DNA of 64,000 nucleotides from Patescibacteria group bacterium (GTDB taxonomy: Bacteria; Patescibacteriota; Patescibacteriia; Patescibacteriales; GWC2-42-12). A program made the translations under genes and the position numbers. Below the pieces are notes generated by a model that saw only the letters and a program-made list of their open reading frames with translations, was not told where the DNA came from and ran no database searches. This document shows, one piece after another, positions 1 through 64,000 of this stretch; the first letter of the stretch is position 1, and each line of letters starts with the position of its first letter. The stretch is taken from assembly GCA_041662965.1 (NCBI GenBank), contig JBAZRI010000005.1, positions 6,166-70,165 on the forward strand, read 5' to 3'.

Positions 1-192
1 TAATTTCATTTTTGATCCCATCCAATCCTTATCTACCTCCTTGGAAATAACTGCCACGTCAATATCGCTCCATTTGCTAGGAATTCCTTTGGCGAAGGAG
101 CCAAATAAATATACGGCTGAAAAAGGATACTTTTTAGCCTTTAAATTTTCCGCGTATTTTTTAACTATTTTTTTGGCTTCAACTTTTGACAT
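1..192 (-). CDS. Nucleotidyltransferase (MNT-type) domain protein, C-terminus cut by window edge; partner of the upstream HEPN gene
   Basis: Not in ORF track because it runs off the edge. Manual translation from ATG at 192: MSKVEAKKIVKKYAENLKAKKYPFSAVYLFGSFAKGIPSKWSDIDVAVISKEV... NTase signature GS-x(9-10)-DxD (LFGSFAKG...SDIDVAV). Start overlaps the HEPN stop by 28 nt. Confidence 0.8.
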   Translation of the reverse strand, partial: MSKVEAKKIVKKYAENLKAKKYPFSAVYLFGSFAKGIPSKWSDIDVAVISKEVDKDWMGSKMKL

Positions 193-569
193 AATTTTTT
201 ATATAAGTTATCAATTTCTTCAATTTTATTTTTCGCGTACTCCTTGGTACAAAGTTTGTAAAACTTTAACTTATATTCAGGATATCTCGCTTCTATATTA
301 AAATCATTAACCGCCTTTAGCAAATCCATTTCTTCTTCATTTAGCTTAATTTTAGAAATTTTTATTAGCAGAATAAGATTGTGCGTATAGGGAGCATGCG
401 CTTTAGTCTCATTTACTACCAAGGCTTTTAAAATTTTCTCCAAAACGATATGCCCGAAAAATAAACTGCTGGCATAGCGCTGGCTTTTCACTAAACTTTT
501 CATCGTATCATAATCATAGGCGGCGGTTTCTTGCCAATATTTTACCAGCTTTTTATAGTTATTTTTCAT
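165..569 (-). CDS. HEPN domain protein (HEPN-MNT toxin-antitoxin-like pair)
   Basis: 134-aa helical ORF. Segment NDFNIEARYPEYK resembles the conserved ARYP stretch of HEPN-family proteins. Overlaps the downstream NTase gene. Confidence 0.7.
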   Translation of the reverse strand: MKNNYKKLVKYWQETAAYDYDTMKSLVKSQRYASSLFFGHIVLEKILKALVVNETKAHAPYTHNLILLIKISKIKLNEEEMDLLKAVNDFNIEARYPEYKLKFYKLCTKEYAKNKIEEIDNLYKKLCQKLKPKK

Positions 570-609
570 CTGATTATATATTCTTAAATAATGTATAATA
601 ATACTTATT

Positions 610-638
610 ATAATACTTTATTGATAACTTATAGTCAA
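610..638 (-). promoter_or_regulatory. Sigma70-like promoter for the HEPN-MNT operon
   Basis: Minus strand reads TTGACT (633..638), a 17-nt spacer, then TATTAT (610..615), about 40 nt upstream of the HEPN ATG. Confidence 0.5.
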
Positions 639-661
639 GAAACAGGCTCATATTATCTAAA

Positions 662-940
662 TTATATTAACACTGAACGTCTGATTAAACGGCCTCCTTC
701 GTTTTGAACCTGTTCCATTTTGGAACAGGTTGCCGGCTCGGATAATTCACCTTCTTTATAAATATTTTTTATGCGCTTAGTAATTGCCTGCGTATTCACG
801 CCAAAAATATCAGCCATTTGCGCCTGGGTCGCCCAGATCGTATCCCCGGAAGCGTCTTTTTTTAGCTCTATCGCGCCGTTTTTAGCCTGATACACGACAA
901 CTTGATTGTTTTTCTTTTTGATTTTTCTAGCCATATTCAT
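662..940 (-). pseudogene. RhuM-family-like N-terminal fragment (apparently truncated)
   Basis: 92-aa ORF. VVVYQAKNGAIELKKD...IWATQAQMADIFGVNTQAITKRIKNIYKEGEL...TCSKMEQVQNEGGR resembles the first ~90 aa of ~330-aa RhuM-family proteins (from memory). The ORF stops there and the rest is absent. Confidence 0.45.
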
Positions 941-981
941 ATTATTTTAAAAATAACATTTTCTATTGTTTTTGTAAATAA

Positions 982-1014
982 AAAACGCCCCGTATTCCTA
1001 CGAGGCGTTTTTAT
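982..1014. terminator. Bidirectional terminator-like hairpin, orphan position; identical 33-mer to 3316..3348
   Basis: aaaacgccccgtattcctacgaggcgtttttat: a GC stem flanked by an A-run and a T-run. No convergent gene ends here. Confidence 0.6.
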
Positions 1015-1060
1015 TAGAAAAAGCAAGCTATAAAAATTTTTCTTTCAGGTTGCTCCGGAG

Positions 1061-1137
1061 CAATATGCGCAATTTTTGCGCATATTGAATCAAACGCTAA
1101 CTTTATAAAATTCCTGTATTTTGCATAACTTTATAAA
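1061..1137 (+). promoter_or_regulatory. Candidate operator region upstream of the HTH-Fic gene
   Basis: Perfect 12-3-12 palindrome caatatgcgcaa-ttt-ttgcgcatattg (1061..1087), plus a 12-nt direct repeat taactttataaa at 1098..1109 and 1126..1137. Confidence 0.5.
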
Positions 1138-1157
1138 GTTTGATATATTATAAATAT

Positions 1158-2090
1158 ATGACTATCCGCCAAAAACTGGAAATAATCCAAAAAATGCTGG
1201 GGTTAACTCAAACTAAGCTAGCTGAAAAATTCGGCGTCTCTTTTGCCGCCTTTAATAGCTGGTGGACCGGCAAATCAAACCCCAGGCCAAAAATGCTAGC
1301 CGCTATAGACGAGCTCTTTTTAGAAGTAACCGGGCAGAAAATAATTTCCGATAATCAGCTTACGGCAAAAAAGCAAGCGCTTCTGAAAAAATCGGCCGAA
1401 CACAAAAATATTATAACTAAAATTTTAGATAACCCGGATATTCGCGATCAATTTATTTTAAAACTGACTTATCATAGCAACAGCATAGAAGGCAGTACGC
1501 TGACCGAACCGGACACGGCGGCCATTCTTTTTGACAACGCGGCTTTGCCTAATAAAAGTTTGACCGAACAGCTTGAAGCAAAAAACCACCAAACGGCTTT
1601 AAATTATTTATTTGAACATATCGCTAAAAAAGGAAAAGTCGACGAGGGCCTGGCGCTTAAACTCCACGGCATTCTTATGAATGGAGTTCGTCCGGATGCC
1701 GGCGTTTACCGCGATCACGCCGTTCGCATCACCGGCGTTAATTTGCCGACCGCGAATTATATGAGTATCCAAAAATTGATGCCTATAGCTATGGCTCCGG
1801 CCGCTCAAAAAACCAAAGACACTATTGCTCTATGCGCCGATGTCCATGAAAGGTTTGAGCAAATTCACCCTTTTTCTGACGGTAATGGCCGAGTTGGCCG
1901 CCTGCTTATGAACGCGATGCTGCTTGGCGCTAATTTTGCCCCGGCAATAATTCGCCAAGAACAAAAACAGCTTTATTATGCTTATCTTTATAAAGCTCAA
2001 ACTAAAAAAGACCATAGCCAATTAGAAGATTTCCTTTGCGAAGCTACTATGGCCGGATTTAAAATTTTGGAACGTACGGATGCTAGGTAA
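1158..2090 (+). CDS. Fic family protein with N-terminal XRE-type HTH domain
   Basis: Canonical Fic motif HPFSDGNGRVGR. SxxxEG inhibitory-helix-like motif (SNSIEG). N-terminus LGLTQTKLAEKFGVSFAAFNSW is HTH-like. Start moved to the second Met (track ORF starts at 1140). Confidence 0.9.
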   Translation: MTIRQKLEIIQKMLGLTQTKLAEKFGVSFAAFNSWWTGKSNPRPKMLAAIDELFLEVTGQKIISDNQLTAKKQALLKKSAEHKNIITKILDNPDIRDQFILKLTYHSNSIEGSTLTEPDTAAILFDNAALPNKSLTEQLEAKNHQTALNYLFEHIAKKGKVDEGLALKLHGILMNGVRPDAGVYRDHAVRITGVNLPTANYMSIQKLMPIAMAPAAQKTKDTIALCADVHERFEQIHPFSDGNGRVGRLLMNAMLLGANFAPAIIRQEQKQLYYAYLYKAQTKKDHSQLEDFLCEATMAGFKILERTDAR

Positions 2091-2108
2091 GAGGAAAACT
2101 TTAAATAA

Positions 2109-2140
2109 AAAACGCCCCGTGAAAATACGGGGCGTTTTTA
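2109..2140. terminator. Bidirectional intrinsic terminator shared by the convergent Fic genes
   Basis: aaaaaacgccccgtgaaaatacggggcgttttt: perfect 9-bp GC stem, A-run and T-run, lying between stops at 2090 (+) and 2150 (-). Confidence 0.85.
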
Positions 2141-2149
2141 GTTGAAATG

Positions 2150-3205
2150 TTATTTAATCGCGTAATTTTTCGCCGCGAATTCGTATTGATCAATAAATAT
2201 TTTTTTAAACGGCAAAATTGAATTTAATTCGTAAAACGCCAGCATGGCTTCGCGGTATTCAACCTCATCAACACTGCGGTACGAAAGAGGCGCGCGATGA
2301 TGCGCCAGCAATATCGCGTTGGCCATTAAACGGGCGGTTCTTTTGTTGCCGTCTTCAAACGGCTGAATATAACCGATGCCTAATAGGGCGATTAGCGCTT
2401 TAGCGTAAGGCGATGGCATTTTTATTATGGCGGCGCTAAGGCTATCAACGGCTTCGCTGATTTGATGAAAATTATCAAGCGGCTGGTAAATTGAGCCGAT
2501 TACGCCGACTGGTTTTTGGCGCAAGCCTAAGCCGACATTTAAATTTTTAATCAAAATAGCCTGCAGTTCCTCAAGATTTTTTCTCGTCAGAGTGGAAAAT
2601 CGCGGCGTGTTTTCACGGATAAAGCTAAAAGCGTCTTTATGATTTAAAATCATCCGCGCTTCCTGCTTATTATGTCCGGGCGCCTCTTTATTTTCCAAAA
2701 TTAATTTTTCCGTATCTAAAAGCGTGTAAGTATTGCCTTCAATTTTTGATGACTTCCATGATAGCTCAATGATAAGCCGCTCTAACTCTTTTTTTTGAAT
2801 GGCCGGCGGTAAATTTTCCGTTCTCTCTTGGTATTGAGCGGTTGCCTTATCCAGCCGCTCTAACTCTTTAGCCGTGAAAATATCGGCCGGCAAATCAGGC
2901 AATAAATTAAAATTATAGCCTTTAAATCCATATCGCTTATCGGGTTCAGCCAAACAATACTCGCGAGCATCAATAGGCGCTAAAACCCTGCCCAAAACGC
3001 TTATTTTATATTGCGTAGCCGGTCCGGAACCGGAAACAACCAAAAGGCCCAGCTTAACCATTTGAGATAGGGCGCGTTTTATGGTAATTAAAGAAGTTTT
3101 GTCGCCAGGCTTAGACGCTTCAGTGTGAACGTCGGAAGACGACATAGCGCCTCCCTTAAGAACTATAAGCAATATTTGCTGATGTTTTTTGTTTAATTCA
3201 ATCAT
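2150..3205 (-). CDS. Fic family protein with N-terminal winged-helix-like domain
   Basis: Fic motif HPFEDGNKRTAR. SxxxEG motif (SSKIEG). 351 aa. Confidence 0.9.
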   Translation of the reverse strand: MIELNKKHQQILLIVLKGGAMSSSDVHTEASKPGDKTSLITIKRALSQMVKLGLLVVSGSGPATQYKISVLGRVLAPIDAREYCLAEPDKRYGFKGYNFNLLPDLPADIFTAKELERLDKATAQYQERTENLPPAIQKKELERLIIELSWKSSKIEGNTYTLLDTEKLILENKEAPGHNKQEARMILNHKDAFSFIRENTPRFSTLTRKNLEELQAILIKNLNVGLGLRQKPVGVIGSIYQPLDNFHQISEAVDSLSAAIIKMPSPYAKALIALLGIGYIQPFEDGNKRTARLMANAILLAHHRAPLSYRSVDEVEYREAMLAFYELNSILPFKKIFIDQYEFAAKNYAIK

Positions 3206-3315
3206 AATCGTATCATTTATGCTCTATAATCGTATCATATTGATACGATTATGGCAAGAGTATGCAGTTTTCTTACAACAAAAATCGCCAAAAAATCAAG
3301 CCTTGCCCTATAAAC

Positions 3316-3348
3316 AAAACGCCCCGTATTCCTACGAGGCGTTTTTAT
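3316..3348 (-). terminator. Intrinsic terminator after the small CDS 3368..3547; identical 33-mer to 982..1014
   Basis: aaaacgccccgtattcctacgaggcgtttttat, 20 nt downstream of the stop at 3368 on the minus strand. Confidence 0.7.
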
Positions 3349-3367
3349 GGCCTAAATTTTTATATAG

Positions 3368-3547
3368 TTATCTGGCAGATTCAAGCTCAAAGCGATAAGC
3401 CACGTTGGATAATTTTAATTCAATATTTTCCTGGCCTTGCTTTAATTCCTTAATTTCGTGGCCAACTTCATCAAAACGCTTGTCAACCGCGTCAAAACCA
3501 TTTTTTACCATAACGCCTAAATCATTGATAGTTATTTTTTTCGCCAT
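3368..3547 (-). CDS. Small hypothetical protein (59 aa, coiled-coil-like)
   Basis: Below the track cutoff. Manual translation: MAKKITINDLGVMVKNGFDAVDKRFDEVGHEIKELKQGQENIELKLSNVAYRFELESAR*. Followed by a terminator. Confidence 0.5.
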   Translation of the reverse strand: MAKKITINDLGVMVKNGFDAVDKRFDEVGHEIKELKQGQENIELKLSNVAYRFELESAR

Positions 3548-3591
3548 AAAATAATAAATATTTATATTATAATCATGCTGTCGGCAGGCTG

Positions 3592-6006
3592 TTAGTACAA
3601 GCCGGGGAATTGCTTTTGCACGATGTCTATTGACGGCTGATCCGTCACTACTATTAATAATTGCTTGATAACGATTTTGGCGTTTTCCGTCTCACCGGTT
3701 TTCTGGTAAAGAAGCGCCAAGCTGTAAAGCGCGTTGGCATGGTTCGGATTGGCCTGGACGATGCTTAAAAATAATTGTTCGGCCATGATGATATCGTCGG
3801 TTTTTTTAACCGTGCCGCCGGTTTGGCCGGAAACGCTTAAGTCCTGATTGTTTTCCGTGCCGTTAGTGATATCTTCGGTCGCGGCCTGGGCTATGCCCGG
3901 GTTGGTGGCGACTCCGCGGTTGAAATAAAGCCGGCCGAGCTCAAAGCGGTAATCAACGTTATCTTTGGTTAAAATAACCGCCTTTTTCAGCTGGTCAATA
4001 GCCTCATCCGTTTTATTCAGTTGTTCATAAGCGATAGCTTTACCGTAGTTAGCCGCGCCGAAATCAGCTTTTTTCCCTAAGGCCAGATCGTATTTTTTAA
4101 TGGCCTCGTTGATATAATACTCTTTCTGAGTTTTATCCGTTTCCGCGTTGGCCCGCGCCATATTGATTAAAGCCATCCTTAAGTAAGGCGTCGGGCTGTC
4201 CGGCGATAATTCTATGGCTTTATTATATAGATTTTCCGCCCATTCCAAAGCGCCCTGGACATAAAAAGAGGCGTTTTCGTAAATTAAGGCCATGGCTTCG
4301 TTATTGGCAGTGCTGTTCGGCGATAAAGCTAAAGCTTTTTTACCCGTATCTATGGCTTGAGACAAGCTGTTCTCTATAACCGCTTGGTCGCGGCCGCCGG
4401 AGGCTTCCTGGTTGGCTAAAGCCATATAATTATTGGCCAAATTCAAATAGTAAATATCCTGGTAAGGCGCTAAAATAATGGCTTTATTTATTTTTTCTAT
4501 TTTTTGGTTGACATCGGCGGTCTTTAAAGATTGCATGACATAAATATCCGCCAGATACATTTTTACGCCCATGGTGAATAAAATCACCACGGCCGCGCTT
4601 AAGGTTAAGAAAATAGCCGATAAAGCCAAGGCGTATTTAGGCGAGGCGCGGAATGACAGATTAAGAGTTTTGAATTTTTCCGGATAATTGACTATGCCCA
4701 TGGCCACGGCTAAAACCGCGATCAGCCCGGAGATTAAAACCAGCGAATTATTCATGGAGAACAATAAGCTGAAAATAATGACAATAATAAAACTTGAGAA
4801 TAAGGCTAAAAGAATTGACTGCGTGTCGTTCTTTTGCACTTTAATCAAAGTTAAAAAACAAATTGACAAAGCAATCAGGGAAATAATAATTATGGCTAAA
4901 ACGCCTAAACCGCCGATCGTGGCCGCCATTTCAAACAAATAGCCGGAGGCGTTATTGAATTTAGCGTCCCATAAAGGCGAGGCGTTAAAATCAGCGCTTT
5001 TATATTTGTCAAAACTGTAGTAGAAAGTTGACGGTCCGGAGCCGAATAACAGATTATTTTTCAAGCTGGCTTTGGCAATATTGAAAGAAGCTCCGCGCGA
5101 CAGGCTCACTTCCACCGGCAGGCTTAAGCTCATGATATTAAAATTGCCTAAAACCAAAAGAATAATCAAAAGCAAAAAGCTGGTAATCGGAATAACTATG
5201 TTTGAGCTCGTGATTTTAATAATTTTTGACAAGAGAAACATTAAAACGATAACTATGCCGACGATAGCCGCCGGCCAGAAAGTAAAGCCGTTAAGCAAAG
5301 TTAAAACGAAGAGCGATATTAGGATTACTATGCCTAAGGCCGTTTTAATGGCAATTATTAAAGCTTTATTGGTTAAGCCGGCGTGAATTTCTTTAACTTG
5401 CGCCATGCCGATTACTAACAGCGGCAAAGCCATTATTAAATACATGGTTAAGCCGGAAAGCGAGCCTAAAGAATTAAAGCTGATGGCTTTAGTAAAAGCG
5501 AACGGCAGAACATATTTTCCTAAAAGCTGCAAGAGCGAAAAAATTGCGACTATTGAAGTTGAGCCGATTATGCCCCAAAATAATAATTTAATTTTTTTCT
5601 GGTCAATGTTATTTATGATCAAATAATAAAATAAAATAAAAACTATAACCGCGGCCAGGCTTTTAGACTGGTTGCCGTAAGTGCCTAATAAGCTGTCCTT
5701 TTGGCTGATTGATAAAATCGTGGAAGTTATAAAAATGGCTAAAAAGCCGACGATCGGCCAATCAAGCGGCGTTCTTTTAATGTTTAATTCGCCGATAATC
5801 ACGGCTTTAGTCACCCAGGCCACGGCGCCTAAGAGCACCAAGAAGTAGAATAAAGTCATTTTTTCAAAACCCATGTTTTGCGCCACCAGGCCGGTAAAAA
5901 ACAGCGGGCAGAGAAAAAATACCATAAAAATCGCGCCGATGATAACGAAATCCAAACCCTTGGTGGTGGTTATTTGGTGTTTGGAAATAATCTTTTTTTC
6001 TTCCAT
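3592..6006 (-). CDS. Polytopic membrane protein, O-antigen ligase/polymerase-like, with C-terminal TPR repeats
   Basis: 804 aa. About 12 hydrophobic segments in the N-terminal 500 aa. The C-terminal 300 aa has repeated TPR-like A..Y/A..A patterns (NLANNYMALA, YGKAIAYEQL, ALYSLALLYQKTG). Confidence 0.55.
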   Translation of the reverse strand: MEEKKIISKHQITTTKGLDFVIIGAIFMVFFLCPLFFTGLVAQNMGFEKMTLFYFLVLLGAVAWVTKAVIIGELNIKRTPLDWPIVGFLAIFITSTILSISQKDSLLGTYGNQSKSLAAVIVFILFYYLIINNIDQKKIKLLFWGIIGSTSIVAIFSLLQLLGKYVLPFAFTKAISFNSLGSLSGLTMYLIMALPLLVIGMAQVKEIHAGLTNKALIIAIKTALGIVILISLFVLTLLNGFTFWPAAIVGIVIVLMFLLSKIIKITSSNIVIPITSFLLLIILLVLGNFNIMSLSLPVEVSLSRGASFNIAKASLKNNLLFGSGPSTFYYSFDKYKSADFNASPLWDAKFNNASGYLFEMAATIGGLGVLAIIIISLIALSICFLTLIKVQKNDTQSILLALFSSFIIVIIFSLLFSMNNSLVLISGLIAVLAVAMGIVNYPEKFKTLNLSFRASPKYALALSAIFLTLSAAVVILFTMGVKMYLADIYVMQSLKTADVNQKIEKINKAIILAPYQDIYYLNLANNYMALANQEASGGRDQAVIENSLSQAIDTGKKALALSPNSTANNEAMALIYENASFYVQGALEWAENLYNKAIELSPDSPTPYLRMALINMARANAETDKTQKEYYINEAIKKYDLALGKKADFGAANYGKAIAYEQLNKTDEAIDQLKKAVILTKDNVDYRFELGRLYFNRGVATNPGIAQAATEDITNGTENNQDLSVSGQTGGTVKKTDDIIMAEQLFLSIVQANPNHANALYSLALLYQKTGETENAKIVIKQLLIVVTDQPSIDIVQKQFPGLY

Positions 6007-6117
6007 AGATGTTGGCCCCCGGATTAAACTCCTTGATTTAATCGGGTAAATAAATTATTTATAAAGATATATTAATTATTCTAATTTTAACATAATAAGC
6101 CGAATTATGTCTAGCGG

Positions 6118-7242
6118 CTAAAGCTTATCCTTTTTAATCAAGCCTTTAACTTCTCTTATCATATTAAGATAAAACTCAAGATTATTCAAGCTGGCCAGCC
6201 TTAAAGCCAAAGGTTCGCCGATTTTAAATAAATAATTTAAATAAGCTTTTGAATAGCGGCGCAGCTCTCCTAGCTCGCTGAATTCGTTAATCGGGGAAAA
6301 GTCTTTGGCGAATCTGGCGTTGGTGATGTTTATAGTTTGGTAAAAATTATTTTTATCGGCTGTTTTTCCCCGGGAAAAAAGCCGGCCGTGCCGGCCTTCT
6401 CTGGTCGGGATAACGCAGTCAAACATATCATAGCCCATTTTAACCGACCTGATAATATCTTCGGGCAAGCCGATGCCTAAGCCGAAGCGCAATTTATTTT
6501 CCGGAATCTGCTCGGCCGTGCATTTTAAGGCCTCGGTTAAAAAGTTTCCGGCTTCGTCAATATGGCGAGCGCCGAAGCCAAAGCCGTCAAAACCGATTTT
6601 AATAAGTTCTCGCGCGCAATGCTCTCTTAATTTTAAATTATTGCCGCCCTGGATAACCGCGAAGAGCAATGGTCTTTTATTATTTTTAAGCAACTTAACT
6701 TGCTTATCATATTCGCGCTTGCATCTTTTCGCCCATTTAATCGTGCGCGAAACCGAGTCGGCTAGCCCGGCGTCATTAAAGCCATTGGGCGGGCAATCAT
6801 CAAAGCAAACCATCATATCAGCGCCTAAGGCAAATTGGATTTTTATGGATAGCTCCGGAGTTATGGTTAATTTAGCCCCGTCTAAAGGAGAATTAAAAAT
6901 CGCGCCTTGATCATTAACCGAACCGCGCGCGCCGCTTTTATGGATCAGGGAAAAAACCTGATACCCCCCGCTATCGGTTAAAATCGGCTTAGGCCAATCC
7001 ATAAAATTATGCAGGCCCTTGGCCCGTTTAATCAGTTTAATTCCCGGCCGCAGATATAAATGCAAAGTATTGGCCACCAGGCACTCTAAGCCCAGCCCGG
7101 CGAGTTCGGCGGCGCTTAAATGCTTGATCACTCCCCTGGTGGCGTCAGGCATAAAAACCGGCGTTTCTAATCGGCCGTGCGGGGTGGTTATTAAGCCCAA
7201 ACGGGCGTTAGAAATTTTAGATTTTTTAGTTATTTTAAACAT
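6118..7242 (-). CDS. tgt: tRNA-guanine transglycosylase (queuine tRNA-ribosyltransferase) homolog
   Basis: ARLGLITTPHGRLETPVFMPDAT, TDSGGYQVFSL, MFDCVIPTREGRHGRLF. The zinc-ligand motif appears to be replaced (see findings). Confidence 0.9.
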   Translation of the reverse strand: MFKITKKSKISNARLGLITTPHGRLETPVFMPDATRGVIKHLSAAELAGLGLECLVANTLHLYLRPGIKLIKRAKGLHNFMDWPKPILTDSGGYQVFSLIHKSGARGSVNDQGAIFNSPLDGAKLTITPELSIKIQFALGADMMVCFDDCPPNGFNDAGLADSVSRTIKWAKRCKREYDKQVKLLKNNKRPLLFAVIQGGNNLKLREHCARELIKIGFDGFGFGARHIDEAGNFLTEALKCTAEQIPENKLRFGLGIGLPEDIIRSVKMGYDMFDCVIPTREGRHGRLFSRGKTADKNNFYQTINITNARFAKDFSPINEFSELGELRRYSKAYLNYLFKIGEPLALRLASLNNLEFYLNMIREVKGLIKKDKL

Positions 7243-7257
7243 TAATATTAATTATAA

Positions 7258-7377
7258 AACCCAATGCACAAATCCCAATATCCAATAAAATCCCAAACCC
7301 CAAACCCTAATTTAATTTTTTGGATTTAGTTCATTGAGATTTTATTGGTCATTGGTCATTAGAGCTTGGGATTTTTA
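7258..7377. repeat. AT-rich long imperfect hairpin element (family 4)
   Basis: Left arm rich in cccaa/ccaata. Right arm ttggtcattggtcattagagcttgggattttta is nearly identical to 36203..36235. Confidence 0.8.
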
Positions 7378-7388
7378 TTTTAATTAAT

Positions 7389-9392
7389 TTATTGTATGAT
7401 TCCGTCTCCGCTCGCCATATTATCATCTTCCAGCTTAGTGGTTTTGGCTTTCAGAGTTTTATTTATCTGCATGCCGGTTTCCGAGTCAACGGCCGTCGCG
7501 CCCGTGCCCGGGAGAATTATCATGATTTTATTTCTGTCGGCTTCGCCCGGATTAACGCTGATGTTAAACTCGGCGTCGGCTTTATAAACCGTAACCGGCA
7601 AACGGCCGATTTGCCAGACGACTTGGTTGGTTTGGGCATCGTAATCAAGCGACCCGACCGAAGCCCGATTTTTATTATCCCAAGCTACGTTAGCCGGCAA
7701 AGTTACGCTGATCCGCAAATCGCTTAATTCATGCAAATTATTATTTATCACCCAATAAACTTTTAAGCTGGTGCTTTGCCCGACCTTAGGCGGCAGAGGC
7801 CCGGAGCCAACCGCCAGATTATCATCATTAAAATATCTTACCTCTTCCGACAGCTTTAAATCGCTGTTGATTTTATTAATAACAGTATTGCTTTGGCTGT
7901 CGGTAGCGGCGCTTTTGCCGCCGATGCTGTATTGCGCGTAGCTTTTTGCCTGATAGGCCTTGCTTAAATCAATTTCCGCCTGCGTTTTTAATTTTAACGA
8001 AAAGTCAATTACTCCTTCGGCGCCGCTGGCTAATTCGGCTAAAGCCGGAAGCTCCTCTTTACTCCAGCTAATGGTGTTGCCGCCCGCCTGTCCGGCAGAC
8101 AGGCTTACTCGGCCGTTGTTCGCGTCGCTTAGAGTCTGCCAATCAATGAAATCGCTTTCTATAATCGCCATAATGATAACGTCTTTCATGACGGCATCGC
8201 CTTTATTCGCGTAGTTAATTGAATAATTTAAAGTTTGGCCGAAATCAACTCCCTGGTCAAACGGCGAACCGTTGATTATCAAATTCATGTTTAAATCGCT
8301 TTTAACCACGTCAATGGCTAAATCTTTGGCGTAAAATAAATGATATTTCGCCGGCAGGTTTAAAACTTCTTCCGGCAATTCAAATTTTAATTTTATATTG
8401 ATATTCGGCTGTTTTTTTTCTTTGATTTTAAACTTAATTTTAAATTCATTTTCATTCTTGCCGAAATTGCTTAACAGCCAGGCGCCCGGACCGCTGGCTT
8501 CTATTTTTAGGCCGGCCGGCGAGCCAGCCTCTACGGCTGGCGAGCTTGAAGCCGTATTGATTATTTCCACTTCACCCGGGTATTCAAGGCTTAAACGGAA
8601 GTTATCAATATAATTTTCAGTTTTAGCCTTAAATTTAACTATAATTTCATTGGTTTCATTAATTAGCGCGCTTGAAGAATTGCTAAGCGAAAAATCCAGG
8701 CCGATATCGTTTATCTTAGTTTCAAAACTGGCGGATTTTTTGAATTCGCTGGAAAAATTCTGCGGCGTATACAGCATATCGGCTAAAATAATATTACTTG
8801 AATCAATCGGCCCGGCCAGCTTGCCTTTTATCCTTATAACGCCGCTGCGGTTCGCGCTCAGGCCGGCTATTTCCCAGATATCGTTATTTTTGCTCGGTTC
8901 GGGGTCGCTGCTTAAAAATATAAAATTATCCGGGTAGGTGGCTTTTATCCCGATTTTAGTTAAGCCGACGCTGTCTTCGTTTTTATAATTTAAGTCATAA
9001 TAAAATTCTTCGCCCGCGGCCGCTTCTTTTTTAGACTCAAATTCAAGGGTGGCCGATGGCTTGCTGTTAATCATTTTTAGATAAATATAATTATAGGCGC
9101 CGTAAATTGAACCGGCAAAAACAAACAGCACGATTAAAAAAGTGAATATATTAAACAGCAGGCCGCGCTTCGGCTTAATTATCATTTTTCTCACGTCAAC
9201 CGCCTGGCCCTGGTCGTCTTGGTAAATCTTCGTTAAACTGTCTTTTATCTCTTCTTCTTTGGCTTCATTTTGAGCGTATTCTTCAAAAGCTTCAACTTCC
9301 TCGTCCGAGGCTATCGGCCGCTGGATGAATTCCGACAGGCTTGATGATTTCTGTTTTATTTTTATTTCGTTGTTTTTCATATTTATTGTCAT
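7389..9392 (-). CDS. Membrane-anchored large surface protein with repeated beta-rich domains, function unknown
   Basis: 667 aa. A single N-terminal TM (LLFNIFTFLIVLFVFAGSIYGAY) followed by a long Ser/Asn/Thr-rich extracytoplasmic region. Confidence 0.6.
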   Translation of the reverse strand: MTINMKNNEIKIKQKSSSLSEFIQRPIASDEEVEAFEEYAQNEAKEEEIKDSLTKIYQDDQGQAVDVRKMIIKPKRGLLFNIFTFLIVLFVFAGSIYGAYNYIYLKMINSKPSATLEFESKKEAAAGEEFYYDLNYKNEDSVGLTKIGIKATYPDNFIFLSSDPEPSKNNDIWEIAGLSANRSGVIRIKGKLAGPIDSSNIILADMLYTPQNFSSEFKKSASFETKINDIGLDFSLSNSSSALINETNEIIVKFKAKTENYIDNFRLSLEYPGEVEIINTASSSPAVEAGSPAGLKIEASGPGAWLLSNFGKNENEFKIKFKIKEKKQPNINIKLKFELPEEVLNLPAKYHLFYAKDLAIDVVKSDLNMNLIINGSPFDQGVDFGQTLNYSINYANKGDAVMKDVIIMAIIESDFIDWQTLSDANNGRVSLSAGQAGGNTISWSKEELPALAELASGAEGVIDFSLKLKTQAEIDLSKAYQAKSYAQYSIGGKSAATDSQSNTVINKINSDLKLSEEVRYFNDDNLAVGSGPLPPKVGQSTSLKVYWVINNNLHELSDLRISVTLPANVAWDNKNRASVGSLDYDAQTNQVVWQIGRLPVTVYKADAEFNISVNPGEADRNKIMIILPGTGATAVDSETGMQINKTLKAKTTKLEDDNMASGDGIIQ

Positions 9393-9574
9393 TCTAAATT
9401 AATTGTTATCGCGAGGAGAGCGGCGGTGCGACGCGGCAATCTGATTATTTGTCATCTCGACGACCGCAGGGAGGAGAGATCTATAATAGTCGGCTAGCTC
9501 GACTGTCAAGAATTATAGATTTCTCGCCTACGGCTCGAAATGACAAAACTACAGAGTCGCCCGCAATGACAAAT
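9385..9574. repeat. Cluster of GC-rich palindromic repeat modules (family 1 variants)
   Basis: gttatcgcgag...gcggcaatct; inverted pair gtcatctcga...atctataat / attatagat...tcgaaatgac around a central palindrome; gcccgcaatgac. Confidence 0.85.
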
Positions 9575-9578
9575 AGCC

Positions 9579-12350
9579 TTATTTTTCCTCAACGATTATG
9601 CCGATTATTTTATCCTGATTTAAATCTTCGGTGATTAACCAGCCGTCCGCGCCGCCGCCTAAATCAACCGGATATTTCCAGATTGGCGCGAAGCCGCCGC
9701 CTAATTTTAATTCGCTGGTTATGGTGGATGAATTCATGCCCGGCTGTTTTTGCACTAACAGCGAATATGAATATAAATTTTTCTGTTCCGGATTTAAAAC
9801 CGCGCCGGCCTTGGTGATAAGCTGATCCGCGAAATTATCTCCGGCCGGCTCCGGCTTAGCGGTTAATTTAAAAGGCAGTTTATATTTTATATTTATTTCA
9901 ACGGTTTCCCCCGGGTCAAGCTGGGACCAGTTGGCGAAGACGGTTTTATTGAATTCATTATAAATTTTCGTGCCGGTGGCTTCGTCCGTTCGCGCCTGGC
10001 TTTCGGCGGCGAAAACTTCGGGATCATTTTCCAGGCCGGCCATTTCTTTATCAAAAAATATTTTATCCACCGGCTTAAAGCCGCTAACTTCCAATAATTC
10101 CGAGCCGAGCGGCACGTAAACTCTTAGCCAATTAACGTTTCTCACTCCGGAAAAAGGCTCGCGCTTAATCGCTTCATGAACGCGCCTAATAGTTAAATTA
10201 TTAATAATTGACCCGTCCGGCTGAATTTCGCTTTGCTGGATAATTTCCTGCTTGATTTTACGGTCGCTTTTTCCGCCGGCGATGTTAGTATTGATAACAT
10301 TTAAATAATCGCCGGCCGTATCTTTAATCCGGCCGCTCCAGCCCAAGTCATCGGCTTTAGCCTGTAAAGCTTCATCCGTAAAATAAAATAAAATATTTTT
10401 GCCGGCGAGCGACTCTTCAATCGCCTTAAATAACGGCCCTAAATTATCCTTAGTCAGCCGCTTAGGCAATTCTTCAATAATTTTATTCATTAAATCACCG
10501 ATGATTTTTTTCGGCTCTCTGGTTACGTCCGGTTTTTGCTCGGCCAGTTTTTGCGTTTCCATAAAGAAATTATCCGCGCCGATAGTTAAGCCGTATTTTT
10601 CTTGCAAATCCACCGGGCCGATTATGGCTAACAATTTTTCCATCACGGTTGGCGTAAAGCTAATAACGCCGTCAACGGTTGAACCGTCGGAATTTTCATA
10701 AAACCAAGCGAGCTTTTCCGCGCTGGTCGGCCAATCCGGCCACCAATTCGCGTCCCAAAAATGCCAATCGGCCCTAACCAGACTTAAAGGCTCCGGCGCT
10801 TTTATTTTTTTTAAAAAACCGGCATCAGTATCGTAGCTGCCGCCGCCCGGAACTTCAATATTTTTTATCTCGCCTTTGGAAAAATCTATTAAAGCAAAAC
10901 TGCCGATAAAGCCGCCCGAAGCGCGCAGTTCCGAGTTATTTTGAAAGACTAATAGATAGCGCTTAGCCGCGCTGGCGCCTAAAAAATTTCCGAGGCTATC
11001 GGCTAAACTGATAAATTCTTTTAAGCCGCGGCTAAGCTGGCCGGCTTTTTGTTTTAATAAAATAAATTCTGTTTGGTAATTTTCCGGTATAACCTCGCTG
11101 TTTATCTGGTCTAAGGTTTTATTTAATTCGCTTAAATCGGTTATGGCGTTATTTCCGTAAAAACTTAAATTCTTTAAAATGTTATTAACGTTATCGGCCC
11201 GGTAGCTAAACAGGCTCTCCATAGCCAAGCTTAAATTTTTTCCCGCGGCCGCGCTTAGCTCGCCGGCGCGCAAAATATTTTTGCCGGCGGCGGCCAGGCG
11301 CATATTTTTATCAGGCAAAACCGAAGCTAAAGCGAAAAGCAAACCGTTGATTTCTTTTAGCTCGTTTTGCGCGCTTAAAAAATTATCGCCGGCGCTTTTA
11401 AAGCCTTGGCCGGCTTGGTTAAAATTAAAATTCGCGGCCGATTGCCCGGCGGAAATTAAATTGCCAATGGCGCTCTCGCTGGCGCCTAAAACCTTGCCGC
11501 GAACCACGTTGATAACTTTATAATAGGTAAAAGCTTTAACCGGTAAAATTATGATAAATAATATTCCGGCGAAAATTAAAACCGGCTTTAAGTAGCCAAC
11601 TAACCGCCTGTCATTGCGAGGAGCGATAGCGACGAAGCAATCTCTTTCTTCGCCAACAGATTTCTTTTCCGCCGCCGCGAGCGACCGCAGGGAGCGAAGC
11701 AATCTCGCGAAGATTGAAACAGCCGCTAGCTGCTTAGCCTGAAGGTCTTGAGGTATATTTTTAATAACTTTATTTACTGCCGGGTGAAATTTAATAAATA
11801 ACAGATAACCCGCTTTTTTAATCGGCTTAATTATGGCTAAAAGCAAAAAGTAAGCCAGCCTTAAAATAAAGACGATTGTCCAGCCGGCCGCGTAGCAAAT
11901 TTTATAAAGCAGCCAATAAACTTTTTTTAGAATAAAATACAGCGCCTTGCCTAAAACGATAAGCGCCAGCTGATTAGATAAAACAACCAAGTAACTGTCA
12001 TTGCGAGCGACCGCAGGGAGCGCGGCAATCTTATTCTTTCTCTTTTTGTCATTGCGAGCTGGCTTTTCCTTTGTCATTCCCGCGAAGGCGGGAATCCAGA
12101 AATTACGGCTGCGAACCATTAAGGCTATAATATTCTTTTTGGCATTTTCACTCCCCGCCTTTAGTATTCCCTTGTAATCCACTTCCGCCAATTTTTCCAG
12201 CTTTTCTTCAAGACGTCCGACGTCTCCAAGACGTCGGACGTCTTTTGCTTTGGTTTCTTCTTTAGGCAGATTCTGCTTTAAATCAATAACAAAACGGGAC
12301 GATTTCACATCCGGGTTAACTTTTAAATTATGGGGATTATTTAAAGCCAT
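9579..12350 (-). CDS. DUF4012 domain protein (paralog 1) with repeat-derived N-terminal extension
   Basis: LLVFQNNSELRASGGFIGSFALIDFSKGEI and WHFWDANWWPDWP parallel the second paralog at 30561..32555. The N-terminal ~250 aa carries in-frame repeat modules. Confidence 0.8.
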   Translation of the reverse strand: MALNNPHNLKVNPDVKSSRFVIDLKQNLPKEETKAKDVRRLGDVGRLEEKLEKLAEVDYKGILKAGSENAKKNIIALMVRSRNFWIPAFAGMTKEKPARNDKKRKNKIAALPAVARNDSYLVVLSNQLALIVLGKALYFILKKVYWLLYKICYAAGWTIVFILRLAYFLLLAIIKPIKKAGYLLFIKFHPAVNKVIKNIPQDLQAKQLAAVSIFARLLRSLRSLAAAEKKSVGEERDCFVAIAPRNDRRLVGYLKPVLIFAGILFIIILPVKAFTYYKVINVVRGKVLGASESAIGNLISAGQSAANFNFNQAGQGFKSAGDNFLSAQNELKEINGLLFALASVLPDKNMRLAAAGKNILRAGELSAAAGKNLSLAMESLFSYRADNVNNILKNLSFYGNNAITDLSELNKTLDQINSEVIPENYQTEFILLKQKAGQLSRGLKEFISLADSLGNFLGASAAKRYLLVFQNNSELRASGGFIGSFALIDFSKGEIKNIEVPGGGSYDTDAGFLKKIKAPEPLSLVRADWHFWDANWWPDWPTSAEKLAWFYENSDGSTVDGVISFTPTVMEKLLAIIGPVDLQEKYGLTIGADNFFMETQKLAEQKPDVTREPKKIIGDLMNKIIEELPKRLTKDNLGPLFKAIEESLAGKNILFYFTDEALQAKADDLGWSGRIKDTAGDYLNVINTNIAGGKSDRKIKQEIIQQSEIQPDGSIINNLTIRRVHEAIKREPFSGVRNVNWLRVYVPLGSELLEVSGFKPVDKIFFDKEMAGLENDPEVFAAESQARTDEATGTKIYNEFNKTVFANWSQLDPGETVEINIKYKLPFKLTAKPEPAGDNFADQLITKAGAVLNPEQKNLYSYSLLVQKQPGMNSSTITSELKLGGGFAPIWKYPVDLGGGADGWLITEDLNQDKIIGIIVEEK
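11610..11709. repeat. Family-1 modules inside the DUF4012 CDS
   Basis: gtcattgcgaggagcgatagcgacgaagcaatctc and gcgagcgaccgcagggagcgaagcaatctcgcg, read in frame as ...CFVAIAPRND... and ...LRSLRSLAAA... Confidence 0.9.
11997..12099. repeat. Family-1 modules inside the DUF4012 CDS
   Basis: gtcattgcgagcgaccgcagggagcgcggcaatct, gtcattgcgagc, gtcattcccgcgaaggcgggaatccag, read in frame as ...PAFAGMTKEKPARNDKK...AALPAVARND... Confidence 0.9.
12211..12243. repeat. Tandem 15-nt palindromes agacgtcSgacgtct (each with two GACGTC cores) inside the CDS
   Basis: agacgtccgacgtct (12211..12225) and agacgtcggacgtct (12229..12243). A third copy lies at 39251..39265. Confidence 0.9.
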
Positions 12351-12526
12351 TTATTTTTATAAAATACAAAAAATTTCTGTTTTTAAAGCAGTGTGAGTAG
12401 TTATTAACAGTTATTATTATAACACAAAATATGGAAAAGAAGAAAATATTAGATTTTATAAAAAAATAAGGTCTGAATGCATTTGCTTTAAGTAAGCATC
12501 TGCATCCAAACCTTTTGAACTTCGGA

Positions 12527-13126
12527 CTACGCCACCGGTAAGAAACCGACGGAGAATCTTCTGCCTGACTCAATTATTTGAGTGGAAGGCAATGAGTTTA
12601 CAATGAATTTGCCAACGTCAAAAAACTGATTAACCGCCAATTTTACGTTTGATTTAATTTTGGTGGATCCATCCACCGCCTGTGCGCGGAGATAGGATAT
12701 CTTGCCTTTTTTTGTTTCCTTGTTTTTGAGCTCTATTAAAGCCGTTACTTCACTACCAGCTTTTTCTTTCTCCGCCCCAAAAACATAGACTGGTATAAAT
12801 CCTCCTTTGACACTTTTCCGGCATTCCCAGTACGGCTCTATGCCTTGGCCAGGCTGATTGTATTTGGCATCTCGGTCAATGCGTAAATTCGCCAAAACCG
12901 GCTCCCAGATATTCTCTCTGGCTATTCCACCTGCATTTGCTACATTATTGCCGATTCTGGCTTCGTCCGCCGTCTTGACAATACTATCTACTGCTTTTGT
13001 CGCCTCAAAACCGATAACCTCAAAACAATTCCTACAAGTCCTTGCTTTATCTGATTTGTTTTTACCGCAAACCGGACAACCCTTGCCCGACGCCAGAACT
13101 TCCGCCAACAATATAATCGTATTCAT
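12527..13126 (-). CDS. Hypothetical protein with N-terminal CxxC...CxxC zinc ribbon (SD-led island gene)
   Basis: 199 aa. CPVCGKNKSDKARTCRNC. Strong SD GGAGGG 6 nt upstream of the ATG. No family recognised. Confidence 0.65.
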   Translation of the reverse strand: MNTIILLAEVLASGKGCPVCGKNKSDKARTCRNCFEVIGFEATKAVDSIVKTADEARIGNNVANAGGIARENIWEPVLANLRIDRDAKYNQPGQGIEPYWECRKSVKGGFIPVYVFGAEKEKAGSEVTALIELKNKETKKGKISYLRAQAVDGSTKIKSNVKLAVNQFFDVGKFIVNSLPSTQIIESGRRFSVGFLPVA

Positions 13127-13171
13127 CGTAATCCCTCCTATCTTTTGTTGTTATACGTTTAATTTCCTAAT

Positions 13172-13441
13172 TTAAAATTTCAAAGGCTTAGGTTCGCCCA
13201 GCTCTTCCCACCAGTAGTCCTCGGACTCGTCGTTATCATTAAATAGCTTTCCGAGGACTTCCGACGTAACAGGTTGGGAACAAACAGCAATCGTATATTG
13301 GTCCCAATCAAGCCCACTAATTTTATCCGTTATATAAGGCGGATGGACTCCATCAAAAACTGCGTTGACAGCTCTCTGCAGAGTATCAATCTCTATCTGC
13401 CCTTTCCAGTCCCAATAGTAAAATAATACTTTTATTGACAT
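13172..13441 (-). CDS. Small acidic Trp-rich hypothetical protein (SD-led island gene)
   Basis: Start set at MSIKV... (89 aa) because GGAGGAGGAG lies just upstream. The track ORF begins 15 nt earlier, inside the SD. Confidence 0.6.
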   Translation of the reverse strand: MSIKVLFYYWDWKGQIEIDTLQRAVNAVFDGVHPPYITDKISGLDWDQYTIAVCSQPVTSEVLGKLFNDNDESEDYWWEELGEPKPLKF

Positions 13442-13470
13442 CTCTCCTCCTCCCATTTGATGTTTGACAT

Positions 13471-13500
13471 ATTATCGAATGTATTACATTCGTTATTAAA
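13471..13500 (-). promoter_or_regulatory. Promoter-like TTTAAT-18-GATAAT with a 17-nt perfect palindrome in the spacer
   Basis: Palindrome cgaatgt-att-acattcg at 13476..13492, 35 nt upstream of the ATG at 13441. Confidence 0.45.
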
Positions 13501-13515
13501 GTTCTCGCGATTCTT

Positions 13516-13559
13516 ACGCAATCTTTTATTTACTAAAATTAATAAACAAAAGATTGCGT
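13516..13559 (-). terminator. Hairpin downstream of the MYG1-like gene
   Basis: acgcaatctttt ... aaaagattgcgt: perfect 12-bp arms with a 20-nt loop. No clean T-run follows. Confidence 0.45.
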
Positions 13560-13572
13560 TAATCGCTTTATG

Positions 13573-14571
13573 TTATCTTTTTCTATCTTGACATTTACTA
13601 AAACCATATTTGGAAAAAGGACAACTTAAACCTTCTTGATCACAATCGCAATACTCCGAATGTTCCGAACTTAAGCCGTTCCAGACAAAAGAAACAATTT
13701 CGCTTAATTTAAGCTTGGTCGGCTCGGCTTTATTTAAAGCTTCGGAGCCGTTTAAAAAAGCATTTAAGCTTCTATGGTAAAACCAATTGGGGATCAAAGA
13801 ATTTTTGCCTTCAAACTGCAGTTTGGCCGGATCAATCGGCTTGGTATAACCGCTTAATTCCAGTTCTCTCATTCTAATGGCGGCGACAATTTCTTTTAAA
13901 TTAAGGCGATGATGTTTATTAGTTAAAATCATAACATGGCCGGTTGAACGTTTCTGAATTACCGATGATAAGTTGTCCATGGTTATGCCGTAGTTAGCCA
14001 GCTGGGAATTATCCGATTCAACTACGCCGATTTTTAATTTATTGTTATTTTTCTTTATTTTATAAATTTTACACTTATTCTCATATTCTTTTTTAACATT
14101 ATAATGCCAGTCAATCTGCGAAGTTTGAAAATAATTAATTAACCTTAAACCAAGCTCTACAACTTTTAATGAAGATAACTTTTGTTTATGAAAACATTTT
14201 ATTAAATAAGCTAAATCGCCATAGCGGTTATGCAAGCCTTCTAAATCATCTTCTCTAACATAATTTAATAAAGCGATTAATTCCGGATTTTTTTCTATCT
14301 CCAAGTTAGCGGCAACAAGAGACGTAGCCGTTTCTTTAGCAACGCTTTGATGATGATCAAACATGCCGCCACCGATATCAATTGATAAAACCTTTTCGGC
14401 TATGAATTTATTAATATCTTCCGGTTTCGGATCATGGCTGTTTTCCCAAAAAATAATCTCAGCGGTTTCAACGCCGGGAAATTTTTCTTTGCCATATTGC
14501 CTTAAAAGATAAATCGCGGCAATCGGGTCTAAATGCGGCTTATTGGGAATTAATATTTTTTTTATTTCCAT
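13573..14571 (-). CDS. Putative DHH-superfamily, MYG1/UPF0160-like metal-dependent hydrolase with Cys-rich C-terminal tail
   Basis: SIDIGGGMFDHHQS resembles the MYG1 VDVGGEYD...YDHHQ motif. N-terminal PHLDPIAAIYLLRQY resembles the HxDE..A..LLR segment. Tail is CDCDQEGLSCPFSKYGFSKC. Confidence 0.4.
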   Translation of the reverse strand: MEIKKILIPNKPHLDPIAAIYLLRQYGKEKFPGVETAEIIFWENSHDPKPEDINKFIAEKVLSIDIGGGMFDHHQSVAKETATSLVAANLEIEKNPELIALLNYVREDDLEGLHNRYGDLAYLIKCFHKQKLSSLKVVELGLRLINYFQTSQIDWHYNVKKEYENKCKIYKIKKNNNKLKIGVVESDNSQLANYGITMDNLSSVIQKRSTGHVMILTNKHHRLNLKEIVAAIRMRELELSGYTKPIDPAKLQFEGKNSLIPNWFYHRSLNAFLNGSEALNKAEPTKLKLSEIVSFVWNGLSSEHSEYCDCDQEGLSCPFSKYGFSKCQDRKR

Positions 14572-14598
14572 GCCAATAAATAATTTTATTAATAAAAT

Positions 14599-14627
14599 AC
14601 TATATCATATTTTTCACTTTATGTCAA
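14599..14627 (-). promoter_or_regulatory. Consensus sigma70-like promoter TTGACA-17-TATAGT
   Basis: -35 at 14622..14627 and -10 at 14599..14604 on the minus strand, upstream of the ATG at 14571. Confidence 0.6.
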
Positions 14628-14683
14628 TATATTTCAAATTATATATAATTTTATTTAAATATTAGCCATTTTTATAATTTATT

Positions 14684-14713
14684 AAAAGACATTATCAGCC
14701 GATAATGTCTTTA
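14684..14713 (-). terminator. Intrinsic terminator after the GT4 gene
   Basis: aagacattatc-agcc-gataatgtctt: an 11-bp perfect stem followed by TTTT on the minus strand. Confidence 0.75.
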
Positions 14714-14731
14714 TGTTAATAAATTTTGTTT

Positions 14732-15874
14732 TTACAGCAAATTTTTATAAACCTCCAGCGTCTTTTCCGCGCAATCTGTCCAGCTGTATTTTTTTATTTG
14801 TTCATATCCCCTGCTTTTTAAATTTTCTTGCGAAGCTTTATCGGCCAGCGCTTTTTCAATCGCGTATTTCATATCCATTTTATCGCTTGGATTAAAATAC
14901 GAGGCGGCTGGACCGAGTATTTCCGGCAAACAGGTTTTATTTGAGCTAACGACCGCTAGGCCGTGCGCCATAGCTTCTAAGGGCGGCAAGCCGAAACCTT
15001 CGTAAAAAGAAGGAAAAACATAAAGAGCCGCGCCGGCGTACAAGGCTTTTAATTCATTATCCGGAACATAGCCGGGAAAAATAATATTACTGGAAAAAAT
15101 TTTAGCGAATTGTTTTAGCCGGCCGTAGAAATAATCTTCTTTACCCACTAAAATTAACTTTAAATCCGGGTGATTTTTTATGATTTCAGGGAAAATTTCT
15201 ATTAAGCCTTCCAAATTTTTATGCGGATAAGCATTGCCGACATAAAGTAAGTACGGCTGGCTGATGTTATATTTATTTAAAACCTCGTTAATATCTACGG
15301 GTTCGTTAATTTTAGTTAATTCAGCTACGCCCTCGTAAGTTACGATTATTTTTTCCGGATTAGTTTTAAATTGTTTGACTATTTCTTTTTTAGTATATCC
15401 GGAAACGGCTAATACTTTTTTTGACCTTTTAATCGCTAAGGAAATAACGATTTTATAAGCCAGATTTTTTATTTTGTAAATAACCGGCCCTAAAGTCGTG
15501 GCGCGCAAAGTCGGAAATTTTATTAAAATCAAATCATGAATGGTAACGATAAATTTAACCGGGCAGAAAATCGGCACGTTAAAATGCGGAAAGTGCATTA
15601 AATCCAGACGCTGGCGCCAAATATAAAATGGAAAAACTATCTGCTCGGCCAAGCCGTACCATCTTATGTCGGCCAGAACTTTTTTTACCCGTAGGCCGTC
15701 GCATTTAAAAGCGGAAAAATTTTCTTGGCGCAAAAAAATAACGTATTCATTGTCCCGGTCAAGCTTAATGATATTATCAACGACTTCCTGCGTATATCTG
15801 CCCAAGCCTTTGCCTAAGGGCCCGTAAAAGCGGGCGTCAATGCCGATGCGTTTGATTTTATTTTCTTTATTCAT
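14732..15874 (-). CDS. Glycosyltransferase family 4
   Basis: EGFGLPPLEAMAHGLAVVSS (GT4 E-x7-E region). Start moved to MNKENKIKRIGID because the track N-terminal extension translates a repeat module (IAGQARND). Confidence 0.85.
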   Translation of the reverse strand: MNKENKIKRIGIDARFYGPLGKGLGRYTQEVVDNIIKLDRDNEYVIFLRQENFSAFKCDGLRVKKVLADIRWYGLAEQIVFPFYIWRQRLDLMHFPHFNVPIFCPVKFIVTIHDLILIKFPTLRATTLGPVIYKIKNLAYKIVISLAIKRSKKVLAVSGYTKKEIVKQFKTNPEKIIVTYEGVAELTKINEPVDINEVLNKYNISQPYLLYVGNAYPHKNLEGLIEIFPEIIKNHPDLKLILVGKEDYFYGRLKQFAKIFSSNIIFPGYVPDNELKALYAGAALYVFPSFYEGFGLPPLEAMAHGLAVVSSNKTCLPEILGPAASYFNPSDKMDMKYAIEKALADKASQENLKSRGYEQIKKYSWTDCAEKTLEVYKNLL

Positions 15875-15886
15875 AAATAAATTTAT

Positions 15887-16007
15887 GTCATTGCGGGCTT
15901 GACCCGCAATCCAGGTTAAATCCGTAATAAATTTGCGATTAAAATATACTTTCAGAAACAACACCTGTGCTTTCTATTCTGGATTCCGGCTCGGAGGCCG
16001 GAATGAC
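15887..16007. repeat. Composite repeat: module C forward (15887..15914) and module D reverse (15979..16007)
   Basis: gtcattgcgggcttgacccgcaatccag ... ctggattccggctcggaggccggaatgac. Module D lies inside the 3' end of CDS 15939..17747. Confidence 0.9.
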
Positions 16008-17747
16008 AGAGGAAATTGAGCTTTGCAATGACAATTTATATAAAGTAAAATCTTCGGTAACTTTGGCTACGGTTTCTATTTTTAAGCCGAAGGGCGGCAG
16101 TTTTCTGTTATTTAAATAATTAAAATCTTTCTCCGGAAAAGTAAAATTATAATAATAAACCGGCAGATATTGAGTTAAAACCGCGTATTCTTTTATCATA
16201 TTAGGGTCGTCAAACAAGCCGACGATCACTTTTCTGGCCGGAAATAACAGCTTATCATGATACTGGGTGACGATAACCGCTCTGGCTTCGGTTAAATTCA
16301 AAATTTGCTCGTATTCGGCGCGAACCGCCAGTTGCTTTTGCGCCGATTTTATCAGGCCTTCTTCCGAACCGAATAAAACAAACCTGATGGAAATAAAAAA
16401 TACCAATAAAATTATTAAGGCGCGCAGGCCGTAAATAAATATTTTTTTCTTGAAAATATTGGATAACTTCACTAAAAAAATAACGGCCAAAGGTATGGCG
16501 CCAAGATAAATCGGCAGCCAGTAGCGGGTATAGGAATTGCCGATGGTCCGGCTTTTAGGATCCGGATTGTCATGAAAATCCCAACTGCCGTAATAGGAAA
16601 TTAAAATCGCGGCCGCGGCGAATAAAGCCAATAAATAAACATAATGCTTTTTCCGCCATTTTTTTATTTTTGACAAGAGGAGCAGAAAGCCGAAAAACGC
16701 CGGCCAGAAAATCCAATAAAACATTTTAGCGAAATAAAAATACAGCATTTTCAGGCTTTTAAGCGGCTGATAGCCGAAGTGAAAAATATTATTTTTTATC
16801 TGCGTTAAATCGTTTTTAACCGCCCCGGAATTTATAGCCCCGATTTTTAAAATTTCCGAGCCGGCGCTGGCAATATTTAAGATAGACTGGTTCATTTCGT
16901 TATAGCCGCCGCGCCAAAATGATTGATAGAGTATTTTATTCCAATACATGGCCGGCGACAAAGCGAAAAATAAGCAGGCGATAAAAATCATAAGCTTGAT
17001 CAGGCCGAATTTTTTAATATTAAACAGCCAGATTACGAGCCAGACCGGAGCCAGCCAGATTAATTCAGAAGTCCGCGTTATTATAGTTAGGCCTAAAAAA
17101 GCGCCGCTTAAACCGGCGGCCAGATTCGGTAAAATACCGGCGGCGGCAGTCTTAACTTTATCCATATCCGGCTCGGCCTTTTTCTTTTTTACGGATATTA
17201 CGGCGAAATAAAGGCTGATGACAAGCAAGACAACGAACAGCACATTATGGAACATGCTGCGGGCGCTGTAATAAACCAAGGGCGGAAAAACGGCGAGAAC
17301 CAGCGCGGAAATTAAAGCGTTGCGTTTGCCGAAAATCTGCTTAATCAATAAATAATAAAAAATAATGCCTAAAGCGGCGAAAAACGGCGTGAGATACGGT
17401 AAAATTTTATAAGTGGTTAAGCCGGCGATCTTGCCGTAAATTAAAATAATGCCTAAAAAACTTACCGGCTTTAAGTAGCCGAAATCGCTTCTGACGCTGC
17501 GCGGATGCAGGATATCGGAAGACAGAATATTATATTTTTCATAAATCATCAGCTGGCCTTCCTGGGCGTAAAGTTTGGTAAAATTATAATTCGCCGATTC
17601 GTCCGGCGACAGCCATTTAACAAAATCTCCGGATTGCGTATAATAATTAAAGCTGGCCGTGCCGATGAAAAAACAAACCGCGGCCATAATTATAACAATT
17701 ATACGCCAGTATTTTTTCAGCCATTTTTTAAATACGCCCAATATCAT
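15939..17747 (-). CDS. GT-C-fold (family 39/ArnT/PMT-like) polytopic membrane glycosyltransferase, putative
   Basis: 602 aa with many hydrophobic segments, inside a glycosylation gene cluster. The C-terminal tail VIPASEPESRIESTG is repeat-derived. Confidence 0.5.
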   Translation of the reverse strand: MILGVFKKWLKKYWRIIVIIMAAVCFFIGTASFNYYTQSGDFVKWLSPDESANYNFTKLYAQEGQLMIYEKYNILSSDILHPRSVRSDFGYLKPVSFLGIILIYGKIAGLTTYKILPYLTPFFAALGIIFYYLLIKQIFGKRNALISALVLAVFPPLVYYSARSMFHNVLFVVLLVISLYFAVISVKKKKAEPDMDKVKTAAAGILPNLAAGLSGAFLGLTIITRTSELIWLAPVWLVIWLFNIKKFGLIKLMIFIACLFFALSPAMYWNKILYQSFWRGGYNEMNQSILNIASAGSEILKIGAINSGAVKNDLTQIKNNIFHFGYQPLKSLKMLYFYFAKMFYWIFWPAFFGFLLLLSKIKKWRKKHYVYLLALFAAAAILISYYGSWDFHDNPDPKSRTIGNSYTRYWLPIYLGAIPLAVIFLVKLSNIFKKKIFIYGLRALIILLVFFISIRFVLFGSEEGLIKSAQKQLAVRAEYEQILNLTEARAVIVTQYHDKLLFPARKVIVGLFDDPNMIKEYAVLTQYLPVYYYNFTFPEKDFNYLNNRKLPPFGLKIETVAKVTEDFTLYKLSLQSSISSVIPASEPESRIESTGVVSESIF

Positions 17748-17770
17748 ATATTTTTTTACATTGTTTCTAC

Positions 17771-17869
17771 TGTCATTGCGAGGAGCTTCAGCGACGAAGC
17801 AATCTCACGTACTCGGAATTTAACCAGAGATTGCTTCGTCGCCCCGAGTACGGGGCTTCTCGCAATGAC
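17771..17869. repeat. Inverted pair of family-1 units
   Basis: gtcattgcgag-gagcttcag-cgacgaagcaatctc ... gagattgcttcgtcg-ccccgagtacggggctt-ctcgcaatgac. Confidence 0.9.
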
Positions 17870-17877
17870 TATATATT

Positions 17878-18420
17878 TTACATTTCGTACAAATAAATCG
17901 GCAAATCTTTTTCGCTCGGCTTATCTGTTATTTTCGGCTGCCAATCATGCAATTTAAAAGAATAGGAAACAACTTTCGCGCCCGGCTTTAACTCTCGTTT
18001 AAGCTTTGAGCAAAATTTTTCATTTAAAACATGGGGCATGCCGAAAAAATAAACCGCGTCGGCCGAAGATAAATTTTCTTTATACAAATTTTTAAACTTA
18101 AATTCAATATTGCTTTGCTTATTTAAAGCCTGCCTTAACTTGCAGACTAAATATAGCGGCAAGGAAATTTCTAGGCCGATGGCTTTAACTTTATAATTAT
18201 TAGCCGCGTAAATTACAACTTTGCCGTCGCCGCAGCCTAAATCATAAAAAGTTTGCCCGGGACGCAAATCGGCTAACTTAAAAATTCTTTCTAAGTCGCG
18301 GCCGCGGCTCGGCACCCAGGGGGCGAATGACAAAACCGAAAAAATTAAGCTAAAACCGCAGACGATAATAAACAATAAAAAAGCCATGCTTAAGCTATAG
18401 AGAACGATGGAAATTATCAT
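17878..18420 (-). CDS. Class I SAM-dependent methyltransferase with N-terminal TM segment
   Basis: FYDLGCGDGKVVIYAA (motif I). Confidence 0.75.
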   Translation of the reverse strand: MIISIVLYSLSMAFLLFIIVCGFSLIFSVLSFAPWVPSRGRDLERIFKLADLRPGQTFYDLGCGDGKVVIYAANNYKVKAIGLEISLPLYLVCKLRQALNKQSNIEFKFKNLYKENLSSADAVYFFGMPHVLNEKFCSKLKRELKPGAKVVSYSFKLHDWQPKITDKPSEKDLPIYLYEM

Positions 18421-18444
18421 AAAGTGTGGTAAAATGAGAATATA

Positions 18445-20364
18445 ATGACTAACAAACTGTTAAATATCATTAATTCACTCTTGATATTAATCTGCCTTAT
18501 TTCAATATTTGGCGGCTTAATTTACCGTTTTTATTCGCTTAATAAGCTCGGCCTAATAATTAGCTTAATTTTAGCGGTTATTTCTTTTATTATTATACAA
18601 TATTTCCGCCTTTTAGCAAGCAAAAAAATCAGACGCCAAAAACCGGAGAAAATTAACGCCGATAAGTTTAAGTTAATTAATTTTATATTTTATGCTTTAT
18701 ATTTTATATTTATTTTATCCTGCTTCTATATTTTATTCAGCCATAGAACCGGCGCGGCCATAGTTTCCCCTTGGCAAGCGGCGCCAAAATATTTTTTTAT
18801 TGTTTATACCCTAGCGACCCTGTTATTAATCGGCAATGCGGTAATTAATAAAAAATTCGCCTTATGGCTCATAATGCTCCATTATTTTTTATCTTTTTCC
18901 GTAGCGCTGATAATTTATAAGCTGGGCTACGGCTATGACTCGTTCATTCACCAAGCCACGGAAAATTTAATTGATAAGACCGGCGCGGTAGATCCTAAGC
19001 CGTTTTACTATTTAGGCCAATACGCCTTAGTGGTAATTACTCATAAAATAACTACTCTGCCCATAATTTGGCTGGATAAGCTTCTCTTGCCCCTGCTCGC
19101 CGCTTTATTTTTGCCTTTAACTCTCTGGCGCGTTTTAAAATCATGGTTTGATTCTTTAAGCCTTAATTTAATATTAATTCTCGCCCTTCTAGCTTTAAGT
19201 TTTCCCTTTTTAATCGTTACCACGCCCCAAAATCTGGCGTATTTTTTATTGATTTTAGCGATTTTACTGGGATTAACTTGTAAAAATTCTCATGATTATT
19301 TAATTATCTTGCTTCTCTCGGCGGCCGCGGCCATAACTCATCCGGTCGCCGGCCTGCCGGCTTTGCTGTTTAGCGCGCTGTTAGCGGTCTATTACAGCGA
19401 TAATAAAATAAAAAAATATCTCTATCCCCTCTTAATCATAATTGCCATCGTTATTTTGCCGGCTTTGTTTTATTTTTTAAACAGAAACCTGGCCGCGGCC
19501 GCGCCGAGCGATAATTTAGCCCAAAGCGCGAATCAGCTGCAATTAAATATCCCGGGGCGGGAAAATTTTATTTTAAATTTTGCTTATCTTTACGGCTTTA
19601 ATCTGAAATTTATCTTTATTTTACTGGCCCTAAGCGGAATTTTTATCGCTTATAAGCATAAAGAGCAATGTAAAATTTTATGGCTTTATTTTTCTCTGTC
19701 CGCCGCTTTATTCATGTCGTATTTAATTACGGCTAAACTGCCGTTCGCCTTTTTAATAAATTATGAAAGAGACGACTATCCGCAGAGGATATTGCTGGCC
19801 GCGGTTCTGTTCCTTTTGCCTTTCTTTATCCTCTCTATTTACGCCATGCTGGAAAAAATCGCCAAGCAAAATACTTTTATTATTTTAAGTTTCTCGGTGT
19901 TTTTATCTTTGCTGATTAGCGCTTCTTTATACATAACCTATCCGCGCTACGATAATTATTTTAATTCCCGCGGCTATTCGGTTTCGGCCGCGGATATTAA
20001 AGCCGTGGATTTCATTAATAACGATGCAAAGTCGGATTTTATAGTTTTAGCCAACCAGCAAGTAGGCGCGGCCGCTTTAAGCCGCTACGGCTTTAAAAAA
20101 TATTACGGAACCGATCAAATTTTTTATTACCCGATCCCGACCAGCTCGCCGCTTTACGGGTATTATCTGGACATGGTATATAAAAAACCCAGCCGCGAAA
20201 CAATGTCCGCGGCCATGGCTTTAGCCGGCGTTGATGAAGGCTATTTTGTTTTGAACAGATATTGGTGGGCTTTCACTAAAATTTTAGACGAAGCAAAATT
20301 ATCCGCCGATAGCTGGCAAGTAATTAACAACGGCGAAGCGGTTGTGTTTAAGTATGAGAGATAA
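18445..20364 (+). CDS. Polytopic membrane protein with C-terminal soluble domain (possible GT-C/polymerase-like), function unknown
   Basis: 639 aa with 12 or more hydrophobic segments, in the envelope cluster context. Confidence 0.55.
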   Translation: MTNKLLNIINSLLILICLISIFGGLIYRFYSLNKLGLIISLILAVISFIIIQYFRLLASKKIRRQKPEKINADKFKLINFIFYALYFIFILSCFYILFSHRTGAAIVSPWQAAPKYFFIVYTLATLLLIGNAVINKKFALWLIMLHYFLSFSVALIIYKLGYGYDSFIHQATENLIDKTGAVDPKPFYYLGQYALVVITHKITTLPIIWLDKLLLPLLAALFLPLTLWRVLKSWFDSLSLNLILILALLALSFPFLIVTTPQNLAYFLLILAILLGLTCKNSHDYLIILLLSAAAAITHPVAGLPALLFSALLAVYYSDNKIKKYLYPLLIIIAIVILPALFYFLNRNLAAAAPSDNLAQSANQLQLNIPGRENFILNFAYLYGFNLKFIFILLALSGIFIAYKHKEQCKILWLYFSLSAALFMSYLITAKLPFAFLINYERDDYPQRILLAAVLFLLPFFILSIYAMLEKIAKQNTFIILSFSVFLSLLISASLYITYPRYDNYFNSRGYSVSAADIKAVDFINNDAKSDFIVLANQQVGAAALSRYGFKKYYGTDQIFYYPIPTSSPLYGYYLDMVYKKPSRETMSAAMALAGVDEGYFVLNRYWWAFTKILDEAKLSADSWQVINNGEAVVFKYER

Positions 20365-20455
20365 GTATATATTGACTTTTTATTTATTTTATGCAATATT
20401 AATATATTCAACTATTCAACGTTGTTTATAAATCAATAAAAAGGAGGAAAAAAAC

Positions 20456-20710
20456 ATGTATGCGTTGGGAAACATTAAAAAATTTGTAGAAGATAACCCA
20501 CAATTAGGGGAAGAGCGTATTAAAGGAATTCTTGAACGCGCTGAAGCAGTGTCATTTAATAATGTTATCTCCGGAGATTCAGTTGAGGCTATTATGCAAG
20601 ACGATGTTCTCGCTGCCAAGTTTAGTTATATCGTCATGAGCGAACCTGAACATATGAAAATTGTCCTTTCAATTTTCGGCGCCACTCGCTTGGCCTCGCG
20701 CGTAGAATAA
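20456..20710 (+). CDS. Small hypothetical protein (SD-led)
   Basis: 84 aa. AGGAGG 8 nt upstream of the ATG and a strong terminator downstream. Confidence 0.6.
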   Translation: MYALGNIKKFVEDNPQLGEERIKGILERAEAVSFNNVISGDSVEAIMQDDVLAAKFSYIVMSEPEHMKIVLSIFGATRLASRVE

Positions 20711-20738
20711 TTGAAGCTGATATGTGTTTTGTAACCAA

Positions 20739-20784
20739 AAAGCCTGTACAAAATGTTCTCGAAACATTTTGCTCAGGCTTTTTT
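20739..20784 (+). terminator. Intrinsic terminator
   Basis: aaagcctgtacaaaatgttctcgaaacattttgctcaggcttttttaaaaaa: a long hairpin plus a T-run. Confidence 0.8.
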
Positions 20785-20806
20785 AAAAAACTTCATTTGT
20801 TTATTT

Positions 20807-21967
20807 TCACTTTATAATCTTCCCTAACTCCTTAATATAATCTTCAACCTTAAAATCCAAAGCTTTTTGCCGGCCGGCTTGGGCTAAATCGCCCAAGCTA
20901 TTTTTATTCTCAATCAGCCAAATCATTTTTTCAGCTAGACTATCGGCGTCCGCCGGCTTAAACAAAATGCCGGCGTTTTGGTTTAATAATTCTGGTATAC
21001 CGCCCAGGTCGCTCGCCAGCACCGGTAACCCAGCTACTAGCGCCCGCTGAATCGCGTTAGGGCAGTTTTCATAAACTAAAGACGGATAAACCAGGCAATC
21101 AGCCGCGCCAAGCAATTTATCAGCCGCTGACTCGCCCGGCCAGCCTAAAAATTTAATATTATTATTTTTGACCGCCTTGGCGCGCGCCTGCTTAATCCGC
21201 GAACCGTCGCCGGCTAAAACCAGCTCAACTTCCGGATATTTTTCTTTAATTTTATTAAAAGCATCTATCAATAAAAACACGCCTTTGTGTTTTTCAATTT
21301 GGCCTAAAAATAAAAAAATAAAATTACCGGAGCGCTTGCTCACCTGTTCCGGCACAATTTCCACAGGATTAGGCAAAACCTCAATTTTTGCCTGCGCAAA
21401 AAAATTTCTTTTTATGTATAAATCTTTAAGCCAGCGCGAAGGGAAGATAACGGCCGGCGCCGGCGCAAATAATTTACCGCACACGCTTGAATAAACTTTA
21501 GCGAAAAAACTATTTATCATCCCCTCCTCCCCGTAATACATTAAGCCGGACGGATGGATTAGCTGAATATCATGCGCGATATGCAAATATTTTATTTTTA
21601 AACTTTTAACCGCTAACGGCGTTAAAAATCCTATACCCATTAAATTATTAGTTATAACGGCCTCGCATTTTTCCGCCGCCAAAATCTTTTTAATTTTAAA
21701 ATAACCGCTAAAATTAAATAGATTCCAAATCTGCCAAAAAAAACGCAAAAATTTAGGCAGTTTGTTTAAATTATAATATAAGCTGTTTAAATAATAAATT
21801 CGTAATTTTGAATCCGCGATCGGCAATTCCTTGTCGCGCGGCCTCGTCGTAATTATAAAAACATCATGTCCGGCTTTAATCAAGCCCTGAATTATAATTT
21901 CCGAGACTTTTTCCGCGCCGCCGCGGTTAAAGGGCTTATATAAATTATTTATTAAACAAATTTTCAT
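20807..21967 (-). CDS. Glycosyltransferase family 4
   Basis: MKICLINNLYKPFNRGGAEK...; C-terminal GT4-like LVAGLPVLASDLGGIPELL. The track N-terminal extension (LRSASFTSRND) is repeat-derived, so the start was moved. Confidence 0.8.
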   Translation of the reverse strand: MKICLINNLYKPFNRGGAEKVSEIIIQGLIKAGHDVFIITTRPRDKELPIADSKLRIYYLNSLYYNLNKLPKFLRFFWQIWNLFNFSGYFKIKKILAAEKCEAVITNNLMGIGFLTPLAVKSLKIKYLHIAHDIQLIHPSGLMYYGEEGMINSFFAKVYSSVCGKLFAPAPAVIFPSRWLKDLYIKRNFFAQAKIEVLPNPVEIVPEQVSKRSGNFIFLFLGQIEKHKGVFLLIDAFNKIKEKYPEVELVLAGDGSRIKQARAKAVKNNNIKFLGWPGESAADKLLGAADCLVYPSLVYENCPNAIQRALVAGLPVLASDLGGIPELLNQNAGILFKPADADSLAEKMIWLIENKNSLGDLAQAGRQKALDFKVEDYIKELGKIIK

Positions 21968-21975
21968 AAGTATAT

Positions 21976-22149
21976 TGTCATTGCGAGAAGTGAATGAAGC
22001 GGAGCGTAATGAGCGACGAAGCAATCTCTGGTTTAATGGCGTGTGCGTGGATTTTTACCAGAGATTGCTTCGTCGCTGAAGCTCCTCGCAATGACAAATT
22101 AAATTTAAATTTAAAAAATGCACAAACCTGCCTACCGGCAGGCAGGTTT
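21976..22149. repeat. Inverted pair of family-1 units plus a cctgcc...ggcagg hairpin module
   Basis: gtcattgcgag...cgacgaagcaatctctgg / ccagagattgcttcgtcgctgaagctcctcgcaatgac; aaacctgcctaccggcaggcaggttt (22124..22149). Confidence 0.9.
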
Positions 22150-22244
22150 CGCCTAAGCGGTAAAATAATTTTATCAGAATAGCGTTTCAAACAAATTTTC
22201 ATAATGTTTAAATCGCACGGCTTAGCGGATAATATTTTACAGCA

Positions 22245-23414
22245 TCATACTTTCGGGCTGTATTTTACATAATGATAAATAGAATCCAATCTTTTGCCGA
22301 CCTTTTCCCAAGTATATTTACTCTCTACTAATTCTCTGCCGGCCCGGCCCATGGCTTCGGCTAATTTTTTATCGCTTAAAATAGTTTTTATTTTATTGGC
22401 CAAGTCATTAATGTCCCCGGGCTTAACCAATAAACCCTCTCGGCCATTTTTAAAGACGCTTCTGACTCCGGGCAAATTTGAAGTAATCACCGGAGTGGAG
22501 CAAGCCATCGCCTCAAGCAGAACTAGGCCGAATGCTTCTCCTTTATTAATCGACGGCAGAACCAGGCAGTCGCAATAATTATAAAAATTAACCAGCTTGC
22601 TGTTATCAACACTATCATAAAACTTAACGTTGTCTTCAATGCCTAAATTTTTCGCGCAATTTTTATAATAAAGCAATAAATTCCCCCGCCCGATCACATT
22701 TAAAATAATCGGCTTTGACCGCGAACTTTTAATAATAGCGGCCGTTGCTTTGAGCAAATTTTCCAAACCTTTAAAATAATGGGCGTCGTCCAAACCGCCG
22801 ACGAATAAAATAATTTTATTTTGCCGCTGTTCATTTATATTATCGCGGTAAGTGACAAATTGTTCAAGATTAACTCCGAATAATATTTTTCTGAATTTCT
22901 CCGGCTTGGCTTTGTAATATTTTCTTAAATCAGAATGTTTGACGTAATCAAGCGAAGCGCAGGTAATAATCTTCGCCGCCCTGATCATCAATGGCAAAAC
23001 TAAAATTTTATATAAATAAAAAACAGCGCCCTTGAATCCTCCGGCGCTCGAATCCATGTGATAATGCAGCATTAATTTCATTTTACGGCCCAGCAATAAT
23101 TTTATCAGGAGTATTGGCATAAGCGCTCCGTAAAACGGATAATGCAAATGGACTATGTCAAAATTTTTCAATTTCCAAAAAAGCTGGGGTATGAAAGCGG
23201 CATTGCCGTATTTAAACAGCGGCCTTAAGCGTTCAACCACGAATTTACCTTCATGGCGGTCAAATTCATCTTCGTTTTTTTTATAATTATAATTAGGAGT
23301 AAAAACCGTTACTTTATACCCTAAATCAGCCAGGCTTTCTGAAATATTATAAACACTATTGCCGATGCCGCCCCGGTATGGCGGAAAAGTGCAAGTTATT
23401 TGCGCAATTTTCAT
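22245..23414 (-). CDS. Glycosyltransferase family 4
   Basis: GEAFGLVLLEAMACSTPVITSNLPG. Confidence 0.85.
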   Translation of the reverse strand: MKIAQITCTFPPYRGGIGNSVYNISESLADLGYKVTVFTPNYNYKKNEDEFDRHEGKFVVERLRPLFKYGNAAFIPQLFWKLKNFDIVHLHYPFYGALMPILLIKLLLGRKMKLMLHYHMDSSAGGFKGAVFYLYKILVLPLMIRAAKIITCASLDYVKHSDLRKYYKAKPEKFRKILFGVNLEQFVTYRDNINEQRQNKIILFVGGLDDAHYFKGLENLLKATAAIIKSSRSKPIILNVIGRGNLLLYYKNCAKNLGIEDNVKFYDSVDNSKLVNFYNYCDCLVLPSINKGEAFGLVLLEAMACSTPVITSNLPGVRSVFKNGREGLLVKPGDINDLANKIKTILSDKKLAEAMGRAGRELVESKYTWEKVGKRLDSIYHYVKYSPKV

Positions 23415-23443
23415 AGATTAAACGCTAATTTACAAATATTAAA

Positions 23444-23788
23444 CTAATTATCTTTATTATTCGCGTTATTATCTTTTAAAGCAATATTTTGCACGACTTT
23501 AGTAATATCCTTTTCAATTTTTTCCAATTTTAGCCTTAAGCGGAAAACAAAATAAAATAGCACGGCCACGCTTAAATATAATAAGACTTCAATGCCCGAG
23601 CCGCTAAAGCCCAGCCCGGCCACTAATTTATCGAGAAATTTCAAAGAAATTATTAAAACTGCAGCTAAAATCCAAAAAATAAGCCAAAATAAAAATTCAT
23701 TTATGCCGATATAATTTTTTTGTTTTTGCCAATAAAGCCGGGCGAGAAAAAAAGCGATGATTATAAGCGCGATTGTTTGTTGCAGCAT
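23444..23788 (-). CDS. DUF2304-like small membrane protein
   Basis: 114 aa with 3-4 TM segments, immediately downstream of a GT2 gene, as is typical for this family (from memory). Confidence 0.55.
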   Translation of the reverse strand: MLQQTIALIIIAFFLARLYWQKQKNYIGINEFLFWLIFWILAAVLIISLKFLDKLVAGLGFSGSGIEVLLYLSVAVLFYFVFRLRLKLEKIEKDITKVVQNIALKDNNANNKDN

Positions 23789-23832
23789 AAAATTAATATA
23801 ATTAATATAATATTTTACAGCTTTGTAAAATT

Positions 23833-24501
23833 CTAATTGACCAGCATGGCGATAAACAAATCTTTTAGAATTTTCAGGCCGCCGGAAAAACTTTGCCCGA
23901 AATTATGGTAAATGACTTTAATGGGTATTTCTTTAACTTTAAAATTATTCTTTTTTACTTCAAACATTATCTCCGAGCAATGCGCCATCCGATCCTGCTT
24001 CCAGCTGATTCTACGCGCCGCCTCGGCCGACATCGCTCTGAAACCGCTTTGCGGGTCAGTCAAATTTACATTAAAAAATACTTTATTAACCGCTTTAGCC
24101 AAAGGCATAATAAAATATTTTTTGAAAAAAGGCATGCCTAAGCTGTGCTCGGCGTTAAGAAAGCGCGAACCGAAAACAACTTGCGCTCTGCCGTCTTTAA
24201 TCGGCGCCGCGATGCGTTCTATATCTTGGCTTAAAAACTGGCCATCGGCGTCAAAATGGACGATTATATCGGCGCCATTGTTTAAGCAATACTTAGTTCC
24301 GGTTCTTAAGGCCGCGCCTTGCCCGCGGTTTATTATATGCTTAAGCAAAACCGCGCCGGCCCGCGCGGCTAAATCAGCCGTCCGATCGCTTGAGCCGTCG
24401 TCAACAATCACTAGCCTATCAACCAGCGGACGTACCTGGTTAATTATTGTTATTATGTTTTTTTCTTCATTGAACGCCGGAATGACACAAAAAATCTTCA
24501 T
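23833..24501 (-). CDS. Glycosyltransferase family 2 (polyprenol-phosphate sugar transferase-like)
   Basis: VIPAFNEEKNI, IVDDGSSDRT, FDADGQ. Confidence 0.85.
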   Translation of the reverse strand: MKIFCVIPAFNEEKNIITIINQVRPLVDRLVIVDDGSSDRTADLAARAGAVLLKHIINRGQGAALRTGTKYCLNNGADIIVHFDADGQFLSQDIERIAAPIKDGRAQVVFGSRFLNAEHSLGMPFFKKYFIMPLAKAVNKVFFNVNLTDPQSGFRAMSAEAARRISWKQDRMAHCSEIMFEVKKNNFKVKEIPIKVIYHNFGQSFSGGLKILKDLFIAMLVN

Positions 24502-24525
24502 AAATAATTATATTAGCACCTCATG

Positions 24526-24624
24526 TTTGGGCTAAATTTATAAAATTTTCGTGCGAGGACTGTTTGAGCCCAAGTAATCTTGGGTGAGTTCCGAGAGGAG
24601 AAAATTTTATAAATTTAGCCCAAA
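24526..24624. repeat. Rod-like hairpin element, family 2, copy 1
   Basis: Perfect 25-bp arms tttgggctaaatttataaaattttc / gaaaattttataaatttagcccaaa. Cores gtgcgaggactgtttgag and gagttccgagaggag. Apical hairpin cccaag-taat-cttggg. Confidence 0.9.
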
Positions 24625-24643
24625 CTATATGTCGTAAATTTTT

Positions 24644-25657
24644 TTATATTACAGTTTTTAAACCTTTGCTGGCCCGTAAATCATCAATGGTTTTTTTCAG
24701 GCCGTTTTCCAAAGTAACAATCGGCATCCAGCCCAGCTCTTCCCGCGCCCTGGTTATGTCAGGCAAGCATAATTCGCTGATAAATAAATTTTTCTCCGCG
24801 TAGGTTATTTTGGACTTTGAATCTAAAATTTTTATAATCATTTCACAAATTTTTTCCAATTTCATATCAACGTCCGAACCGATATTAACCGGGCCTAAAA
24901 TATGGCTATCCATTAATTTTACGCAAGCATCAACGCAATCGCTGATATAGCAAAGCGAACTGGAAAAATTTTTATCGCCCGGAATAACCAGATCTGAATT
25001 TTCCAAAGCGCTGTTTATGAAATCCGGAATTAGATTGCCTTCATTTAATTTCATTCTAGGCCCGTAAACGCGGAATAAGCGGATTACCTTTGAATCAATA
25101 TTATGAACTTGGCGATAATTTTCCACCATGGTTTCAGAGAATCTTTTGCCTTCGTCATACGAACTTCTTTGAGAAAGAAAGTCAACTTTGCCGATTTCGC
25201 TTTCTCTGATTCTCTTCTGGCTGTCCAGCCTTGGACCGTAAACCACGGAGGAAGAAAAATGCATAATTTTCGCCTTATAGCGGACCGCTAAATCCAGCAT
25301 ATTCTTTAGGCCGTAAGACGAAGCTAAAATAGTCTGAATTTTATTTTTATCAAAATTCTTAGGCGAAGTCGGGCAAGCTAAATTATAAATTTCCTGGACG
25401 CCTTGAAATTCTATTTTAAATTTTTGCAACTCCGATAATTTTTCCAAATCAATCGGTTCGGCAATATCATGCTTTATAAATTCAAAATTAGGGTCGGAAA
25501 GCAGATGGTCAATATTCCTTTCGTCGCCGGTGGAAAAATTATCAAGGCAAATTACTTTGTTATTTTCTAAAAGGCGGTCGCATAAATGCGAGCCGATAAA
25601 GCCGGCGCCGCCGGCCACTAAAACGTTTTTTTTGTCAAAAATTGCTCTTTTGCTCAT
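24644..25657 (-). CDS. NAD-dependent epimerase/dehydratase, UDP-glucuronate decarboxylase (UXS)-like
   Basis: VLVAGGAGFIGSHL; YDEGKR catalytic region. Confidence 0.8.
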   Translation of the reverse strand: MSKRAIFDKKNVLVAGGAGFIGSHLCDRLLENNKVICLDNFSTGDERNIDHLLSDPNFEFIKHDIAEPIDLEKLSELQKFKIEFQGVQEIYNLACPTSPKNFDKNKIQTILASSYGLKNMLDLAVRYKAKIMHFSSSVVYGPRLDSQKRIRESEIGKVDFLSQRSSYDEGKRFSETMVENYRQVHNIDSKVIRLFRVYGPRMKLNEGNLIPDFINSALENSDLVIPGDKNFSSSLCYISDCVDACVKLMDSHILGPVNIGSDVDMKLEKICEMIIKILDSKSKITYAEKNLFISELCLPDITRAREELGWMPIVTLENGLKKTIDDLRASKGLKTVI

Positions 25658-25690
25658 ATATTTTATTTAATAAATTATATTTTTAAAAAA

Positions 25691-27919
25691 TTACTTATTG
25701 ATTTTTATACTGCCTACGCTTACTCCGCCGCCGAAACTTTCTTCATAAGCATAAAACGAGCCAACGATTCTGCCATCAGCTTTAAAAACGCGGACATGAG
25801 GCGCTCCGCCCGGACCGGCGGCGGTTATAATTTCATCCAAGCCGTCATTATCTACGTCGGCTTTAGCTAAATTCACGCCGCCGCGGAAATTACTGTTAAA
25901 GGCGAAAAAATGCGATAATAAATTTCCTTTGCCGTCAAAAAATTTAATATGCGGCCCGCCGTTTTTTTCCGGCGCGGTAATAATATCCGCTCGATTGCCC
26001 CTTGAGCCGCTTCTAACGCTGGCGATCGTGACTTTAACGCCGCCGCGGAAAGTTTTAGGGTAGGCCAAAAATTGCCCTTGTAAAATGCCGCCGGCTTTAA
26101 AGATTCTAACTTCGGGAATTTTTCCGGCCGCCAAACCGGTCACTATTTCATCTTCGCCGTCGCCGTCTATGTCGCCGGTAGCGATATTAAGCCCGCCTTT
26201 AAACTTATTATCATAAGCGTAAAATGAGCCTAGCACCTGGCCGCGGCCGTTAAAAATTTTTATTTCCGAATTTCCGCCCGTAGCTTGCGCGGCGATAATT
26301 TCATCACTGCCGTCATTGTTAACGTCGGCAGCGGCAATGTTAACGCCGCCGCGGAAATTACTGTTAAAAGCAAAGAATTGGCCGATCGGCTCTCCTTTCA
26401 GGTTAAAAATCCTGATATGCGGCCCGCCGCCAAGCCCGGCCGCGGTAATAATTTCCTGTTGGCCGTCATGATTTATGTCCCCGGAAGCAAAATTAACGCC
26501 GCCTTTAAAATTATTGGCGTAGGCGTAAAACTCGCTATCTTTTTTGCCGTCTTGATCGGTAATTTTTATAAGGCTGGCCAGGCCGTTTTTCGGCCCAATC
26601 AGCAATTTTTCAATTTTATTATTTAACAGGCTCTGCGCGTAATTAACCGCGGCCGCGATATTCAGCCTGCCTTTGCCAAGCTGGCCTAAATATTTCGGAT
26701 TTAACCGACTGATATTATCCGTATTATCCAATAGCGTTTTTATAATCTGGTCTCGGTTTAAAGCCGGGTTAGCGCTGGCTATTAAAGCCAACGCGCCGCT
26801 TACCATGGGCACGGCGACCGAGGTACCGGACCAATAACCGTCATAATATTTATTAAACGGCTGGCCATTTAAGTAATTATCAGGCGAATAAACCACTGTG
26901 CTGAAAACACTGACCCCGGGCGCGGCAATATCAATGCATTTATTGCCAAAACTGGAAAAAGCCGCTTTCTGGTCTAAAGTATCGGTTGCGGCTACGCCGA
27001 TTACTCGGTTCTCGCCGTTAGCGCCATCAAGGCAAACCGGATACATGGGAGTTTGATCCAAATAATAGCCATCTCCCTGGCCGACTTCATTGCCTCCGGC
27101 AGCCACCACGATTATTCCGGCGTTATAAGCGCGTTTTATGGCGTCATCAAGGCCTTGGCTGTAGCCAAAGCCGACAAAACTTAGATTTATAATATTAGCG
27201 CCGTTGGCGACCGCGTAATCAACCGCCTTGATAACTTTAGAAGCGCTGCCTTCGCCTTTGTCATCCAAAACTTTAAGCGGCATAATTTTCGCTTTCCAGG
27301 TTATGCCGGCTATGCCGGCGGCGTTATTGCCGGAAGCCGCGGCTATACCGGCGATAATCGTGCCGTGCAATATTCCGTCTTCGCTAAAATCCGGCTTAAA
27401 CTTTGGCGACGGATCAGGCACATTATTGACAAAATCCCAGCCGTTAACATCATCAATAAAACCGTTTCTGTCATCATCAATATTGTTATCGGCGATTTCT
27501 TTTTTATTAAGCCAGATATTGCTTCTTAAATCGGGATGGCTGATTTGCACTCCTGAATCTAAAATGGCGATGACAATCTCGGGGCTTTCCCTTTTATTGT
27601 CCCAAGTTTCAATGGCTTTAACTTTTTGCAGATACCATTGATTATTGAAATAAGTATCAGACGGTATTATGGCGGCTTGATAAAGATAATTCGGCTCGGC
27701 ATATTCCACTTCCGGCAAACCGCTATAATAATTTAAAAAATTATTAAAATCGCCTGCTTGAGCAATTTTAATGGCTATCGGTTCGGTTGAAGCTTTAAAT
27801 TTCACCAATATTTCATCAGCGACAAAATTATTTTGGATAGCGCCAAAAGCATTATGGCCGGTGAATATAATCAGCCCAAATAAAAATATAATAAAAAAAG
27901 ATGTTATATTCTTTTTCAT
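25691..27919 (-). CDS. Secreted S8 (subtilisin-family) serine peptidase with C-terminal FG-GAP/VCBS-like repeats
   Basis: Catalytic triad contexts AILDSGV, HGTIIAG and SGTSVAVP. Repeated DxNxDGxxEII...GGPHIRIF units. Start moved to MKKNITSFF (signal peptide-like). Confidence 0.85.
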   Translation of the reverse strand: MKKNITSFFIIFLFGLIIFTGHNAFGAIQNNFVADEILVKFKASTEPIAIKIAQAGDFNNFLNYYSGLPEVEYAEPNYLYQAAIIPSDTYFNNQWYLQKVKAIETWDNKRESPEIVIAILDSGVQISHPDLRSNIWLNKKEIADNNIDDDRNGFIDDVNGWDFVNNVPDPSPKFKPDFSEDGILHGTIIAGIAAASGNNAAGIAGITWKAKIMPLKVLDDKGEGSASKVIKAVDYAVANGANIINLSFVGFGYSQGLDDAIKRAYNAGIIVVAAGGNEVGQGDGYYLDQTPMYPVCLDGANGENRVIGVAATDTLDQKAAFSSFGNKCIDIAAPGVSVFSTVVYSPDNYLNGQPFNKYYDGYWSGTSVAVPMVSGALALIASANPALNRDQIIKTLLDNTDNISRLNPKYLGQLGKGRLNIAAAVNYAQSLLNNKIEKLLIGPKNGLASLIKITDQDGKKDSEFYAYANNFKGGVNFASGDINHDGQQEIITAAGLGGGPHIRIFNLKGEPIGQFFAFNSNFRGGVNIAAADVNNDGSDEIIAAQATGGNSEIKIFNGRGQVLGSFYAYDNKFKGGLNIATGDIDGDGEDEIVTGLAAGKIPEVRIFKAGGILQGQFLAYPKTFRGGVKVTIASVRSGSRGNRADIITAPEKNGGPHIKFFDGKGNLLSHFFAFNSNFRGGVNLAKADVDNDGLDEIITAAGPGGAPHVRVFKADGRIVGSFYAYEESFGGGVSVGSIKINK

Positions 27920-27960
27920 AACATCTTTATTATAACATAAGTTGCCGGTATTTTTCAAAT

Positions 27961-29229
27961 CTAAATTTTTTCCAAAAGCGCCAATGTTTCCCGGGCGCAT
28001 TTAGCCAGGCTAAAGTCTTTTACTCTGATAAAACCGTTAGAGATTAATTGATCGGCCAATTCTCTGTCCAATAATATTTTCGCCATTTTTTGCGCCATAT
28101 CATCCTTATCCCCCGGGTTGAAAAGCAAAGCTGAATCTTTAACAACTTCCCTTATGGAAGCGATATTGGAAGCCGCGACCGGCGTGCCGCAAACCATGGC
28201 CTGGAGCAAAGGTATGCCAAACCCTTCATAGAGCGAAGGAAAAACAAATAAAGCGGCGCCGTTATAAATATAAGGCATATCGGCTTCCGGCACCCAGCCG
28301 GTCATAATTACGTTATCTTCAAGATCATATTCGTTTATGACATATTTAATTTCATCATAGCCGGAGTCGGCTCTGCCTACTAAAACCAACTTAGGCTTTA
28401 TCTGGCTGAATTTTTGCCTCATGATGGCATAAGCGCCGACCAGATTAGCGGTATTTTTCTTTTTTTCCAAGCGGCCGGCATAAAAAATATAAGGGGCTTT
28501 AATGTCATATTTATTTAAAACTTGTTTTATTTTTTCCGCGTCCTGAATCGGGCGATAAAGCGCGCCGTTAAAGCCGTTATAAACCACTTTAATTTTTTCC
28601 GCGTCAGCTTGATAAAATTCCACCATTTCTTTTTTAGTAAATTCAGACACCGCGATAATTGTTTTGGCGTGCTTGAGCGCGAATTTCGTTGACCAGCTAT
28701 GATAATCAATAACATTTGAATGAAACTTGCCTAAAGTAAACAACCTGACTAAAAAATTGAAAACTCCGGAAATTAAGCCGCTGGCCGGGCCGATTTTATC
28801 CGAACTGTAAAGTTTGGCCTGGCGCTCAAAACCTATGTCATGGATAGTAACGATTGATTTTTTCGGATGAATAACCGGCAGAGTGTGAGCCGGTATGAAA
28901 AGTACGTCTGCCCGATGCATTAACATTTCATAAGACAAGCGAATTTGCGTCCAAAAAAAAGTAAAAGGCCAGTTTAAAATTTTAACGCGGAAATTACAAT
29001 TTGGACTTTTAATTTCTTGCCAGCCGTAGCCGTCTATTTTACCCGGCTTAGCCGAATAATTTTCATCGGTTAAATCAGCTAAGCCGCCGGTTAAAGGCTT
29101 ATCACTATATAAAATATATTGATTTTTTGAATCAATTTTAGCCAGCTCTCTTATCAAATAATAAGAATACCACTCCGTACCGCCTTTAAATTTTCTATTC
29201 GCCCTTGAGGCGTCAATGCCGATAAGCAT
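27961..29229 (-). CDS. Glycosyltransferase family 4
   Basis: EGFGIPLLQAMVCGTPVAASN. Confidence 0.85.
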   Translation of the reverse strand: MLIGIDASRANRKFKGGTEWYSYYLIRELAKIDSKNQYILYSDKPLTGGLADLTDENYSAKPGKIDGYGWQEIKSPNCNFRVKILNWPFTFFWTQIRLSYEMLMHRADVLFIPAHTLPVIHPKKSIVTIHDIGFERQAKLYSSDKIGPASGLISGVFNFLVRLFTLGKFHSNVIDYHSWSTKFALKHAKTIIAVSEFTKKEMVEFYQADAEKIKVVYNGFNGALYRPIQDAEKIKQVLNKYDIKAPYIFYAGRLEKKKNTANLVGAYAIMRQKFSQIKPKLVLVGRADSGYDEIKYVINEYDLEDNVIMTGWVPEADMPYIYNGAALFVFPSLYEGFGIPLLQAMVCGTPVAASNIASIREVVKDSALLFNPGDKDDMAQKMAKILLDRELADQLISNGFIRVKDFSLAKCARETLALLEKI

Positions 29230-29245
29230 AAAAATTGTATATAAT

Positions 29246-29360
29246 ATTGGGCTAAATTTAGAAAATTTTCGTGCGAGGACTGCCTGCCTGCCGGCAGGCA
29301 GGTTTGAGGAGCTTTAAGCGACGAGTTCCGCAGTAGAAAATTTACTAAATTTAGCCCAAT
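29246..29360. repeat. Rod-like hairpin element, family 2, copy 2 (carries an extra inserted GC hairpin)
   Basis: attgggctaaatttagaaaattttc...gaaaatttactaaatttagcccaat. Core gtgcgaggactg followed by inserted cctgcctgccggcaggcagg, then tttgag...gagttccgcagtag. Confidence 0.9.
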
Positions 29361-29380
29361 TAATATGTAGTATAATAATT

Positions 29381-30388
29381 TTATTTCGTCGCAAAAATAC
29401 TCCGTTTATACGAGTCCAAATTCTCAAGCGCTATCCCCGTGCCTTTGGCCACGCAAAGAAGCGCGTCGTCCGCCACGTAAGCCGGCACGTCGGTGGTGCG
29501 TGAAAGCAACTGGTCAATGTTTCTTAGGAGCGACGAGCCGCCCGAGAGTACCATGCCTTTATCCATAATGTCGGCGGCTAATTCCGGCGGAGTATCCTGC
29601 AAAACTCTTTTAGCGGCTTGGATTATAGCTTCCAGCTCATTTTGAATCGCTTCGGTAACATCATCGGAATTAACCATAATATTTCTCGGTAAGCCGGTAA
29701 TCATATCGCGGCCGCGTATTTCCATGGTTAATTTGTCTTCCAAATATAAAGCGCTGCCGATTTTAATTTTAGTCTCCTCGGCCGTTCTTTCGCCGATGGC
29801 TAAATTATATTTTCGCCTGATAAATTCCTGAATGGCCGCGTCAAATTTATTGCCGCCGATGCGCACCGAAGTTGAAGTTACTACTCCGCCTAGTGAAATT
29901 ACCGCCATTTCCGCCGTGCCGCCGCCAATATCAATAATCATATGCCCGGAAGCCGAACCGATGGGAATATCGGCGCCGATAGCCGCGGCAATCGGCTCTT
30001 TTATAATATAAGCCGCTCTGGCTCCGGCCGCGATAGTCGCGTCAATAACCGCCCGGCGTTCGGTTGAAGTAATGCCGGCCGGAACCGCTACCATAACTTC
30101 CGGCCGGAACAATCTTATGCCGCCTAGAGCTTTATTGATAAAATATCGGAGCATGGCTTCGGTAGTATGATAATCGGCAATCACGCCGTCTTTCAGCGGC
30201 TTAATGGCGACAATAGTGTCCGGCGTTCGGCCTAACATATCTTTAGCTTCATTGCCCACGGCTAAAATCTTTTTATCAATCAAAGAAATCGCCACCACCG
30301 AAGGTTCGTTAATAATAATGCCTCTTTTAGGCAGATGCACTAAAGTATAAGTTGTACCTAAATCTATGCCGATCCGCTTGATAAACAT
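29381..30388 (-). CDS. mreB: Rod shape-determining protein MreB
   Basis: IGIDLGTTYTLV, actin-fold motifs throughout. Start moved to MFIKR because the upstream ATG lies inside a repeat module. Confidence 0.9.
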   Translation of the reverse strand: MFIKRIGIDLGTTYTLVHLPKRGIIINEPSVVAISLIDKKILAVGNEAKDMLGRTPDTIVAIKPLKDGVIADYHTTEAMLRYFINKALGGIRLFRPEVMVAVPAGITSTERRAVIDATIAAGARAAYIIKEPIAAAIGADIPIGSASGHMIIDIGGGTAEMAVISLGGVVTSTSVRIGGNKFDAAIQEFIRRKYNLAIGERTAEETKIKIGSALYLEDKLTMEIRGRDMITGLPRNIMVNSDDVTEAIQNELEAIIQAAKRVLQDTPPELAADIMDKGMVLSGGSSLLRNIDQLLSRTTDVPAYVADDALLCVAKGTGIALENLDSYKRSIFATK

Positions 30389-30398
30389 AAGATATAAT

Positions 30399-30551
30399 GT
30401 CATTGCGAGAAGCCTGTAATCAGGCGACGAAGCAATCTCTTCCTTATTGTCATTCCCGCGAAAGCGGGAATCCAGGTTTAAACGCTATAAACAAGTTTCT
30501 GGATTGCGGGTCAAGCCCGCAATGACGAAGTAAATTTCGCTCGCAATGACA
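30399..30551. repeat. Repeat cluster: family-1 unit, composite B-spacer-C element, terminal aatgac
   Basis: gtcattgcgag-aagcctgtaatcagg-cgacgaagcaatctc; gtcattcccgcgaaagcgggaatccag (30449..30475), a 23-nt spacer, then ctggattgcgggtcaagcccgcaatgac (30499..30526). Confidence 0.9.
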
Positions 30552-30560
30552 AATAAGAAT

Positions 30561-32555
30561 TTAAAACTTAACTTCAAAGCTTCTATCTATATTTAAGTCC
30601 CCTTCCCACTTGATACTGGCCGGGCTTACTTTTCGCATATACAGGCTGGCTGGGCTATATGATTTTATACTATTTTTGAAGTTTAAGTCAACCGTAAGAT
30701 TATCTAGCTCTTTACCCGGCTGTTTTTGGATATAAAGGCCGTAGTTATTATTTAGCCTAACCGACGGCGGCAGCTTATACTCAACCGTAAGATTTTTAAT
30801 TTTCCCCGGATCAACGGTTAGATAAAAACCAAACCAAGTTTTCCCCGCTTCATTACCCGTGTCTATCTCCTTGGCGTCGTAACCGCTGATTTTAATTAAT
30901 TGGCTGCCTAACGGAACGTAGATTCTGGTATAGCTTTTATAAACGCTGGTTCTCCAATCAACCTTGCCGTTATGCGCGTAATTAAGAGTTAATTTAGAAA
31001 ATAAGCCATTAGCCCCCTCGGTTACTTTATAATTTATGCTCCGGCTCATAACCGCGTCGGTTTTTAAAGCCCCGAAATTAGCATCAACTACCATAAAATA
31101 ATCGCTATAATAATTCTTTATTTCTCCGGCCCAGCCGTTAGCCGCCGCGATGCTTTCTAATTGGTTGTCAGTTAAATAAAGCAATAAATCCTTCTCGGCT
31201 AAATTATTAATCGCGGTATTTATAATTTCCGACCATTGGTTCGGCGGCAAATCAAAAATTTTAATTTTTAATTTTTTAGCTATTTCGCCGATAACTTCTT
31301 TCCTCTGCCAATTAGAAACGCCTAAAACCATATAGCCTCTTTCTACCTGATATTGCAATAAATCGTGAAAATTGTTTTGGTCATAAGATTGGCCTTCAAC
31401 TATTATCGGGCCGGTTATTTTCAAAAAATCAGTGATTAATTTCGGCGTAAAGGCGATAACGCCGTTAAACTTTGGAATTTTCTCCGCCTCCGGGTTTAAA
31501 CGGCTTTCAATTTGATAAAACTTATCTATGTTTTTCGCGGCGGTCGGCCAATCAGGCGACCAGTTAGCGTCGCGCATATACCATTTATCGTTTAAATACT
31601 TTTTAATCGGTTCCGGCGGCTCCATATTCATTTTGCTTTGAGCCGGCATGTCAAGGTGATAAATATCATGCGTGCCAAAATTTATTATATCGCCGTCTTT
31701 AATTTTTAATATGGCGTAAGTGCCTAAAAATCCCCCGGTCGGCCTTAATTCGTCATTATTCTGCAGCAAGACTAAATAATTAACTTCGCTGGGGTAGCCG
31801 GCCAGAGCCGGAATCATCTGCGACAAAGGAACTGCTTTCTCTAAAATAAGGCTGGCTTGGCTTATTTGTTCTTTAACCTGGCCGATTTTATCTTTTAAGA
31901 TAAACAAAATGCCCGAGGTGCTTATTTGATCTAAATTAATATAAGCTAAATCCAGATCGGCTTTTATGCCGTTTAATTCCGGCGCCGACTCAAATATTTT
32001 TCCAAGAAGATTGCGCTTGACTTCCGGGCTTAATTTAGAAAAATTAAATTTATTATCTCCGGTTAAAAAAGCTTCAAGGCTAAGGCCGAAATTCGCCCCG
32101 CCAGCGACCGCTTTGCTTAAAAATTGAACGGAAATTAAAAGGCCTTCGGCGTCGTTTAGCTGGCTTATAGCTAACGGCAGACGGCTTATAAAATTATTGC
32201 TTTTTATCTCTTCAAGCTTATTGATTGAAAAATCAAAATTATTTTCCGCTTGTTTGGCTAGCTTAACGGCTTGATTAAAATCTTTCTGTTCGGCGAAGAT
32301 AACGGCTTGCTCTAAATTAGCTTTGCCGAAATTTGCCTGATCGTAAATTTGCTTTAAATCAATAATTTGTGACGATAAAAAAATCAGCAGCAGTAAAAAT
32401 AAAAAAACTACTGTCAAGCAAAAATATTTTAAAACTTTATACGCTGAATTTAAGCGCCGGCGCTTTTTAACCGGCGGAAGCCGGCCGATTAAGCCATCGG
32501 CCGCTTCGTGCAAGTCTTTAAAATTTATATGTTTTGATTTTGAAAAATGAAACAT
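30561..32555 (-). CDS. DUF4012 domain protein (paralog 2)
   Basis: YLVLLQNNDELRPTGGFLGTYAILKIKDGDI; WYMRDANWSPDWP; N-terminal TM segment. Confidence 0.8.
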   Translation of the reverse strand: MFHFSKSKHINFKDLHEAADGLIGRLPPVKKRRRLNSAYKVLKYFCLTVVFLFLLLLIFLSSQIIDLKQIYDQANFGKANLEQAVIFAEQKDFNQAVKLAKQAENNFDFSINKLEEIKSNNFISRLPLAISQLNDAEGLLISVQFLSKAVAGGANFGLSLEAFLTGDNKFNFSKLSPEVKRNLLGKIFESAPELNGIKADLDLAYINLDQISTSGILFILKDKIGQVKEQISQASLILEKAVPLSQMIPALAGYPSEVNYLVLLQNNDELRPTGGFLGTYAILKIKDGDIINFGTHDIYHLDMPAQSKMNMEPPEPIKKYLNDKWYMRDANWSPDWPTAAKNIDKFYQIESRLNPEAEKIPKFNGVIAFTPKLITDFLKITGPIIVEGQSYDQNNFHDLLQYQVERGYMVLGVSNWQRKEVIGEIAKKLKIKIFDLPPNQWSEIINTAINNLAEKDLLLYLTDNQLESIAAANGWAGEIKNYYSDYFMVVDANFGALKTDAVMSRSINYKVTEGANGLFSKLTLNYAHNGKVDWRTSVYKSYTRIYVPLGSQLIKISGYDAKEIDTGNEAGKTWFGFYLTVDPGKIKNLTVEYKLPPSVRLNNNYGLYIQKQPGKELDNLTVDLNFKNSIKSYSPASLYMRKVSPASIKWEGDLNIDRSFEVKF

Positions 32556-32559
32556 AGAT

Positions 32560-32700
32560 AATATAAAATTTTTAATTTTTAATTTTATAAATAATTTCTA
32601 ATATCTTAATTTTTAAACATTAAAAATTTAAGCATTATTTAAAAATTACAAAATTAAAATTATTATTCATTATACCATCTTATTTCCGCTTAACCAAGCA
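32560..32700. repeat. AT-rich long imperfect hairpin (family-4-like)
   Basis: Left aatttttaatttttaattttataaataat against the reverse complement of right attatttaaaaattacaaaattaaaatta. Confidence 0.6.
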
Positions 32701-32701
32701 T

Positions 32702-34024
32702 TTACTCCTGCCTTAAGGCTTCTATGGGATCAAGCCTGGCGGCTTTACGCGCCGGATAGATGCCAAAACCCAAGCCAAAAACAACCGCGAAAGCCAAAGA
32801 GACATAATAAGCTTTAAGAGGGACTAAAAATCTCCAATCCAAGCCATAATAATTAGCGCCCAGCGAAATTAAATATGACACGCCGATGCCGGCCAAAACA
32901 CCAACCGCGGCGCCGATTAAAGTTATAATTAAAGACTCAATAAGAAATTGAAACATAATATCGTTATATTTGGCGCCAACGGCTTTGCGCAAACCGATCT
33001 CGGCCGTTCTTTCCGTGATAATAACATACATAATATTCATAACGCCGACGCCGCCGACTACTAGCGAGATGGCGACAATGGCTAAAAGCATTAAGGTAAT
33101 GGCCCCGGTTACGGTATCTAAGACGCCTAATGATTCTTTCATGGTAACGACTCTGAAATCGTCTTTGCCGGTATCGGTCATGCCTTCGCCTATATTTTTA
33201 ACCACCGGTTCGCCGGGTTTAAACTCTAAAGGAGTTGAAACAATATCATGATTTTCACGAATAATTAATCTAGCCTCTTCGGCCGTTTGATCGGCTAAAT
33301 CCGGATCTTTAAGCTGATGCATCATAAACATCACATTGTCTATGCCTAAAATTCTTTTTTGCAAAGTCCTGATCGGCACGTAAACGAAATTATCATAATC
33401 CAAAGTCATAACCGCGCCCCTCTCTTTAGCCACTCCGATAACGCGAAATTTAACTTTTCTGATTTTAATATATTTTCCTATGGGGTCGCTATCGCCGAAT
33501 AGCTTATCTTTTATTTTATAGCCGAGGACGGCGACCGGAGATTCCGACTTGTCTTCGGCATCGTTAAAATACCGGCCATAATCAACTTCTGTTTTATCAA
33601 TCTCCACGATGCTGGCGGTAGTGCCGAAAATCAAAGTTTTTTTTGATTGTTCGGCGTAATTAACCTGCTCTTGCCCCAGTATGGCCGCGTAGGCGTTTTT
33701 AATATTCGGCAATTTACTGACATCTGCCATATCTTCTAAAGTCAAAGTGGTAATTTGCGCGCCCTGGGCGATAGCTATGGCGCTTTGCTGTTCGGCCGCT
33801 ATGCCCTTTTTACCGGTCGGAGCTTTAACTTCGGTTTCTATTAAATCAGTGCCGCCGAAAGATTCAACCTGGGCGTAAACCAAGCCGCTAATTCCCTCTC
33901 CGGCCGAATAGACGATGATAACGCTGGCGATGCCGATAACTATGCCTAAAACAGTCAGGCCGGTTCTGACCTTATTGCCCATGATGGAACGCGAAGAAAT
34001 TTTTAAAATAGACAAAAAATTCAT
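32702..34024 (-). CDS. ABC transporter permease, MacB/FtsX family
   Basis: N-terminal TM, large extracytoplasmic domain, C-terminal FtsX region (ERTAEIGLRKAVGA). Confidence 0.85.
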   Translation of the reverse strand: MNFLSILKISSRSIMGNKVRTGLTVLGIVIGIASVIIVYSAGEGISGLVYAQVESFGGTDLIETEVKAPTGKKGIAAEQQSAIAIAQGAQITTLTLEDMADVSKLPNIKNAYAAILGQEQVNYAEQSKKTLIFGTTASIVEIDKTEVDYGRYFNDAEDKSESPVAVLGYKIKDKLFGDSDPIGKYIKIRKVKFRVIGVAKERGAVMTLDYDNFVYVPIRTLQKRILGIDNVMFMMHQLKDPDLADQTAEEARLIIRENHDIVSTPLEFKPGEPVVKNIGEGMTDTGKDDFRVVTMKESLGVLDTVTGAITLMLLAIVAISLVVGGVGVMNIMYVIITERTAEIGLRKAVGAKYNDIMFQFLIESLIITLIGAAVGVLAGIGVSYLISLGANYYGLDWRFLVPLKAYYVSLAFAVVFGLGFGIYPARKAARLDPIEALRQE

Positions 34025-34033
34025 ATTGAAAAA

Positions 34034-35287
34034 TTATTCATGCCTTAAAGCTTCGACCGGCTGCAATTTGCTGGCTCTTAGCGCCGGGTATAAGCCGAAA
34101 ATTAAGCCAACGCTTGCCGAAACCGCTAAAGCCAGCGTAATTGACAATAAAGAAATGGACAAATCCCAGCTATAGCCCAAAAAATTGGCAATAACCGAAA
34201 TTAAAATTGCTATTAAACTGCCGATTATAACGCCGATGGTTCCGCCGCTTAAAGTAATCGTGGCCGCTTCCATTAAAAACTGAATCATAATGCTTTTATT
34301 GTTGGCGCCGACGGCTTTTCTTAAGCCGATTTCCCTGGTTCTCTCGGTAACGCTTACCAGCATAATATTCATGATGCCGATGCCGCCGACCAATAAAGAC
34401 ATGGCGGCGATAGCCACTAGAAAAAATTTCAAGGCGTCGGTAATCGTGGTTATCATTTCCATGGCTTGGGCCGAACTTCGGACCGTAAAATCGTCACTAG
34501 CCCCGCTTTGATCGGAAATATCATGCCTCTCGCGCAAAGTGGCTTTAACGTCATGCATGGCCCTGTCCGTATCTTCTTCGCTGTCAATTTTAAGCCTCAT
34601 CATGCTGACATGATTTACTCCGGCGATTAATTTTTGCATGGTTTTAAGCGGAAGGAAAACCTGATCATCGTTATTTTGGAAAGCCACCGTGCCTTTCTCT
34701 TTCATGACGCCGATGACTTCAAACGTATGTTTTTTTATTTTCACTCTTTGGCCGATCGGATCGGATTCGCCGAATAATTCTTTTTTTACCGCGCTGCCTA
34801 AAACCGCGACTTTAGCTAAATTTGTTTCTTCCTCTTTGGTAAAAAATCTGCCTTGGTCAATTTCACCGCCCTCAACATTCATATAGCCGACCGTCGCGCC
34901 GCTTAAATTGGTATCATATGAATTCGCGCCCCAGCTGACATTGCCGACGCTCTTATAGTAAGCCACTAAATCAACTATGTTAGGCACATTTTTTTTGTCG
35001 TTTAAGGCTAAACCGTCTTCATAAGTTAGCGTGGTAATTACTATGCCCATAACAGTGGCCGGCGGGCCGTCTTCTTCCGAAGCGCCGGGCAAAATTCCGA
35101 TTATATCGGTGCCTAAAGTTTTTACTTGATTGATAATCAGGCTCTGCGCTCCGGCGCCCACGGCCATAATAATAATAACGGCCGACACGCCGATGATTAT
35201 CCCCAGCATTGTTAAAAAGCTTCTGCCCTTATTGGCCAGAAGCGCTCTGGTTGAAGTCTTAATGGATTGTTTATAAAATTCCAGCAT
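34034..35287 (-). CDS. ABC transporter permease, MacB/FtsX family
   Basis: Same architecture as its neighbour (ERTREIGLRKAVGA). Confidence 0.85.
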   Translation of the reverse strand: MLEFYKQSIKTSTRALLANKGRSFLTMLGIIIGVSAVIIIMAVGAGAQSLIINQVKTLGTDIIGILPGASEEDGPPATVMGIVITTLTYEDGLALNDKKNVPNIVDLVAYYKSVGNVSWGANSYDTNLSGATVGYMNVEGGEIDQGRFFTKEEETNLAKVAVLGSAVKKELFGESDPIGQRVKIKKHTFEVIGVMKEKGTVAFQNNDDQVFLPLKTMQKLIAGVNHVSMMRLKIDSEEDTDRAMHDVKATLRERHDISDQSGASDDFTVRSSAQAMEMITTITDALKFFLVAIAAMSLLVGGIGIMNIMLVSVTERTREIGLRKAVGANNKSIMIQFLMEAATITLSGGTIGVIIGSLIAILISVIANFLGYSWDLSISLLSITLALAVSASVGLIFGLYPALRASKLQPVEALRHE

Positions 35288-35302
35288 ATCGTTTTTCTAA
35301 AC

Positions 35303-35403
35303 ATTGGCTTTAGCTTTTGTAAAATTTTCGTGCGAGGACTGTTTGAGGCCGAGTAATCTCGGCCGAGTTCCGCAGTAGAAAATTTACAAAAACTAAAGCC
35401 AAT
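35303..35403. repeat. Rod-like hairpin element, family 2, copy 3
   Basis: Different but complementary arms attggctttagcttttgtaaaatttt / aaaatttacaaaaactaaagccaat. Same cores. Apical hairpin gccgag-taat-ctcggc. Confidence 0.9.
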
Positions 35404-35424
35404 CTACTGCTGTTTAACGTTTAA

Positions 35425-36138
35425 CTATTTCAGCATCTCTCCATCCTTAGCTATCCTTCGGTGCGTGACTTCATAGTCATCCACTATTAAGCCGTCTCTG
35501 ACTTTAATAATTCTTTTGGCATGCTCGGAAGTATAAGTTTCATGGGTTACTAAAACTATGGTATTGCCCAGATCGTTTAATTTTTGCAAAATTTCCATTA
35601 TTTGCACGCCTGATTTTGAATCAAGGTTGCCGGTCGGCTCATCGGCGAAAATAACCGCCGGGTCGTTAACTAAAGCGCGGGCGATAGCTACCCGCTGTTT
35701 TTCGCCGCCGGAAATCTGATTGGTATAATAATTTAAGCGATGCGCCAGTCCGACGCTTTCTAAAATCAGTTTGGCCCGGGCTTCGGGCGCTTCTTTACGC
35801 TTAGCATAAGTCAAAGGCAGCATAACATTTTCTAAAACCGTGGTGCGCGGCAGAAGGTTAAAAGCTTGAAAAACAAAGCCGATTTTGCGGTTGCGCAGTC
35901 CGGCCAATTCATCGTCGTCCAATTTAGTCACGTCTTTGCCTTCAAGAAAATATTTGCCGCCCGACGGCCGATCTAAGAGCCCTAAAATATGCATTAAAGT
36001 GGATTTGCCCGAGCCTGACGGGCCCATGATAGCGATAAAATCGCCTTGAGCGATATTAAAACTAAGGCCGTTTAGAACCGGCGTGACAATTTCGCCGTTG
36101 ACGAAATTTTTAGTTAAATTGTACGCCTGAATAAGCAT
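35425..36138 (-). CDS. ABC transporter ATP-binding protein (MacB/LolD-like)
   Basis: [33 protein letters not shown]. Start moved to MLIQAYNL because the track N-terminus translates the family-4 repeat. Confidence 0.9.
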
Positions 36139-36147
36139 AAAAGAAAT

Positions 36148-36235
36148 AAAAAAACCCCAATAACCAAATCCCAATAACCAAACAATTCTAATTAAATAAA
36201 AACTGGTCATTGGTCATTGGAGCTTGGAATTTTTA
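36148..36235. repeat. AT-rich long hairpin element (family 4) inside the exporter operon
   Basis: ccccaataaccaaatcccaataacc ... ctggtcattggtcattggagcttggaattttta. Confidence 0.85.
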
Positions 36236-36239
36236 AAAA

Positions 36240-38009
36240 TTATTTGCTTTGCTGTATATAAGTCACCACAATATCGCCTTCGTTCAACCCGGATAAAATT
36301 TCCACCAACCCGTTATCGCCGCGGAGCCCGATAGTAACCGGCACTTCTTTAACTTCTTCTAAAATTAAAACTCTCGCGAATTTACCACTGCCGTTTTTTT
36401 CAATCACCGCCCTTGACGGTACGATTAATACGTTATCTTTCTTGGCCGTGGTGATATTGGCGTTAGCCGTCATGCCTGATTTAATATCTTTTTCTTTGCC
36501 GTCAAAATTTATTTTTACTTTATAATAAATTACGTCCTGAATAACGGTTTCCGCCGGCTCTATAAAGCTTACCTGGCCGTAAAATTTAACATCTTCGCCG
36601 AAGGCGTCAAGCGTAATTTCCGCCTGATCGTTTACGGCCACCTTGGTTATATCGGCCTCGGAAACATCAACTTCAATTTCAAAATTATTCATGCCGAGCA
36701 AGGAAAAAACCGGCTTGGCCGAAGAAAACTGCTCGCCGGCCTCATAATTCTTTTTCGTGATCGTGCCGTCAAGCGGAGCCTTGATAATATTGTTATTAAT
36801 TTGATTTCTCACTAAGCCTAAAGAAGCTTGCGCCTGGTTAACTTGAGCCTGGTATAAATTTATATCTTGCGAGCGCGCTCCGGCTTTAATCTGGCTTAAT
36901 TGCGCTTCGGCCACTAGCCAAGCCTTATAATAAGTGTCAACTTTGGCTTGAGCCGCCGCGTTCTGCTGCGCGCCGGTTACTTTAGCTGTGGCTAAAGCAT
37001 TTTTAGCCGCTAAAATCGCGTTATTAAGATTATTAACTGAATCATTTAAATTATTCTGGGCTGTTTGCACCGAAGCAATGCCGGCGGAAACGTTAGTCTG
37101 TTGCGCGCTGATAGTTGTTTTATAAGCGTCAAGCTCCGCCTGGGTAAAACTCGCGCCGACTATGCTTACTTCTAAAAGATTATAGCAATTTTTTAAGGCG
37201 CTGAAAGTTTTATTTAAAGCGTCTAAAGTATCGGCCGCTGCCTGGCTGATATTTCCGCCGGCTTGGCTCGCCCTGGCTTTGGTTAAAGCCGTATTGGCTG
37301 AAAGATAATCTTTTTCCGTCGCGTCAATCAAAGAAAAATCGCCCGCGCCCAAAAGATATTCGGCGCCATCATCATTTAATATGGTGTTGATGTTGTCCAA
37401 AGCGTTGGCGGCCACGGAAATTTTCGCCTCTATCGTCGTTAAAGCCACGGCCTTATAATTTTTGACCGCTTGCTGATAGCTGGTTATAGTTTCGCCGGAG
37501 GTTAAATAAAGATCGCTTAAACTCTTCTCCGCTTGCGTTATATTTTCATTAACCGTATTTTTAATTTTCTCCAATTCATTTAAAGCCGAAACATAAGCCG
37601 TCTTGGCCTGGTCGGCGCTGGCCTGGCTGACCGCCAATTCGCTGGCCGTGGATCCGGCTAAAAGCTTGGCTAAATTCGCCTGGGCAACCTGCAAGCTGGC
37701 CGTAGCCTCTCTTTCTTTTAACAGCAAATCGCTTGAGTCAAGCTCGGCTAAAATTTGATCTTTCTTGACTTTATCGCCTACGCCGGCGAAAATATTGGCG
37801 ATTTTTCCGTTTATGGTAAAATTTAGATCAATCTCTTTATTGGCTTTAACCATGCCGGTTTCGCTAACAGTCTGGATTAAATTTCCCCGCTCAATTTTAG
37901 CGGTCGTATATTCAATCTTTGGTTTTTTGTTAAAAATAAAATACGCGCCCGTAGCCGCTATAATTATCAATAAACCGATAATAAAAAATTTGTTTTTAAA
38001 AATTTTCAT
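36240..38009 (-). CDS. HlyD/MacA-type periplasmic adaptor with long coiled coil
   Basis: N-terminal TM, lipoyl-like hairpin flanks, about 300 aa of Ala/Gln-rich coiled coil, and a C-terminal beta-barrel region. Confidence 0.8.
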   Translation of the reverse strand: MKIFKNKFFIIGLLIIIAATGAYFIFNKKPKIEYTTAKIERGNLIQTVSETGMVKANKEIDLNFTINGKIANIFAGVGDKVKKDQILAELDSSDLLLKEREATASLQVAQANLAKLLAGSTASELAVSQASADQAKTAYVSALNELEKIKNTVNENITQAEKSLSDLYLTSGETITSYQQAVKNYKAVALTTIEAKISVAANALDNINTILNDDGAEYLLGAGDFSLIDATEKDYLSANTALTKARASQAGGNISQAAADTLDALNKTFSALKNCYNLLEVSIVGASFTQAELDAYKTTISAQQTNVSAGIASVQTAQNNLNDSVNNLNNAILAAKNALATAKVTGAQQNAAAQAKVDTYYKAWLVAEAQLSQIKAGARSQDINLYQAQVNQAQASLGLVRNQINNNIIKAPLDGTITKKNYEAGEQFSSAKPVFSLLGMNNFEIEVDVSEADITKVAVNDQAEITLDAFGEDVKFYGQVSFIEPAETVIQDVIYYKVKINFDGKEKDIKSGMTANANITTAKKDNVLIVPSRAVIEKNGSGKFARVLILEEVKEVPVTIGLRGDNGLVEILSGLNEGDIVVTYIQQSK

Positions 38010-38403
38010 TTGTTTTTTTCCTATTTTCTATAATTTTTTTAAATTTATCAACAAACTCATCAAGATTCAACTCGGTTTTTATCAGATAAAAATCCGCGCC
38101 AAGCTCCGCGCCTTTTTGCCGGCTGTCCGAATCGCTTAAATTGGTAAAGATAAAAACCGGTATTTTAGAAATCGCCGGGTCGGCTTTGATTTTAGCCAGC
38201 ATGTCAAAACCGTTTATCTTCGGTAAAATAATATCTAAAATAATATAACCCGGCTTCTGAATTTTTATTTTTTCCATAGCCTCTTTTTTATCCGCGCCTT
38301 CATCGGTAATAACCTCAAAACCTTCTACTCTAAACTTAGCTTGTAGGCCATAAAGCAAATTAGCGTCATCCTCAATTATAAGAATTTTTTTATTTTCGCT
38401 CAT
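37996..38403 (-). CDS. Single-domain response regulator (CheY-like receiver)
   Basis: KILIIEDD, IILDIILPKINGFD, PVFIFTNLSD. Its stop overlaps the adaptor start by 14 nt. Confidence 0.85.
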   Translation of the reverse strand: MSENKKILIIEDDANLLYGLQAKFRVEGFEVITDEGADKKEAMEKIKIQKPGYIILDIILPKINGFDMLAKIKADPAISKIPVFIFTNLSDSDSRQKGAELGADFYLIKTELNLDEFVDKFKKIIENRKKTNENF

Positions 38404-38534
38404 ACAATTAAAATTTAAAGCAATTAGCATTACCTGGAGTAATTATACTAATTTTTAAATAATTTTACAAGCCGTCTTTAATGAAAACGCCCCGGTAAAA
38501 AACCGAGGTATTTTCACTAAATGAAAATAGTTTT

Positions 38535-38690
38535 TTAAGCTTTGCCTAAGATTCTAAACATAGCTGTGGCGCAAACCGGGCATTTGCCCTTCATGGCTTT
38601 GCGCTTTACTCCGCCCTTGCCGTTCATTTCCACCTCATTAGCATCCTTCATTTCTTGTTTGGCCTTGCATTTTACGCAATAAGCTTCCAT
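38535..38690 (-). CDS. Small zinc-ribbon protein (DUF5679-like)
   Basis: Below the track cutoff. MEAYCVKCKAKQEMKDANEVEMNGKGGVKRKAMKGKCPVCATAMFRILGKA*. CxxC...CxxC. Confidence 0.6.
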   Translation of the reverse strand: MEAYCVKCKAKQEMKDANEVEMNGKGGVKRKAMKGKCPVCATAMFRILGKA

Positions 38691-38868
38691 AGAGTTATTT
38701 ATTCGCCGCCGGGGCTTAATCCGATCAGACGATTAATTTATTAAACTGCTAATATTAAATAAAAAAACTGTATTTCTCACTAAAAATAGACTAATTTATT
38801 TTATTCTATAGTAATATTAGCATAACTAAGCGAAAAGATATAGCCCAGCGCTATTTAAAGTAAACTGC

Positions 38869-39243
38869 TTATCTTTTCCCGGCTTTGGCCGCGCCTTTTT
38901 CGTCTGAACCGAAATGATGCGCGATTTCATGTTTAACCGTAGAAATAATTTTTTGTTTAAGCTCATTCTCGTTTGCGCACTGGCTTAAAATGGCTTTTCT
39001 AAAAATTGTTATTTTATCGGGCAAGACCGGCCCGAAATTCAATCTTTTAGCCTGGGCATAGCCTTCAAACAGGCCGAATAATAAATCGCCGCGCTTTAAT
39101 TTAATTTTATTAAGCTGCTCGTCGGTCGGTTCGTCTTCAGCGAAGATGGCGACATTATGAAGTTTACTTTTGAATTTCTCCGGCAGGCTTTCCAGAGTTT
39201 GTTCGACAATTTTTTCAAATTCTTGTTTATTTATATTCAACAT
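38869..39243 (-). CDS. Small zinc metallopeptidase family protein
   Basis: HEIAHHFG (HExxH) near the C-terminus. 124 aa. Confidence 0.7.
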   Translation of the reverse strand: MLNINKQEFEKIVEQTLESLPEKFKSKLHNVAIFAEDEPTDEQLNKIKLKRGDLLFGLFEGYAQAKRLNFGPVLPDKITIFRKAILSQCANENELKQKIISTVKHEIAHHFGSDEKGAAKAGKR

Positions 39244-39250
39244 ATTAGAC

Positions 39251-39265
39251 AGACGTCGGACGTCT
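39251..39265. repeat. Palindrome agacgtcggacgtct between lexA and the downstream gene
   Basis: Identical to 12229..12243. Confidence 0.9.
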
Positions 39266-39273
39266 TATATTTT

Positions 39274-39885
39274 TTAAGCATATTTTCTTATTACTCCCCT
39301 GACCACTCCCTGAATCAGCGGGTCGGCCGCGTAAATCGGTTTCATTGATGAGTTGGCCGGTTGCAGGCGGATGCGCTTTGACTCGCGGTAAAACTTTTTT
39401 AATGTGGCGTAAGCGTTATTTAATAAGGCTACGACCACATCGCCATTTTGCGGCGACGGATTGCGCTCCACGATTACGTAATCACCATCTAAAATTCCGT
39501 CTTCAATCATTGATTCGCCTTTGACTTTTAAAACATAGCTGTTGGCGCTATCGGTTACGAAATCAGCCGGCACGGCGATTGTATCGTTGTCTTCAACCGC
39601 CTCAATCGGCTCGCCGGCGGTAATTAAACCGACCAACGGCAATTCCAAGCTCGCCGCCCAATTAACGTTAGCCGGAATAATCTCAATAGACCGCGCTTCG
39701 TTAAACGAAGTTTTAAGCATGCCTTTTTGCTTTAGCGCCTGCACATGCGCGTGAGTCGTGGCCGGACTAGATAAATTAAAATGCTCGCCGATTTCCCTTA
39801 AGCTCGGCGCGTAGCCTTTATCGCCGGTAAATTCGGTTATAAAATCCAAAATCTGCCTTTGCCTTTTTGTTAAATTATTGCCCAT
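39274..39885 (-). CDS. lexA: LexA repressor
   Basis: LTKRQRQILDFI...GYAPSLREIG (wHTH); VKGESMIEDGILDGDYVIVE and ATLKKF (S24 Ser/Lys dyad). Start moved to MGNNLTKRQ. Confidence 0.9.
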   Translation of the reverse strand: MGNNLTKRQRQILDFITEFTGDKGYAPSLREIGEHFNLSSPATTHAHVQALKQKGMLKTSFNEARSIEIIPANVNWAASLELPLVGLITAGEPIEAVEDNDTIAVPADFVTDSANSYVLKVKGESMIEDGILDGDYVIVERNPSPQNGDVVVALLNNAYATLKKFYRESKRIRLQPANSSMKPIYAADPLIQGVVRGVIRKYA

Positions 39886-39935
39886 ATATTTATGTTTAAA
39901 ATTAGTTATCCACAATCTATGTCTAGCCTAATTTC

Positions 39936-39964
39936 ATTATACACGAACAAAATACGAAAGTCAA
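39936..39964 (-). promoter_or_regulatory. Consensus promoter TTGACT-17-TATAAT upstream of lexA
   Basis: -35 at 39959..39964 and -10 at 39936..39941. The spacer contains CGTATTTTGTTCG, a weak imperfect inverted repeat with a GTTC half-site. Confidence 0.6.
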
Positions 39965-40000
39965 GAATAAATTAAAAGCCTAAAAAATAGGCTAATTTTT

Positions 40001-40162
40001 GTCATTGCGAGGAGGAGCGTAGCGACGACGCGGCAATCTCACGAACAATTTTACAGAATATATCTTCATTGCAGAAACAATCTATAATTTTAATAAATAG
40101 TACGTGAGATTGCCTGCCTACCGGTAGGCAGGCTTCGCTCACTGCGTTGCGCTCGCAATGAC
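40001..40162. repeat. Inverted family-1 units with an embedded cctgcc...ggcagg hairpin
   Basis: gtcattgcgaggaggagcgtagcgacgacgcggcaatctcacg ... cgtgagattgcctgcctaccggtaggcaggcttcgctcactgcgttgcgctcgcaatgac. Confidence 0.9.
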
Positions 40163-40171
40163 AACGATGGA

Positions 40172-40873
40172 CTACTTTCCCAAATAATATTTTCTCTTTT
40201 TCTCGCTTAATTTTTCAATCGCGTATCTTAGCATAGTGCGGGGCATGGCCTTATAATGCTTGTCCAAAAAACCAATCAATACCGCCTGGTCCCGCTTGCC
40301 CGCTTCTCTAAGCATCCAGCCAGCGGCTTTATGGATTAAATCATGCTGGTCATTTAATAATCTTTCGGCGATTTTCAAGGTGTCACCGAATTCCTTGTTT
40401 CTGATAGAAGCGAAAGTGGAAATCATGGCGATTCGCCTCTCCCATAAATTTTTTGAACCGGCCAGCTGATATAAAATTCGCCTCGGCTTGTCCAGTAAAT
40501 AATCGCCTAAAATATAATGGCAGGACAAATCCACTAAATCCCAGTTATTGACATTTTCGGTATTTCTTAAATAAAAATCTACAAATTTTTTCTTAGCGCC
40601 GGATTCGGCTTTTTTATATTGGCCGATTAAAATTAGTAAAGCGCTTAAGCGATGCTCATGAATTTTACTGTTTAAAAGTTTCTGCAAATCATTAAAATTC
40701 AGGCTTGGATATTTTTTAGCCGCAATTCTTTGCGCCGGCACTTTTATGCCTAAAAAAATATCCCCGGCCCCGTACTCGCCCGGGCCGGTTTTAAAAAACT
40801 TTTGCAAATTTTCCGCCTGCTTTTTATTTGCCAGTTTATTTAATTCATTTTTCAGTTGTTTTAAATTTTCCAT
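40172..40873 (-). CDS. DNA alkylation repair protein (AlkD-like HEAT-repeat glycosylase family)
   Basis: NLQKFFKTGPGEYGAGDIFLGIKVPAQR, WDLVD and HKAAGWMLRE are typical of this family (from memory). Start moved to MENLKQL. Confidence 0.7.
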   Translation of the reverse strand: MENLKQLKNELNKLANKKQAENLQKFFKTGPGEYGAGDIFLGIKVPAQRIAAKKYPSLNFNDLQKLLNSKIHEHRLSALLILIGQYKKAESGAKKKFVDFYLRNTENVNNWDLVDLSCHYILGDYLLDKPRRILYQLAGSKNLWERRIAMISTFASIRNKEFGDTLKIAERLLNDQHDLIHKAAGWMLREAGKRDQAVLIGFLDKHYKAMPRTMLRYAIEKLSEKKRKYYLGK

Positions 40874-40894
40874 AATTAAATTATAGCATAAAAT

Positions 40895-40920
40895 GAAAAA
40901 GGCCAAATTTCTTTGGCCTT
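40895..40920 (-). terminator. Intrinsic terminator
   Basis: Minus strand AAGGCCAAA-GAAA-TTTGGCCTT followed by TTTCATTTT, 22 nt after the stop at 40943. Confidence 0.75.
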
Positions 40921-40942
40921 ATCTGACTTGGAGATAATATTT

Positions 40943-41107
40943 TTACTCCTTGCTTTTTTTCGCTTTCTTTTGGCATCTGGGGCATAAAGGCCCTGCCTTT
41001 GTTTTTATCCAACCTGATTTCTGAAAGTCGTCTGGCTTCATCAATTCTTTCTTGGCTCTACACCCAGTTCCCTAGCTAGGACCGGGACCTGAACAATAGA
41101 ATATCAT
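40943..41107 (-). pseudogene. Small Cys-rich ORF interrupted by one in-frame TAG (codon 12)
   Basis: ATG overlaps the upstream TGA (ATGA), with AAGGAGG 7 nt upstream. MIFYCSGPGPS*GTGCRAKKELMKPDDFQKSGWIKTKAGPLCPRCQKKAKKSKE*. TAG at 41072..41074. Confidence 0.4.
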
Positions 41108-41328
41108 TTTAACCTCCTTCTTTTAAGATCAGCCGAAACTTTTTTTCTTAATTTCTTAGCGTAGCCCGCTGTAGTAACTAAAATCTCGGCCAAAGTCGCG
41201 TCTGAAGCCAAAACTGGCTTGTTTTTTGTATCCACCGGCGGAGTCGGTAAATCACGGCAATCTTGCCAGGGAGGAAACACTTTATTCCTCCACCCTTCTG
41301 CTTTCGCTACATCAACTGATATCGTCAT
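41104..41328 (-). CDS. Small hypothetical protein (SD-led)
   Basis: 74 aa. GGAGGA 7 nt upstream of the ATG. No family recognised. Confidence 0.55.
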   Translation of the reverse strand: MTISVDVAKAEGWRNKVFPPWQDCRDLPTPPVDTKNKPVLASDATLAEILVTTAGYAKKLRKKVSADLKRRRLK

Positions 41329-41355
41329 TTCTCATTCCTCCTTATACCTTTTTTA

Positions 41356-42135
41356 TTAACTCCTTTTGTTAAACGCCAAAGTGGCGATGGAAACCACAAT
41401 GACCGAAAAAACCAGCAAGGCTAAAATATTTATCTGAACCGGATATAAAAATAATTTTTGCGCTAATTCCGCCGGAATGCCGTTTAAAATAATCTGCCGC
41501 ATAGCGTCAACGCCGTAAGTCAAAGGGTTAAGCCGGGAAAGCGCCGTCATCCAAATAGGCACGTTAGTCAAAGGGAAAAACGCGCCGGAGAGAAAAAACA
41601 TGGGGAAAATTAAAACCTGCATGATAATGCCGAAGCTTTCCGTGGTTTTCATGAGCGTGGCGATTAAAAGCCCCATGCCGGAAATGGCGAAAGCCAAAAG
41701 TATCATGAACAAAAATAGCTTAATAATTATTAAAATATTCAAATGAATGCCCATAAACGGCGCCAAAACCAATAAAAGCAGCGCCTGGGTTGAAGCCACG
41801 GTAACGGCGCCAAAAATTTTCCCCATAACGATTGAAGTTCGGGAAATCGGCGCCACTAAAATTTCTTTTAAAAAACCGAATTCGCGGTCCCAGACCGTGG
41901 AGACGGTGGAAAAAAAAGCAATGCCCATAACGTTCATGGCGATAATGCCCGGGTACATAAATTTCATGAAATCAATGCCAAAACTGCCTTTAGTCAACGT
42001 ACCGCCCAAGCCGGCGCCGAAAATCACTAAAAACATCAAAGGCTGGAGCAAGGTGGAAAATATCCTGGCCTTATCGCGGGTATACCTTATGGCTTCCCTT
42101 CTCCAAATTGTATAGATAGCTCTTAGTTCATTCAT
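41356..42135 (-). CDS. ABC-2 type transporter permease
   Basis: 259 aa with 6 TM segments and an N-terminus typical of ABC-2 proteins (IWRREAIRYTRDKARI). Confidence 0.8.
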   Translation of the reverse strand: MNELRAIYTIWRREAIRYTRDKARIFSTLLQPLMFLVIFGAGLGGTLTKGSFGIDFMKFMYPGIIAMNVMGIAFFSTVSTVWDREFGFLKEILVAPISRTSIVMGKIFGAVTVASTQALLLLVLAPFMGIHLNILIIIKLFLFMILLAFAISGMGLLIATLMKTTESFGIIMQVLIFPMFFLSGAFFPLTNVPIWMTALSRLNPLTYGVDAMRQIILNGIPAELAQKLFLYPVQINILALLVFSVIVVSIATLAFNKRS

Positions 42136-42148
42136 ATTAATAAAATAT

Positions 42149-42247
42149 CGTGTAAAGATGTTTGTTTTGAGCGCATACGAAATTGTAAAGATTTTTCTAA
42201 AAAATCGCCCAAATTTCGTCTAAGCGAAAAACAAACATCTTTACACG
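42149..42247. repeat. Rod-like hairpin element, family 3, copy 1 (between the ABC ATPase and permease genes)
   Basis: Perfect arms cgtgtaaagatgtttgtttt / aaaacaaacatctttacacg. Cores gagcgcatacgaaattgta and cccaaatttcgtctaagc. Confidence 0.9.
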
Positions 42248-42258
42248 GCAATTCTAAA

Positions 42259-43227
42259 TTACCGCCTCATGGCAATCCTCCGCCGCATCAATTCTTTATC
42301 CGAGGCTTCTTCCTTGCGGATTTTTTTGCCGGTTAAATTTAAAAATACGTCATCAAGCGTGGGTTTTCGTAATTCCACTGATTGAATTTTTTCTTCAAGT
42401 TCATTAAATAATTTGGGTAAAAAGTTATCTCCGTCTGTTACTTCAATTTTTAATTTATTATCAAAATTTTTAACGTTTAATTTAAATTTTTCTTCAATCT
42501 CTTGCTTTAATTTATCCAGATTAAGCGCGGCCAGGGTGATAATATCCCCGCCCACCATTTTTTTAAGATTAGCCGGCGTGTCTAAAGCCACGATTTTACC
42601 CTGGTCAATAATGGCGATGCGGTCGCAGTATTCGGCCTCGTTTAAATAATGCGTGGTCATGAAAATAGTCATGTCTTTTTCTTTTTTAAGCTTTAGAACA
42701 TACTCCCAGATATTAAATCTGGTCTGCGGATCCAAGCCGATAGTCGGCTCGTCTAAAAACATAACAGCCGGATAATGAATTAAGCCGCGAGCGATTTCCA
42801 GGCGCCTTTTCATGCCGCCGGAAAAAGTTTTTACGATATGATCGCGCCTGTCCCATAAATCAACTAATTTTAAAACTTCGGGCAGGCGCTCGCTAAAAAT
42901 CTTTTTATCTACGCCGTATAAATCGGCATGGAAATATAAATTTTCCTCGGCGGTTAGCTTATCGTCCAGCGAAGAATCCTGGAAAACCAAACCGATTGAT
43001 TTTCTGACCTGGTTTCTCTGCTTATTTACATCAAAACCGTTAATTAAAGCCTGTCCCGAATCGGATTTAAGCAAAGCCGCCAACATGCTTATGGTAGTTG
43101 ACTTGCCGGCGCCGTTAGGCCCTAAAAAGCCGAAAATCTCGCCTTTTTCAACGGAAAAAGAAATATTATCAACCGCGGTTAATTCGCCGAATTTTTTTGT
43201 TAAATTTTTTACTTCTATTATATTCAT
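42259..43227 (-). CDS. ABC transporter ATP-binding protein (DrrA-like, with C-terminal extension)
   Basis: GPNGAGKSTT, FSGGMKRRLEIARGL, LDEPTIGLD. Confidence 0.9.
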   Translation of the reverse strand: MNIIEVKNLTKKFGELTAVDNISFSVEKGEIFGFLGPNGAGKSTTISMLAALLKSDSGQALINGFDVNKQRNQVRKSIGLVFQDSSLDDKLTAEENLYFHADLYGVDKKIFSERLPEVLKLVDLWDRRDHIVKTFSGGMKRRLEIARGLIHYPAVMFLDEPTIGLDPQTRFNIWEYVLKLKKEKDMTIFMTTHYLNEAEYCDRIAIIDQGKIVALDTPANLKKMVGGDIITLAALNLDKLKQEIEEKFKLNVKNFDNKLKIEVTDGDNFLPKLFNELEEKIQSVELRKPTLDDVFLNLTGKKIRKEEASDKELMRRRIAMRR

Positions 43228-43296
43228 TTAAAAATTTAATTAAACAACTTATTGCATTATAGCATACTTTGCCGTCGCGCCAATAGTTAAATCAAA

Positions 43297-43337
43297 ATAA
43301 AAAAGATCCTTTCGCCGTTTAAGACAATCGGATCTTT
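43297..43337 (-). terminator. Intrinsic terminator
   Basis: Minus strand AAAGATCC...GGATCTTT followed by TTTTATTTT, after the stop at 43362. Confidence 0.65.
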
Positions 43338-43361
43338 GAATTTATTCGGTTAAAAAACTTT

Positions 43362-43841
43362 TTACGCACCTCCTATTTCATGGTCAGTTTCGTTATTTTT
43401 TCCCAAAATTTTTATAACTTCTTCAAAAATATTTTTAGCATCTCCCCTGGCCCAAAACTTATCAGCCGAAATTCCTTTTTTAAGAGCATCGCGTGCGCAA
43501 TTAATATTGGCTAGAAGGGTAGCCGCTTTTTCTTCCGCGTTTTTGCGGCCGTCGACAGCTTCCGCTTTTTCACACAATAAAATTTCAACCAGGTCGGTTA
43601 ATTTCAAAATGTCTCTATTTACCGCCGACAACTGCGACTCAAGATCTTTTATTTTTTCGCCGGCCTTTTGCAATCCTTCACAGGTTTCTACCAACTTTTC
43701 TTCGGTCTGCGCCAGCTTTTCATTGCCTTCCGAAATTTTTCCATGCAGATAATCAACTTGCGTAATTCCGGCTTTTATTTTACCCTCCGCGATCGTGGCG
43801 GCCGTTTTGGCGTTGGCGACAATTGAACTGATTTTTTCCAT
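43362..43841 (-). CDS. Hypothetical coiled-coil protein (SD-led island gene)
   Basis: 159 aa. AAGGAG 8 nt upstream. Heptad-like EKLAQTEEKLVETCEGLQKAGEKIKDLESQL. Confidence 0.6.
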   Translation of the reverse strand: MEKISSIVANAKTAATIAEGKIKAGITQVDYLHGKISEGNEKLAQTEEKLVETCEGLQKAGEKIKDLESQLSAVNRDILKLTDLVEILLCEKAEAVDGRKNAEEKAATLLANINCARDALKKGISADKFWARGDAKNIFEEVIKILGKNNETDHEIGGA

Positions 43842-43882
43842 CTGCTTATCTCCTTTTAATGAATGCTAACGTTATTGTACAG

Positions 43883-44176
43883 TTATGATATTTTCAATTT
43901 GGCTACTTCTTCCAGTATCCCCCTAACTGCTGGCATGAGTAAAAATTTCTCCTCATATCCCGGGATTAACTTCTCTGTCGGGGTTACCGGCGCTTTTTCA
44001 ATAACTTTAGCAAGCATCTCACGGCATAGTTCTATTGAAGCCCCGCCTTCCAGTCCAGGATAACAATCGTCTATGGCTTTTAGCGCGGCGTTCAGAGTAA
44101 ACCCCTCTTCGCCAAAAATCTTTTTAAGCATGCCCGCGACATTTAATAAAAGTGTCAACTTCTCTAGCTCATCCAT
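43883..44176 (-). CDS. Hypothetical protein (SD-led island gene)
   Basis: 97 aa. GGGAGGGG 7 nt upstream of the ATG. Confidence 0.6.
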   Translation of the reverse strand: MDELEKLTLLLNVAGMLKKIFGEEGFTLNAALKAIDDCYPGLEGGASIELCREMLAKVIEKAPVTPTEKLIPGYEEKFLLMPAVRGILEEVAKLKIS

Positions 44177-44234
44177 GGCTTCCCCTCCCTAATTAAATTG
44201 TTTAAATTTTAATTTTATTCAATTATTAAAGAAT

Positions 44235-44249
44235 ATGGTAAATTACCAT
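44235..44249 (-). promoter_or_regulatory. Perfect 15-bp palindrome atggtaa-a-ttaccat overlapping a promoter-like TTGCTT-17-TAATTT
   Basis: About 60 nt upstream of the ATG at 44176. Confidence 0.4.
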
Positions 44250-44339
44250 AAAATAAATTTAAAAGCAAGGGCTTTATTCAGGCGGACCAAAATAGAAAAA
44301 GGCGAATCTTGATGGTTTTTTATGGTTACCTTTTGCATG

Positions 44340-44423
44340 TTATTTATTCTTATCTTCTTTAACTCCCATAACCAAAGCTGCCGCCAAGACGATTATAAAA
44401 ATTATGCTTCCAAGTATTATCAT
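44340..44423 (-). CDS. Possible 27-aa hydrophobic peptide
   Basis: MIILGSIIFIIVLAAALVMGVKEDKNK*. No SD. Very short, so speculative. Confidence 0.25.
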   Translation of the reverse strand: MIILGSIIFIIVLAAALVMGVKEDKNK

Positions 44424-44433
44424 AAAATTTTAT

Positions 44434-44607
44434 TTACCATTTAACGCTCTTATCCCTTTTGGCTTTTAAAGCTTTTATCCTGCTTTTAGATAAGGAAGTC
44501 CAGCTAAGAATGCCGATGGCGGCCGAAACCGCTTCTTTTTCTTCAGCGTTAAGCCAACGCTTTTTTAACAGATTTATTAAAATGGCCAGTGCTTTTTTAT
44601 CTTCCAT
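44434..44607 (-). CDS. Possible 57-aa basic protein
   Basis: MEDKKALAILINLLKKRWLNAEEKEAVSAAIGILSWTSLSKSRIKALKAKRDKSVKW*. An AAGGAGG further upstream instead precedes an overlapping 32-codon TTG ORF in another frame. Confidence 0.3.
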   Translation of the reverse strand: MEDKKALAILINLLKKRWLNAEEKEAVSAAIGILSWTSLSKSRIKALKAKRDKSVKW

Positions 44608-44701
44608 AAATTTAAAATAAACTTCTCGGGGAAAATCAGCGGCACCTTTCCAAATCGGCTAAACTTAATGGACAAAGTTCGAACCTCCTTAGGCAAGAAA
44701 A

Positions 44702-45472
44702 TTACAAATTTTTAATCCATTTATCCATAATCTGATAAATCTCTTCAAGGTATTTTTTATCTTTAAAAGCATGGCATGCGTCTTTAATTATATTTAGCTC
44801 TCTTCTGCCCGGTAACTTTTCGTATAATAATTTTTGCTGATTCAAGGGCGTGGTCTCGTCCTTGTCGCCGACGATTAAAAGCACGGGCATAGTTAACTTA
44901 TAAGCTTCGGATAATAAATCGTATTTTCTTCTGTCTAAAACATGTTGCCATTTTAATCTTTTAGTTATTCCTGGCATACTTAAGCTCGCCCACTCTCTAA
45001 CGCCTTTTTTCTCCCAGTCTTTGGCTATCATTTTAAATTCAGTTGTCTCTTCTGATAATTTTCCCGACACCACAGTGGAAATAGGCGCCAGGGCTTTCAC
45101 TCTTCCCGGATATTTCTCGGCGAAATAAGCTACGCACATCGAGCCCAGACTATGACCGCACAAAATAAACGGCTCCTGATAAAAATTTTCCTTGCTTGCC
45201 CAGCTAATCACATCTTCCAAGTCTTCATAATAATTTGTGAACGTCGCATCTTCTATCTTCCCGTCGCTTTCGCCAGAAGAATTGGTTGTATCAAACCTGA
45301 TTGCCGTATAACCATTTTCCTTAAAAACTTGGGCAAAAGTTTTAATTTGTCTTAAATCTTTATTGCTGGCGTTTCCGTGCATAACGAACGCCAAGCCTTT
45401 TCGCTTTTCGGCTTTTTCCAATAAAACAACAACATTCTGATTTTTACGATTTTTTATGGTAATTTTCTGCAT
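44702..45472 (-). CDS. Alpha/beta hydrolase
   Basis: Nucleophile elbow GHSLGS. Late D (GDKDE) and H (ACHAF). Confidence 0.75.
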   Translation of the reverse strand: MQKITIKNRKNQNVVVLLEKAEKRKGLAFVMHGNASNKDLRQIKTFAQVFKENGYTAIRFDTTNSSGESDGKIEDATFTNYYEDLEDVISWASKENFYQEPFILCGHSLGSMCVAYFAEKYPGRVKALAPISTVVSGKLSEETTEFKMIAKDWEKKGVREWASLSMPGITKRLKWQHVLDRRKYDLLSEAYKLTMPVLLIVGDKDETTPLNQQKLLYEKLPGRRELNIIKDACHAFKDKKYLEEIYQIMDKWIKNL

Positions 45473-45475
45473 ATT

Positions 45476-46027
45476 TTATTTAATCTTATACATCCCCGCA
45501 TGCCCTGGAATTATCCAGTCGGACGACTCTAGAACTACTTTTCTGCTTTGCTTTAACTTTTCTTTATCCGTGGCATATTCGTCGTCTACCGGAAAATCTC
45601 TTTTCCAAAAAACATCGCCACAAACAGCAACGACGCCATCGCTAGTCTTAACTAAAAGAGTTAAACCGTCGTAGCTGTGGCCTGGCGTTTTTATTATTTT
45701 AATATCTTCACTAAATTGTTCTTGCCAGTCCTCTACCATATTTTTATCCCATAGTCCGTAAAATTCAAGAGTTTTAGCTTCTGGGAACATGCCAATATTT
45801 CTGTAATGATCAATATGAGAATGAGTTATAAATACAATATTTATATCATCAACGGATAACCCTTCTTCTTTTAATTTGTCAGCCAGCATCTTTTGATTTT
45901 CCAAAACGCCGGGATCAACAATAATTTTATTATTTCCGTCTCGGATTAATGTAATTGTCGGAGTGGTTTTTTCTCCGCCGAAATCCGCCGTGGTATAGCC
46001 TTCAATTAAAATTTTAACTTCTGCCAT
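45476..46027 (-). CDS. MBL-fold metallo-hydrolase
   Basis: THSHIDH motif. 183 aa. Confidence 0.75.
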   Translation of the reverse strand: MAEVKILIEGYTTADFGGEKTTPTITLIRDGNNKIIVDPGVLENQKMLADKLKEEGLSVDDINIVFITHSHIDHYRNIGMFPEAKTLEFYGLWDKNMVEDWQEQFSEDIKIIKTPGHSYDGLTLLVKTSDGVVAVCGDVFWKRDFPVDDEYATDKEKLKQSRKVVLESSDWIIPGHAGMYKIK

Positions 46028-46052
46028 AAAATTTTATGGTTATTTTGCTCTA

Positions 46053-46661
46053 TTATCTCTTATTATAATTTTCAAACAATTTTTTCAACATTTTATATTC
46101 GGCTTCGGCTAATTTTTTAGCTTTGGGTAAAATTTGTATATCGCGCCAATCTCTTTTTAGCTTGGCTAAATCATCTTCTACCATTTTCTCTAAAGAATGT
46201 CTCGGGTGAAATTTAAAATAGGTGAAATAAAAAATACTGCCATAATGCGATAAAGTGTCGGCGACCGCCACGATTTTTTCTTCTAATGTCCGAACTGGAT
46301 ATTGCTTATTATTTCTATGTCTTAAAATACAATTTTTTATATTTTCTGTTTCTTTTTTCTCTAAATTATATTTAAGCAAAAATTTTTCCGCGATTTTCGC
46401 TCCGTTGACATGATGCAATTTTTTAACTTTTAATATTTCTATATCGTTTTTGGCATAATAATGAGCTATATCATGCAACCAGCAGGAAATTAAAACTATT
46501 TCATAATTCGCTCCTTTATACATTTTTAGCAATTTTTCCGCGTATTTAATAACTTCTTTTTGATGCATTTCATAAAACCACATCCAGCCGTTTCTACCGG
46601 CAATTCTTTGAATTTCCGCCTTCGAATCTTTGATTATTTTTTTGAAGGTTGAATTTGTCAT
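46053..46661 (-). CDS. HD domain phosphohydrolase
   Basis: WLHDIAHY ... HHVNGA ... ADTLSH. Confidence 0.7.
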   Translation of the reverse strand: MTNSTFKKIIKDSKAEIQRIAGRNGWMWFYEMHQKEVIKYAEKLLKMYKGANYEIVLISCWLHDIAHYYAKNDIEILKVKKLHHVNGAKIAEKFLLKYNLEKKETENIKNCILRHRNNKQYPVRTLEEKIVAVADTLSHYGSIFYFTYFKFHPRHSLEKMVEDDLAKLKRDWRDIQILPKAKKLAEAEYKMLKKLFENYNKR

Positions 46662-46671
46662 AAAATACCAG

Positions 46672-46742
46672 CTGCGGGACTTGGATTCGAACCAAGATAC
46701 TCGCCTCCAGAGGGCGATGTCTTACCATTGGACGATCCCGCA
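46672..46742 (-). tRNA. tRNA-Gln (anticodon CUG), no encoded CCA
   Basis: TGCGGGA-TC-GTC..GAC-A-TCGCC-CTCTGGA-GGCGA-GTAT-CTTGG-TTCGAAT-CCAAG-TCCCGCA-G. Perfect 7-bp acceptor with U1-A72, GG in the D loop and a TTCGAAT T-loop. Confidence 0.9.
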
Positions 46743-46743
46743 A

Positions 46744-47100
46744 TTATATAAACAAAGCCGAAATAAAACCAATTATGCCTAAAATCAAGCCGATTAAAGC
46801 GCCCTTGGTCGGCAACTGCTGGAATATTAAATAATTTAAAACCGGTTCAATCACTAAAATTGAAGTGACGGAAACGGCGCTGACAATCCAAATGTTTTTA
46901 AAGCCTCTATAGCCCATTATATAGCCGGACAATAAAATAGCGCCGCCGATAAAAATCGCGGCAATGCTTTTTAAAAAAGCCTGCTGAAACGTAAAATTTC
47001 CCGAATAGATTTTAGCGCCGCTGATTTCAGCGTAAATCATTACGGCTTCGCCGATGATAATTAATGCCAAAGCTAATAATTTTATAGTCAGTGAACTCAT
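46744..47100 (-). CDS. Small membrane protein (4 TM), function unknown
   Basis: 118 aa and hydrophobic throughout. Confidence 0.6.
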   Translation of the reverse strand: MSSLTIKLLALALIIIGEAVMIYAEISGAKIYSGNFTFQQAFLKSIAAIFIGGAILLSGYIMGYRGFKNIWIVSAVSVTSILVIEPVLNYLIFQQLPTKGALIGLILGIIGFISALFI

Positions 47101-47111
47101 AGCAACGAAAC

Positions 47112-48725
47112 TTAACTTACAATCTTCCCGCCGAAAGTTTTTAATAAATTATCAATCATATTCCCCTGCTCGCCCTGCGCCGGTTCAGCTTCTTTTTTTA
47201 TAACCAATGGCTCGTCGGAGACTAATTTATTGGCCGCCACTTCCAGATTTTCGTCAATAACCGCTTCAATCGTCACCGGCGCGCCGTAAACCTGATGCAA
47301 AACTTTTTCTATAATATTTTTGATGGCGATTTCGCTGACGCGGTCTTTATGAAATTTATATTTAAAAGCTAGACAAAGCTGGTTGCCGCTTAAGTTGCGC
47401 GGCTGGCAGACGCGCAAGATAAATGATAAAGAATGGTTATACTGCTTGACTTTGGCTAAAACTTCGTTCCATTTTTCCTGGATTTGGCTGTCGCTGAATT
47501 GTACCGGCTCGCCGGCGCTAACTGCTTTGTCCGCTTCCGTTTTAACCGCTACGGTTTGGCTTTTCGGCTGATTAAACCTTGAGCCGGCCGAAAAACTCGG
47601 GCTAGCGCCGAGCGGGCTCCTAACCGCCGCGGCCGCGGTGCAAATTTCAGCGATCGCCATTTCTAAAGATAACTGCTGGATAAAATCAGCTTTTATCTCG
47701 CCGGAAACTTTAATGAATTTTTCCAAAAGCTTTAAAGCCTGCTCAACGGTTAAATCCTGGGCTAATTTGTTTATTTTCAGCTCAAGCGTTTCGCCAAGCT
47801 CCAGCGATAATTTATTTATTAAGCTCGGGCTTATTTTCATGAGCATAAGCTTGCGCAAAACTTCAATCGTATCTTTAACGAATATTTTAAGGTCAACGCC
47901 GTCGTCCATTAATTTATTTACGAGCCTGATGCCGCCGGCCGCGTCTTTCTTTATTAAAAAATCCAGTAAATTTATAACTTCATTTAAATCCGAGCGCGGG
48001 ATTATTAAATCAGCTTCGGCCTGCGTTACCTCGGCGCCGCCGATGGAAATAATCTGCCCTAATAGGCTTTCCGCGTCGCGCATATAGCCGTCGGAGTGGC
48101 GGGCGATAGCTTCTAAAATATCTTTGCTAATTTTTATTTTTTCCGCCTGGATTATATAGGTTAATTTTTTAACCGCGTCGTTAACGCCGATTCTTTTAAA
48201 ATCAAAGCGCTGGCAGCGCGAAATAATCGTGGCCGGAACTTTATGCGCTTCGGTCGTGCATAAAATAAATACTACGTTGGCCGGCGGCTCTTCAATGACT
48301 TTGAGTAGCGCGTTAAAAGCCTGGGCGGACAGCATATGCACTTCGTCTATGATAAAAACTTTATATTTTGACCTTGACGGCGCGACTCTGGCGCTCGCGA
48401 TTATGTTATCGCGGACATTATCCACGCCCGTGTTTGAAGCCGCGTCAATTTCAATGATATCTAAAGCTCGGCCGGCGGTAATTTCTAAGCAGCTTAAGCA
48501 GGTATTGCAAGGATCGGCCGAATCTTTCTTACGCTTTTCGCAGTTAATTGATTTGGTAAAAACTCTGGCTAAAGTGGTTTTACCGACGGCGCGCGGTCCG
48601 CAAAAAAGATAAGCATGGGCGATTTTGCCGGTCTTTATTTCCTGCTCTAAAGTTATTTTTATGTGATTTTGCCCGACCGCTTCGCTAAAATTCTGCGGCC
48701 GGTATTTTCGGTATAAGGTAGACAT
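47112..48725 (-). CDS. dnaX: DNA polymerase III subunit gamma/tau
   Basis: LYRKYRPQNFSEAVGQ, GPRAVGKTT, Zn module CEKRKKDSADPCNTCLSC, IIDEVHML, SRCQRFDF. Confidence 0.95.
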   Translation of the reverse strand: MSTLYRKYRPQNFSEAVGQNHIKITLEQEIKTGKIAHAYLFCGPRAVGKTTLARVFTKSINCEKRKKDSADPCNTCLSCLEITAGRALDIIEIDAASNTGVDNVRDNIIASARVAPSRSKYKVFIIDEVHMLSAQAFNALLKVIEEPPANVVFILCTTEAHKVPATIISRCQRFDFKRIGVNDAVKKLTYIIQAEKIKISKDILEAIARHSDGYMRDAESLLGQIISIGGAEVTQAEADLIIPRSDLNEVINLLDFLIKKDAAGGIRLVNKLMDDGVDLKIFVKDTIEVLRKLMLMKISPSLINKLSLELGETLELKINKLAQDLTVEQALKLLEKFIKVSGEIKADFIQQLSLEMAIAEICTAAAAVRSPLGASPSFSAGSRFNQPKSQTVAVKTEADKAVSAGEPVQFSDSQIQEKWNEVLAKVKQYNHSLSFILRVCQPRNLSGNQLCLAFKYKFHKDRVSEIAIKNIIEKVLHQVYGAPVTIEAVIDENLEVAANKLVSDEPLVIKKEAEPAQGEQGNMIDNLLKTFGGKIVS

Positions 48726-48784
48726 GCTTTTATATTAACTCATTTGGCTTAAAAGGCAAGTTCGTGAATTTTGCCAAATAAAAA

Positions 48785-48889
48785 TTTCCAATTTCTAATT
48801 TCCAATTTCTAAACAATGCTTCAATTTCTTAATTTTAAAATTAAAAAATTAAAAATTCATTGAAAATTGAAAATTGAAAATTGAAAATT
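48785..48889. repeat. AT-rich long hairpin with tandem 7-mers (gaaaatt x4, 48862..48889)
   Basis: Left tttccaatttctaatttccaatttcta is roughly complementary to right ttgaaaattgaaaattgaaaattgaaaatt. Confidence 0.8.
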
Positions 48890-48943
48890 TTAAAGACTAA
48901 AAAATAAATTAAATGTTTTGTTTCGCCCGTTATCCGTCCATCA

Positions 48944-49618
48944 TTATTCTTTCTGCCTAACCACATTCTCCACCGCCGCCCATTTTGACTCGCCGTTTTT
49001 CGGCACAAGTATAACGACTTCGTCCCCGCTTTCGCCTTTATAATAGGTTACGCTGGCGGTTAAGAGCCGCCACTTTTTTCCGTCGGCCAAAGCGAAATAT
49101 TCGCCGGCCGTGGAGCGTTCCAGCGTACCGACCACGCGGGCCCGTTCAATCGGCCCGATTTGCTTATAGACGAAAGTGCCGGTCGCGGTTATGGTAAGTT
49201 TTAAAATATCGCCTTCAACCAATTTTGACTTGGAAGCGTAATTGGCCGGCACGCTGTATTGCTTGCCGTCCGGGCCGATCATATTTTCCCCGTCAAACAC
49301 GCCTTCAATCACGCGGGCTTCGCCTAAACTTTCTTCGCCCGAGTCAAAATTATCATCGCTTAGCTGGGCGATGCTGATAGCGGATTCGTCTTCCGGGGAT
49401 AAGCTGCCGGACAGAAGCTGGATTAAACGTTCGTTATTTTCCTTAATATTTATGAGCAGCTTTTTCGCTAAAACCATTTTTGATTTAGCGATAGTGATGT
49501 TTTCTTCTTTAGCCGGCCGTTTAGGCGGATCCGTGCTTAAATATTCTTTAATTTCCGGATTTTCGGCTTCATTTTCTAAGTCCAAATCATCGTCTATGTT
49601 TTTATTTTGGTTTGGCAT
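48944..49618 (-). CDS. Hypothetical protein (acidic N-terminus, beta-rich C-terminus)
   Basis: 224-aa ORF with host-like composition. No family recognised. Confidence 0.6.
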   Translation of the reverse strand: MPNQNKNIDDDLDLENEAENPEIKEYLSTDPPKRPAKEENITIAKSKMVLAKKLLINIKENNERLIQLLSGSLSPEDESAISIAQLSDDNFDSGEESLGEARVIEGVFDGENMIGPDGKQYSVPANYASKSKLVEGDILKLTITATGTFVYKQIGPIERARVVGTLERSTAGEYFALADGKKWRLLTASVTYYKGESGDEVVILVPKNGESKWAAVENVVRQKE

Positions 49619-49682
49619 AAATTTTTGTTTTTAAGTTTTAATTATACTAATCTTAACTAAAAACATCAATTTTGTAAAGCTA

Positions 49683-52223
49683 TCATAATTTTTTCGCCCG
49701 ATTCATAATTTCCGCTTCTATTATATTCCGGTCCTGCCCGTATTTAAGCCGGGAGAGGGATTTAATTTTAGCCGTTAAATCTTCCCGCTTGATTCCGGGC
49801 AAAGGCCAAATCGTGGACATGGAGAATGGCCGTGTCGCCGTATTATCTACCAATAATTTAACATAAGCCGTGTATTTTTCAATATTGATTAAATCATACT
49901 GGTTAAAGACTGGCGCGAATTCTTTAGCCATGGTTTCCGCGTCTTCCGAGCCGATTTTAAATAGGAGCCAAGTGCCGACGTTGCCGAAAACCGCGTTCTT
50001 AATGGAAGTGTCTTGATTTTTTACCAGCTGGCCTAAATATTGGTGCGCGATTATTAAATTCAAGTTATATTTTCTGGCTTCGCTTAAGATGGAATTAACC
50101 GAATCGGTGGTAAAATTTTGGAATTCGTCAATGTATAAATAAAAATCCACTCTTTTTTCTTGCGGCTGGTCGGTGCGCGATAAAGCCGACATTAAAATTT
50201 TTCCGACCAGTATCATGCCTAAAAGATGGGCGTTCATCTCGCCGATTAGGCCTTTGGATAAATCCACTAGCAGGATTTTTTTTGTATCCATAACGTCGCG
50301 CAGATTAAACGAACTATTCTGCTGGGCGATTATCGGGCGCATGGTATCGTTGGAAATAAACGAAGTCAATTTTGAGGTAATATATGGCACGACATTAGCT
50401 AAAGCCGCTTCCCCGCCGGCTTTTTCCGCTTCTTTGCGCCAAAAATCAACCACGGTCGGGTCTTGGCATTTTTCCAATTTCATTTTCCTGAATTCCGGAT
50501 CGGCTAAAACTTTCGGAATTTCCATTAAAGTTGAACCGCTCCCTGGATCGCTCATAACCAGGAGCATGGCGTTTCGCATGTACTGCTCAAAAATCGGCCC
50601 GCCGGTAGCTTTCAGGTCGTATAATTTATCAAAAATCTTGATCATTTCATTAATGACAAAAGTTTTTTGCTCCGGATAGCGCGGGTCAAATTCCAATAAA
50701 TTTAAAGCTAGCGGCCGCTCGGTATCGGCCGGCGCGAATAAAATCACGTCATCAGCGCGCTCGGGCGGAATGCGGCTTATTATGTCATTAACTAAATCGC
50801 CGTGCGGATCAATCACGCAGACACCTTCGCCGTTAATGATATCTTGAATCGCCATGGAGGCGAGCAGAACCGATTTGCCCACGCCGGATTTACCGATGAC
50901 ATAAGTATGCCGGCGCCGGTCTTCGCGCTTCATTTTTATTTCCGTGGTTACGGAGCGATAAATATTTTTGCCTAAAATTATCCCCTCGCCCGGGATATTA
51001 GACGGCGCGGACGAATATTTGGCCATGAGCCAGCGGATATTCGGCGTTTCCGCACTGGCTAGAGGCGGATGATAAAGCGAGGCCAGCTCTTCGGTATTTA
51101 AAATAAAGCCTGCGCTTGGCTTAAAACGCCGGTAAATAAAATCTTTAACTAAAAATTTTTGGATGTAATTATTGTAAAAAGGGATTTTATTGGTAAAAAC
51201 ATTGCCGTACTGGTAATAATTATACTGACTGAAAACGCCGATCATATTATTTAAAAAAACTTTGGCGCGGATTGAATCTCGGGCGCTGGCCACCAGCCTG
51301 ATATTGACATCCAGCCCGGCCTTGGAATTTTTTTCTTCAATCAGCTTTAAAACTTCCTGCTCCATGGCGGTTAAGCGGTTTTCCTTTTCCGGCTTATTGG
51401 CTTGCGCGTTCGGCTTGGCGGCGTTGATTAAATCGCCGAAAAATGACAAAGCTTTAGAGAATAAGCCGGACGATAAAGCCTCGGATAATTTTTTACCCTG
51501 GTTGACCGCCGAAACCACCCGGTTGACTTTATTATGCCAGCCCGGGCGGGAGCTCCTGACGACGTATTGGATGGCCAGGCTTTCTTCTTCGCCCAGCTTT
51601 GACATGGCGTTAACCAAAGAATTTAAAGGGTCGGCCTCCATTTTATTGTAAGTTTTCAAAGGAAAAATAAAGCCGCGCTTAGGCTTGATAAAGCCGGCGA
51701 TGGTTCGTCCGCGAGGGCTGAAAATATTATAATCTTCCGCCTCTTCTAGGACCGCTTCCGGATAATAAGCCTGGATTTGCTGTTCAAGATAGCGGCCCAT
51801 AGCGCGGGGCGCGACAACGTAAAAAGAAATAAATTTATGGTCGGCTACGATTTCAAAGGAAAAATGGTCGTTCCGGCCGAGTAGCCAGGAAAAATTTTTA
51901 TGCCATTCTTGAGCTTTAAGGCCGCCGATGGCTTTAAAAATAGTTTCGCCCCTGGAAATTTCTTCGCGCAAATGCTGAAGATAATTCTGGGTATTTTGCT
52001 GCTCTTTTTCGTTGGGCTTTTCCTTGGGCACGCGTAAAAGATAAATTACGTGGTCATGGTATTTTGAATTTAAAGCCAGCCATAAAATAATTTTTCTGGC
52101 GATAAAAAACAAAATAACAAATAAAGCGGCCACTAATAAATAAACCAGCCAGCCGTCGATATTAACGCTTAAGCTCACGTCATTGATAATTTTAGTGTTT
52201 TGTCCGGATAGCCCGTAGTCCAT
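49683..52223 (-). CDS. Membrane-anchored P-loop NTPase, T4SS coupling protein (TraD/VirD4)/HerA-FtsK-like
   Basis: N-terminal TM. Walker A VIGKSGVGKSVLL. Walker B FYLYIDEFQNF. AHQYLGQL. Confidence 0.6.
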   Translation of the reverse strand: MDYGLSGQNTKIINDVSLSVNIDGWLVYLLVAALFVILFFIARKIILWLALNSKYHDHVIYLLRVPKEKPNEKEQQNTQNYLQHLREEISRGETIFKAIGGLKAQEWHKNFSWLLGRNDHFSFEIVADHKFISFYVVAPRAMGRYLEQQIQAYYPEAVLEEAEDYNIFSPRGRTIAGFIKPKRGFIFPLKTYNKMEADPLNSLVNAMSKLGEEESLAIQYVVRSSRPGWHNKVNRVVSAVNQGKKLSEALSSGLFSKALSFFGDLINAAKPNAQANKPEKENRLTAMEQEVLKLIEEKNSKAGLDVNIRLVASARDSIRAKVFLNNMIGVFSQYNYYQYGNVFTNKIPFYNNYIQKFLVKDFIYRRFKPSAGFILNTEELASLYHPPLASAETPNIRWLMAKYSSAPSNIPGEGIILGKNIYRSVTTEIKMKREDRRRHTYVIGKSGVGKSVLLASMAIQDIINGEGVCVIDPHGDLVNDIISRIPPERADDVILFAPADTERPLALNLLEFDPRYPEQKTFVINEMIKIFDKLYDLKATGGPIFEQYMRNAMLLVMSDPGSGSTLMEIPKVLADPEFRKMKLEKCQDPTVVDFWRKEAEKAGGEAALANVVPYITSKLTSFISNDTMRPIIAQQNSSFNLRDVMDTKKILLVDLSKGLIGEMNAHLLGMILVGKILMSALSRTDQPQEKRVDFYLYIDEFQNFTTDSVNSILSEARKYNLNLIIAHQYLGQLVKNQDTSIKNAVFGNVGTWLLFKIGSEDAETMAKEFAPVFNQYDLINIEKYTAYVKLLVDNTATRPFSMSTIWPLPGIKREDLTAKIKSLSRLKYGQDRNIIEAEIMNRAKKL

Positions 52224-52231
52224 AAATATCC

Positions 52232-52311
52232 GTCATTGCGGGCTTGACCCGCAATCCAGAAACTCATTTGTAACGCCAAAACCTGGATTCCGGCTCGGAG
52301 GCCGGAATGAC
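52232..52311. repeat. Composite 80-nt element: module C, 23-nt spacer, module D reversed
   Basis: gtcattgcgggcttgacccgcaatccag-aaactcatttgtaacgccaaaac-ctggattccggctcggaggccggaatgac. Confidence 0.9.
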
Positions 52312-52324
52312 AAAAAAAATTTAC

Positions 52325-52831
52325 TTATTTATTTTCATTTTTCATTTTCATAATCTCATCCGCCTTAATCTTGGCTTCTTGCTCTAAAAAATATTTATTC
52401 ACTCCGGGTATGAGCATCAGCCATTTTTTAATCAGCTTGATGATATCGCCGATATTCACTTTAGCCTTGCTTAAAAGCTGGTTGATTTTTCTGGCGGTCT
52501 CTTCTCCGGCTTTTTTAAACTCTTGGCGCTTGGCCGGAGTTAAGCTTAAATAAATGTCCGCCAGGCCTGAAACCAAAATATTCTCCACCTGCTTCTGCCG
52601 TCTGGCCGCCGGAGCGATAATACCGGTCGCCGGTGCGATAACGGCCGCGGGCCGGTTTTCCGCCTGCGCGATTTCACTTGCTACCGTTTGCCTGGATTGC
52701 TCCAGATTATTTATTTTTTCTTCGCTGCCAATCCGCTCCAGGCTTTGTTTTAATTTATCGCCATCAACCAAAGGCTTTTCATTTAACGAAAGCTTTTCTC
52801 CGCTCGCTATCTCCGGTTTAATATCCGCCAT
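52325..52831 (-). CDS. Hypothetical protein
   Basis: 168 aa, directly upstream of and co-directional with the P-loop NTPase. Confidence 0.55.
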   Translation of the reverse strand: MADIKPEIASGEKLSLNEKPLVDGDKLKQSLERIGSEEKINNLEQSRQTVASEIAQAENRPAAVIAPATGIIAPAARRQKQVENILVSGLADIYLSLTPAKRQEFKKAGEETARKINQLLSKAKVNIGDIIKLIKKWLMLIPGVNKYFLEQEAKIKADEIMKMKNENK

Positions 52832-52969
52832 ATGATTAAAAAATTACTTGTTTAGAAGTAATGATATTATAACATAAAATAATAAAAAATTAAAATCGCC
52901 AAACATATTTCCACATTTCCATAAAATTATGCTATAATAAAACCAACTAAATCTCTTATCAATATTCCC

Positions 52970-53962
52970 ATGCCAAAATTCAAAAAAATTTCTAAAAACA
53001 TCCAGCAAGTTACCATCGCTAATCCGCAAAAAACCCATTCAATTGACTGGATAAACATTAATAATGCCGGTAAGGCGGAAATTGAATTTTTGAGAAAAAA
53101 ATATAATTTTAAACTGTCCCAGCTCGCCGCTTCCTCGGCCAAATCAAACTCCCAAAGGCCGATTATCGCCCGCGAACCGAATTATATCTTCATGATCTTG
53201 CACTTTCCGGTCATGGCTAATTATCCGAGCGACAAGCCAGAAAACAACGGCCGGATTATGGCCGCGGAAATTGAATTCTTCATCGGCCATGGCTTTTTAA
53301 TAAGCTTGCCGAGCGCGCCGATTGAGCCCTTGAATGATTTTTTTAATTTATGCAAAAAGGATTCGGGGTCGCTCCTGTCTTACGAATTTGAATCTTCGGC
53401 CATTTTGCTTTATGAAATTTTAAACAAACTGCTTAAATACAGCTACATACTTTTAGATAATAACAGCATCGCCATAGCGCGCGCCGAGCAGATTATCTTA
53501 AGCGAAGACCAAAAAAAATCAGCCGCCTTGATTTTTAACCTAAGGCACAACCTGATTAATACCCGCAAAATCATGCAAAACCATAAAAATATCATTAAAC
53601 AGCTGATGGCCATGGAATCAAGCATTATTCCGCGGGAACACTTAAAAAAATATTACGGCGAGCTGATTGAACAGACGAAAAATATTTGGGAAACTTTAGA
53701 AAACCAGCGGGAGATGGTTGAAGTGCTCCATGATTCTTACGAATCAATAGCCAATTACCACTTAGGCAATATTATGAAAACTTTGACTATTTTTTACGTG
53801 ACTTTCTCCTCCTTAACTCTGATCGCCGCGATTTTCAGCATAAAAGCCGATCAGGGCATGCCCTTTATCAATTACCAGAATAACTTTTGGATAATTTTGG
53901 GCATCATGGGCCTGGCCGGGCTATCCATGCTGCTACTATTTAAAAAGAAAAAATGGCTGTAG
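52970..53962 (+). CDS. CorA-family divalent cation channel homolog lacking the GMN motif
   Basis: Overall CorA layout, with IDWININN near the N-terminus, two C-terminal TM segments, and MKTLTIFYVTF...IAAIFSIKADQGMPF...FKKKKWL in place of ...IAGIYGMNF..MPE... Confidence 0.65.
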   Translation: MPKFKKISKNIQQVTIANPQKTHSIDWININNAGKAEIEFLRKKYNFKLSQLAASSAKSNSQRPIIAREPNYIFMILHFPVMANYPSDKPENNGRIMAAEIEFFIGHGFLISLPSAPIEPLNDFFNLCKKDSGSLLSYEFESSAILLYEILNKLLKYSYILLDNNSIAIARAEQIILSEDQKKSAALIFNLRHNLINTRKIMQNHKNIIKQLMAMESSIIPREHLKKYYGELIEQTKNIWETLENQREMVEVLHDSYESIANYHLGNIMKTLTIFYVTFSSLTLIAAIFSIKADQGMPFINYQNNFWIILGIMGLAGLSMLLLFKKKKWL

Positions 53963-53988
53963 ATTTCACAGCCAACTGCACCTAACAC

Positions 53989-54016
53989 AAAAATCCGACT
54001 GCTGTCGGATTTTTTA
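53989..54016 (+). terminator. Intrinsic terminator
   Basis: aaatccgac-tgct-gtcggattt followed by ttt. Confidence 0.8.
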
Positions 54017-54039
54017 AATTAAAAAAAATTCAAAATCAC

Positions 54040-54180
54040 CCGGGGGTTCGGGGGTTGGAGTTGGCGCCAAGGCTTACAGCAGGAAGATAAATCAATAAGA
54101 TAGCCAACCTGCCTGCCGGCGAGGCAGGTCGGAAACCCCCGAGACTTTTTGCTTACTTTTTAGTCATAAAAAGTAAGTCC
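54040..54180. repeat. Nested hairpins including a cctgcc...ggcagg module
   Basis: tcgggggtt...aacccccga outer stem, gttggc...gccaac, acctgcctgccggcgaggcaggt, and cttacttttt-agtcat-aaaaagtaag. Confidence 0.75.
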
Positions 54181-54224
54181 TAGCGAAGCGTTAACTGAAC
54201 ATGATGTATCACTAAAAGTTATTT

Positions 54225-55247
54225 TTATTTTAAAACCTTTTTAATATCCTCTATATTTTCCACTTTAACTAATTCCTGCCTTAACTTGCCGGCATTAGGC
54301 AGCCCGGACACATACCAGCATAAATGCTTGCGCATTTCAATTATCCCCTGCTTGCCTTTTAACTTATAGGCTAGTTCCGCGTGCTTTAAAGCTGTTTGAA
54401 AAATTAATTTTTTTGTTATGGGTTGCGAGTTATGAGTTACGAGTTGCGAGAAAATCCACGGCCTGCCTAAGGCGCCCTGGCCGATGCCTAGGCCGTCCGC
54501 GCCGGTTTTATTCAACAGTTCTTCGGCGCTAGCTCGGTCTTTAACTCCCCCGTTGGCTAAAATAATCCCTTTGAAATATTTTTTAGCCTGCCTAATTATT
54601 TCCCAGTCCACGCTGCCGCTATGTCCTTGCGCCAAACTCCTGCCATGAATCATGACAGCGGCTACGGGCAAATCTTTTATGCTTTCCAGAAAATCCAAAG
54701 CCGTTATCCGTCCAACCACTGAACGGCATTTTATAGACACCGGCAAATCAGTATTTTTTATTACCGCTTCAATAATTTTACGCGCTAATTTTAAATCGTT
54801 CATCAGTGCGGCGCCGGCTCCCTGTCTCGCCACTTTTTTTACCGGACAACCGAAATTTATGTCAATACCGTCAGGCTTAATCTTTCCGGTAATAAATTCA
54901 GCGGCTTGCGCGAAGTGCTCCGGCTTGCCGCCGAACAGCTGTATCACGAACGGCCGCTCTTTTTTATCAAACTTCATTAATGCTAAAGTTTTCTTAGAAT
55001 TATAAACGATAGCCGTGGCGCTGATCATTTCGCTGTAAACAACGTCGGCGCCGAATGATTTGCAGATTTGCCGAAAGGCCGAATCCGCTACTCCGGCCAT
55101 AGGCGCCAAAGCATAAATTGGTTTTTTTATTTTTGATTTATCCTGCGTAGCCTTGGCGAAGGAGGACCAAAAATTTTTTACCCTATTGGAAGCAATATTT
55201 TTTTGTTTAACCATATAATTTGAAAATTTGATGATTTTGTGATTCAA
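54225..55247 (-). CDS. tRNA-dihydrouridine synthase (Dus family)
   Basis: YALAPMAGVADSAFRQI, DINFGCP, IHGRS, GRPWIF. The true start may be the internal MVKQK at 55214. Confidence 0.85.
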   Translation of the reverse strand: MNHKIIKFSNYMVKQKNIASNRVKNFWSSFAKATQDKSKIKKPIYALAPMAGVADSAFRQICKSFGADVVYSEMISATAIVYNSKKTLALMKFDKKERPFVIQLFGGKPEHFAQAAEFITGKIKPDGIDINFGCPVKKVARQGAGAALMNDLKLARKIIEAVIKNTDLPVSIKCRSVVGRITALDFLESIKDLPVAAVMIHGRSLAQGHSGSVDWEIIRQAKKYFKGIILANGGVKDRASAEELLNKTGADGLGIGQGALGRPWIFSQLVTHNSQPITKKLIFQTALKHAELAYKLKGKQGIIEMRKHLCWYVSGLPNAGKLRQELVKVENIEDIKKVLK

Positions 55248-55278
55248 CTATTTTATATTTTAATTCTAACGGGGTGAA

Positions 55279-55319
55279 TAAAAAATGCGCGCCGTTTCTG
55301 ATTAAGAAGCAGCGCGCGG
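55279..55319 (-). terminator. Intrinsic terminator
   Basis: Minus strand GCGCGCTG...CGGCGCGC followed by ATTTTTTATT. Confidence 0.7.
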
Positions 55320-55326
55320 TTGATAA

Positions 55327-55479
55327 TTACTCCTCATCCCCCTCTTCGTTTTCAGGGCGCGAGTGCCGTGCTTGGTTAAATGCTTCTACAAATGGGACGG
55401 TACAAACAGTAATTAAAAAAACTGCCGCAATATATTCCCAGATACCTGTTCTGCTTAAAAAATTCATAATTGCTTCCAT
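55327..55479 (-). CDS. 50-aa single-TM peptide, SD-led, immediately downstream of cysS
   Basis: MEAIMNFLSRTGIWEYIAAVFLITVCTVPFVEAFNQARHSRPENEEGDEE*. AGGAGG starts 3 nt after the cysS stop. Confidence 0.5.
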   Translation of the reverse strand: MEAIMNFLSRTGIWEYIAAVFLITVCTVPFVEAFNQARHSRPENEEGDEE

Positions 55480-55493
55480 GAGCACTCCTCCTT

Positions 55494-56933
55494 TTATTTT
55501 TTCGTAATTCTTTGTCCGTTTTTAGTATCTTCAATATTATAGCCTAATTTTTCAATTTGCCAGCGCAGTTTATCCGATTCTTCAAAATTTTTATCTTGCC
55601 TGGCTTTTTCTCTGGCTCTGATTATTTTCTCAATTTCAACCGGAACTTTTTCTTCTTTTAACGCGCCGGCCAAGCCCAACCCTAAAACTTTATCAAAATC
55701 TAAAATCGTCGCTAATTTTTCCTCGTCTTTAATCTCTGACTTTAAAACTTCTTGGATTATAGCTAGCGCTTGCGGCGTATTTAAATCATCGTTAATCGCC
55801 CGCGAAAACTTTTCTTTAAAATTAGAATTTATACTTGCTACTTTATACTTTATACTTTTAACTTTTAACTCTTTTAGCTGATTATATAAATGTTTTAATC
55901 CTTCCGTTGCCGCCCCTAGCGCCTCCCAGCTAAAATTCATTACTTTGCCATAGCCGGTTTGTAAACATAAAAATCTAAAGGCTAAAGGGCTGATTTTCTT
56001 TTCTGCCAAATCTTTAAGCGTATAAAAATTATTAAACCGTTTGCTCATCTTTTTTCCATCCACTAACAAATATTCATTATGCAGCCAATAATTTACCGGC
56101 CTTTTGCATTTATATCCGATGACGCTTTGGTGTATTTCATTTTCATGATGAGGAAATTTTAAATCAACGCCGCCGGTGTGAATGTCAAAAGGCATGCCTA
56201 ACTCGGCCTGGCCCATGGCCGAGCATTCAATATGCCAGCCGGGCCGACCGGGTAATTTTTGCCCGTCAAGCTCAAACTGCCATGACGGCTCCCCTTGTTT
56301 TTGCCCTTTCCATAAAACAAAATCTTGAACATTGTCTTTTTCATATTCATCGCTGTCTATCCTAGCGCCTGATTTTAATTTTGAGACGTCAATATCAACT
56401 AATAAGCCGTATTTGTGTTTCTGGCTGTATTTAACTACGTCAAAATAAACCGAACCGTCTTTTATGTAAGCTAAGCCGGATTTAAAAATTTTCGCGACTA
56501 ACTCCTGCATTTTTTCAATATATTCAGTCGCTCGAGTTATTTTAATCTGCTGTTTTTCAATATTTAATTTTTCCAAATCCTGCCAAAAATAATTTTCAAA
56601 TTCAGCCGTAAATTTTTTTAAAGCTTGCATCGGGGGCATGTCCGGATATTTTATTTTTGAATCCCTGATGGTTTTATCGTCAACGTCGGTAATATTCATA
56701 ACCCATTTAACTTTTTTTTCGCCAAAATTATATTTTAAAACTCTATTTAAAATATCGGCAAAAACATAAGCCCTTAAATTGCCGACATGGGCGTAATTAT
56801 AAACCGTGGGCCCGCAAGTATATAATCCGACTGCCCCCTGTCCTTTATAAGGAGAGGGTCGGGGTGAGGTTTTAATCGGCTTGAATTCCTCTCTTTTGCG
56901 GCTAAGCGTATTGTATAAAAATAGTTTATTCAT
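55494..56933 (-). CDS. cysS: Cysteine--tRNA ligase
   Basis: YTCGPTVYNYAHVGNLR (HIGH-type), KMSKRF (KMSKS). Carries a ~10-aa repeat-derived insertion after FKPI. Confidence 0.95.
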   Translation of the reverse strand: MNKLFLYNTLSRKREEFKPIKTSPRPSPYKGQGAVGLYTCGPTVYNYAHVGNLRAYVFADILNRVLKYNFGEKKVKWVMNITDVDDKTIRDSKIKYPDMPPMQALKKFTAEFENYFWQDLEKLNIEKQQIKITRATEYIEKMQELVAKIFKSGLAYIKDGSVYFDVVKYSQKHKYGLLVDIDVSKLKSGARIDSDEYEKDNVQDFVLWKGQKQGEPSWQFELDGQKLPGRPGWHIECSAMGQAELGMPFDIHTGGVDLKFPHHENEIHQSVIGYKCKRPVNYWLHNEYLLVDGKKMSKRFNNFYTLKDLAEKKISPLAFRFLCLQTGYGKVMNFSWEALGAATEGLKHLYNQLKELKVKSIKYKVASINSNFKEKFSRAINDDLNTPQALAIIQEVLKSEIKDEEKLATILDFDKVLGLGLAGALKEEKVPVEIEKIIRAREKARQDKNFEESDKLRWQIEKLGYNIEDTKNGQRITKK

Positions 56934-56940
56934 AATTTTG

Positions 56941-57004
56941 CCCCCTTTATTAAAGGGGGTTAGGCCGCGCCCGCAACGCTTCGCTTGCGAGGCGGGCGGG
57001 GGGA
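56941..57004. repeat. Two GC-rich hairpin modules in the cysS leader
   Basis: ccccctttattaaaggggg (56941..56959) ends 7 nt before the ATG; ccgcgcccgcaacgcttcgcttgcgaggcgggcgg. Confidence 0.85.
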
Positions 57005-57019
57005 TTTTACCTTGTTTTT

Positions 57020-57048
57020 ATTCTACCCCACCGCCCTTTTTTAGGCAA
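57020..57048 (-). promoter_or_regulatory. Promoter-like TTGCCT-17-TAGAAT upstream of cysS
   Basis: -35 at 57043..57048 and -10 at 57020..57025, giving an ~86-nt leader. Confidence 0.5.
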
Positions 57049-57087
57049 GAAAAAGCCGTACGGAAATTAAATCTTCCGTACGGCCGT
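57049..57087 (-). terminator. Intrinsic terminator
   Basis: Minus strand GCCGTACGGAA-GATTTAA-TTCCGTACGGC followed by TTTTTC. Confidence 0.85.
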
Positions 57088-57102
57088 ATAGGTGGAGTTA
57101 CT

Positions 57103-57561
57103 TTATTTTTCAATATACTCCACATTCGTAACTTCATTATACTCCGGTATTTTTGCCTCGGGCACGGAGTGGACTTTAAAGGTTGCTAACTCCTCTGCCC
57201 TTTTTAGTAAAAAATTCGGTAAAAACCCGACATATATCGGACTGTTCGGATCTTTATCATATACCGACAAGATACTTGGCTCATCGGCGCCTTTTAAATA
57301 ATATGCTCGATCAAATTTATAAGTTGTTCCCGGCTTTAATTCATTGAAGGGCACCAATTTGCCAAATTTATTATTTTGGCTAATTAATATCCCTGCTATA
57401 AAAGCCCCGGCCGCCGCACAGATGGTTGGAAAAAAAATTAAGAAGGGATTAATAGTTTCTGATGCCGAATTAACTAAAATTGACATCAATACTATACCAA
57501 TAGCCATAAGAATCGGAACTGCTAAACATAATATCTTTACCCCACCGGATAATTTTATCAT
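57103..57561 (-). CDS. Hypothetical membrane protein (2 TM plus soluble domain), SD-led
   Basis: 152 aa. GGAGG 5 nt upstream of the ATG. Confidence 0.6.
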   Translation of the reverse strand: MIKLSGGVKILCLAVPILMAIGIVLMSILVNSASETINPFLIFFPTICAAAGAFIAGILISQNNKFGKLVPFNELKPGTTYKFDRAYYLKGADEPSILSVYDKDPNSPIYVGFLPNFLLKRAEELATFKVHSVPEAKIPEYNEVTNVEYIEK

Positions 57562-57708
57562 TCTTTCCTCCTTTTTTGCCTTATCGGCGTTTTTATGTTT
57601 ATAATAGCTTGTTATTTAAAAAGACCGCGCATTACTTTTCACAATTTCGCCCGCAGTTAGTATTACGTACGGGCAAAAAGTAAAAATTAATATGTTGTTA
57701 TATTATTG

Positions 57709-57849
57709 ATTGGGCTAAATTTATGAAATTTTCGTGAGATTACTGCAGTTAGGCTTGGAAAAATTGTTTTTATCGCGCATACGAAATTGTAGCGACCGCA
57801 GGGAGCCCAAATTTCGTCTAAGCAAAAAAAACAATTTTTCCAAGCCTAA
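57709..57849. repeat. Nested repeats: degenerate family-2 left half, then a full family-3 element with a family-1 module at its apex
   Basis: attgggctaaatttatgaaattttcgtgagattactgcag, then ttaggcttggaaaaattgttttt...gcgcatacgaaattgta-gcgaccgcagggagc-ccaaatttcgtctaagc...aaaaacaatttttccaagcctaa. Confidence 0.9.
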
Positions 57850-57894
57850 CGTATAACTACAATATTATTTCAATTTTCCTACCGCTTATTTTTG

Positions 57895-57957
57895 TATCCC
57901 CGCCTCCTCAGTGAAATATGCTCTGCATTTCACGGGGCTAGCCGCGGGGATGACAAA
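57895..57957. repeat. Nested GC hairpin ending in ggggatgac
   Basis: atccccgc...gtgaaat-atgctctgc-atttcac...gcggggatgac. Confidence 0.75.
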
Positions 57958-57966
57958 AAATATATA

Positions 57967-60900
57967 TTACAAATACTTCTCCGGATCTACGCTCGCGCCA
58001 TTTAGCAATACTTCAAAATGCAGATGCGCTCCGTTGGTATATGGTCCGGCGCCGGGCGTACCCGGCTTGCCGCCCGATAAGCCGATAATACCGCGCTGTT
58101 TAACCTGGTCGCCGACTTTAACGTCAAGGTGCGATAAATGGGCGTATCTGGTTATTAGGCCGTTGCCGTGGCTGATGGCGATATAACTCGCCTGATCGCT
58201 TGAGCCGTCGACAACTTCAATGACCGTGCCGGCGCCGGCCGCCTTGACCGAAGTGCCTTGGGATACGGCTATGTCTATGCCCGTATGTTCGCCGACAGAA
58301 TCTTTATAAGGATAATTAGTGTCATGCCAGCCGTAAGTTATGGCGCCGCTAACCGGCTTAATAAACGTTTTCGCCGTACCATTATTAGGCTGGCCGTTAT
58401 CTTCGCTGGCGCCGGTAGCGATGGTGAATTTATAGCTGTCAGTCGGGTCGCCGTTGATAAGCGCGCTGACTTTTGAAGATTTGCCTCGCGCCTTAAAATC
58501 GCTGAAATAAATATCCATATTTTTATCGGCGATTAATTCGCTGGTTTTAACATGGACATCAAAGACGGCTTCTTCTCCGGCCTTAACTACAAAGCCGCCT
58601 AAGCTGATTTTATTGGCGCCGGCTACCGGCCGGGTAATCGTACTGCCGGCGGTTTTTTGCTTATCGCGATTAATTACTTTTAAATTGCTGTAGCCTAAGC
58701 TATAGGTTAATTCCCGGTCAGCCGAATTAATGGTAATTGACTCTAACTTTAAATCTTCAATGCCTGAATTTTTAACTTTAAAGCCGGCGACGACATTGTC
58801 ATTTTCGCCCTTGGTTACGAAGCCTTCGGTAACTTTGGTAATCTCCGCCGAGGCCGGGCCGAAAGCGGTCTTATGGCTGTTAACATTTAAATTATTAACC
58901 ACAGCCGGTATTAAAGAATTATTGTTAACCGCGGCTAAATTGCTGATCGCCAACTGGACTTCCGAAGCTTTAAGGTCGGTTTCCGTATCGGCGTAAACTT
59001 TTATTTCCGCTCTGGCGCCTGACTTTAAAATATATTTAAAGCCGGCGGCGGTTAAGTCATTTGAATAAGGATTTTTAATCTCTTTAATTTTGGTTGAACC
59101 GATATAAAACTTTAAATTGCTGAAGCCGTTGTCAAAAGAAATCACGCCCGAGCTAGCGCCGCCGCGGGCAAAAGTCAAATCGGTTATTTTAGTATCGCCG
59201 CCGGCCGCGCCCTCTACGATAAAGCTGGCGATCTTAATATTTTTTTGCCCCTTGATAAAAGCCTGATCGCCTAAGTCATTATTAGGATAAAGATAAAGGC
59301 TGGATTTACTGATCATTAATTTAGCGCCGGCGATATTAACCGTATCGGAGAAGGAAGCGCCGCTCCCAATGCTATAATCAAGGCTGTTTAAAATTATTTT
59401 GTAATAGCCGCCGTTGGACACGCTCTCCGGCACCTTAGTGACTAAAGCAACAACTAAATTTTGCTTGGCCGCTAAATTCAGTTCGCCTAAATCAACGCTA
59501 GCTTTGCCGTTATTAAATTCATCGCCGTCAAAATTATCATAAACTTCGCCGCTATTATAATTAACCAAGTAGATAACCCCGGTTAAATTAGGCGAGGCGC
59601 TATTTTTTTCCAAACTAAAAGTCAAGCGATTTAAGCTTATTTTTTGGTTATTATTCCTGATTTCAAAATTGCCGATAATTACGCCGGTCTGCTTGGTGAA
59701 AACTTTATTATTGGCCTTTAGCTCTTTGGCCGTAACGCCGACCGCTTCCCTTTTAATGGTTATATTTTCTTCAAGATTGGCTATACTGACATACAAGCTA
59801 TAGTTTCCCTGGGAGCTTAAAACTTTAGCTTCTTTAAGATAAAGATTGATCAGCTTGCCGTCGCCGCCGATAACATCGGCGGAAACGGTGAAAGTTTCAT
59901 CGCCGCCTTTTTTGATTTTATAATTGTTTAATTTAAAAACTATTTCCTTATCGCCAGCCGCTTCGGAAACGGTAGAAATAATTTGGCCGGCTTTATTTTT
60001 TAACTTGAAGTTATTTAAACTGGGCACGATAACCTTGCTCTGATTGGAAAATTTTAATTCTTTGACGAAAACATCGGATCGGCTGGAAGTTTCAGCTAAA
60101 TTGAATTTACCGATATTTTTTTCCGTTGAGCCGATAATCGCCTGATTATTATTAATGCCTAAAGACTGCTCGCTAACGGCAACGCTTTCTAAAACTCCGA
60201 CTCCGGAGATAAGCTTAAAGGTTTCTCCGGCTAAAGGAAAGGCGCCTAAAGCTTTGGCGCCAGTAATACTCGCGGCCTGGCTGATAACGACCGAGAAGGC
60301 CTGATTAGCAACCTCGGCCGAGTTATCGTTAAAATCTACATAAACTTTTAATTTTTTGGTTTCACCCGAATTAATAACCATCGGCTTATTCGTAAAATTA
60401 AAAATCGCCTGCCTGCCATGCAACCTAAAATAAGCCGGATATTCAATATCGCTTTCATCGGTTAAATAAAATTTTTTGATTACTTCTTGATTAAAAAAGC
60501 CTTTTAAATCTAAAACCAAATTTGTAATTTCCACCTGTCGGCCGTCAGCTTTTAAATTAAAAACAGCCGTTAAATTATCTTGCGTGCCAATAGCCAAATA
60601 ATCAGGCCCCGGACTGGAAGCGTCTAAAGCAACCGACAGCGGATTATCGCTATAATCTCCGATTGCGCCGGCGGCTTTGAAGTCGGCCGTATCATATTCG
60701 GCTAAGTCGGCCTGGGCGATTGTTACGATGTCCGGCCATTTAAAGCCTGAATCAATAAACTGCTGGGCCGATTCAATTACGGCTTTCCGGCCGTTAGCAA
60801 TATAATAAACGGCTTTATCGTTACCGGCTTTAACCAGTTTAACTTCCGGCCATTTATTTAATTCCGCCTGGCTGATAACTTTAATATCGCTCCATTTATT

Positions 60901-61128
60901 GCCATAAGCTAAAAAGGCCTTAGCGCTTACATAAGATTTTTTAACTCCGCGCGCGTGATCTAAATAATATACCGTTGGATTATCGGCAGTTTTAACCTGT
61001 TTAATTTCAGAATTGACGCCATAAGCCGCCCCGGCGATTTGCGCGTTAATAGCTAAACAACCGATAATAACAGTAATAATTACGGCAAAAATGAATAATT
61101 TTTTAGCTAATATTAAAGTATTAAACAT
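57967..61128 (-). CDS. Large secreted protein with C-terminal M23 (LytM-type) metallopeptidase domain
   Basis: HTGIDIA...GTVIEV...RYAHLSHLDVKVGDQV...GAHLHFEV. N-terminal signal/TM segment. Confidence 0.85.
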   Translation of the reverse strand: MFNTLILAKKLFIFAVIITVIIGCLAINAQIAGAAYGVNSEIKQVKTADNPTVYYLDHARGVKKSYVSAKAFLAYGNKWSDIKVISQAELNKWPEVKLVKAGNDKAVYYIANGRKAVIESAQQFIDSGFKWPDIVTIAQADLAEYDTADFKAAGAIGDYSDNPLSVALDASSPGPDYLAIGTQDNLTAVFNLKADGRQVEITNLVLDLKGFFNQEVIKKFYLTDESDIEYPAYFRLHGRQAIFNFTNKPMVINSGETKKLKVYVDFNDNSAEVANQAFSVVISQAASITGAKALGAFPLAGETFKLISGVGVLESVAVSEQSLGINNNQAIIGSTEKNIGKFNLAETSSRSDVFVKELKFSNQSKVIVPSLNNFKLKNKAGQIISTVSEAAGDKEIVFKLNNYKIKKGGDETFTVSADVIGGDGKLINLYLKEAKVLSSQGNYSLYVSIANLEENITIKREAVGVTAKELKANNKVFTKQTGVIIGNFEIRNNNQKISLNRLTFSLEKNSASPNLTGVIYLVNYNSGEVYDNFDGDEFNNGKASVDLGELNLAAKQNLVVALVTKVPESVSNGGYYKIILNSLDYSIGSGASFSDTVNIAGAKLMISKSSLYLYPNNDLGDQAFIKGQKNIKIASFIVEGAAGGDTKITDLTFARGGASSGVISFDNGFSNLKFYIGSTKIKEIKNPYSNDLTAAGFKYILKSGARAEIKVYADTETDLKASEVQLAISNLAAVNNNSLIPAVVNNLNVNSHKTAFGPASAEITKVTEGFVTKGENDNVVAGFKVKNSGIEDLKLESITINSADRELTYSLGYSNLKVINRDKQKTAGSTITRPVAGANKISLGGFVVKAGEEAVFDVHVKTSELIADKNMDIYFSDFKARGKSSKVSALINGDPTDSYKFTIATGASEDNGQPNNGTAKTFIKPVSGAITYGWHDTNYPYKDSVGEHTGIDIAVSQGTSVKAAGAGTVIEVVDGSSDQASYIAISHGNGLITRYAHLSHLDVKVGDQVKQRGIIGLSGGKPGTPGAGPYTNGAHLHFEVLLNGASVDPEKYL

Positions 61129-61159
61129 ATAATATAGTTATAAATTTAAATAACTTATT

Positions 61160-61188
61160 ACTATATCATATATTGAACATTATGTCAA
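61160..61188 (-). promoter_or_regulatory. Consensus promoter TTGACA-17-TATAGT
   Basis: -35 at 61183..61188 and -10 at 61160..61165, 31 nt upstream of the ATG at 61128. Confidence 0.6.
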
Positions 61189-61370
61189 ATAACTAGCGAA
61201 CAAACCGTTTGCCGGCCTTGCGAGCGGGCATATAATTTTTAGCTTGAATTTGCCGTTAAAAAAACGGCATGTTTGAGCCGTTAGGCGAGTTTGCCGTTTT
61301 TAGGCAAATTAAAGCGGCCCAGAGGCAAAAATTATTCTAAACGCGAACAAGGCTGGCAAACGGCCAAACT

Positions 61371-61396
61371 AAAAAATCCTCCGATTAAGGAGGATC
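61371..61396 (-). terminator. Intrinsic terminator
   Basis: Minus strand ATCCTCC-TTAATC-GGAGGAT followed by TTTTTT. Confidence 0.8.
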
Positions 61397-61418
61397 TAAA
61401 AATTAACAATAATTTTTA

Positions 61419-62054
61419 TCAGCTCAATCCGACCTCGTCAATCACCACCATTTTTCTGCCGTCTAAAATACCGTAGAGAAATATATCGGTAATATCGCGG
61501 CGGTATTTAAATTCTTGGCTGTCAAAAACCGTGAAATTAATTTCTTTGCCTAGCTCAACTTCCAATTCCCCGATTAGCTTTACCAGCTTAATCTTATTAA
61601 TTTTTCCCACAATCAGTATATCAATCAAGGTATTGGGGTTATTGACGAAAATACCGGTTAAAACCAAAAGTTTTACTTTGCCGATAGAGTTAAGTTTTCG
61701 CACGAAATCTTTTTCGTATAAAATCTGCGCTTTAACGATTAAAGCCTTAATCTCGTCGAATAAAACAAAATTAGGATTGGCGCGGAAATATTTTTTCTCT
61801 TGTCCTCCGGAGCCTTGGCACAGGGGGGCTTGACCGCCGGCCGCTTCCTTGGCGCCTTTCCCCTCTTCTTCATTTTTCATATCTGACGTTAAAATGCCGA
61901 ACTTTTCCAAATTCTCAAGTTCCCGCCTAACCGAATTAAGCTGAAGCTTAAGATCGCGAGATAATTGCCTGATATAAAATTTCTCCGTAGGATTTAAGAG
62001 AAACAGCTTTAATATTTTAACTCTGGCGTTTGAGCCGAATAATTTTTCTAGCAT
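61419..62054 (-). CDS. Winged-helix (ArsR-like) transcriptional regulator family protein
   Basis: ARVKILKLFLLNPTEKFYIRQLSRDLKLQLNSVRRELENLEKFGIL. Contains a GC-rich internal patch at 61803..61866. Confidence 0.55.
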   Translation of the reverse strand: MLEKLFGSNARVKILKLFLLNPTEKFYIRQLSRDLKLQLNSVRRELENLEKFGILTSDMKNEEEGKGAKEAAGGQAPLCQGSGGQEKKYFRANPNFVLFDEIKALIVKAQILYEKDFVRKLNSIGKVKLLVLTGIFVNNPNTLIDILIVGKINKIKLVKLIGELEVELGKEINFTVFDSQEFKYRRDITDIFLYGILDGRKMVVIDEVGLS

Positions 62055-62187
62055 ATTTTAAATTATTACTGCGGTTTATCTTAACTAATATCCATTATTC
62101 TCTTTTCTCTGAATTTATTGTATAATAAACTTATCATTTAGTCAAAGCTAATGTTTTTCAATGTTAGTTTAATTTTTGTTTATAATT

Positions 62188-64000
62188 ATGAATTACAAAA
62201 TAGCCCAATTCATCATAACTCCCGGCCAGCGCCATGAGCTAATCCATGAAATTTATATCGCCCAGCCGGACGCCAATAAAGAAGCTTTAGCCGGAAAACT
62301 GTTTGCTTTGATTGAGATTGAAGCAAAAAAAGCCGACAGCCTTAAAATCATTAATTTTTTAATTAACACCCTTAACCATAATTATTACCAAAACGAAAAA
62401 ATGATCCTGCGCGAACGGGTTTCGAGCATTAAGATAGAGCATATCTTTGAATCGGCTTTAGCTAAGACTAATAAAAAATTAGCGGAATTTTTACAAAGCG
62501 AGAAAATTAAATTAAACCCCGGTCTGGCCAATATTACCATCGGCGTAATCTATAACGACAGCTTGCATTTTTCCAATTTAGGAAAAAATAAAGCTCTTCT
62601 GGTCTATAAAAGTAAAGCCGAAGACAGCGCCAAATATAAATTAGCCGATATCACCGAGCAGACGGACAAAGGAGAAGCGAAAAAACCAACGAATTTAATC
62701 AAGCTATTTTCTAACGTCACGAGCGGCGCTTTGCCCCGCGGCGGCTATTTTATTTTCACTAACGAAACGTTTTCCGAATACCTTTCAGCCAAGCAGATTA
62801 TCAGCATTATAACTACCCTGCCCCCGGCCAGCGCGGCCGAGCAAATTAAAAATACGCTAAGCAAAATCAACGCTTACGTGCCTTTTCTGGGAATTATCAT
62901 AAAAAATACCGCTGGCCTGGAAATGCCGGAAATAAAAATCAAAGCGCCGGCCGCCTCGACTAAAATTTCCATTGAAAACTTAACCGCCACGGAAGATCAG
63001 ACTGAAAAATTACTTACTCCTTCCGGGCTGATTAACGCTAAAAAATGGTCGTCTCTTTTTAATAACTTAACCGGGCGCCTTAACTTAGGGCGAACCGATA
63101 AAATCAGCGGCCGGGCGTTTTTACTTAAAGATAAAATTTTCTCCGGAAAAAGGTCAAACTGGTTTTCACTTAAAAAAATCTTTAATTCTTTAAAAAATTA
63201 TCTGGCTCTCTTAATCAGTTTTTCCGTTTATATTTTTAGGCTATTAACGAGCAAAGAGAAGCTAGCCGAATTTTTTAATCAATCGCTTTCCGGCGCGAAA
63301 AATTTCTACCTAAAAATTAAAACAACGTCGTTTAAATCATATTTCTGGTTTAAAAATCTCGGCAAAATAAATAAAATCTTGCTATCGGTCTTTTTGCTCT
63401 GCTTGATAATTTTTTCTTCTAGCCTGGCCTGGCAGGGCATAAAAAATAAGCAAGCCAAAGATCAAACTGCTATCAGCCAATTAACCGCGGCCATTGAGCA
63501 AAAACAAAATCAAATTGACGCCAGCCTGTTATACAACAATGAGGCCGGGGCCAAAAAACTGCTTGAAGAAGTTAAAGCGCTGATAGCGGAATTGCCCCAG
63601 AAAAACCAAGCGCAAAAAGACCAATATAACGCCTTGATAGCCAAGCACCAAGTACAAATTGAAAAAATAAGCCGGGTTATCCGCGCCGACGCGACCGAAG
63701 TGGCTAATTTTATCAACCTTAACCCTAACGCTAAACCGACCAACATCGCGCTGGCCCAAGATAAAATCTTTGCCGCCGACGCGGGAGAAAATTCAATTTA
63801 CACTATTGACCTAAAAAGTAAACTCGTTACGGCCATAAATTTGGCCGATCAAAATATAAGCAAGCTTGATTTCCCCAATGCTGATAAAAATAATAATATC
63901 TCATATTTTAACGCCGGCAGCGTTGTTGTTCTTGACGCCAAAACAGAAAAATTATCAATTTTGGAAATTGACTATCCGGTTAAACCGCAGAAAATAATTG
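62188..64000 (+). CDS. Large hypothetical membrane protein, 3' end beyond the window
   Basis: Not in the track because it has no stop. Read by eye as open from ATG 62188 to the window end (604 codons): MNYKIAQFIITPGQRHELIHEIYIAQPD... A central TM segment is KILLSVFLLCLIIFSSSLAW. Confidence 0.75.
   Translation, partial: MNYKIAQFIITPGQRHELIHEIYIAQPDANKEALAGKLFALIEIEAKKADSLKIINFLINTLNHNYYQNEKMILRERVSSIKIEHIFESALAKTNKKLAEFLQSEKIKLNPGLANITIGVIYNDSLHFSNLGKNKALLVYKSKAEDSAKYKLADITEQTDKGEAKKPTNLIKLFSNVTSGALPRGGYFIFTNETFSEYLSAKQIISIITTLPPASAAEQIKNTLSKINAYVPFLGIIIKNTAGLEMPEIKIKAPAASTKISIENLTATEDQTEKLLTPSGLINAKKWSSLFNNLTGRLNLGRTDKISGRAFLLKDKIFSGKRSNWFSLKKIFNSLKNYLALLISFSVYIFRLLTSKEKLAEFFNQSLSGAKNFYLKIKTTSFKSYFWFKNLGKINKILLSVFLLCLIIFSSSLAWQGIKNKQAKDQTAISQLTAAIEQKQNQIDASLLYNNEAGAKKLLEEVKALIAELPQKNQAQKDQYNALIAKHQVQIEKISRVIRADATEVANFINLNPNAKPTNIALAQDKIFAADAGENSIYTIDLKSKLVTAINLADQNISKLDFPNADKNNNISYFNAGSVVVLDAKTEKLSILEIDYPVKPQKII

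Follow-up and report, generated by a model that had tools for sequence, protein, structure and literature searches.

Two rod-like hairpins in a 64,000-nt stretch of DNA from a Patescibacteria group bacterium (the window) have the same core, while their outer arms look unrelated and are nevertheless complementary within each hairpin. As either a strong constraint on pairing or the insertion of a conserved core into the loops of pre-existing hairpins could have produced this pattern, the two alternatives offered in an initial annotation of the window, we were interested in which of them describes the hairpins and what kind of element they represent. The element family of the two window hairpins is labelled family 2 here, and fetched loci carry L-numbers.

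Results

Two window copies with a common core

The left core GCGCATACGAAATTGTA and the right core CCCAAATTTCGTCTAAGC were each found exactly twice in the window, once per hairpin and on the plus strand in every case (Table 1), and no additional match to either was present in the window when up to three mismatches were permitted. For the second core, CCCAAATTTCGTCTAAGC, none of 100 shuffles yielded two matches. The annotated arms are perfect inverted repeats in both copies, and the core segments ACGAAATT and AATTTCGT pair with each other in all folds, as had been proposed. Folding gave a single long rod for copy 1 (RNA −44.5 kcal/mol, z = −9.1; DNA −30.8 kcal/mol, z = −8.2) and for copy 2 (RNA −50.7 kcal/mol, z = −9.2; DNA −32.7 kcal/mol, z = −8.6), and an equally good fold was obtained from none of the shuffles. 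Copy 1 indeed splits an ABC transporter gene pair, occupying a 123-nt gap between the ATPase and the permease genes. The window is contained in the ENA metagenome contig ERZ27249449:k141_709498. Nearly all genes of the window lie on the minus strand, and its proteins identify Candidatus Falkowbacteria as the closest relatives.

Table 1. Positions of the two family-2 copies, their parts and adjoining features in the window
Feature	Position	Strand	Basis or remark
Copy 1, whole element, subfamily A	42148..42248	+	Folds; covariance model 109 bits; empty orthologous site
Copy 1 left outer arm CGTGTAAAGATGTTTGTTTT	42149..42168	+	Perfect pairing with 42228-42247
Copy 1 left linker GA	42169..42170	+	Opposite GA at 42226-42227; possible tandem G.A loop
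Copy 1 left core GCGCATACGAAATTGTA	42171..42187	+	Exact match
Copy 1 variable apical hairpin AAGATTTTTCTAAAAAATCG	42188..42207	+	Fold
Copy 1 right core CCCAAATTTCGTCTAAGC	42208..42225	+	Exact match
Copy 1 right outer arm AAAACAAACATCTTTACACG	42228..42247	+	Inverted repeat of left arm
Copy 2, whole element, subfamily B	57748..57850	+	Folds; covariance model 98.7 bits
Copy 2 left outer arm TTAGGCTTGGAAAAATTGTTTTT	57749..57771	+	Inverted repeat
Copy 2 left core	57775..57791	+	Exact match to GCGCATACGAAATTGTA
Copy 2 apical module GCGACCGCAGGGAG	57792..57805	+	Typical of subfamily B; common to GTCATTGCGAG...GAAGCAATC repeat family
Copy 2 right core	57806..57823	+	Exact match to CCCAAATTTCGTCTAAGC
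Copy 2 right outer arm AAAAACAATTTTTCCAAGCCTAA	57827..57849	+	Inverted repeat
ABC transporter ATPase gene	42259..43227	-	Upstream neighbour of copy 1
ABC-2 permease gene	41356..42135	-	Downstream neighbour of copy 1
M23 peptidase gene	57967..61128	-	Copy 2 located downstream of it, 116 nt past the stop codon
Half of decayed family-1 element adjoining copy 2	57707..57745	+	Orthologous to one arm of L056 element

Several simpler identities were searched for. In the whole window only a tRNA passed the Rfam threshold, and the element regions gave only hits resembling miRNA precursors, with 12-29 bits against thresholds of 39-230 bits. An intrinsic terminator was rejected, as neither strand has a T run after the hairpin; the real terminators of this genome consist of short GC stems and T runs. 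An alternative terminator-like fold is available to copy 1 only and is no general feature, and a search for a promoter belonging to the element gave nothing above shuffle expectation. Guide- or spacer-like arms directed against phages were dismissed as well, neither arm being present in IMG/VR. Comparison of the approximately 40 ORFs of the window with Pfam revealed no transposase, integrase or reverse transcriptase, and no autonomous version, in which a gene would lie between the left and the right core, was detected in approximately 390 kb of window and loci.

Distribution and anatomy of the family

Pattern scans and a covariance model trained on 11 copies led to 45 distinct copies (44 plus L057), all in Patescibacteria MAGs or metagenomes. 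When the GTDB species genomes were scanned for ATACGAAATT-N(10-40)-AATTTCGTCTAA, 13 hits were obtained, ten of them true copies and all of these in Patescibacteria MAGs; the remaining three (L005, L009 and L010) are devoid of the rest of the core and of arms and were discarded as chance matches. The metagenome scan gave 37 further copies in 36 contigs. The covariance model recovered every copy; its additional matches were copies whose cores have diverged (L008:7426-7532 and L057:4636-4785) as well as decayed remnants (L004:3539-3607 and around L012:6970-7060). One MAG, JAUSEG01, harbours at least six copies on four contigs. No family-2 element was found in viral contigs or in GenBank phages, and the literature searched contained no published description of the motifs or of REP/MITE elements in these phyla. 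The family was thus found only in Patescibacteria/CPR genomes, including Falkowbacteria.

The elements are 100-125 bp long, with a single copy of 150 bp, and their rod is composed, from the outside inwards, of an outer stem, a linker loop, G-C/C-G pairs, a 4x4 internal loop, an 8-bp helix, a small loop and an apical hairpin. In the outer stem, which measures 20-30 bp, the four pairs nearest the core are T-A in almost all of the 45 copies, and three or four pair types occur at the positions beyond. Two subfamilies differ in the linker loop, which is GA opposite GA in subfamily A (linker GA/(C|T)GA) and ATC opposite AGG in subfamily B. The internal loop is fixed as GCAT opposite CTAA, the 8-bp helix is ACGAAATT/AATTTCGT, and the small loop above it is GTA opposite CC(C). 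Together with the G-C/C-G pair, these parts form an asymmetric core of approximately 50 nt that is essentially invariant, although part of this invariance reflects ascertainment because the scans demanded most of the core. The apical hairpin varies in sequence and length, leaving an apical segment of 16-38 nt between the 16-nt cores, or of 14 to approximately 60 nt by the 17/18-nt core boundaries.

The arms of the two window copies had been called entirely different, which is correct for this pair and does not extend to the 45 copies, among which arms are homologous within each subfamily. Examples are ...AAAGATGTTTGTTTT in window copy 1, ...AAAGATGTTTATTTT in L012, GCCGGACAAAGCTTTTGGTTTT in L006 and GCCGGACAGGGCTTTTAGTTTT in L024 for subfamily A, and TTAGGCTTGGAAAAATTGTTTTT in window copy 2, TTAGGCTTGGGGAAATTGTTTTTT in L043 and GCGAGGCTTGGGTAAATTATTTTT in L057 for subfamily B. 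The window arms look unrelated because they come from different subfamilies, A for copy 1 and B for copy 2. Near-identical inner arms (AAGATGTTTRTTTT) accompany the core at unrelated loci, namely at ABC transporter, TyrRS/racemase and Wzy_C genes.

The elements lie within operons, 2-20 nt from the neighbouring genes, which are functionally unrelated and have no common theme; among neighbour proteins, only orthologous housekeeping genes recur across loci. With respect to co-directional neighbour genes, 21 copies are in opposite and seven in the same orientation (two-sided binomial p ~0.013, for copies that are not fully independent), a bias that is real in this sample and not absolute. Nesting was observed twice, as a 20-nt palindrome within L013 and as copy 2 within a decayed family-1 element.

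Compensated changes in the stems

Of the two alternatives raised at the outset, a strong pairing constraint on the stem is supported by covariation, shuffles and RNAalifold. In the alignment of 11 copies, 98% of the cells are paired, and both partners have changed in 22 of 27 outer-stem pairs. When the 3' partner was slid by 1-3 columns, the paired cells fell to 33-54%, and the observed values were reached by none of 500 shuffles of the 11 copies; RNAalifold predicted the same structure independently. Among 993 outer-stem pairs from 44 copies, 941 (95%) are Watson-Crick, 25 are G.T and 17 are A.C. Viewed by position, the inner T-A pairs are fixed and the outer positions, each with three to four pair types, are 86-100% Watson-Crick (at least 93% except at position 15). 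Double changes that keep Watson-Crick pairing in both copies account for 78% of the positional differences between copies. The 8-bp helix covaries too (ACGAAATT/AATTTCGT, ACAAAATT/AATTTTGT, ATAAAATT/AATTTTAT), with G-C changed to A-T in L008(-), L040 and L047, two compensated pairs in L057 and one uncompensated change (A.C) in L026. One outcome named in the annotation as refuting, arms that are diverged versions of one terminal inverted repeat with ordinary mismatches, holds in so far as the arms within each subfamily are diverged versions of a single arm, and fails with regard to the mismatches, as the divergence is compensated.

Closely related copies show the same behaviour. L035 and L046 are orthologous, with flanks that are ~92% identical (~8% divergence), and the six positions at which the elements differ make up three compensated pairs, one of them a matched 1-nt indel on both arms; uncompensated changes are absent. 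Window copy 2 and L057 differ by seven compensated pairs. Relative to its ortholog L022, L007 has four extra transitions, all giving G.T. The compensated-only differences between orthologous copies point to an in-place constraint or a conversion process, a pattern as compatible with a structure selected by the host as with a selfish element.

An apparent strand-specific excess of wobble pairs, with ~14 G.T against one A.C on the plus strand of the 11 copies, was dropped under symmetric rules, and an early count of 32:8 for the 44 copies came from an extension rule that favoured G.T. Symmetric stem rules gave G.T to A.C ratios of 11:7 and 25:17 (p = 0.28). The stems are therefore essentially Watson-Crick at the DNA level, without the G.U enrichment expected of a selected RNA, and the matched indel together with the missing wobble intermediates favours a process at the level of DNA.

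Presence and absence at orthologous sites

The junction of the ABC ATPase and permease genes was compared between the window and eight relatives with ATPases of 85-91% identity to the window protein. In L053 and L054 the junction is empty and consists only of TAA-tttatatt-ATG, an 8-nt spacer without a hairpin, compared with the 123-nt gap (42136-42258) that holds family-2 copy 1 in the window. A 'family 1' hairpin (AAAATTTTCGTGCGAGGACTG...GAGTTCCGCAGTAGAAAATTT) is located there in L059 and L061, a 135-nt inverted doublet of the GTCATTGCGAG...GCAATCTC repeat in L052, and another palindromic family in L051 and L060. Hence, five states exist in nine genomes, two of which are empty while seven hold one of four unrelated hairpin families, and the junction is either an insertion hot spot or a site that favours some hairpin. 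Among the relatives, the four different families have inserted there independently. As the empty site has no hairpin, the whole family-2 element, arms included, is the inserted unit. By a criterion set in the initial annotation, the comparison of orthologous loci thereby refutes the proposal that a core enters the loops of pre-existing hairpins, the empty site of copy 1 being a hairpin-less spacer. The search for arms occurring as empty hairpins without the core was likewise negative for the arms of either copy in the window and 58 loci.

At the site of copy 2, a 152-aa ORF (57103-57561, minus strand) lies between the element and cysS. It has no homologue but itself in 5.8 billion proteins, and orthologous loci were therefore compared by way of the M23 peptidase gene. 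The spacer of the ORF is only 88-517 nt in L056-L058, and the ORF may be spurious or very young, within repeat-derived sequence. The M23-cysS spacer of L058 is 88 nt long with only an ordinary terminator, that of L055 holds only a GTCATTGCGAG doublet, and in that of L056 a family-1 element is preserved intact. The spacer of L057 carries a family-2 copy whose core has diverged and whose arms differ from those of copy 2 at five positions, all compensated. None of these orthologous spacers contains a hairpin made of the copy 2 arms. Since the half element adjoining copy 2 is orthologous to one arm of the family-1 element of L056, copy 2 lies within a family-1 element that has decayed. A terminator and promoter block upstream of cysS, formed by a GC-stem hairpin followed by TTTTCTTGCCTAAAAAAGG...GGTAGAAT (window 57020-57085, minus strand), is kept in L055, L056 and L057 despite the rebuilding of the spacer by repeat insertions.

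No conserved terminus was detected among the copies. The 44 flank pairs contained no consistent direct repeat as a target-site duplication, although the filled-versus-empty comparison involved relatives of 85-88% identity and AT-rich sequence, in which a duplication of 2-4 bp (e.g. TTTA) could escape notice. A derivation of the arms from the target flanks was rejected, as the arms of copy 1 have no similarity to the empty-site sequence.

Other repeats and features of the window

Family 1 is a rod-like hairpin repeat with the core AAAATTTTCGTGCGAGGACTG ... GAGTTCCGCAGTAGAAAATTT, a variable apical hairpin and differing yet complementary arms, and so follows the same design logic as family 2. Its window copies at 24524-24629, 29244-29365 and 35303-35405 (plus strand) fill the operon junctions GT2/epimerase, GT1/MreB and FtsX/ABC, and a half copy is located at 57707-57745; the arms of the copy at 35303 are unlike those of the copies at 24524 and 29244. 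In relatives, it was found at L056:4813-4983 and in L059 and L061:2069-2193. A very widespread unit of approximately 40 nt, the GTCATTGCGAGGAGC...GCGACGAAGCAATCTC repeat, often forms inverted doublets (REPIN-like) and uses the same junctions as the other families (window 11608-11644, 17770-17811 and 21975-22096; L052:2978-3116; L055:4827-4961; L057:4977-5105). The apical module of subfamily B, GCGACCGCAGGGAGC (57792-57805), is also the centre of the GCGAGCGACCGCAGGGAGCGAAGCAATCT units of the GTCATTGCGAG family (11677-11705 and 12003-12031), and this common module suggests exchange of modules or nesting between repeat families.

The 20-nt perfect palindrome CCTGCCTGCCGGCAGGCAGG (window 29283-29302 and 22127-22146) is a recurrent insert of other hairpin elements, making up the apical part of a family-1 copy in the window and, in a different genome (L013), interrupting a family-2 copy between linker and core. 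Directly after the stop codon of the M23 peptidase gene, a GTCATCCCCGC...GCGGGGAT(A/C)C palindromic repeat is present (window ~57895-57955; minus strand sense GTCATCCCCGCGGCTAGCCCCGTGAAATGCAGAGCATATTTCACTGAGGAGGCGGGGATAC), which also occurs in the relative L056:4712-4777. The palindromes at the ABC junction of L051 (2972-3065) and L060 (2203-2295) belong to a fifth type (CTCGCAACTCG... / ...CGTTACGGG...GCGAG) with a weak single-stranded DNA fold (z = −1.4). Three near-identical canonical bidirectional terminators, AAAAACGCCCCGT...ACGGGGCGTTTTT, at 975-1020, 2102-2147 and 3309-3354 flank two Fic-domain genes (1140-2090, plus strand; 2150-3205, minus strand).

Discussion

A mobile palindromic element as the probable explanation

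From the inserted unit, the turnover between relatives and the compensated stems, we consider it probable, at roughly 60%, that the window copies are two members of a dispersed, non-autonomous palindromic insertion family of the MITE/REPIN-like kind that is recognised through its folded core. What is inserted is the complete element with its arms, the targets being very short, AT-rich spacers between genes, and at orthologous sites of close relatives it is present, absent or replaced by other palindromic families. Several copies exist per genome, in both orientations and accompanied by decayed remnants, and the sequences of the outer (20-30 bp) and apical stems are free to vary, yet remain Watson-Crick complementary. 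The element may act as a folded single strand or as a cruciform, in which the fixed internal loops and the 8-bp helix would serve as a handle for a protein encoded elsewhere. Such a protein could be a transposase or recombinase specific for single strands or hairpins, comparable to REP/RAYT, IS200/IS605 or the integron attC system. The arms would then need only to pair and would not be sequence-specific termini, which would explain the missing conserved ends and target-site duplications. Their complementarity may be kept by selection on transposition-competent lineages, by intrastrand template switching that perfects quasipalindromes, or by both. Weighing against this explanation are the failure to find a mobilising enzyme among the window ORFs or a full-length autonomous relative in approximately 390 kb of window and loci, the missing conserved terminus and clear target-site duplication, and the purely compensated differences between orthologous copies.

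A different reading takes the element for a structured RNA that is selected by the host, either as a hairpin acting in cis in operon transcripts (an RNase III or processing site, an mRNA stabiliser or a cistron decoupler) or as a multi-copy small RNA with protein-binding loops, and retention of the element at junctions would be due to a benefit of the hairpin itself. The covariation, which is very strong in outer, inner and apical stems, the invariance of the asymmetric internal loops and the restriction of differences between orthologous copies to compensated changes would all be expected from such an RNA; the location inside operons, 2-20 nt from genes, also agrees with it, and some hairpin occupies the ABC junction in 7/9 genomes, where any hairpin could be favoured. 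RNA stems, however, normally tolerate and accumulate G.U, whereas the stems of family 2 are 95% Watson-Crick, with G.T (25) barely commoner than A.C (17; p = 0.28). In addition, the element occurs in both orientations relative to transcription (21:7), so that the asymmetric core would be read as two different RNAs, its presence varies in close relatives, with unrelated families replacing it at identical sites, and decayed remnants exist. As the neighbour genes are without a common functional theme, Rfam gave no match beyond sub-threshold hits resembling miRNA precursors, and ordinary GC-stem/T-run terminators are used elsewhere in the genome, we regard a host-selected RNA as unlikely, albeit the strongest of the rivals considered.

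Two further readings concern the origin of the arms. If a mobile core of ~55 nt entered the loops of pre-existing, unrelated hairpins, the arms would be host sequence, in agreement with the dissimilar arms of the two window copies and with some nesting into other hairpins (the 20-nt palindrome of L013, and copy 2 in a family-1 remnant). Against this stand the empty orthologous site of copy 1, an 8-nt spacer without hairpin, the orthologous spacers of copy 2, which have no hairpin from its arms, the absence of arm-only hairpins from the window and loci, and the homology of arms within subfamilies, where they recur with the core at unrelated loci; we therefore give this reading almost no credence. 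New outer arms might instead be made at each transposition, donor flank bases being taken along as a 5' overhang and copied by fold-back fill-in, so that the ends renew themselves. The sharp differences between the outer arm segments of window copy 1, L012, L032 and L050, which share inner arms, the perfect pairing, the arm length of 20-30 bp and the lack of a conserved terminus or target-site duplication would suit such a process. Nevertheless, GCCGGACAAAGC-like outer arms are common to L006, L024, L036, L041, L013, L017 and L004 of subfamily A, a homology in many copies that agrees with gradual divergence, the arms of copy 1 are unlike its own target flanks, and no arm was matched to a donor flank, which makes renewal at each transposition quite improbable.

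Comparison with known systems

Among known systems, REPINs, which are mobilised by RAYT/TnpA-REP, resemble family 2 in being intergenic, non-autonomous hairpin repeats of ~100 nt with many copies per genome, in which conserved blocks are combined with segments varying by compensatory changes and which are presumed to work as folded single-stranded DNA. REPIN hairpins carry compensatory changes, for which selection among transposition-competent lineages has been proposed (PMC3116915), and compensatory changes in the variable part of the hairpin are also present in family 2. In REPINs, however, the conserved blocks are two terminal REPs, each a small palindrome, and the central spacer is variable, whereas in family 2 the conserved blocks are central and not self-complementary, a variable paired arm of 20-30 bp lies outside, and no invariant GTAG-type 5' tetranucleotide exists. 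An identity with REPINs was rejected since the two inverted REP-unit ends are absent and the conserved blocks are internal; a RAYT (Y1 HUH transposase) gene was not found in the 64-kb window.

Correia/NEMIS, ERIC/IRU, RUP and the Rickettsia RPE are bacterial MITEs or intergenic palindromic repeats, and family 2 is similar to them in size class and in occupying short intergenic spacers, frequently within operons, as well as in presence/absence polymorphism, both orientations, nesting and decay. Unit insertion with empty sites in relatives, a mark of classical MITEs, was likewise found (L053 and L054). Classical MITEs have conserved terminal inverted repeats matching a parent IS, plus target-site duplications. 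In family 2, by contrast, conservation is lowest at the termini, and neither a parent IS nor a duplication was found in window and loci; without a conserved terminus, parent IS or clear target-site duplication, family 2 is not a classical MITE.

The attC sites of integrons are the best-known DNA sites that are recognised as a folded single strand. Conservation in these sites concerns pairing and a small number of unpaired or extrahelical positions, while the sequence varies and apical structures differ in length; they have conserved R''/R' boxes at the hairpin base, flank gene cassettes and occur in cassette arrays beside an integrase gene. Family 2 elements differ in being solitary, with variable stem bases and no integron integrase nearby in the window. 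The boxes R''(RYYYAAC)/R'(GTTRRRY) were tested, and the GTTAGGC...GCCTAAC ends of copy 2 were rejected as attC-like R boxes, being in the wrong order and subfamily-specific. As R boxes, a cassette array and an integrase are absent, family 2 is not an attC site.

Intramolecular template switching at replication makes imperfect inverted repeats perfect (PMC7202029). Such quasipalindrome correction would yield arms with perfect Watson-Crick pairing, including the matched indel between L035 and L046, but it is a mutational mechanism and not an element family. Template switching alone would erase the mismatched loops of the core, so that an opposing constraint on the core would be needed. By analogy, family 2 appears to work most like REPINs and intergenic palindromic repeats and, conceptually, like attC, in that a structure would be recognised.

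Implications

Genomes of CPR/Patescibacteria are tiny and tightly packed, and still the window holds at least five palindromic repeat families in spacers of 8-100 nt. Family 2 inverts the usual rule of miniature elements by having a conserved centre and free ends, and this inverted conservation, the clean compensation and a hot spot common to several families make it worth following up. On the practical side, such repeats will fragment CPR assemblies and can lead to spuriously extended ORFs, as in L052, where gene calling carried the permease ORF on through an inserted element.

A more far-reaching and rather speculative interpretation, which we hold doubtful at present, is that structure-defined mobile DNA hairpins form a new class in Patescibacteria, in which the folded core would be recognised by a putative enzyme, the ends would be set by the limit of pairing, unrelated families would share AT-rich operon junctions, and the arms would be re-symmetrised by fold-back synthesis or template switching. 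If this were true, the elements would be a natural system of self-perfecting palindromes. Family 2 offers a good natural system for asking how hairpin DNA comes to be recognised and mobilised where gene sets are minimal, by what means palindromes remain perfect, and whether such insertions tune expression within operons.

What the first reader, a model, noticed from the sequence alone, without database searches (positions are those of the whole stretch)
56834..57004. The same hairpin module sits in the cysS leader and, in frame, in the cysS N-terminus
ccccctttattaaaggggg (56941..56959) ends 7 nt before the cysS ATG. A related hairpin ccctgtcctttataaggagaggg plus gtcggggtgagg (56834..56870) lies inside the CDS. 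It encodes ...KPIKTSPRPSPYKGQGAVGLYTCGPT..., about 9-10 residues more than the usual short linker between the conserved FKP and the GxYxCGPT(V)Y motif, by my recollection of CysS alignments. An essential aminoacyl-tRNA synthetase seems to tolerate a repeat insertion next to its HIGH region. The leader hairpin next to the start codon could also modulate initiation.
Basis: partly seen in the sequence, partly recalled or inferred. Interest (0 to 1): 0.6.

Follow-up and report, generated by a model that had tools for sequence, protein, structure and literature searches.

The report
Triplex-type repeat inserted inside cysS
A 36-base GC-rich repeat of the BoxC/"intrastrand triplex motif" family, known from E. 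coli as strictly intergenic, sits in frame in the essential cysteinyl-tRNA synthetase gene of a Patescibacteria (CPR) bacterium, where it adds a floppy 10-residue loop, and a second, interrupted repeat of the same superfamily sits in the gene's leader.

Summary
cysS (55494-56933, minus strand) carries exactly 10 extra residues (TSPRPSPYKG, residues 22-31) between FKPI and VGLYTCGPT. Solved CysRS structures lack them, as do 53 of 62 close homologs.

The DNA encoding them (56836-56871) is the only GC-rich three-block "intrastrand triplex" motif in the 64-kb window. It is about 86% identical over 36 nt to E. coli BoxC/PIT/TMECO repeats and shares an exact 19-mer with them (Holder et al. 2015).

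Near-identical DNA lies at the same codon in two other Patescibacteria, whose sister lineages (91% and 83% identical CysS) have an empty site. Other triplex-like repeats occupy the same loop in further lineages, so the loop repeatedly accepts such repeats. AlphaFold2 models the insert as a low-confidence loop.

The leader hairpin (56941-56959) belongs to an AT-adapted "type A" branch of the same superfamily, found in at least 120 metagenome stretches. Here a unique 36-nt GC palindrome (56965-57000) splits its third block.

The two hairpins are therefore superfamily relatives, not copies of each other. Their raw pairwise similarity is not significant.

The most likely reading is tolerated selfish or passenger DNA. 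Any effect on translation start is untested. This is a new member of a known kind, in an unusual location.

The parts
55494..56933 (-). cysS (cysteine--tRNA ligase), 479 aa
   Evidence: The ORF is listed. Pfam tRNA-synt_1e matches at E 9e-87, with CysS_C and DALR_2 also hit. The product is 100% identical to a protein named cysteine--tRNA ligase from a Patescibacteria group MAG.
56836..56871 (+). In-frame BoxC/TMECO-type (type-B-like) intrastrand triplex motif. The G-rich strand is the + strand, which is the template strand of cysS. Blocks: C-stem CCCTGTCCTT 56836-45, loop TAT, G-stem AAGGAGAGGG 56849-58, loop TCG, third strand GGGTGAGGTT 56862-71.
   Evidence: It is the only such motif in the window, with 10 triads and 1 mismatch. 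Chance expectation is 0.01. The 19-mer GGAGAGGGTCGGGGTGAGG is identical to E. coli TMECO copies. It is about 86% identical over 36 nt to E. coli chromosomes in 2740 genomes.
56841..56870 (-). The 30 nt (10 codons, residues 22-31, TSPRPSPYKG) that are extra relative to orthologs
   Evidence: There is an exact 10-residue gap against 1LI5/1U0B and 8QHP and against 53 of 62 homologs. pLDDT is below 50 at residues 23-28 and 30-32 in a model with mean pLDDT 91.
56941..56964 (+). Leader repeat, first part: hairpin CCCCCTTT-ATT-AAAGGGGG (56941-56959), then loop 2 TTA and the first GG of the third strand. This is an AT-adapted type-A triplex motif.
   Evidence: Perfect hairpin. RNA folding energy is -12.3 kcal/mol. 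The family CCCCCTT..AAGGGGGTTAGGGG(GATTT) is found in at least 120 metagenome stretches and in CPR relatives L132, L126 and L134.
56965..57000 (+). Nested 36-nt GC-rich palindrome (CCGCGCCCGCAACGCTTCGCTTGCGAGGCGGGCGGG) that interrupts the third strand of the leader repeat. Its boundaries are ambiguous by 1-3 G.
   Evidence: Removing it restores a 9-triad motif with a TTA loop. RNA hairpin energy is -22.8 kcal/mol. No other copy was found in 3.4 Mb of fetched loci or in viral contigs.
57001..57008 (+). Remainder of the leader repeat's third strand (GGGATTTT)
   Evidence: It matches the consensus ...TTAGGGGGATTT of intact copies.
57020..57048 (-). Promoter-like site TTGCCT-17-TAGAAT upstream of cysS. 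The leader repeat lies in the predicted roughly 85-nt 5' UTR.
   Evidence: Consensus scan. The same roughly 35-nt stretch is conserved upstream of cysS in L001, whose CysS is 70% identical.
57054..57085 (-). Intrinsic-terminator-like hairpin of the upstream 152-aa gene
   Evidence: 13 pairs followed by a T-run.

Best explanation
Both hairpins are copies of the BoxC / PIT / "TM" (intrastrand triplex motif) superfamily. This is a family of small, GC-rich, three-block dispersed repeats (C-block, loop, G-block, 3-nt loop, second G-block). They occur across bacterial phyla, and no transposase is known for them.

The CDS copy is type-B-like. It entered cysS as a net +30-nt replacement of 3-4 native codons in the surface loop between strands beta2 and beta3 of the Rossmann fold, just before the Zn-ligand Cys and the HIGH-equivalent motif. 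Its C-rich strand is the sense strand. It has no stop codon and its length is a multiple of three, so it is translated as a Pro/Ser-rich disordered loop that the enzyme tolerates.

The leader copy is an AT-adapted type-A element. It sits in the 5' UTR and has itself been split by a nested GC palindrome.

The elements are most likely selfish or passenger DNA. They survive where they do little harm: a permissive loop and an untranslated leader. The same loop carries independently acquired triplex-like repeats in several related lineages.

**Shown here:** family identity, delimitation of the insert, patchy phylogenetic distribution, filled and empty sites, the low-confidence loop.

**Inferred:** neutrality for CysRS function, the mode of insertion, and any effect of the leader hairpin (which ends 7 nt from the ATG) on translation initiation.
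For: **Family identity**
- The window's + strand 56836-56871 fits a class II triplex architecture with 10 triads, 1 mismatch and loops of 3 and 3 nt. It is unique in the window, with 0.01 expected by chance.
- Holder et al. 2015 (PMC4666352) define TMECO/BoxC. Their E. coli copies contain the identical 19-mer GGAGAGGGTCGGGGTGAGG.
- blastn finds about 86% identity over the 36-nt element in 2740 E. coli genomes, with no annotated feature under any of the listed hits. One example, between yggN and yggL, was inspected.
- CCTCACCCCNNCCCTCTCC occurs in at least 120 viral-contig stretches of 38-74% GC. Nearly all are followed by loop + GGGAGAGGG.

**Insertion rather than an ancestral loop**
- 53 of 62 homologs have no insert.
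- The three carriers of this element (window, P0005, P0020) are not monophyletic on an NJ tree. Their sisters are empty (P0037 91%, P0022 83% identical).
- Filled/empty DNA alignments show a clean +30-nt difference with about 90-95% identical flanks.
- Third-codon-position identity is 77-92% inside the element against 57-59% in flanking cysS.

**Permissive loop**
- Four other insert types occupy the same loop: P0004, P0007/9/23, P0018 and P0036. The three for which DNA was obtained (P0004, P0007, P0036) have C-box/C-box/G-box DNA. P0018 is known only as protein. A fifth type (P0085/P0089) looks like a different repeat.
- The AF2 model has mean pLDDT 91, but below 50 at residues 23-28 and 30-32.
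- Solved CysRS structures show an exact 10-residue gap at this point.

**Leader copy**
- Intact relatives CCCCCTTT-nnn-AAAGGGGG-TTA-GGGGGATTT occur in CPR loci (L132, L126, L134) and in at least 120 metagenome stretches.
- Deleting 56965-57000 restores the motif.
- L126 (CysS 71% identical) likewise has such repeats both in its cysS leader and in frame at the same loop.

**In-frame copies in other real genes**
- An N6 DNA methylase, a TPR membrane protein and a 2143-aa viral ORF each carry one.
Against: - The CDS copy fails the strict published TMECO regular expression at 4 positions: CCCTGTCCT for CCCTCNCCC, AGGAGAGGG for GGGNGAGGG, and GGGTGAGGT for GGGNGAGGG.
- Published copies in E. coli are always intergenic.
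- Only one intact and one interrupted copy are visible in 64 kb, so multi-copy status in this genome is unproven.
- All three carriers have identical junctions. This fits site-specific insertion, but also a single origin followed by short-patch recombination or by losses.
- No mobility mechanism is known.
- Neutrality for the enzyme is inferred from a structure prediction only. The position of the loop relative to tRNA was not examined.
- The nested-insertion reading of the leader rests on a deletion scan, which involves multiple testing, plus comparison with intact copies.
Confidence: 0.8

Rival explanations
1. The two hairpins are a cis-regulatory RNA system for cysS. The leader hairpin masks a G-rich ribosome-binding site or start region. 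The early-CDS hairpin pauses ribosomes. Together they tune CysRS synthesis.
For: - The leader folds better than shuffled sequences (z = -3.2).
- The hairpin (-12.3 kcal/mol) ends 7 nt before the ATG, and its 3' arm AAAGGGGG is at Shine-Dalgarno distance.
- In L126 a degenerate second copy of the repeat supplies AAAGAGGAG 8 nt before the cysS ATG.
Against: - No Rfam family, T-box or riboswitch matches; all hits fall far below gathering scores.
- Neither hairpin is present in the closest relatives. Their cysS appear leaderless or carry a different repeat in the leader.
- The CDS segment does not fold better than shuffles (z = -0.9).
- Only about 12% of ORFs in the window have an SD-like 4-mer upstream.
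- Published tests of BoxC/PIT elements in E. coli found no promoter, terminator or expression role.
Confidence: 0.1
2. The insert arose once in cysS and reached its patchy distribution through short-patch homologous recombination between lineages or repeated precise losses. It did not arise by repeated insertion at a hot spot.
For: - The three carriers have identical junctions, the same frame and the same net +30 nt.
- The flanking cysS motifs are highly conserved at the DNA level and could support recombination.
Against: - In the L002/L212 pair the flanks follow the sister relationship right up to the element, so any conversion tract would be shorter than about 45 nt.
- Precise loss would have to recreate the native KKD/E codons.
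- At least four other distinct repeats entered the same loop at slightly different junctions, so independent events do occur there.
Confidence: 0.25
3. The extra residues are a functional, lineage-specific CysRS loop maintained by selection on the protein, for example for tRNA or partner binding.
For: The peptide pattern TSP-x-PSP-x-KG-x-G is similar in three homologs, and the reading frame is intact.
Against: - The carriers are not a clade, and their sisters at 83-91% identity lack the insert.
- The DNA is more conserved than synonymous sites in the flanks.
- The DNA matches a non-coding repeat of E. coli.
- The region is predicted to be disordered.
Confidence: 0.05
4. The resemblance is due to chance or to an assembly artefact.
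For: Raw pairwise similarity between the leader and CDS hairpins is not significant (p = 0.09).
Against: - The motif is unique in the window, with 0.01 expected by chance.
- The same element lies at the same codon in independent assemblies from NCBI, ENA and JGI.
- There are hundreds of family members elsewhere.
Confidence: 0.02

Closest known systems
BoxC / PIT elements / TMECO intrastrand triplex motifs (Bergler-era BoxC; Hoyne & Maher 2000, 2002; Holder et al. 2015, PMC4666352)
   Same: - Both have the three-block architecture: C-stem, loop, G-stem, 3-nt loop, G-stem.
- The window shares an identical 19-mer GGAGAGGGTCGGGGTGAGG with E. coli type B copies.
- The TTA second loop of type A appears in the leader copy.
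- Distribution crosses phyla, no transposase is linked, and copies cluster locally.
   Different: - This host is a roughly 40% GC Patescibacteria genome.
- The stems are extended by A-T pairs and have AT-rich loops.
- The strict TMECO pattern is missed at 4 positions.
- One copy lies in frame inside an essential gene, whereas E. coli copies are reported as always intergenic.
- The leader copy carries a nested insertion.
- The two copies are in direct orientation, not the inverted A+B pair seen in E. coli.
Rickettsia palindromic elements (RPE; Ogata et al. 2000; recalled from knowledge, and cited in papers found)
   Same: Both are selfish palindromic repeats inserted in frame into protein-coding genes, including essential ones. 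Both are tolerated as surface segments.
   Different: RPEs are about 100-150 bp, specific to alphaproteobacteria and unrelated in sequence. They have no triplex architecture.
REP/REPIN elements and cyanobacterial small dispersed repeats (papers listed: PMC3116915, PMC3733652; Elhai et al. 2008 recalled from knowledge)
   Same: Both are short GC-rich palindromes dispersed in many copies. Nesting of small repeats inside other repeats is described for cyanobacteria, as seen here in the leader and in the window's GTCATTGCGAG family.
   Different: - REPs carry GTAG/CGTC tags and depend on RAYT transposases. Neither tag is present in these elements.
- REPs are species-specific, whereas this motif is conserved across phyla.

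Membership tests
Intrastrand triplex motif (ITxF definition, Holder et al. 2015) | Three consecutive blocks able to form C-G*G / T-A*A / T-A*T triads. Stem 6-15 nt, at most 1 mismatched triad, loops 1-6 nt. | tested here: met
   For the CDS copy, my own scan gives 10 triads, 1 mismatch and loops of 3 and 3 nt at 56836-56871. The leader copy meets the definition (9 triads, TTA loop) only after removal of 56965-57000.
TMECO / BoxC (strict) | Pattern 5'-CCCTCNCCC N3-6 GGGNGAGGG N3 GGGNGAGGG-3' | tested here: not met
   The window has CCCTGTCCT-TTATA-AGGAGAGGG-TCG-GGGTGAGGT. That is 4 deviations, mostly at the stem ends, which are replaced by A-T pairs. The core 19-mer is identical to E. coli copies #12 and #20. 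I therefore file it in the superfamily, not as a strict TMECO.
TMECO / BoxC | Sequence conserved across genomes and present in many copies | tested here: inconclusive
   Cross-genome conservation is met: at least 120 viral stretches, 2740 E. coli genomes and 3 CPR cysS genes. Copy number in this genome cannot be judged from 64 kb, where one intact and one interrupted copy are visible.
TMECO / BoxC | Intergenic location (reported as 'always' in E. coli K-12) | tested here: not met
   The CDS copy is in frame in cysS. The leader copy is intergenic, in the 5' UTR.
TMECO / BoxC | Forms a purine-motif triplex in vitro (CD/NMR) | not testable with these tools
   Only the base-triad rules were checked.
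MITE | Terminal inverted repeats plus a target-site duplication | tested here: not met
   Filled/empty alignments show no flanking direct repeat. Instead, 9-12 native nt are replaced.
T-box / riboswitch / other curated leader RNA | Match to an Rfam covariance model | tested here: not met
   No hit near a gathering score in 55000-58000. The best hit overlapping the leader reaches 19.5 bits against a cutoff of 51.
Class I cysteinyl-tRNA synthetase (host gene) | tRNA-synt_1e catalytic domain, Zn-ligand Cys in xCGPT, HIGH-type motif, anticodon-binding domain | tested here: met
   Pfam PF01406 matches at E 9e-87, with CysS_C also hit. C40, H49, G51 and N52 are invariant in 81 homologs. The protein aligns to 1LI5 along its full length.

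The most novel reading that the evidence does not exclude
Triplex-type repeats may spread without a transposase, by a structure- or microhomology-directed templated copying that homes to short homopurine tracts. The native cysS linker AAAAARGAYRRGG resembles the repeat's purine arm AAAGGAGAGGG. That would explain several features together: the same codon hit repeatedly, identical junctions, replacement of 9-12 native nt, and no target duplication. If so, the cysS filled/empty pairs in Patescibacteria would be a natural experiment on how BoxC-like repeats move, a question left open since the 1990s.
Probability: 0.15. Interest if true: 0.8.

Novelty: new member of a known kind. Interest (0 to 1): 0.45.

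Why it matters
BoxC/PIT/TM repeats are among the most widely conserved small repeats in bacteria, yet their origin, mobility and function remain unknown. The literature I could search describes them as intergenic.

Four points follow from this case:
- The family extends into the CPR/Patescibacteria, in an AT-adapted form.
- It can live in frame inside an essential aminoacyl-tRNA synthetase, 8 residues from the zinc-binding cysteine.
- One surface loop of CysRS has accepted such repeats repeatedly.
- Close filled/empty allele pairs exist that expose the insertion junctions.

There are also practical consequences. Pro/Ser-rich inserts of this kind (SPxPSPxKGEG, PLTPFxKGE) in metagenomic proteins should be read as repeat-derived, not as functional motifs. 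They can also mislead alignments and domain boundaries.

Tried and rejected
- **Rfam.** An E-value scan of 55000-58000 gave only sub-threshold noise. The T-box/riboswitch idea was dropped.
- **Exact and near-exact searches in the window.** Searches for the two hairpin sequences found no further copies.
- **Nested 36-nt palindrome.** It has no relative in 3.4 Mb of fetched loci at up to 8 substitutions, nor in viral contigs. It remains unexplained.
- **Literature searches.** Searches on 'CCTCACCCC' + repeat, and on Patescibacteria + palindromic, were uninformative. The productive search was CCCTCTCCC + GGGAGAGGG + bacteria.
- **Stop-to-stop ORF spanning test on viral contigs.** It did not discriminate coding from non-coding DNA in high-GC contigs. 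I relied instead on individual low-GC or very long ORFs and Pfam.
- **P0018 DNA.** The DNA for the 21-residue insert could not be fetched. Reading it as a partly duplicated repeat rests on back-translation only.
- **Enrichment of triplex repeats in cysS.** I make no such claim, because the loci containing them were chosen for having inserts. The unbiased species-representative set has none in cysS.
- **Third-strand covariation.** I considered using the 124 metagenome copies as evidence for a triplex but rejected it. The variation tracks subfamilies and has low power.
Full report
**1. What is there**

The window is about 40% GC. cysS lies on the minus strand at 55494-56933 and encodes 479 aa.
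- Pfam tRNA-synt_1e matches at E 9e-87, with CysS_C and DALR_2 also hit.
- The product is 100% identical to a protein that NCBI names cysteine--tRNA ligase of a "Patescibacteria group bacterium" MAG. The nearest other homologs are 74% identical or less over the full length, or 77% over conserved columns.

Upstream elements, read on the minus strand:
- the terminator-like hairpin of the preceding gene (57085-57054);
- a promoter-like TTGCCT-17-TAGAAT (57048-57020), conserved over about 35 nt in relative L001;
- a GC-rich leader of about 85 nt with two hairpins (z = -3.2 against shuffles);
- the ATG at 56933.

**2. Delimiting the insert**

phmmer alignments to solved CysRS (E. coli 1LI5/1U0B, and 8QHP) show one exact 10-residue gap opposite query residues 22-31, TSPRPSPYKG.
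- In a MAFFT alignment of 62 close homologs, 53 have the short linker FKPI-K-KDE-VGLYTCGPT and 9 carry an insert in this loop.
- The insert ends 8 residues before Cys40. By the alignment this equals E. coli Cys28, a zinc ligand; the ligand identity is from my knowledge of Newberry et al. 2002.
- It ends 17 residues before H49-V-G-N52, the HIGH equivalent. H49, G51 and N52 are invariant in 81 homologs.
- An AlphaFold2 model built on the 81-sequence alignment has mean pLDDT 91 and pTM 0.88. Its only stretches below 50 are residues 23-28 and 30-32, between strands 13-16 and 35-39.

The insert is therefore predicted to be a flexible loop. I could not inspect coordinates, so its distance from the tRNA is not established.

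**3. What the DNA is**

On the + strand, which is the template strand of cysS, 56836-56871 reads CCCTGTCCTT-tat-AAGGAGAGGG-tcg-GGGTGAGGTT.
- The first two blocks form the hairpin.
- The third block can lie antiparallel on the purine arm with G*G, A*A and T*A triads.
- That makes 10 triads with one mismatch, the G/C mismatch in the hairpin.
- My scan for such class II intrastrand triplex motifs finds only this one in both strands of the 64 kb.
- 100 first-order Markov simulations gave 0.01 GC-rich motifs per window.

A literature search on CCCTCTCCC/GGGAGAGGG led to Holder et al. 2015 (PMC4666352). It describes this element as BoxC, also called PIT elements, also called TMECO.
- E. coli K-12 has 23 copies.
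- Type A has loop 2 = TTA; type B has loop 2 = CCG or TCG.
- The copies are always intergenic and show no association with transposases.
- The motif forms a purine-motif triplex in vitro and is linked to local genomic instability.

E. coli copies #12 and #20 contain the identical 19-mer GGAGAGGGTCGGGGTGAGG.
- blastn of the window segment against 5426 complete E. coli genomes finds about 86% identity over the 36-nt element in 2740 of them.
- No annotated feature lies under any of the listed hits.
- One example lies between yggN and yggL, next to an inverted type A partner.
These span 38-74% GC, and nearly all continue with loop + GGGAGAGGG(A/G)G.

The window copy misses the strict TMECO regular expression at four positions, mainly because the stem ends are A-T pairs. 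It belongs to the superfamily as an AT-adapted type-B-like member.

**4. Insertion, not heritage**

The same element lies at the same codon in two other Patescibacteria cysS genes.
- L001/P0005 has ACCTCACCCCAACCCTCTCCTTGTAAAGGAGAGGGAGTT.
- L002/P0020 has ACCTCACCCCAGCCCTCTCCTTCTAAAGGAGGGGGAGTT.
- These CysS are only 64-70% identical to the query.
- Identity at third codon positions is 77-92% inside the element against 57-59% in 261 nt of flanking cysS.

An NJ tree was built on 455 conserved columns with the loop masked.
- The three carriers fall in different places, each next to insert-free sisters.
- P0020 sits beside P0037 (91% identical). P0005 sits beside P0022 and P0014 (83% and 82%).
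- The query sits beside P0012 in the tree, and its most similar homologs (P0002, P0003) also lack this element.

Filled/empty DNA alignments show flanks that are about 90-95% identical right up to the element.
- The net difference is +30 nt.
- 9-12 native nucleotides (AAGGACAAG and the like) are replaced.
- There is no target-site duplication.

Other lineages carry different repeats in the same loop.
- P0004/L126 has ACCCCCCATACCCCCCTTGTCAGGGGGGGTG.
- P0036/L128 has CCCTCTTC...GGAGAGGG.
- P0007/L127 has CACCCCTC..GAGGGG.
- P0018 has a 21-residue insert that looks, by back-translation only, like a partly duplicated element.

The loop is thus a recurrent landing or survival site. Identical junctions in the three carriers leave open site-specific insertion or short-patch recombination. 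The L002/L212 flanks limit any conversion tract to under about 45 nt.

**5. The leader hairpin**

On the + strand the leader reads CCCCCTTT-att-AAAGGGGG-TTA-GG[CCGCGCCCGCAACGCTTCGCTTGCGAGGCGGGCGGG]GGGATTTT.
- Removing the bracketed 36 nt (56965-57000) restores a 9-triad motif with the type A loop TTA.
- Intact copies of this AT-adapted type exist in CPR relatives. One is L132 2863-2893, CCCCCTTTAaCAAAGGGGGttaGGGGGATTT. Others are in L126, L134 and L207.
Their consensus is ...attCCCCCTT(T)..(A)AAGGGGGTTAGGGGGATTT.
- Most of these copies are spanned only by short ORFs, so they are likely intergenic.

In L126 (CysS 71% identical), repeats of this type lie both in the cysS leader and in frame at the same loop. 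A degenerate tandem copy there supplies AAAGAGGAG 8 nt before the ATG.

The nested 36-nt palindrome (RNA hairpin -22.8 kcal/mol) has no other copy in anything I could search. Nesting of small hairpins inside repeats is nonetheless common in this window's other repeat family.

**6. Are the two hairpins "the same module"?**

They are the same only at superfamily level.
- Both have the block order C-box, 2-3 nt, C-box, loop, G-box on the mRNA strand.
- Both have their C-rich strand as the sense strand.
- They lie about 105 nt apart in direct orientation.
- The stems differ: CCCTCTCC against CCCCCTTT.
- The raw local alignment is not significant (p = 0.09). After the nested 36 nt are removed it is collinear over all three blocks (p = 0.005).

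**7. How it most likely works**

*Shown.* It is a dispersed repeat copy that is translated as a disordered Pro/Ser-rich loop.

*Inferred.*
- It is tolerated because the beta2-beta3 loop is permissive.
- The orientation places the C-rich strand as sense. This avoids the TGA/TAG stops carried by some frames of the G-rich strand. It also keeps the triplex/G4-prone strand off the displaced non-template strand. All five in-frame CPR copies, and the clear in-frame copies elsewhere, share this orientation. The numbers are small.
- Purine-motif triplexes do not form in RNA, so at the mRNA level these are ordinary hairpins, of -11.2 kcal/mol in the CDS and -12.3 in the leader.
- The leader hairpin ends 7 nt before the ATG, inside a 30S footprint, so it could lower initiation. 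Its G-run could serve as a weak Shine-Dalgarno sequence. Against this, only about 12% of ORFs here have SD-like 4-mers, and most relatives' cysS appear leaderless, with a -10 box 6-8 nt before the ATG. Any regulatory role is therefore speculative.

**8. Context and novelty**

In-frame copies are not unique to cysS.
- L299 is an N6 DNA methylase with ...NN-PLTPFDKGEGKE-KQ....
- L327 is a TPR membrane protein.
- L116 is a 2143-aa viral ORF with PSPQPSPGRGEG.
- P0089 carries a copy at a second site in its cysS.

The papers I could find describe these repeats as intergenic in E. coli and in archaea. This is therefore a new member of a known family in an unusual host and location, not a new kind of element. 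The nearest analogy for behaviour is the Rickettsia palindromic element, which is unrelated in sequence.

**Verdict.** Interest is moderate.

Noticed in passing
window 9534, 9560, 11610, 11997, 12048, 15887, 17772/17859, 21977/22085, 30399/30516/30540, 40001/40152, 52232: The window holds a second, much more abundant repeat family with termini GTCATTGCGAG...CTCGCAATGAC. There are 16 matches against 0.69 expected. Copies are MITE-like units of about 100-160 nt with GACGAAGCAATCTC inner arms and variable small hairpins nested inside. The same family occupies the cysS leader in relatives L001 and L130, and copies end 6-10 nt before several ATGs in the window.
   Followed up: partly
window 56965-57000: The 36-nt GC palindrome nested in the leader repeat contains the GCGAAGC mini-hairpin motif on the minus strand. 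It has no other copy in 3.4 Mb of fetched loci or in viral contigs. Its origin is unexplained.
   Followed up: yes
L004, L130, L002, L212, L127, L128, L135, L137 (cysS 5' ends): Most relatives have a -10-like hexamer (TAATAT, TAAACT, TAGACT or TATTAT) only 6-8 nt before the cysS ATG and no Shine-Dalgarno sequence. This suggests leaderless cysS mRNAs. In the window only about 12% of long ORFs have an SD-like 4-mer upstream.
   Followed up: partly
L126 305-333, 701-729, 833-861: Three triplex-type repeats lie within 560 nt. One is just before the DUF559 gene. One overlaps that gene's 3' end and the cysS leader, and has a degenerate tandem copy that provides AAAGAGGAG as a ribosome-binding site. 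One is in frame in cysS. Repeats of this family cluster locally, as in E. coli.
   Followed up: partly
L129 11071-11104 (P0089 residues about 357-368); L130 11053-11073: cysS has a second permissive region, the variable linker before the anticodon-binding domain. It carries an in-frame triplex repeat in P0089 (..NPPSPPFEKGG..). In P0003 it carries a different hairpin repeat (..LRQGFGGQA..).
   Followed up: partly
L129 10001-10110 (P0085/P0089 N-terminus): The same beta2-beta3 loop holds a 14-residue insert (ASLAVIAPQLSNPLKEK) encoded by GCTTCGCTCGCTGTAATTGC.... This resembles the GTCATTGCGAG-type repeat rather than a triplex motif.
   Followed up: no
L299 (N6_Mtase ORF, aa about 366), L327 (TPR membrane protein, aa about 350), L116 (2143-aa ORF, aa 1447), L105, L027: In-frame triplex-motif copies occur in unrelated real genes from metagenomes and viral contigs. 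They are translated as PLTPFxKGE.. or PSPQPSPxxGEG... About 7% of the type-A copies sampled lie in ORFs of at least 300 aa.
   Followed up: partly
window 57748-57850: A 41-nt-arm inverted repeat (88% complementary, 21-nt spacer) lies upstream of the 152-aa gene. It explains the weak miRNA-family Rfam hits and the mirrored 40-aa ORFs there.
   Followed up: no
window 55327-55485: A small 52-aa ORF with a good AAGGAGG ribosome-binding site starts immediately downstream of cysS. It looks like a hydrophobic peptide and has no Pfam match.
   Followed up: no

Follow-up and report, generated by a model that had tools for sequence, protein, structure and literature searches.

The spacer on the 3' side of an M23-peptidase gene in this genome is an accumulation site, a hot spot, for small non-coding hairpin elements. 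Two of the repeat families that we find there, family 2 (F2) and family 3 (F3), are members of a guild of related, undescribed hairpin repeat families in Parcubacteria (Patescibacteria); the searchable literature yielded no description of the F2 or F3 sequences or of such repeats in Patescibacteria. An earlier note on this DNA had read the locus as three repeat families nested within one another. Comparison of the window (the whole 64-kb stretch analysed) with related loci in other genomes shows that the locus is not a three-deep nest built in place. Rather, its pieces lie mostly side by side.

The window has a G+C content of ~40% and a steadily negative GC skew, and almost every gene is on the minus strand. 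The spacer is bounded by the stop codon of the M23-peptidase gene on one side and the start codon of a 152-aa ORF on the other, with the following features:

57562-57966: spacer of the finding, 405 nt
57967-61128, minus strand: M23-peptidase gene
57103-57561, minus strand: orphan 152-aa ORF, with cysS next
57709-57745, plus strand: truncated F2 half of 37 nt, left outer arm ATTGGGCTAAATTTATGAAATTTT plus a decayed left core
57748-57850, plus strand: complete F3 copy of subfamily A (covariance model 111 bits, E 2.7e-24)
57748-57771 and 57827-57850: outer stem of this F3 copy
57775-57791: F3 left core, GCGCATACGAAATTGTA
57807-57823: F3 right core, CCAAATTTCGTCTAAGC
inner stem of this F3 copy: ACGAAATT/AATTTCGT
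57792-57806, plus strand: apex mini-hairpin of the F3 copy (G module), GCGACCGCAGGGAGC, GCGACC-GCA-GGGAGC
57889-57958, unstranded: fourth element, X', with the stem GTATCCCCGC/GCGGGGATGAC

The nearest CysS relatives are 70-74% identical, and Patescibacteria MAGs are among them. The 152-aa ORF is an orphan: a homologue search aimed at close strains gave no relatives, and the protein is recorded on three contigs, similar places having been collapsed into the one shown. A terminator and promoter scan of 57562-57966 found no intrinsic terminator and no promoter carried by the elements. The terminator found on the gene strand lies at 57085-57054, beyond the 152-aa ORF, and since no terminator-like site occurs inside the spacer, we discarded the idea that the elements are intrinsic terminators (GC-rich stem plus T run).

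Positions 57709-57745 match the left arm and left core of F2, and a complete F3 element begins after a 2-nt spacer, both as the earlier note had described. The F2 half is identical to 24527-24553 at 26/27 positions and to 29246-29273 at 26/28. Its left core reads CGTGAGATTACTG against the consensus CGTGCGAGGACTG and ends at a recurrent ...ACTG^ junction. No F2 right half follows it, nor is there a remnant of one beyond the F3 element in the window; the half pairs with nothing in the predicted fold, and the F2 covariance model at E<=0.1 does not detect it. The arms of the F3 copy are 41 nt long and 88% complementary, with the outer 24 nt pairing perfectly, and as single strands the two strands of 57748-57850 are predicted to fold at -32.7 and -33.3 kcal/mol (z -9.7 and -8.7). 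The proposed nesting of three families thus holds for the apex module, which does lie inside F3, and fails for F2, whose half merely abuts F3 without its right half. The apex itself is probably not a nested insertion made here either: 24 of the 35 subfamily-A copies carry the same G-type apex. Because this is the majority state of the subfamily, the apex of the F3 copy was most likely inherited with the element rather than freshly inserted at the locus.

A second F3 copy is present in the window, occupying the whole spacer between an ABC ATPase and an ABC-2 permease gene:

42149-42247, plus strand: F3 copy 2, subfamily B, with an AT-rich apex hairpin (covariance model 94 bits)

We searched for further copies with a pattern that left everything free except the 8-bp inner stem and three or four bases next to it, scanning one genome per species and then the JGI metagenomes. 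The species genomes gave 14 stretches and the metagenomes 74; together they comprise 63 distinct sequences, 58 of them clearly homologous. With one exception, the genome matches lie in Parcubacteria/Patescibacteria or in MAGs of unclassified bacteria, and the single MAG GW2011_GWC2_42_12 holds at least five copies. The F2 and F3 patterns gave no match in viral contigs, so no phage carriage was seen. Several parts of F3 that the pattern did not constrain vary little or not at all, namely GCGCAT to the left, C(N)TAAGC to the right, and the runs of T and A at the foot of the outer stem.

Outside this core, the F3 arms drift while remaining paired. They form two recognisably homologous subfamilies, and left arms are only 48% identical between copies. 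A copy has a mean of 23.7 Watson-Crick pairs, and the outer stem is interrupted in none of 53 copies, though detection did not require an intact stem. RNAalifold found 15/29 pairs, and 13/22 in another run, to be kept through changes on both sides. In the F3 copy of locus L092 even the inner stem has changed in a compensated manner, from ACGAAATT/AATTTCGT to ATAAAATT/AATTTTAT. Summed over all stems, we counted 1254 Watson-Crick pairs, 33 G.T, 18 A.C and 51 other mismatches. This spectrum, not being dominated by G.T, fits arms that were born complementary and then decayed, rather than the wobble tolerance typical of RNA. Five copies within one genome (LCCP01: L002, L005, L006, L007 and L009) have strongly diverged arms, yet each is nearly perfectly paired; there is hence no sign of a recent burst, and each copy seems to be individually maintained. 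In one further copy, L022, the right arm is that of L002 and the left arm is another; this copy lies 59 nt from a contig end and is possibly an assembly artefact. The outermost 8 nt differ across 55 copies, revealing no conserved termini, and the 10-nt flanks of the same number of copies contain no direct repeats that would indicate a target-site duplication.

The F3 apex comes in two kinds, the 15-nt G module or an AT-rich hairpin of 18-42 nt with a variable, covarying sequence. In the G module, the pairs G-C, C-G, G.A, A.G, C-G and C-G are closed by a GNA triloop. Variants have C, A or T at the loop N, and at the sixth pair (6-10) C-G is replaced by T-A on both sides. The earlier note had recognised this apex as a module of family 1, and we find it in family-1 units of the window:

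11681-11695, plus strand: G module in a family-1 unit, identical to GCGACCGCAGGGAGC
12007-12021: second identical G module in a family-1 unit
9460-9474: variant G module, 13/15 identical

The four matches to GCGACCGCAGGGAGC, all on the plus strand, compare with 0.10 expected by chance. Among the 57 F3 copies that could be classified, arm subfamily and apex kind are distributed as follows:

arm subfamily A: 24 with a G apex, 11 with a hairpin apex
arm subfamily B: 2 with a G apex, 20 with a hairpin apex

Arm and apex are therefore discordant in 13/57 copies, from which we infer that apices were exchanged between F3 lineages more than once. The subfamily-A copies with a G apex come from many metagenomes.

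F2 follows the same plan with a core of its own. A variable outer stem of ~24 bp surrounds the invariant core TTCGTGCGAGGACTGTTTGAG, a variable hairpin and CGAGTTCCGCAGTAGAAAA. The window contains three complete copies, which together with the truncated half and the two F3 copies give a density of 3.5 F2 and 2 F3 in 64 kb:

24526-24624, plus strand: F2 copy 1, between the GT2 and epimerase genes
29246-29360, plus strand: F2 copy 2, with a 20-nt palindrome CCTGCCTGCCGGCAGGCAGG between GGACTG and TTTGAG
35303-35403, plus strand: F2 copy 3, with outer arms unlike those of copies 1 and 2, yet complementary

Using the covariance model, we collected 18 distinct F2 copies in about 685 kb. In their outer helix, 14/18 pairs show double-sided changes and 96.5% of cells are paired, values that were reached by 0/500 shuffles and that no slid register comes close to. 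The core helices show no covariation, since they never changed. F2 termini are only loosely alike (TTGGGCT...AGCCCAA). The palindrome at 29283-29302 in copy 2 is a clean insertion into the core, as judged by comparison with the copies at 24526 and 35303, and bears out the hairpin reported there by the earlier note. The site into which it went, GGACTG^, is a junction in three independent contexts. Besides the present insertion, these are the boundary between F2 and F3 at 57745 and the place where a variant F2 subfamily (L005, L006 and L011) diverges.

The fourth element of the spacer, X' (57889-57958), was overlooked in the earlier note and is truly nested. Its stem is related to the GTCATTCCCGCG-AAA-GCGGGAATCCAG elements, and a 40-nt insert (57904-57943) that contains its own hairpin, GTGAAAT...ATTTCAC, replaces the loop, which is GAAA in relatives. 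In L093, a canonical X element takes the same place behind the M23 stop codon, and others lie in the window at 30449 and 12073. Family-1 units are hairpins of ~35-45 nt, GTCATTGCGAG-[slot]-GAAGCAATCTC, that are paired as inverted doublets; the slot holds GAGC-NNNN-GCGAC, the G module, a GC hairpin or a short CCTGCC-type palindrome. Further composites and modules of the window are:

30399-30550, unstranded: family-1 inverted doublet enclosing an X-type inverted doublet, a true nested composite
40113-40132, unstranded: CCTGCC palindrome in the right arm of a family-1 doublet (GAGATTG^CTTCG), in a context identical to that in L050
22127-22146 and 54108-54128: free-standing CCTGCC palindromes

The 20-nt CCTGCC...GGCAGG palindrome also sits in the internal loop of F2 (29283) and in the left internal loop of the F3 copy L013, and its inserts are clean, with no target duplication found at any of them. 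The F3 copies L068 and L076 have a GC hairpin in place of the CTAAGC loop. Hairpin modules are thus common to several families, F1, F2 and F3 in the case of the 20-nt palindrome, in agreement with the modular assembly that had been suggested. The accompanying suggestion that hairpin apices are the insertion target holds in part. Small hairpins do occupy or replace unpaired positions of F1, F2, F3 and X', and these positions are mostly internal loops or helix-loop junctions, not apices. The family-1 insert sits in a segment that is paired within the doublet hairpin. The preference for unpaired positions may reflect loop targeting, or it may reflect survival under selection against insertions that break stems. 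Because the same insert-plus-host context recurs in different genomes, the composites themselves propagate.

Comparison of orthologous spacers reveals presence and absence of whole elements. The gene order M23 peptidase/spacer/cysS/dus is kept in three relatives, L090, L092 and L093; in L090 and L092, small GIY-YIG genes are found next to cysS. In the window, the spacer carries X', F3 and an F2 half. In L090 it is free of the repeat families; in L092 an F3 sits at the same place and in the same orientation as in the window, with a long AT apex; and in L093 the spacer contains an X-type hairpin directly after the stop codon together with other hairpin sequence. In L092 we also noticed a possible relic of an F2 terminus, which the F2 model does not detect. 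Likewise, the spacer between the GT2 and epimerase genes, home of F2 copy 1 in the window, measures only ~22 nt and has no element in L045, where the two orthologues are 69% and 76% identical (amino acid) to those of the window; L045 has its F2 copy at the next gene along, a position without F2 in the window. Copies also recur at unrelated places. The rare composite F3 elements of L068 and L076 are 93% identical with no detectable homology in their flanks, and several other F3 pairs are 88-91% identical, with no homology in those of their flanks whose length allowed a test. Orthologous copies, in turn, are more conserved than the flanking proteins (L004 and L054, for example, have identical elements next to a flank with 77% amino-acid identity). 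Such conserved orthologous copies, and diverged intragenomic copies that are still well paired, indicate that the elements are maintained, either by selection or by a mechanism that symmetrises palindromes.

Several known repeat systems resemble F2 and F3 in part. REP sequences are short imperfect palindromes with a conserved 5' GTAG that is recognised by RAYT, and the RAYT (Y1/HUH) gene is usually flanked by its cognate repeats. GTAG is found directly 5' of the apex hairpin in most F3 copies, and CAGTAG in F2; the G after GTA is conserved at ≥90% in F3, and the 4-mer, which lies inside an invariant core, is a lead. REPINs, at ~100 nt, occur outside genes in many copies and form long hairpins as ssDNA or mRNA; compensatory changes on both sides of the hairpin are common in them (Bertels & Rainey 2011, PMC3116915). 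F2 and F3 share with REPs and REPINs this length, the extragenic position, the long hairpins, the compensatory changes and the lack of target-site duplications, and inverted doublets as in REPINs occur in family 1 only. They differ in that REPINs are conserved at the ends and variable in the middle, whereas F2 and F3 have an invariant middle and variable ends; moreover, F2/F3 arms have no short palindromes of their own, the 64-kb window yielded no RAYT, and the copy density is modest. As an analogy of function, REP/REPIN elements come closest.

The BIMEs of E. coli and BOX elements of pneumococci combine a small set of modules in varied combinations and numbers, in transcribed spacers and at gene 3' ends. 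The repeats described here share this modular make-up and placement. In BIMEs and BOX, however, modules stand in series, whereas here they are also found within the hairpins of other modules, and every family has an invariant asymmetric core of its own. Elhai and co-workers reportedly described, in 2008, SDR elements of Nostoc and related cyanobacteria that are 21-27 nt long, lie inside larger repeats and cause no target duplications. The 20-nt CCTGCC...GGCAGG palindrome behaves alike in F1, F2 and F3, but belongs to another phylum, has other sequences and is a perfect palindrome. MITEs have conserved terminal inverted repeats and target-site duplications. With MITEs (Correia/NEMIS, RUP) and ERIC/IRU elements our repeats have in common that they are non-coding hairpins of ~100-150 bp in spacers, co-transcribed with their neighbours, and that they show presence and absence between relatives as well as truncated and nested copies. 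A classical, DDE-derived MITE is rejected by the lack of terminal inverted repeats and target-site duplications in 55 F3 copies. Integron attC sites have R''/R' sites (RYYYAAC...GTTRRRY) at their ends and form cassette arrays beside an integrase. The GTTAGGC/GCCTAAC ends of the F3 copy in the spacer recall them coincidentally: the ends of other copies are unrelated, the neighbours are housekeeping genes and the window encodes no integrase. In mitochondria of sponges and fungi, small hairpin-forming elements have repeatedly invaded intergenic regions without a known enzyme (PMC2800124). Those are organelle genomes with unrelated sequences, and a conserved asymmetric core is not known from their elements.

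We favour, with moderate confidence, structure-dependent dispersal of F2 and F3 as REP/MITE-like DNA hairpin elements by a putative mobilising activity, with composites forming at single-stranded loops. The architecture comprises an invariant asymmetric core, an outer stem of ~24 bp that drifts and stays complementary, and an apex serving as a slot for mini-hairpins. The elements would spread into gene spacers as DNA, without fixed terminal inverted repeats or target-site duplications; this lack suggests a structure-specific mechanism that probably acts on single-stranded hairpins. The putative activity could be an enzyme acting in trans or template switching during replication, and the unpaired positions of an existing hairpin would tolerate or attract insertion of, or replacement by, another hairpin. 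At the present locus, all sequence past the GGACTG junction of an F2 copy would have been lost and the remaining half would have decayed; a complete F3 of subfamily A, bearing the G-type apex usual for it, would have come to lie 2 nt away from the F2 half; and the adjacent X-type hairpin would have gained its 40-nt loop insert. Dispersal is supported by presence and absence at orthologous spacers, by copies at unrelated loci, by the missing terminal repeats and target-site duplications, by the spectrum of mismatches and by truncated and composite copies piling up in the 3' flanks of genes. F3 copies, which fill their spacers, were seen at 7 convergent and 0 divergent sites. Speaking against it are the signs of copy-by-copy maintenance and the lack of a transposase in the window or near the copies. 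A Pfam scan of the 50 ORFs of the 64-kb window found no transposase, HUH/Y1, RAYT or IS200-type gene and no integrase, and 691 kb around the elements contained no Y1-like motif and no tblastn match to the query used. No protein family recurs beside F3 copies, the sole apparent cluster consisting of spurious ORFs that run through the element itself.

A less probable, though still quite possible, explanation is that F2, and possibly F3, is a cis-acting structured RNA in polycistronic mRNAs, for which a protein-binding or processing site, an mRNA stabiliser and a self-cleaving motif are candidate roles. The variable stem would then be an ordinary P1 helix, the invariant internal loops the functional core and the apex a neutral expansion segment, with clustering and nesting as by-products of hairpin growth and recombination. 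RNA function is most plausible for F2, given its orientation: 16/16 copies with co-directional genes on both sides point the same way relative to those genes (two-sided binomial p about 3e-5; in these genomes, the direction of replication is confounded with that of transcription). Where the neighbouring genes diverge, as they do for two copies, F2 adjoins the 5' end of the gene whose orientation it shares, and the F2 end usually lies 8-30 nt before the next start codon. A selfish element need not show so strict an orientation, which argues against purely selfish DNA. The better conservation of orthologous elements than of neighbouring proteins also fits a host function. An RNA is further supported by the unpaired core nucleotides of F2 and F3, invariant across genomes in which CysS is only 60-75% identical, by the covarying variable stems, and by the compensated double change of the inner F3 stem in L092. 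Helix covariation, the generic test for structured RNA, was found in the outer helices, the core helices being invariant except in L092; this pattern would look alike for a DNA hairpin.

Other observations count against an RNA. F3 occurs in both orientations relative to transcription (16 vs 7, p about 0.09, with the same confounding of the two directions). Two features, the unchanging G.T in the F2 core (GGACT/AGTTC) and the G module's tandem G.A with its GNA hairpin, fold best when read antisense to the genes; read as mRNA, they turn into A.C and C.U mismatches. Among F3 copies in antisense orientation, the plus strand of the element has more G.T than A.C (13 vs 7), the opposite of what an mRNA-strand structure predicts, and stem mismatches show no wobble enrichment. 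We dropped the assignment of a functional strand from G.T against A.C counts, which was weak (33 vs 18 in F3, 13 vs 6 in F2) and did not follow transcription. The genes next to the elements, housekeeping genes among them, share no common function. At the gathering threshold, Rfam 15 matched only tRNA-Gln in the window. Even at E<=10, the F2 and F3 loci matched no ribozyme or RNA family, only generic long-hairpin (miRNA-precursor) models far below thresholds. A likeness to ribozyme or tetraloop-receptor motifs (CUAAG/GCAU in F3, ACAGUCC in F2) was considered and set aside for want of a supporting match. Finally, presence and absence at orthologous loci and near-identical copies at unrelated ones would require dispersal even if the elements act as RNA.

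Somewhat more doubtful is a novel form of either kind, in which F2, and perhaps F3, would be a new, Parcubacteria-specific structured element with a functional invariant asymmetric core, possibly a self-processing or protein-recruiting RNA lying between cistrons, or else the substrate of a structure-specific ssDNA system that mobilises hairpins into the loops of others and leaves neither terminal repeats nor target duplications.

It is rather unlikely that the elements lack any dedicated enzyme and are quasi-palindromes that evolve and exchange parts when replication switches templates and when hairpins undergo ectopic gene conversion with each other. Template switching is well established as a mutational route by which quasi-palindromes are corrected. 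Such a process would keep the arms complementary, swap apices and at times copy one hairpin into another's loop, and is thus in line with the near-perfect complementarity of arms that diverge between copies, a mismatch spectrum like that of random decay, the discordance of arms and apices, the recurrence of the same 15-mer or 20-mer modules in different families, and the failure to find target-site duplications, fixed termini or a transposase. The mixed arms of L022 would fit as well, with the reservation about the nearby contig end. Yet whole elements at new, unrelated loci are hard to explain by template switching, which also leaves the invariance of the asymmetric unpaired core unaccounted for. 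That the juxtaposition of F2 and F3 is an assembly chimera or a chance resemblance is very improbable: such repeats do break and mis-join metagenome assemblies, and elements lie at contig ends in L003 and L022, but the flanking gene order recurs in L090, L092 and L093, the 152-aa protein of the locus is on three recorded contigs (similar places collapsed into one), and all sequence matches at the locus are far above chance.

Parcubacteria and other bacteria of the candidate phyla radiation have very small, tightly packed genomes, which makes the retention of several non-coding hairpin families of ~100 nt unexpected. The two families are well defined (58 distinct F3 and 18 distinct F2 copies), with invariant cores and searchable covariance models, and in practical terms such repeats yield spurious ORFs and disturb the metagenome assemblies of these organisms. 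As undescribed, conserved and modular hairpin families in Parcubacteria, they constitute a wider pattern of moderate interest. If the elements are mobile, they would offer a tractable system in which hairpins insert into other hairpins and swap modules with no recognisable transposase. As an RNA, F2 would be a widespread, unannotated element just upstream of many genes. Should either of the novel forms prove true, a phylum of minimal genomes would harbour a new class of RNA or a novel type of mobile element.

The left core of family 2, one of the ~100-nt hairpin elements with an invariant asymmetric core and variable but complementary outer arms, resembles the ~35-45-nt hairpin units of family 1. 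Aligned over 37 nt (for example, window 24548-24581 against 11608-11644), the two are ~62% identical. Because they also have TGCGAGGA in common, as well as the loop (AGTAATCT against AGCAATCT), the sequences suggest that family 2 and family 1 are evolutionarily related rather than independent.

Some family-1 units fall inside a listed ORF:

Window 11600-12100: several family-1 units, G modules (the 15-nt apex mini-hairpin common to family-3 copies and family-1 units) and an X element, a further hairpin, all within the listed ORF 9579-12350

This ORF encodes 923 amino acids with the repeats in its 5' part, and its sole Pfam domain, DUF4012, begins at residue 462. The repeats have been absorbed in frame, or else translation truly begins further downstream.

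Two contigs from other genomes or metagenomes stand out. The 266-kb contig CAZLKB010000003.1, labeled 'uncultured Gammaproteobacteria', contains a family-3 copy and a family-2-variant copy, and its G+C content is 43%, as in the Parcubacteria loci; either the contig is mis-assigned or the repeats crossed between phyla. In the second case, L022 59-107 and L002 6814-6862, elements of two retrieved loci, are identical in the right arm and right flank and differ in the left arm and left flank. Because L022 is a short contig of 1.2 kb with the element at its end, this pattern may have come about when the assembly was joined at the repeat, or it may record real recombination between copies.

Elsewhere in the window we noted further repeats and a coupling-protein gene:

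Window 975-1020, 2102-2147 and 3309-3354: a bidirectional terminator-like hairpin in three nearly identical copies
Window 25700-26900: direct repeats (periods 153, 306 and 468 nt) inside the subtilase/FG-GAP repeat protein gene 25691-28000
Window 49683-52223: VirD4/TraG-like coupling-protein gene, which has DUF8128 in the relatives

At the window start, the three hairpins (AAAAAACGCCCCGT...ACGGGGCGTTTTT) lie between the genes for HEPN, Fic/DOC and HTH-Fic proteins. The direct repeats are part of the coding sequence and have no relation to the hairpin families. The synteny of the VirD4/TraG-like gene is kept in L092 and L093, two relatives syntenic around M23 peptidase-cysS, and the gene therefore appears to belong to the chromosomal core rather than to a mobile element.

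Around cysS, comparison with these relatives and a third, L090, distinguished three regions:

Window 57625-57700, minus strand: conserved leader (counterparts L090 9570-9680 and L093 9455-9530)
Window 57020-57085, minus strand: region between the orphan 152-aa ORF and cysS, compared with L092 and L093 upstream of cysS
L090 11507-11821 (104 aa) and L092 11581-11814 (77 aa): small stand-alone GIY-YIG nuclease genes, 3' of cysS

The leader consensus in the window, L090 and L093 is roughly TTAATTTTTAYYYTYTRCYCAT...GGGCA..GTGRAAAGTAA and includes a hairpin (window form TGCCCGTACG...CGGGCA). The leader sits upstream of a small non-conserved ORF with a strong AGGAGG ribosome-binding site. All three genomes have the leader; the downstream ORFs are unrelated (152 aa in the window, shorter elsewhere). 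3' of the 152-aa ORF, a terminator-like hairpin (57085-57054, minus) is followed by a promoter-like TTGCCT-17-TAGAAT (57048-57020, minus) that is kept in L092 and L093. Between this promoter-like sequence and the cysS start codon both relatives have a family-1 inverted doublet; in the window another hairpin, rich in GC, takes this place.

At the position matching the GIY-YIG genes (window ~55250-55500), the window contains only a called gene of 50 aa. The GIY-YIG genes of the relatives are a possible candidate for a repeat-linked nuclease.
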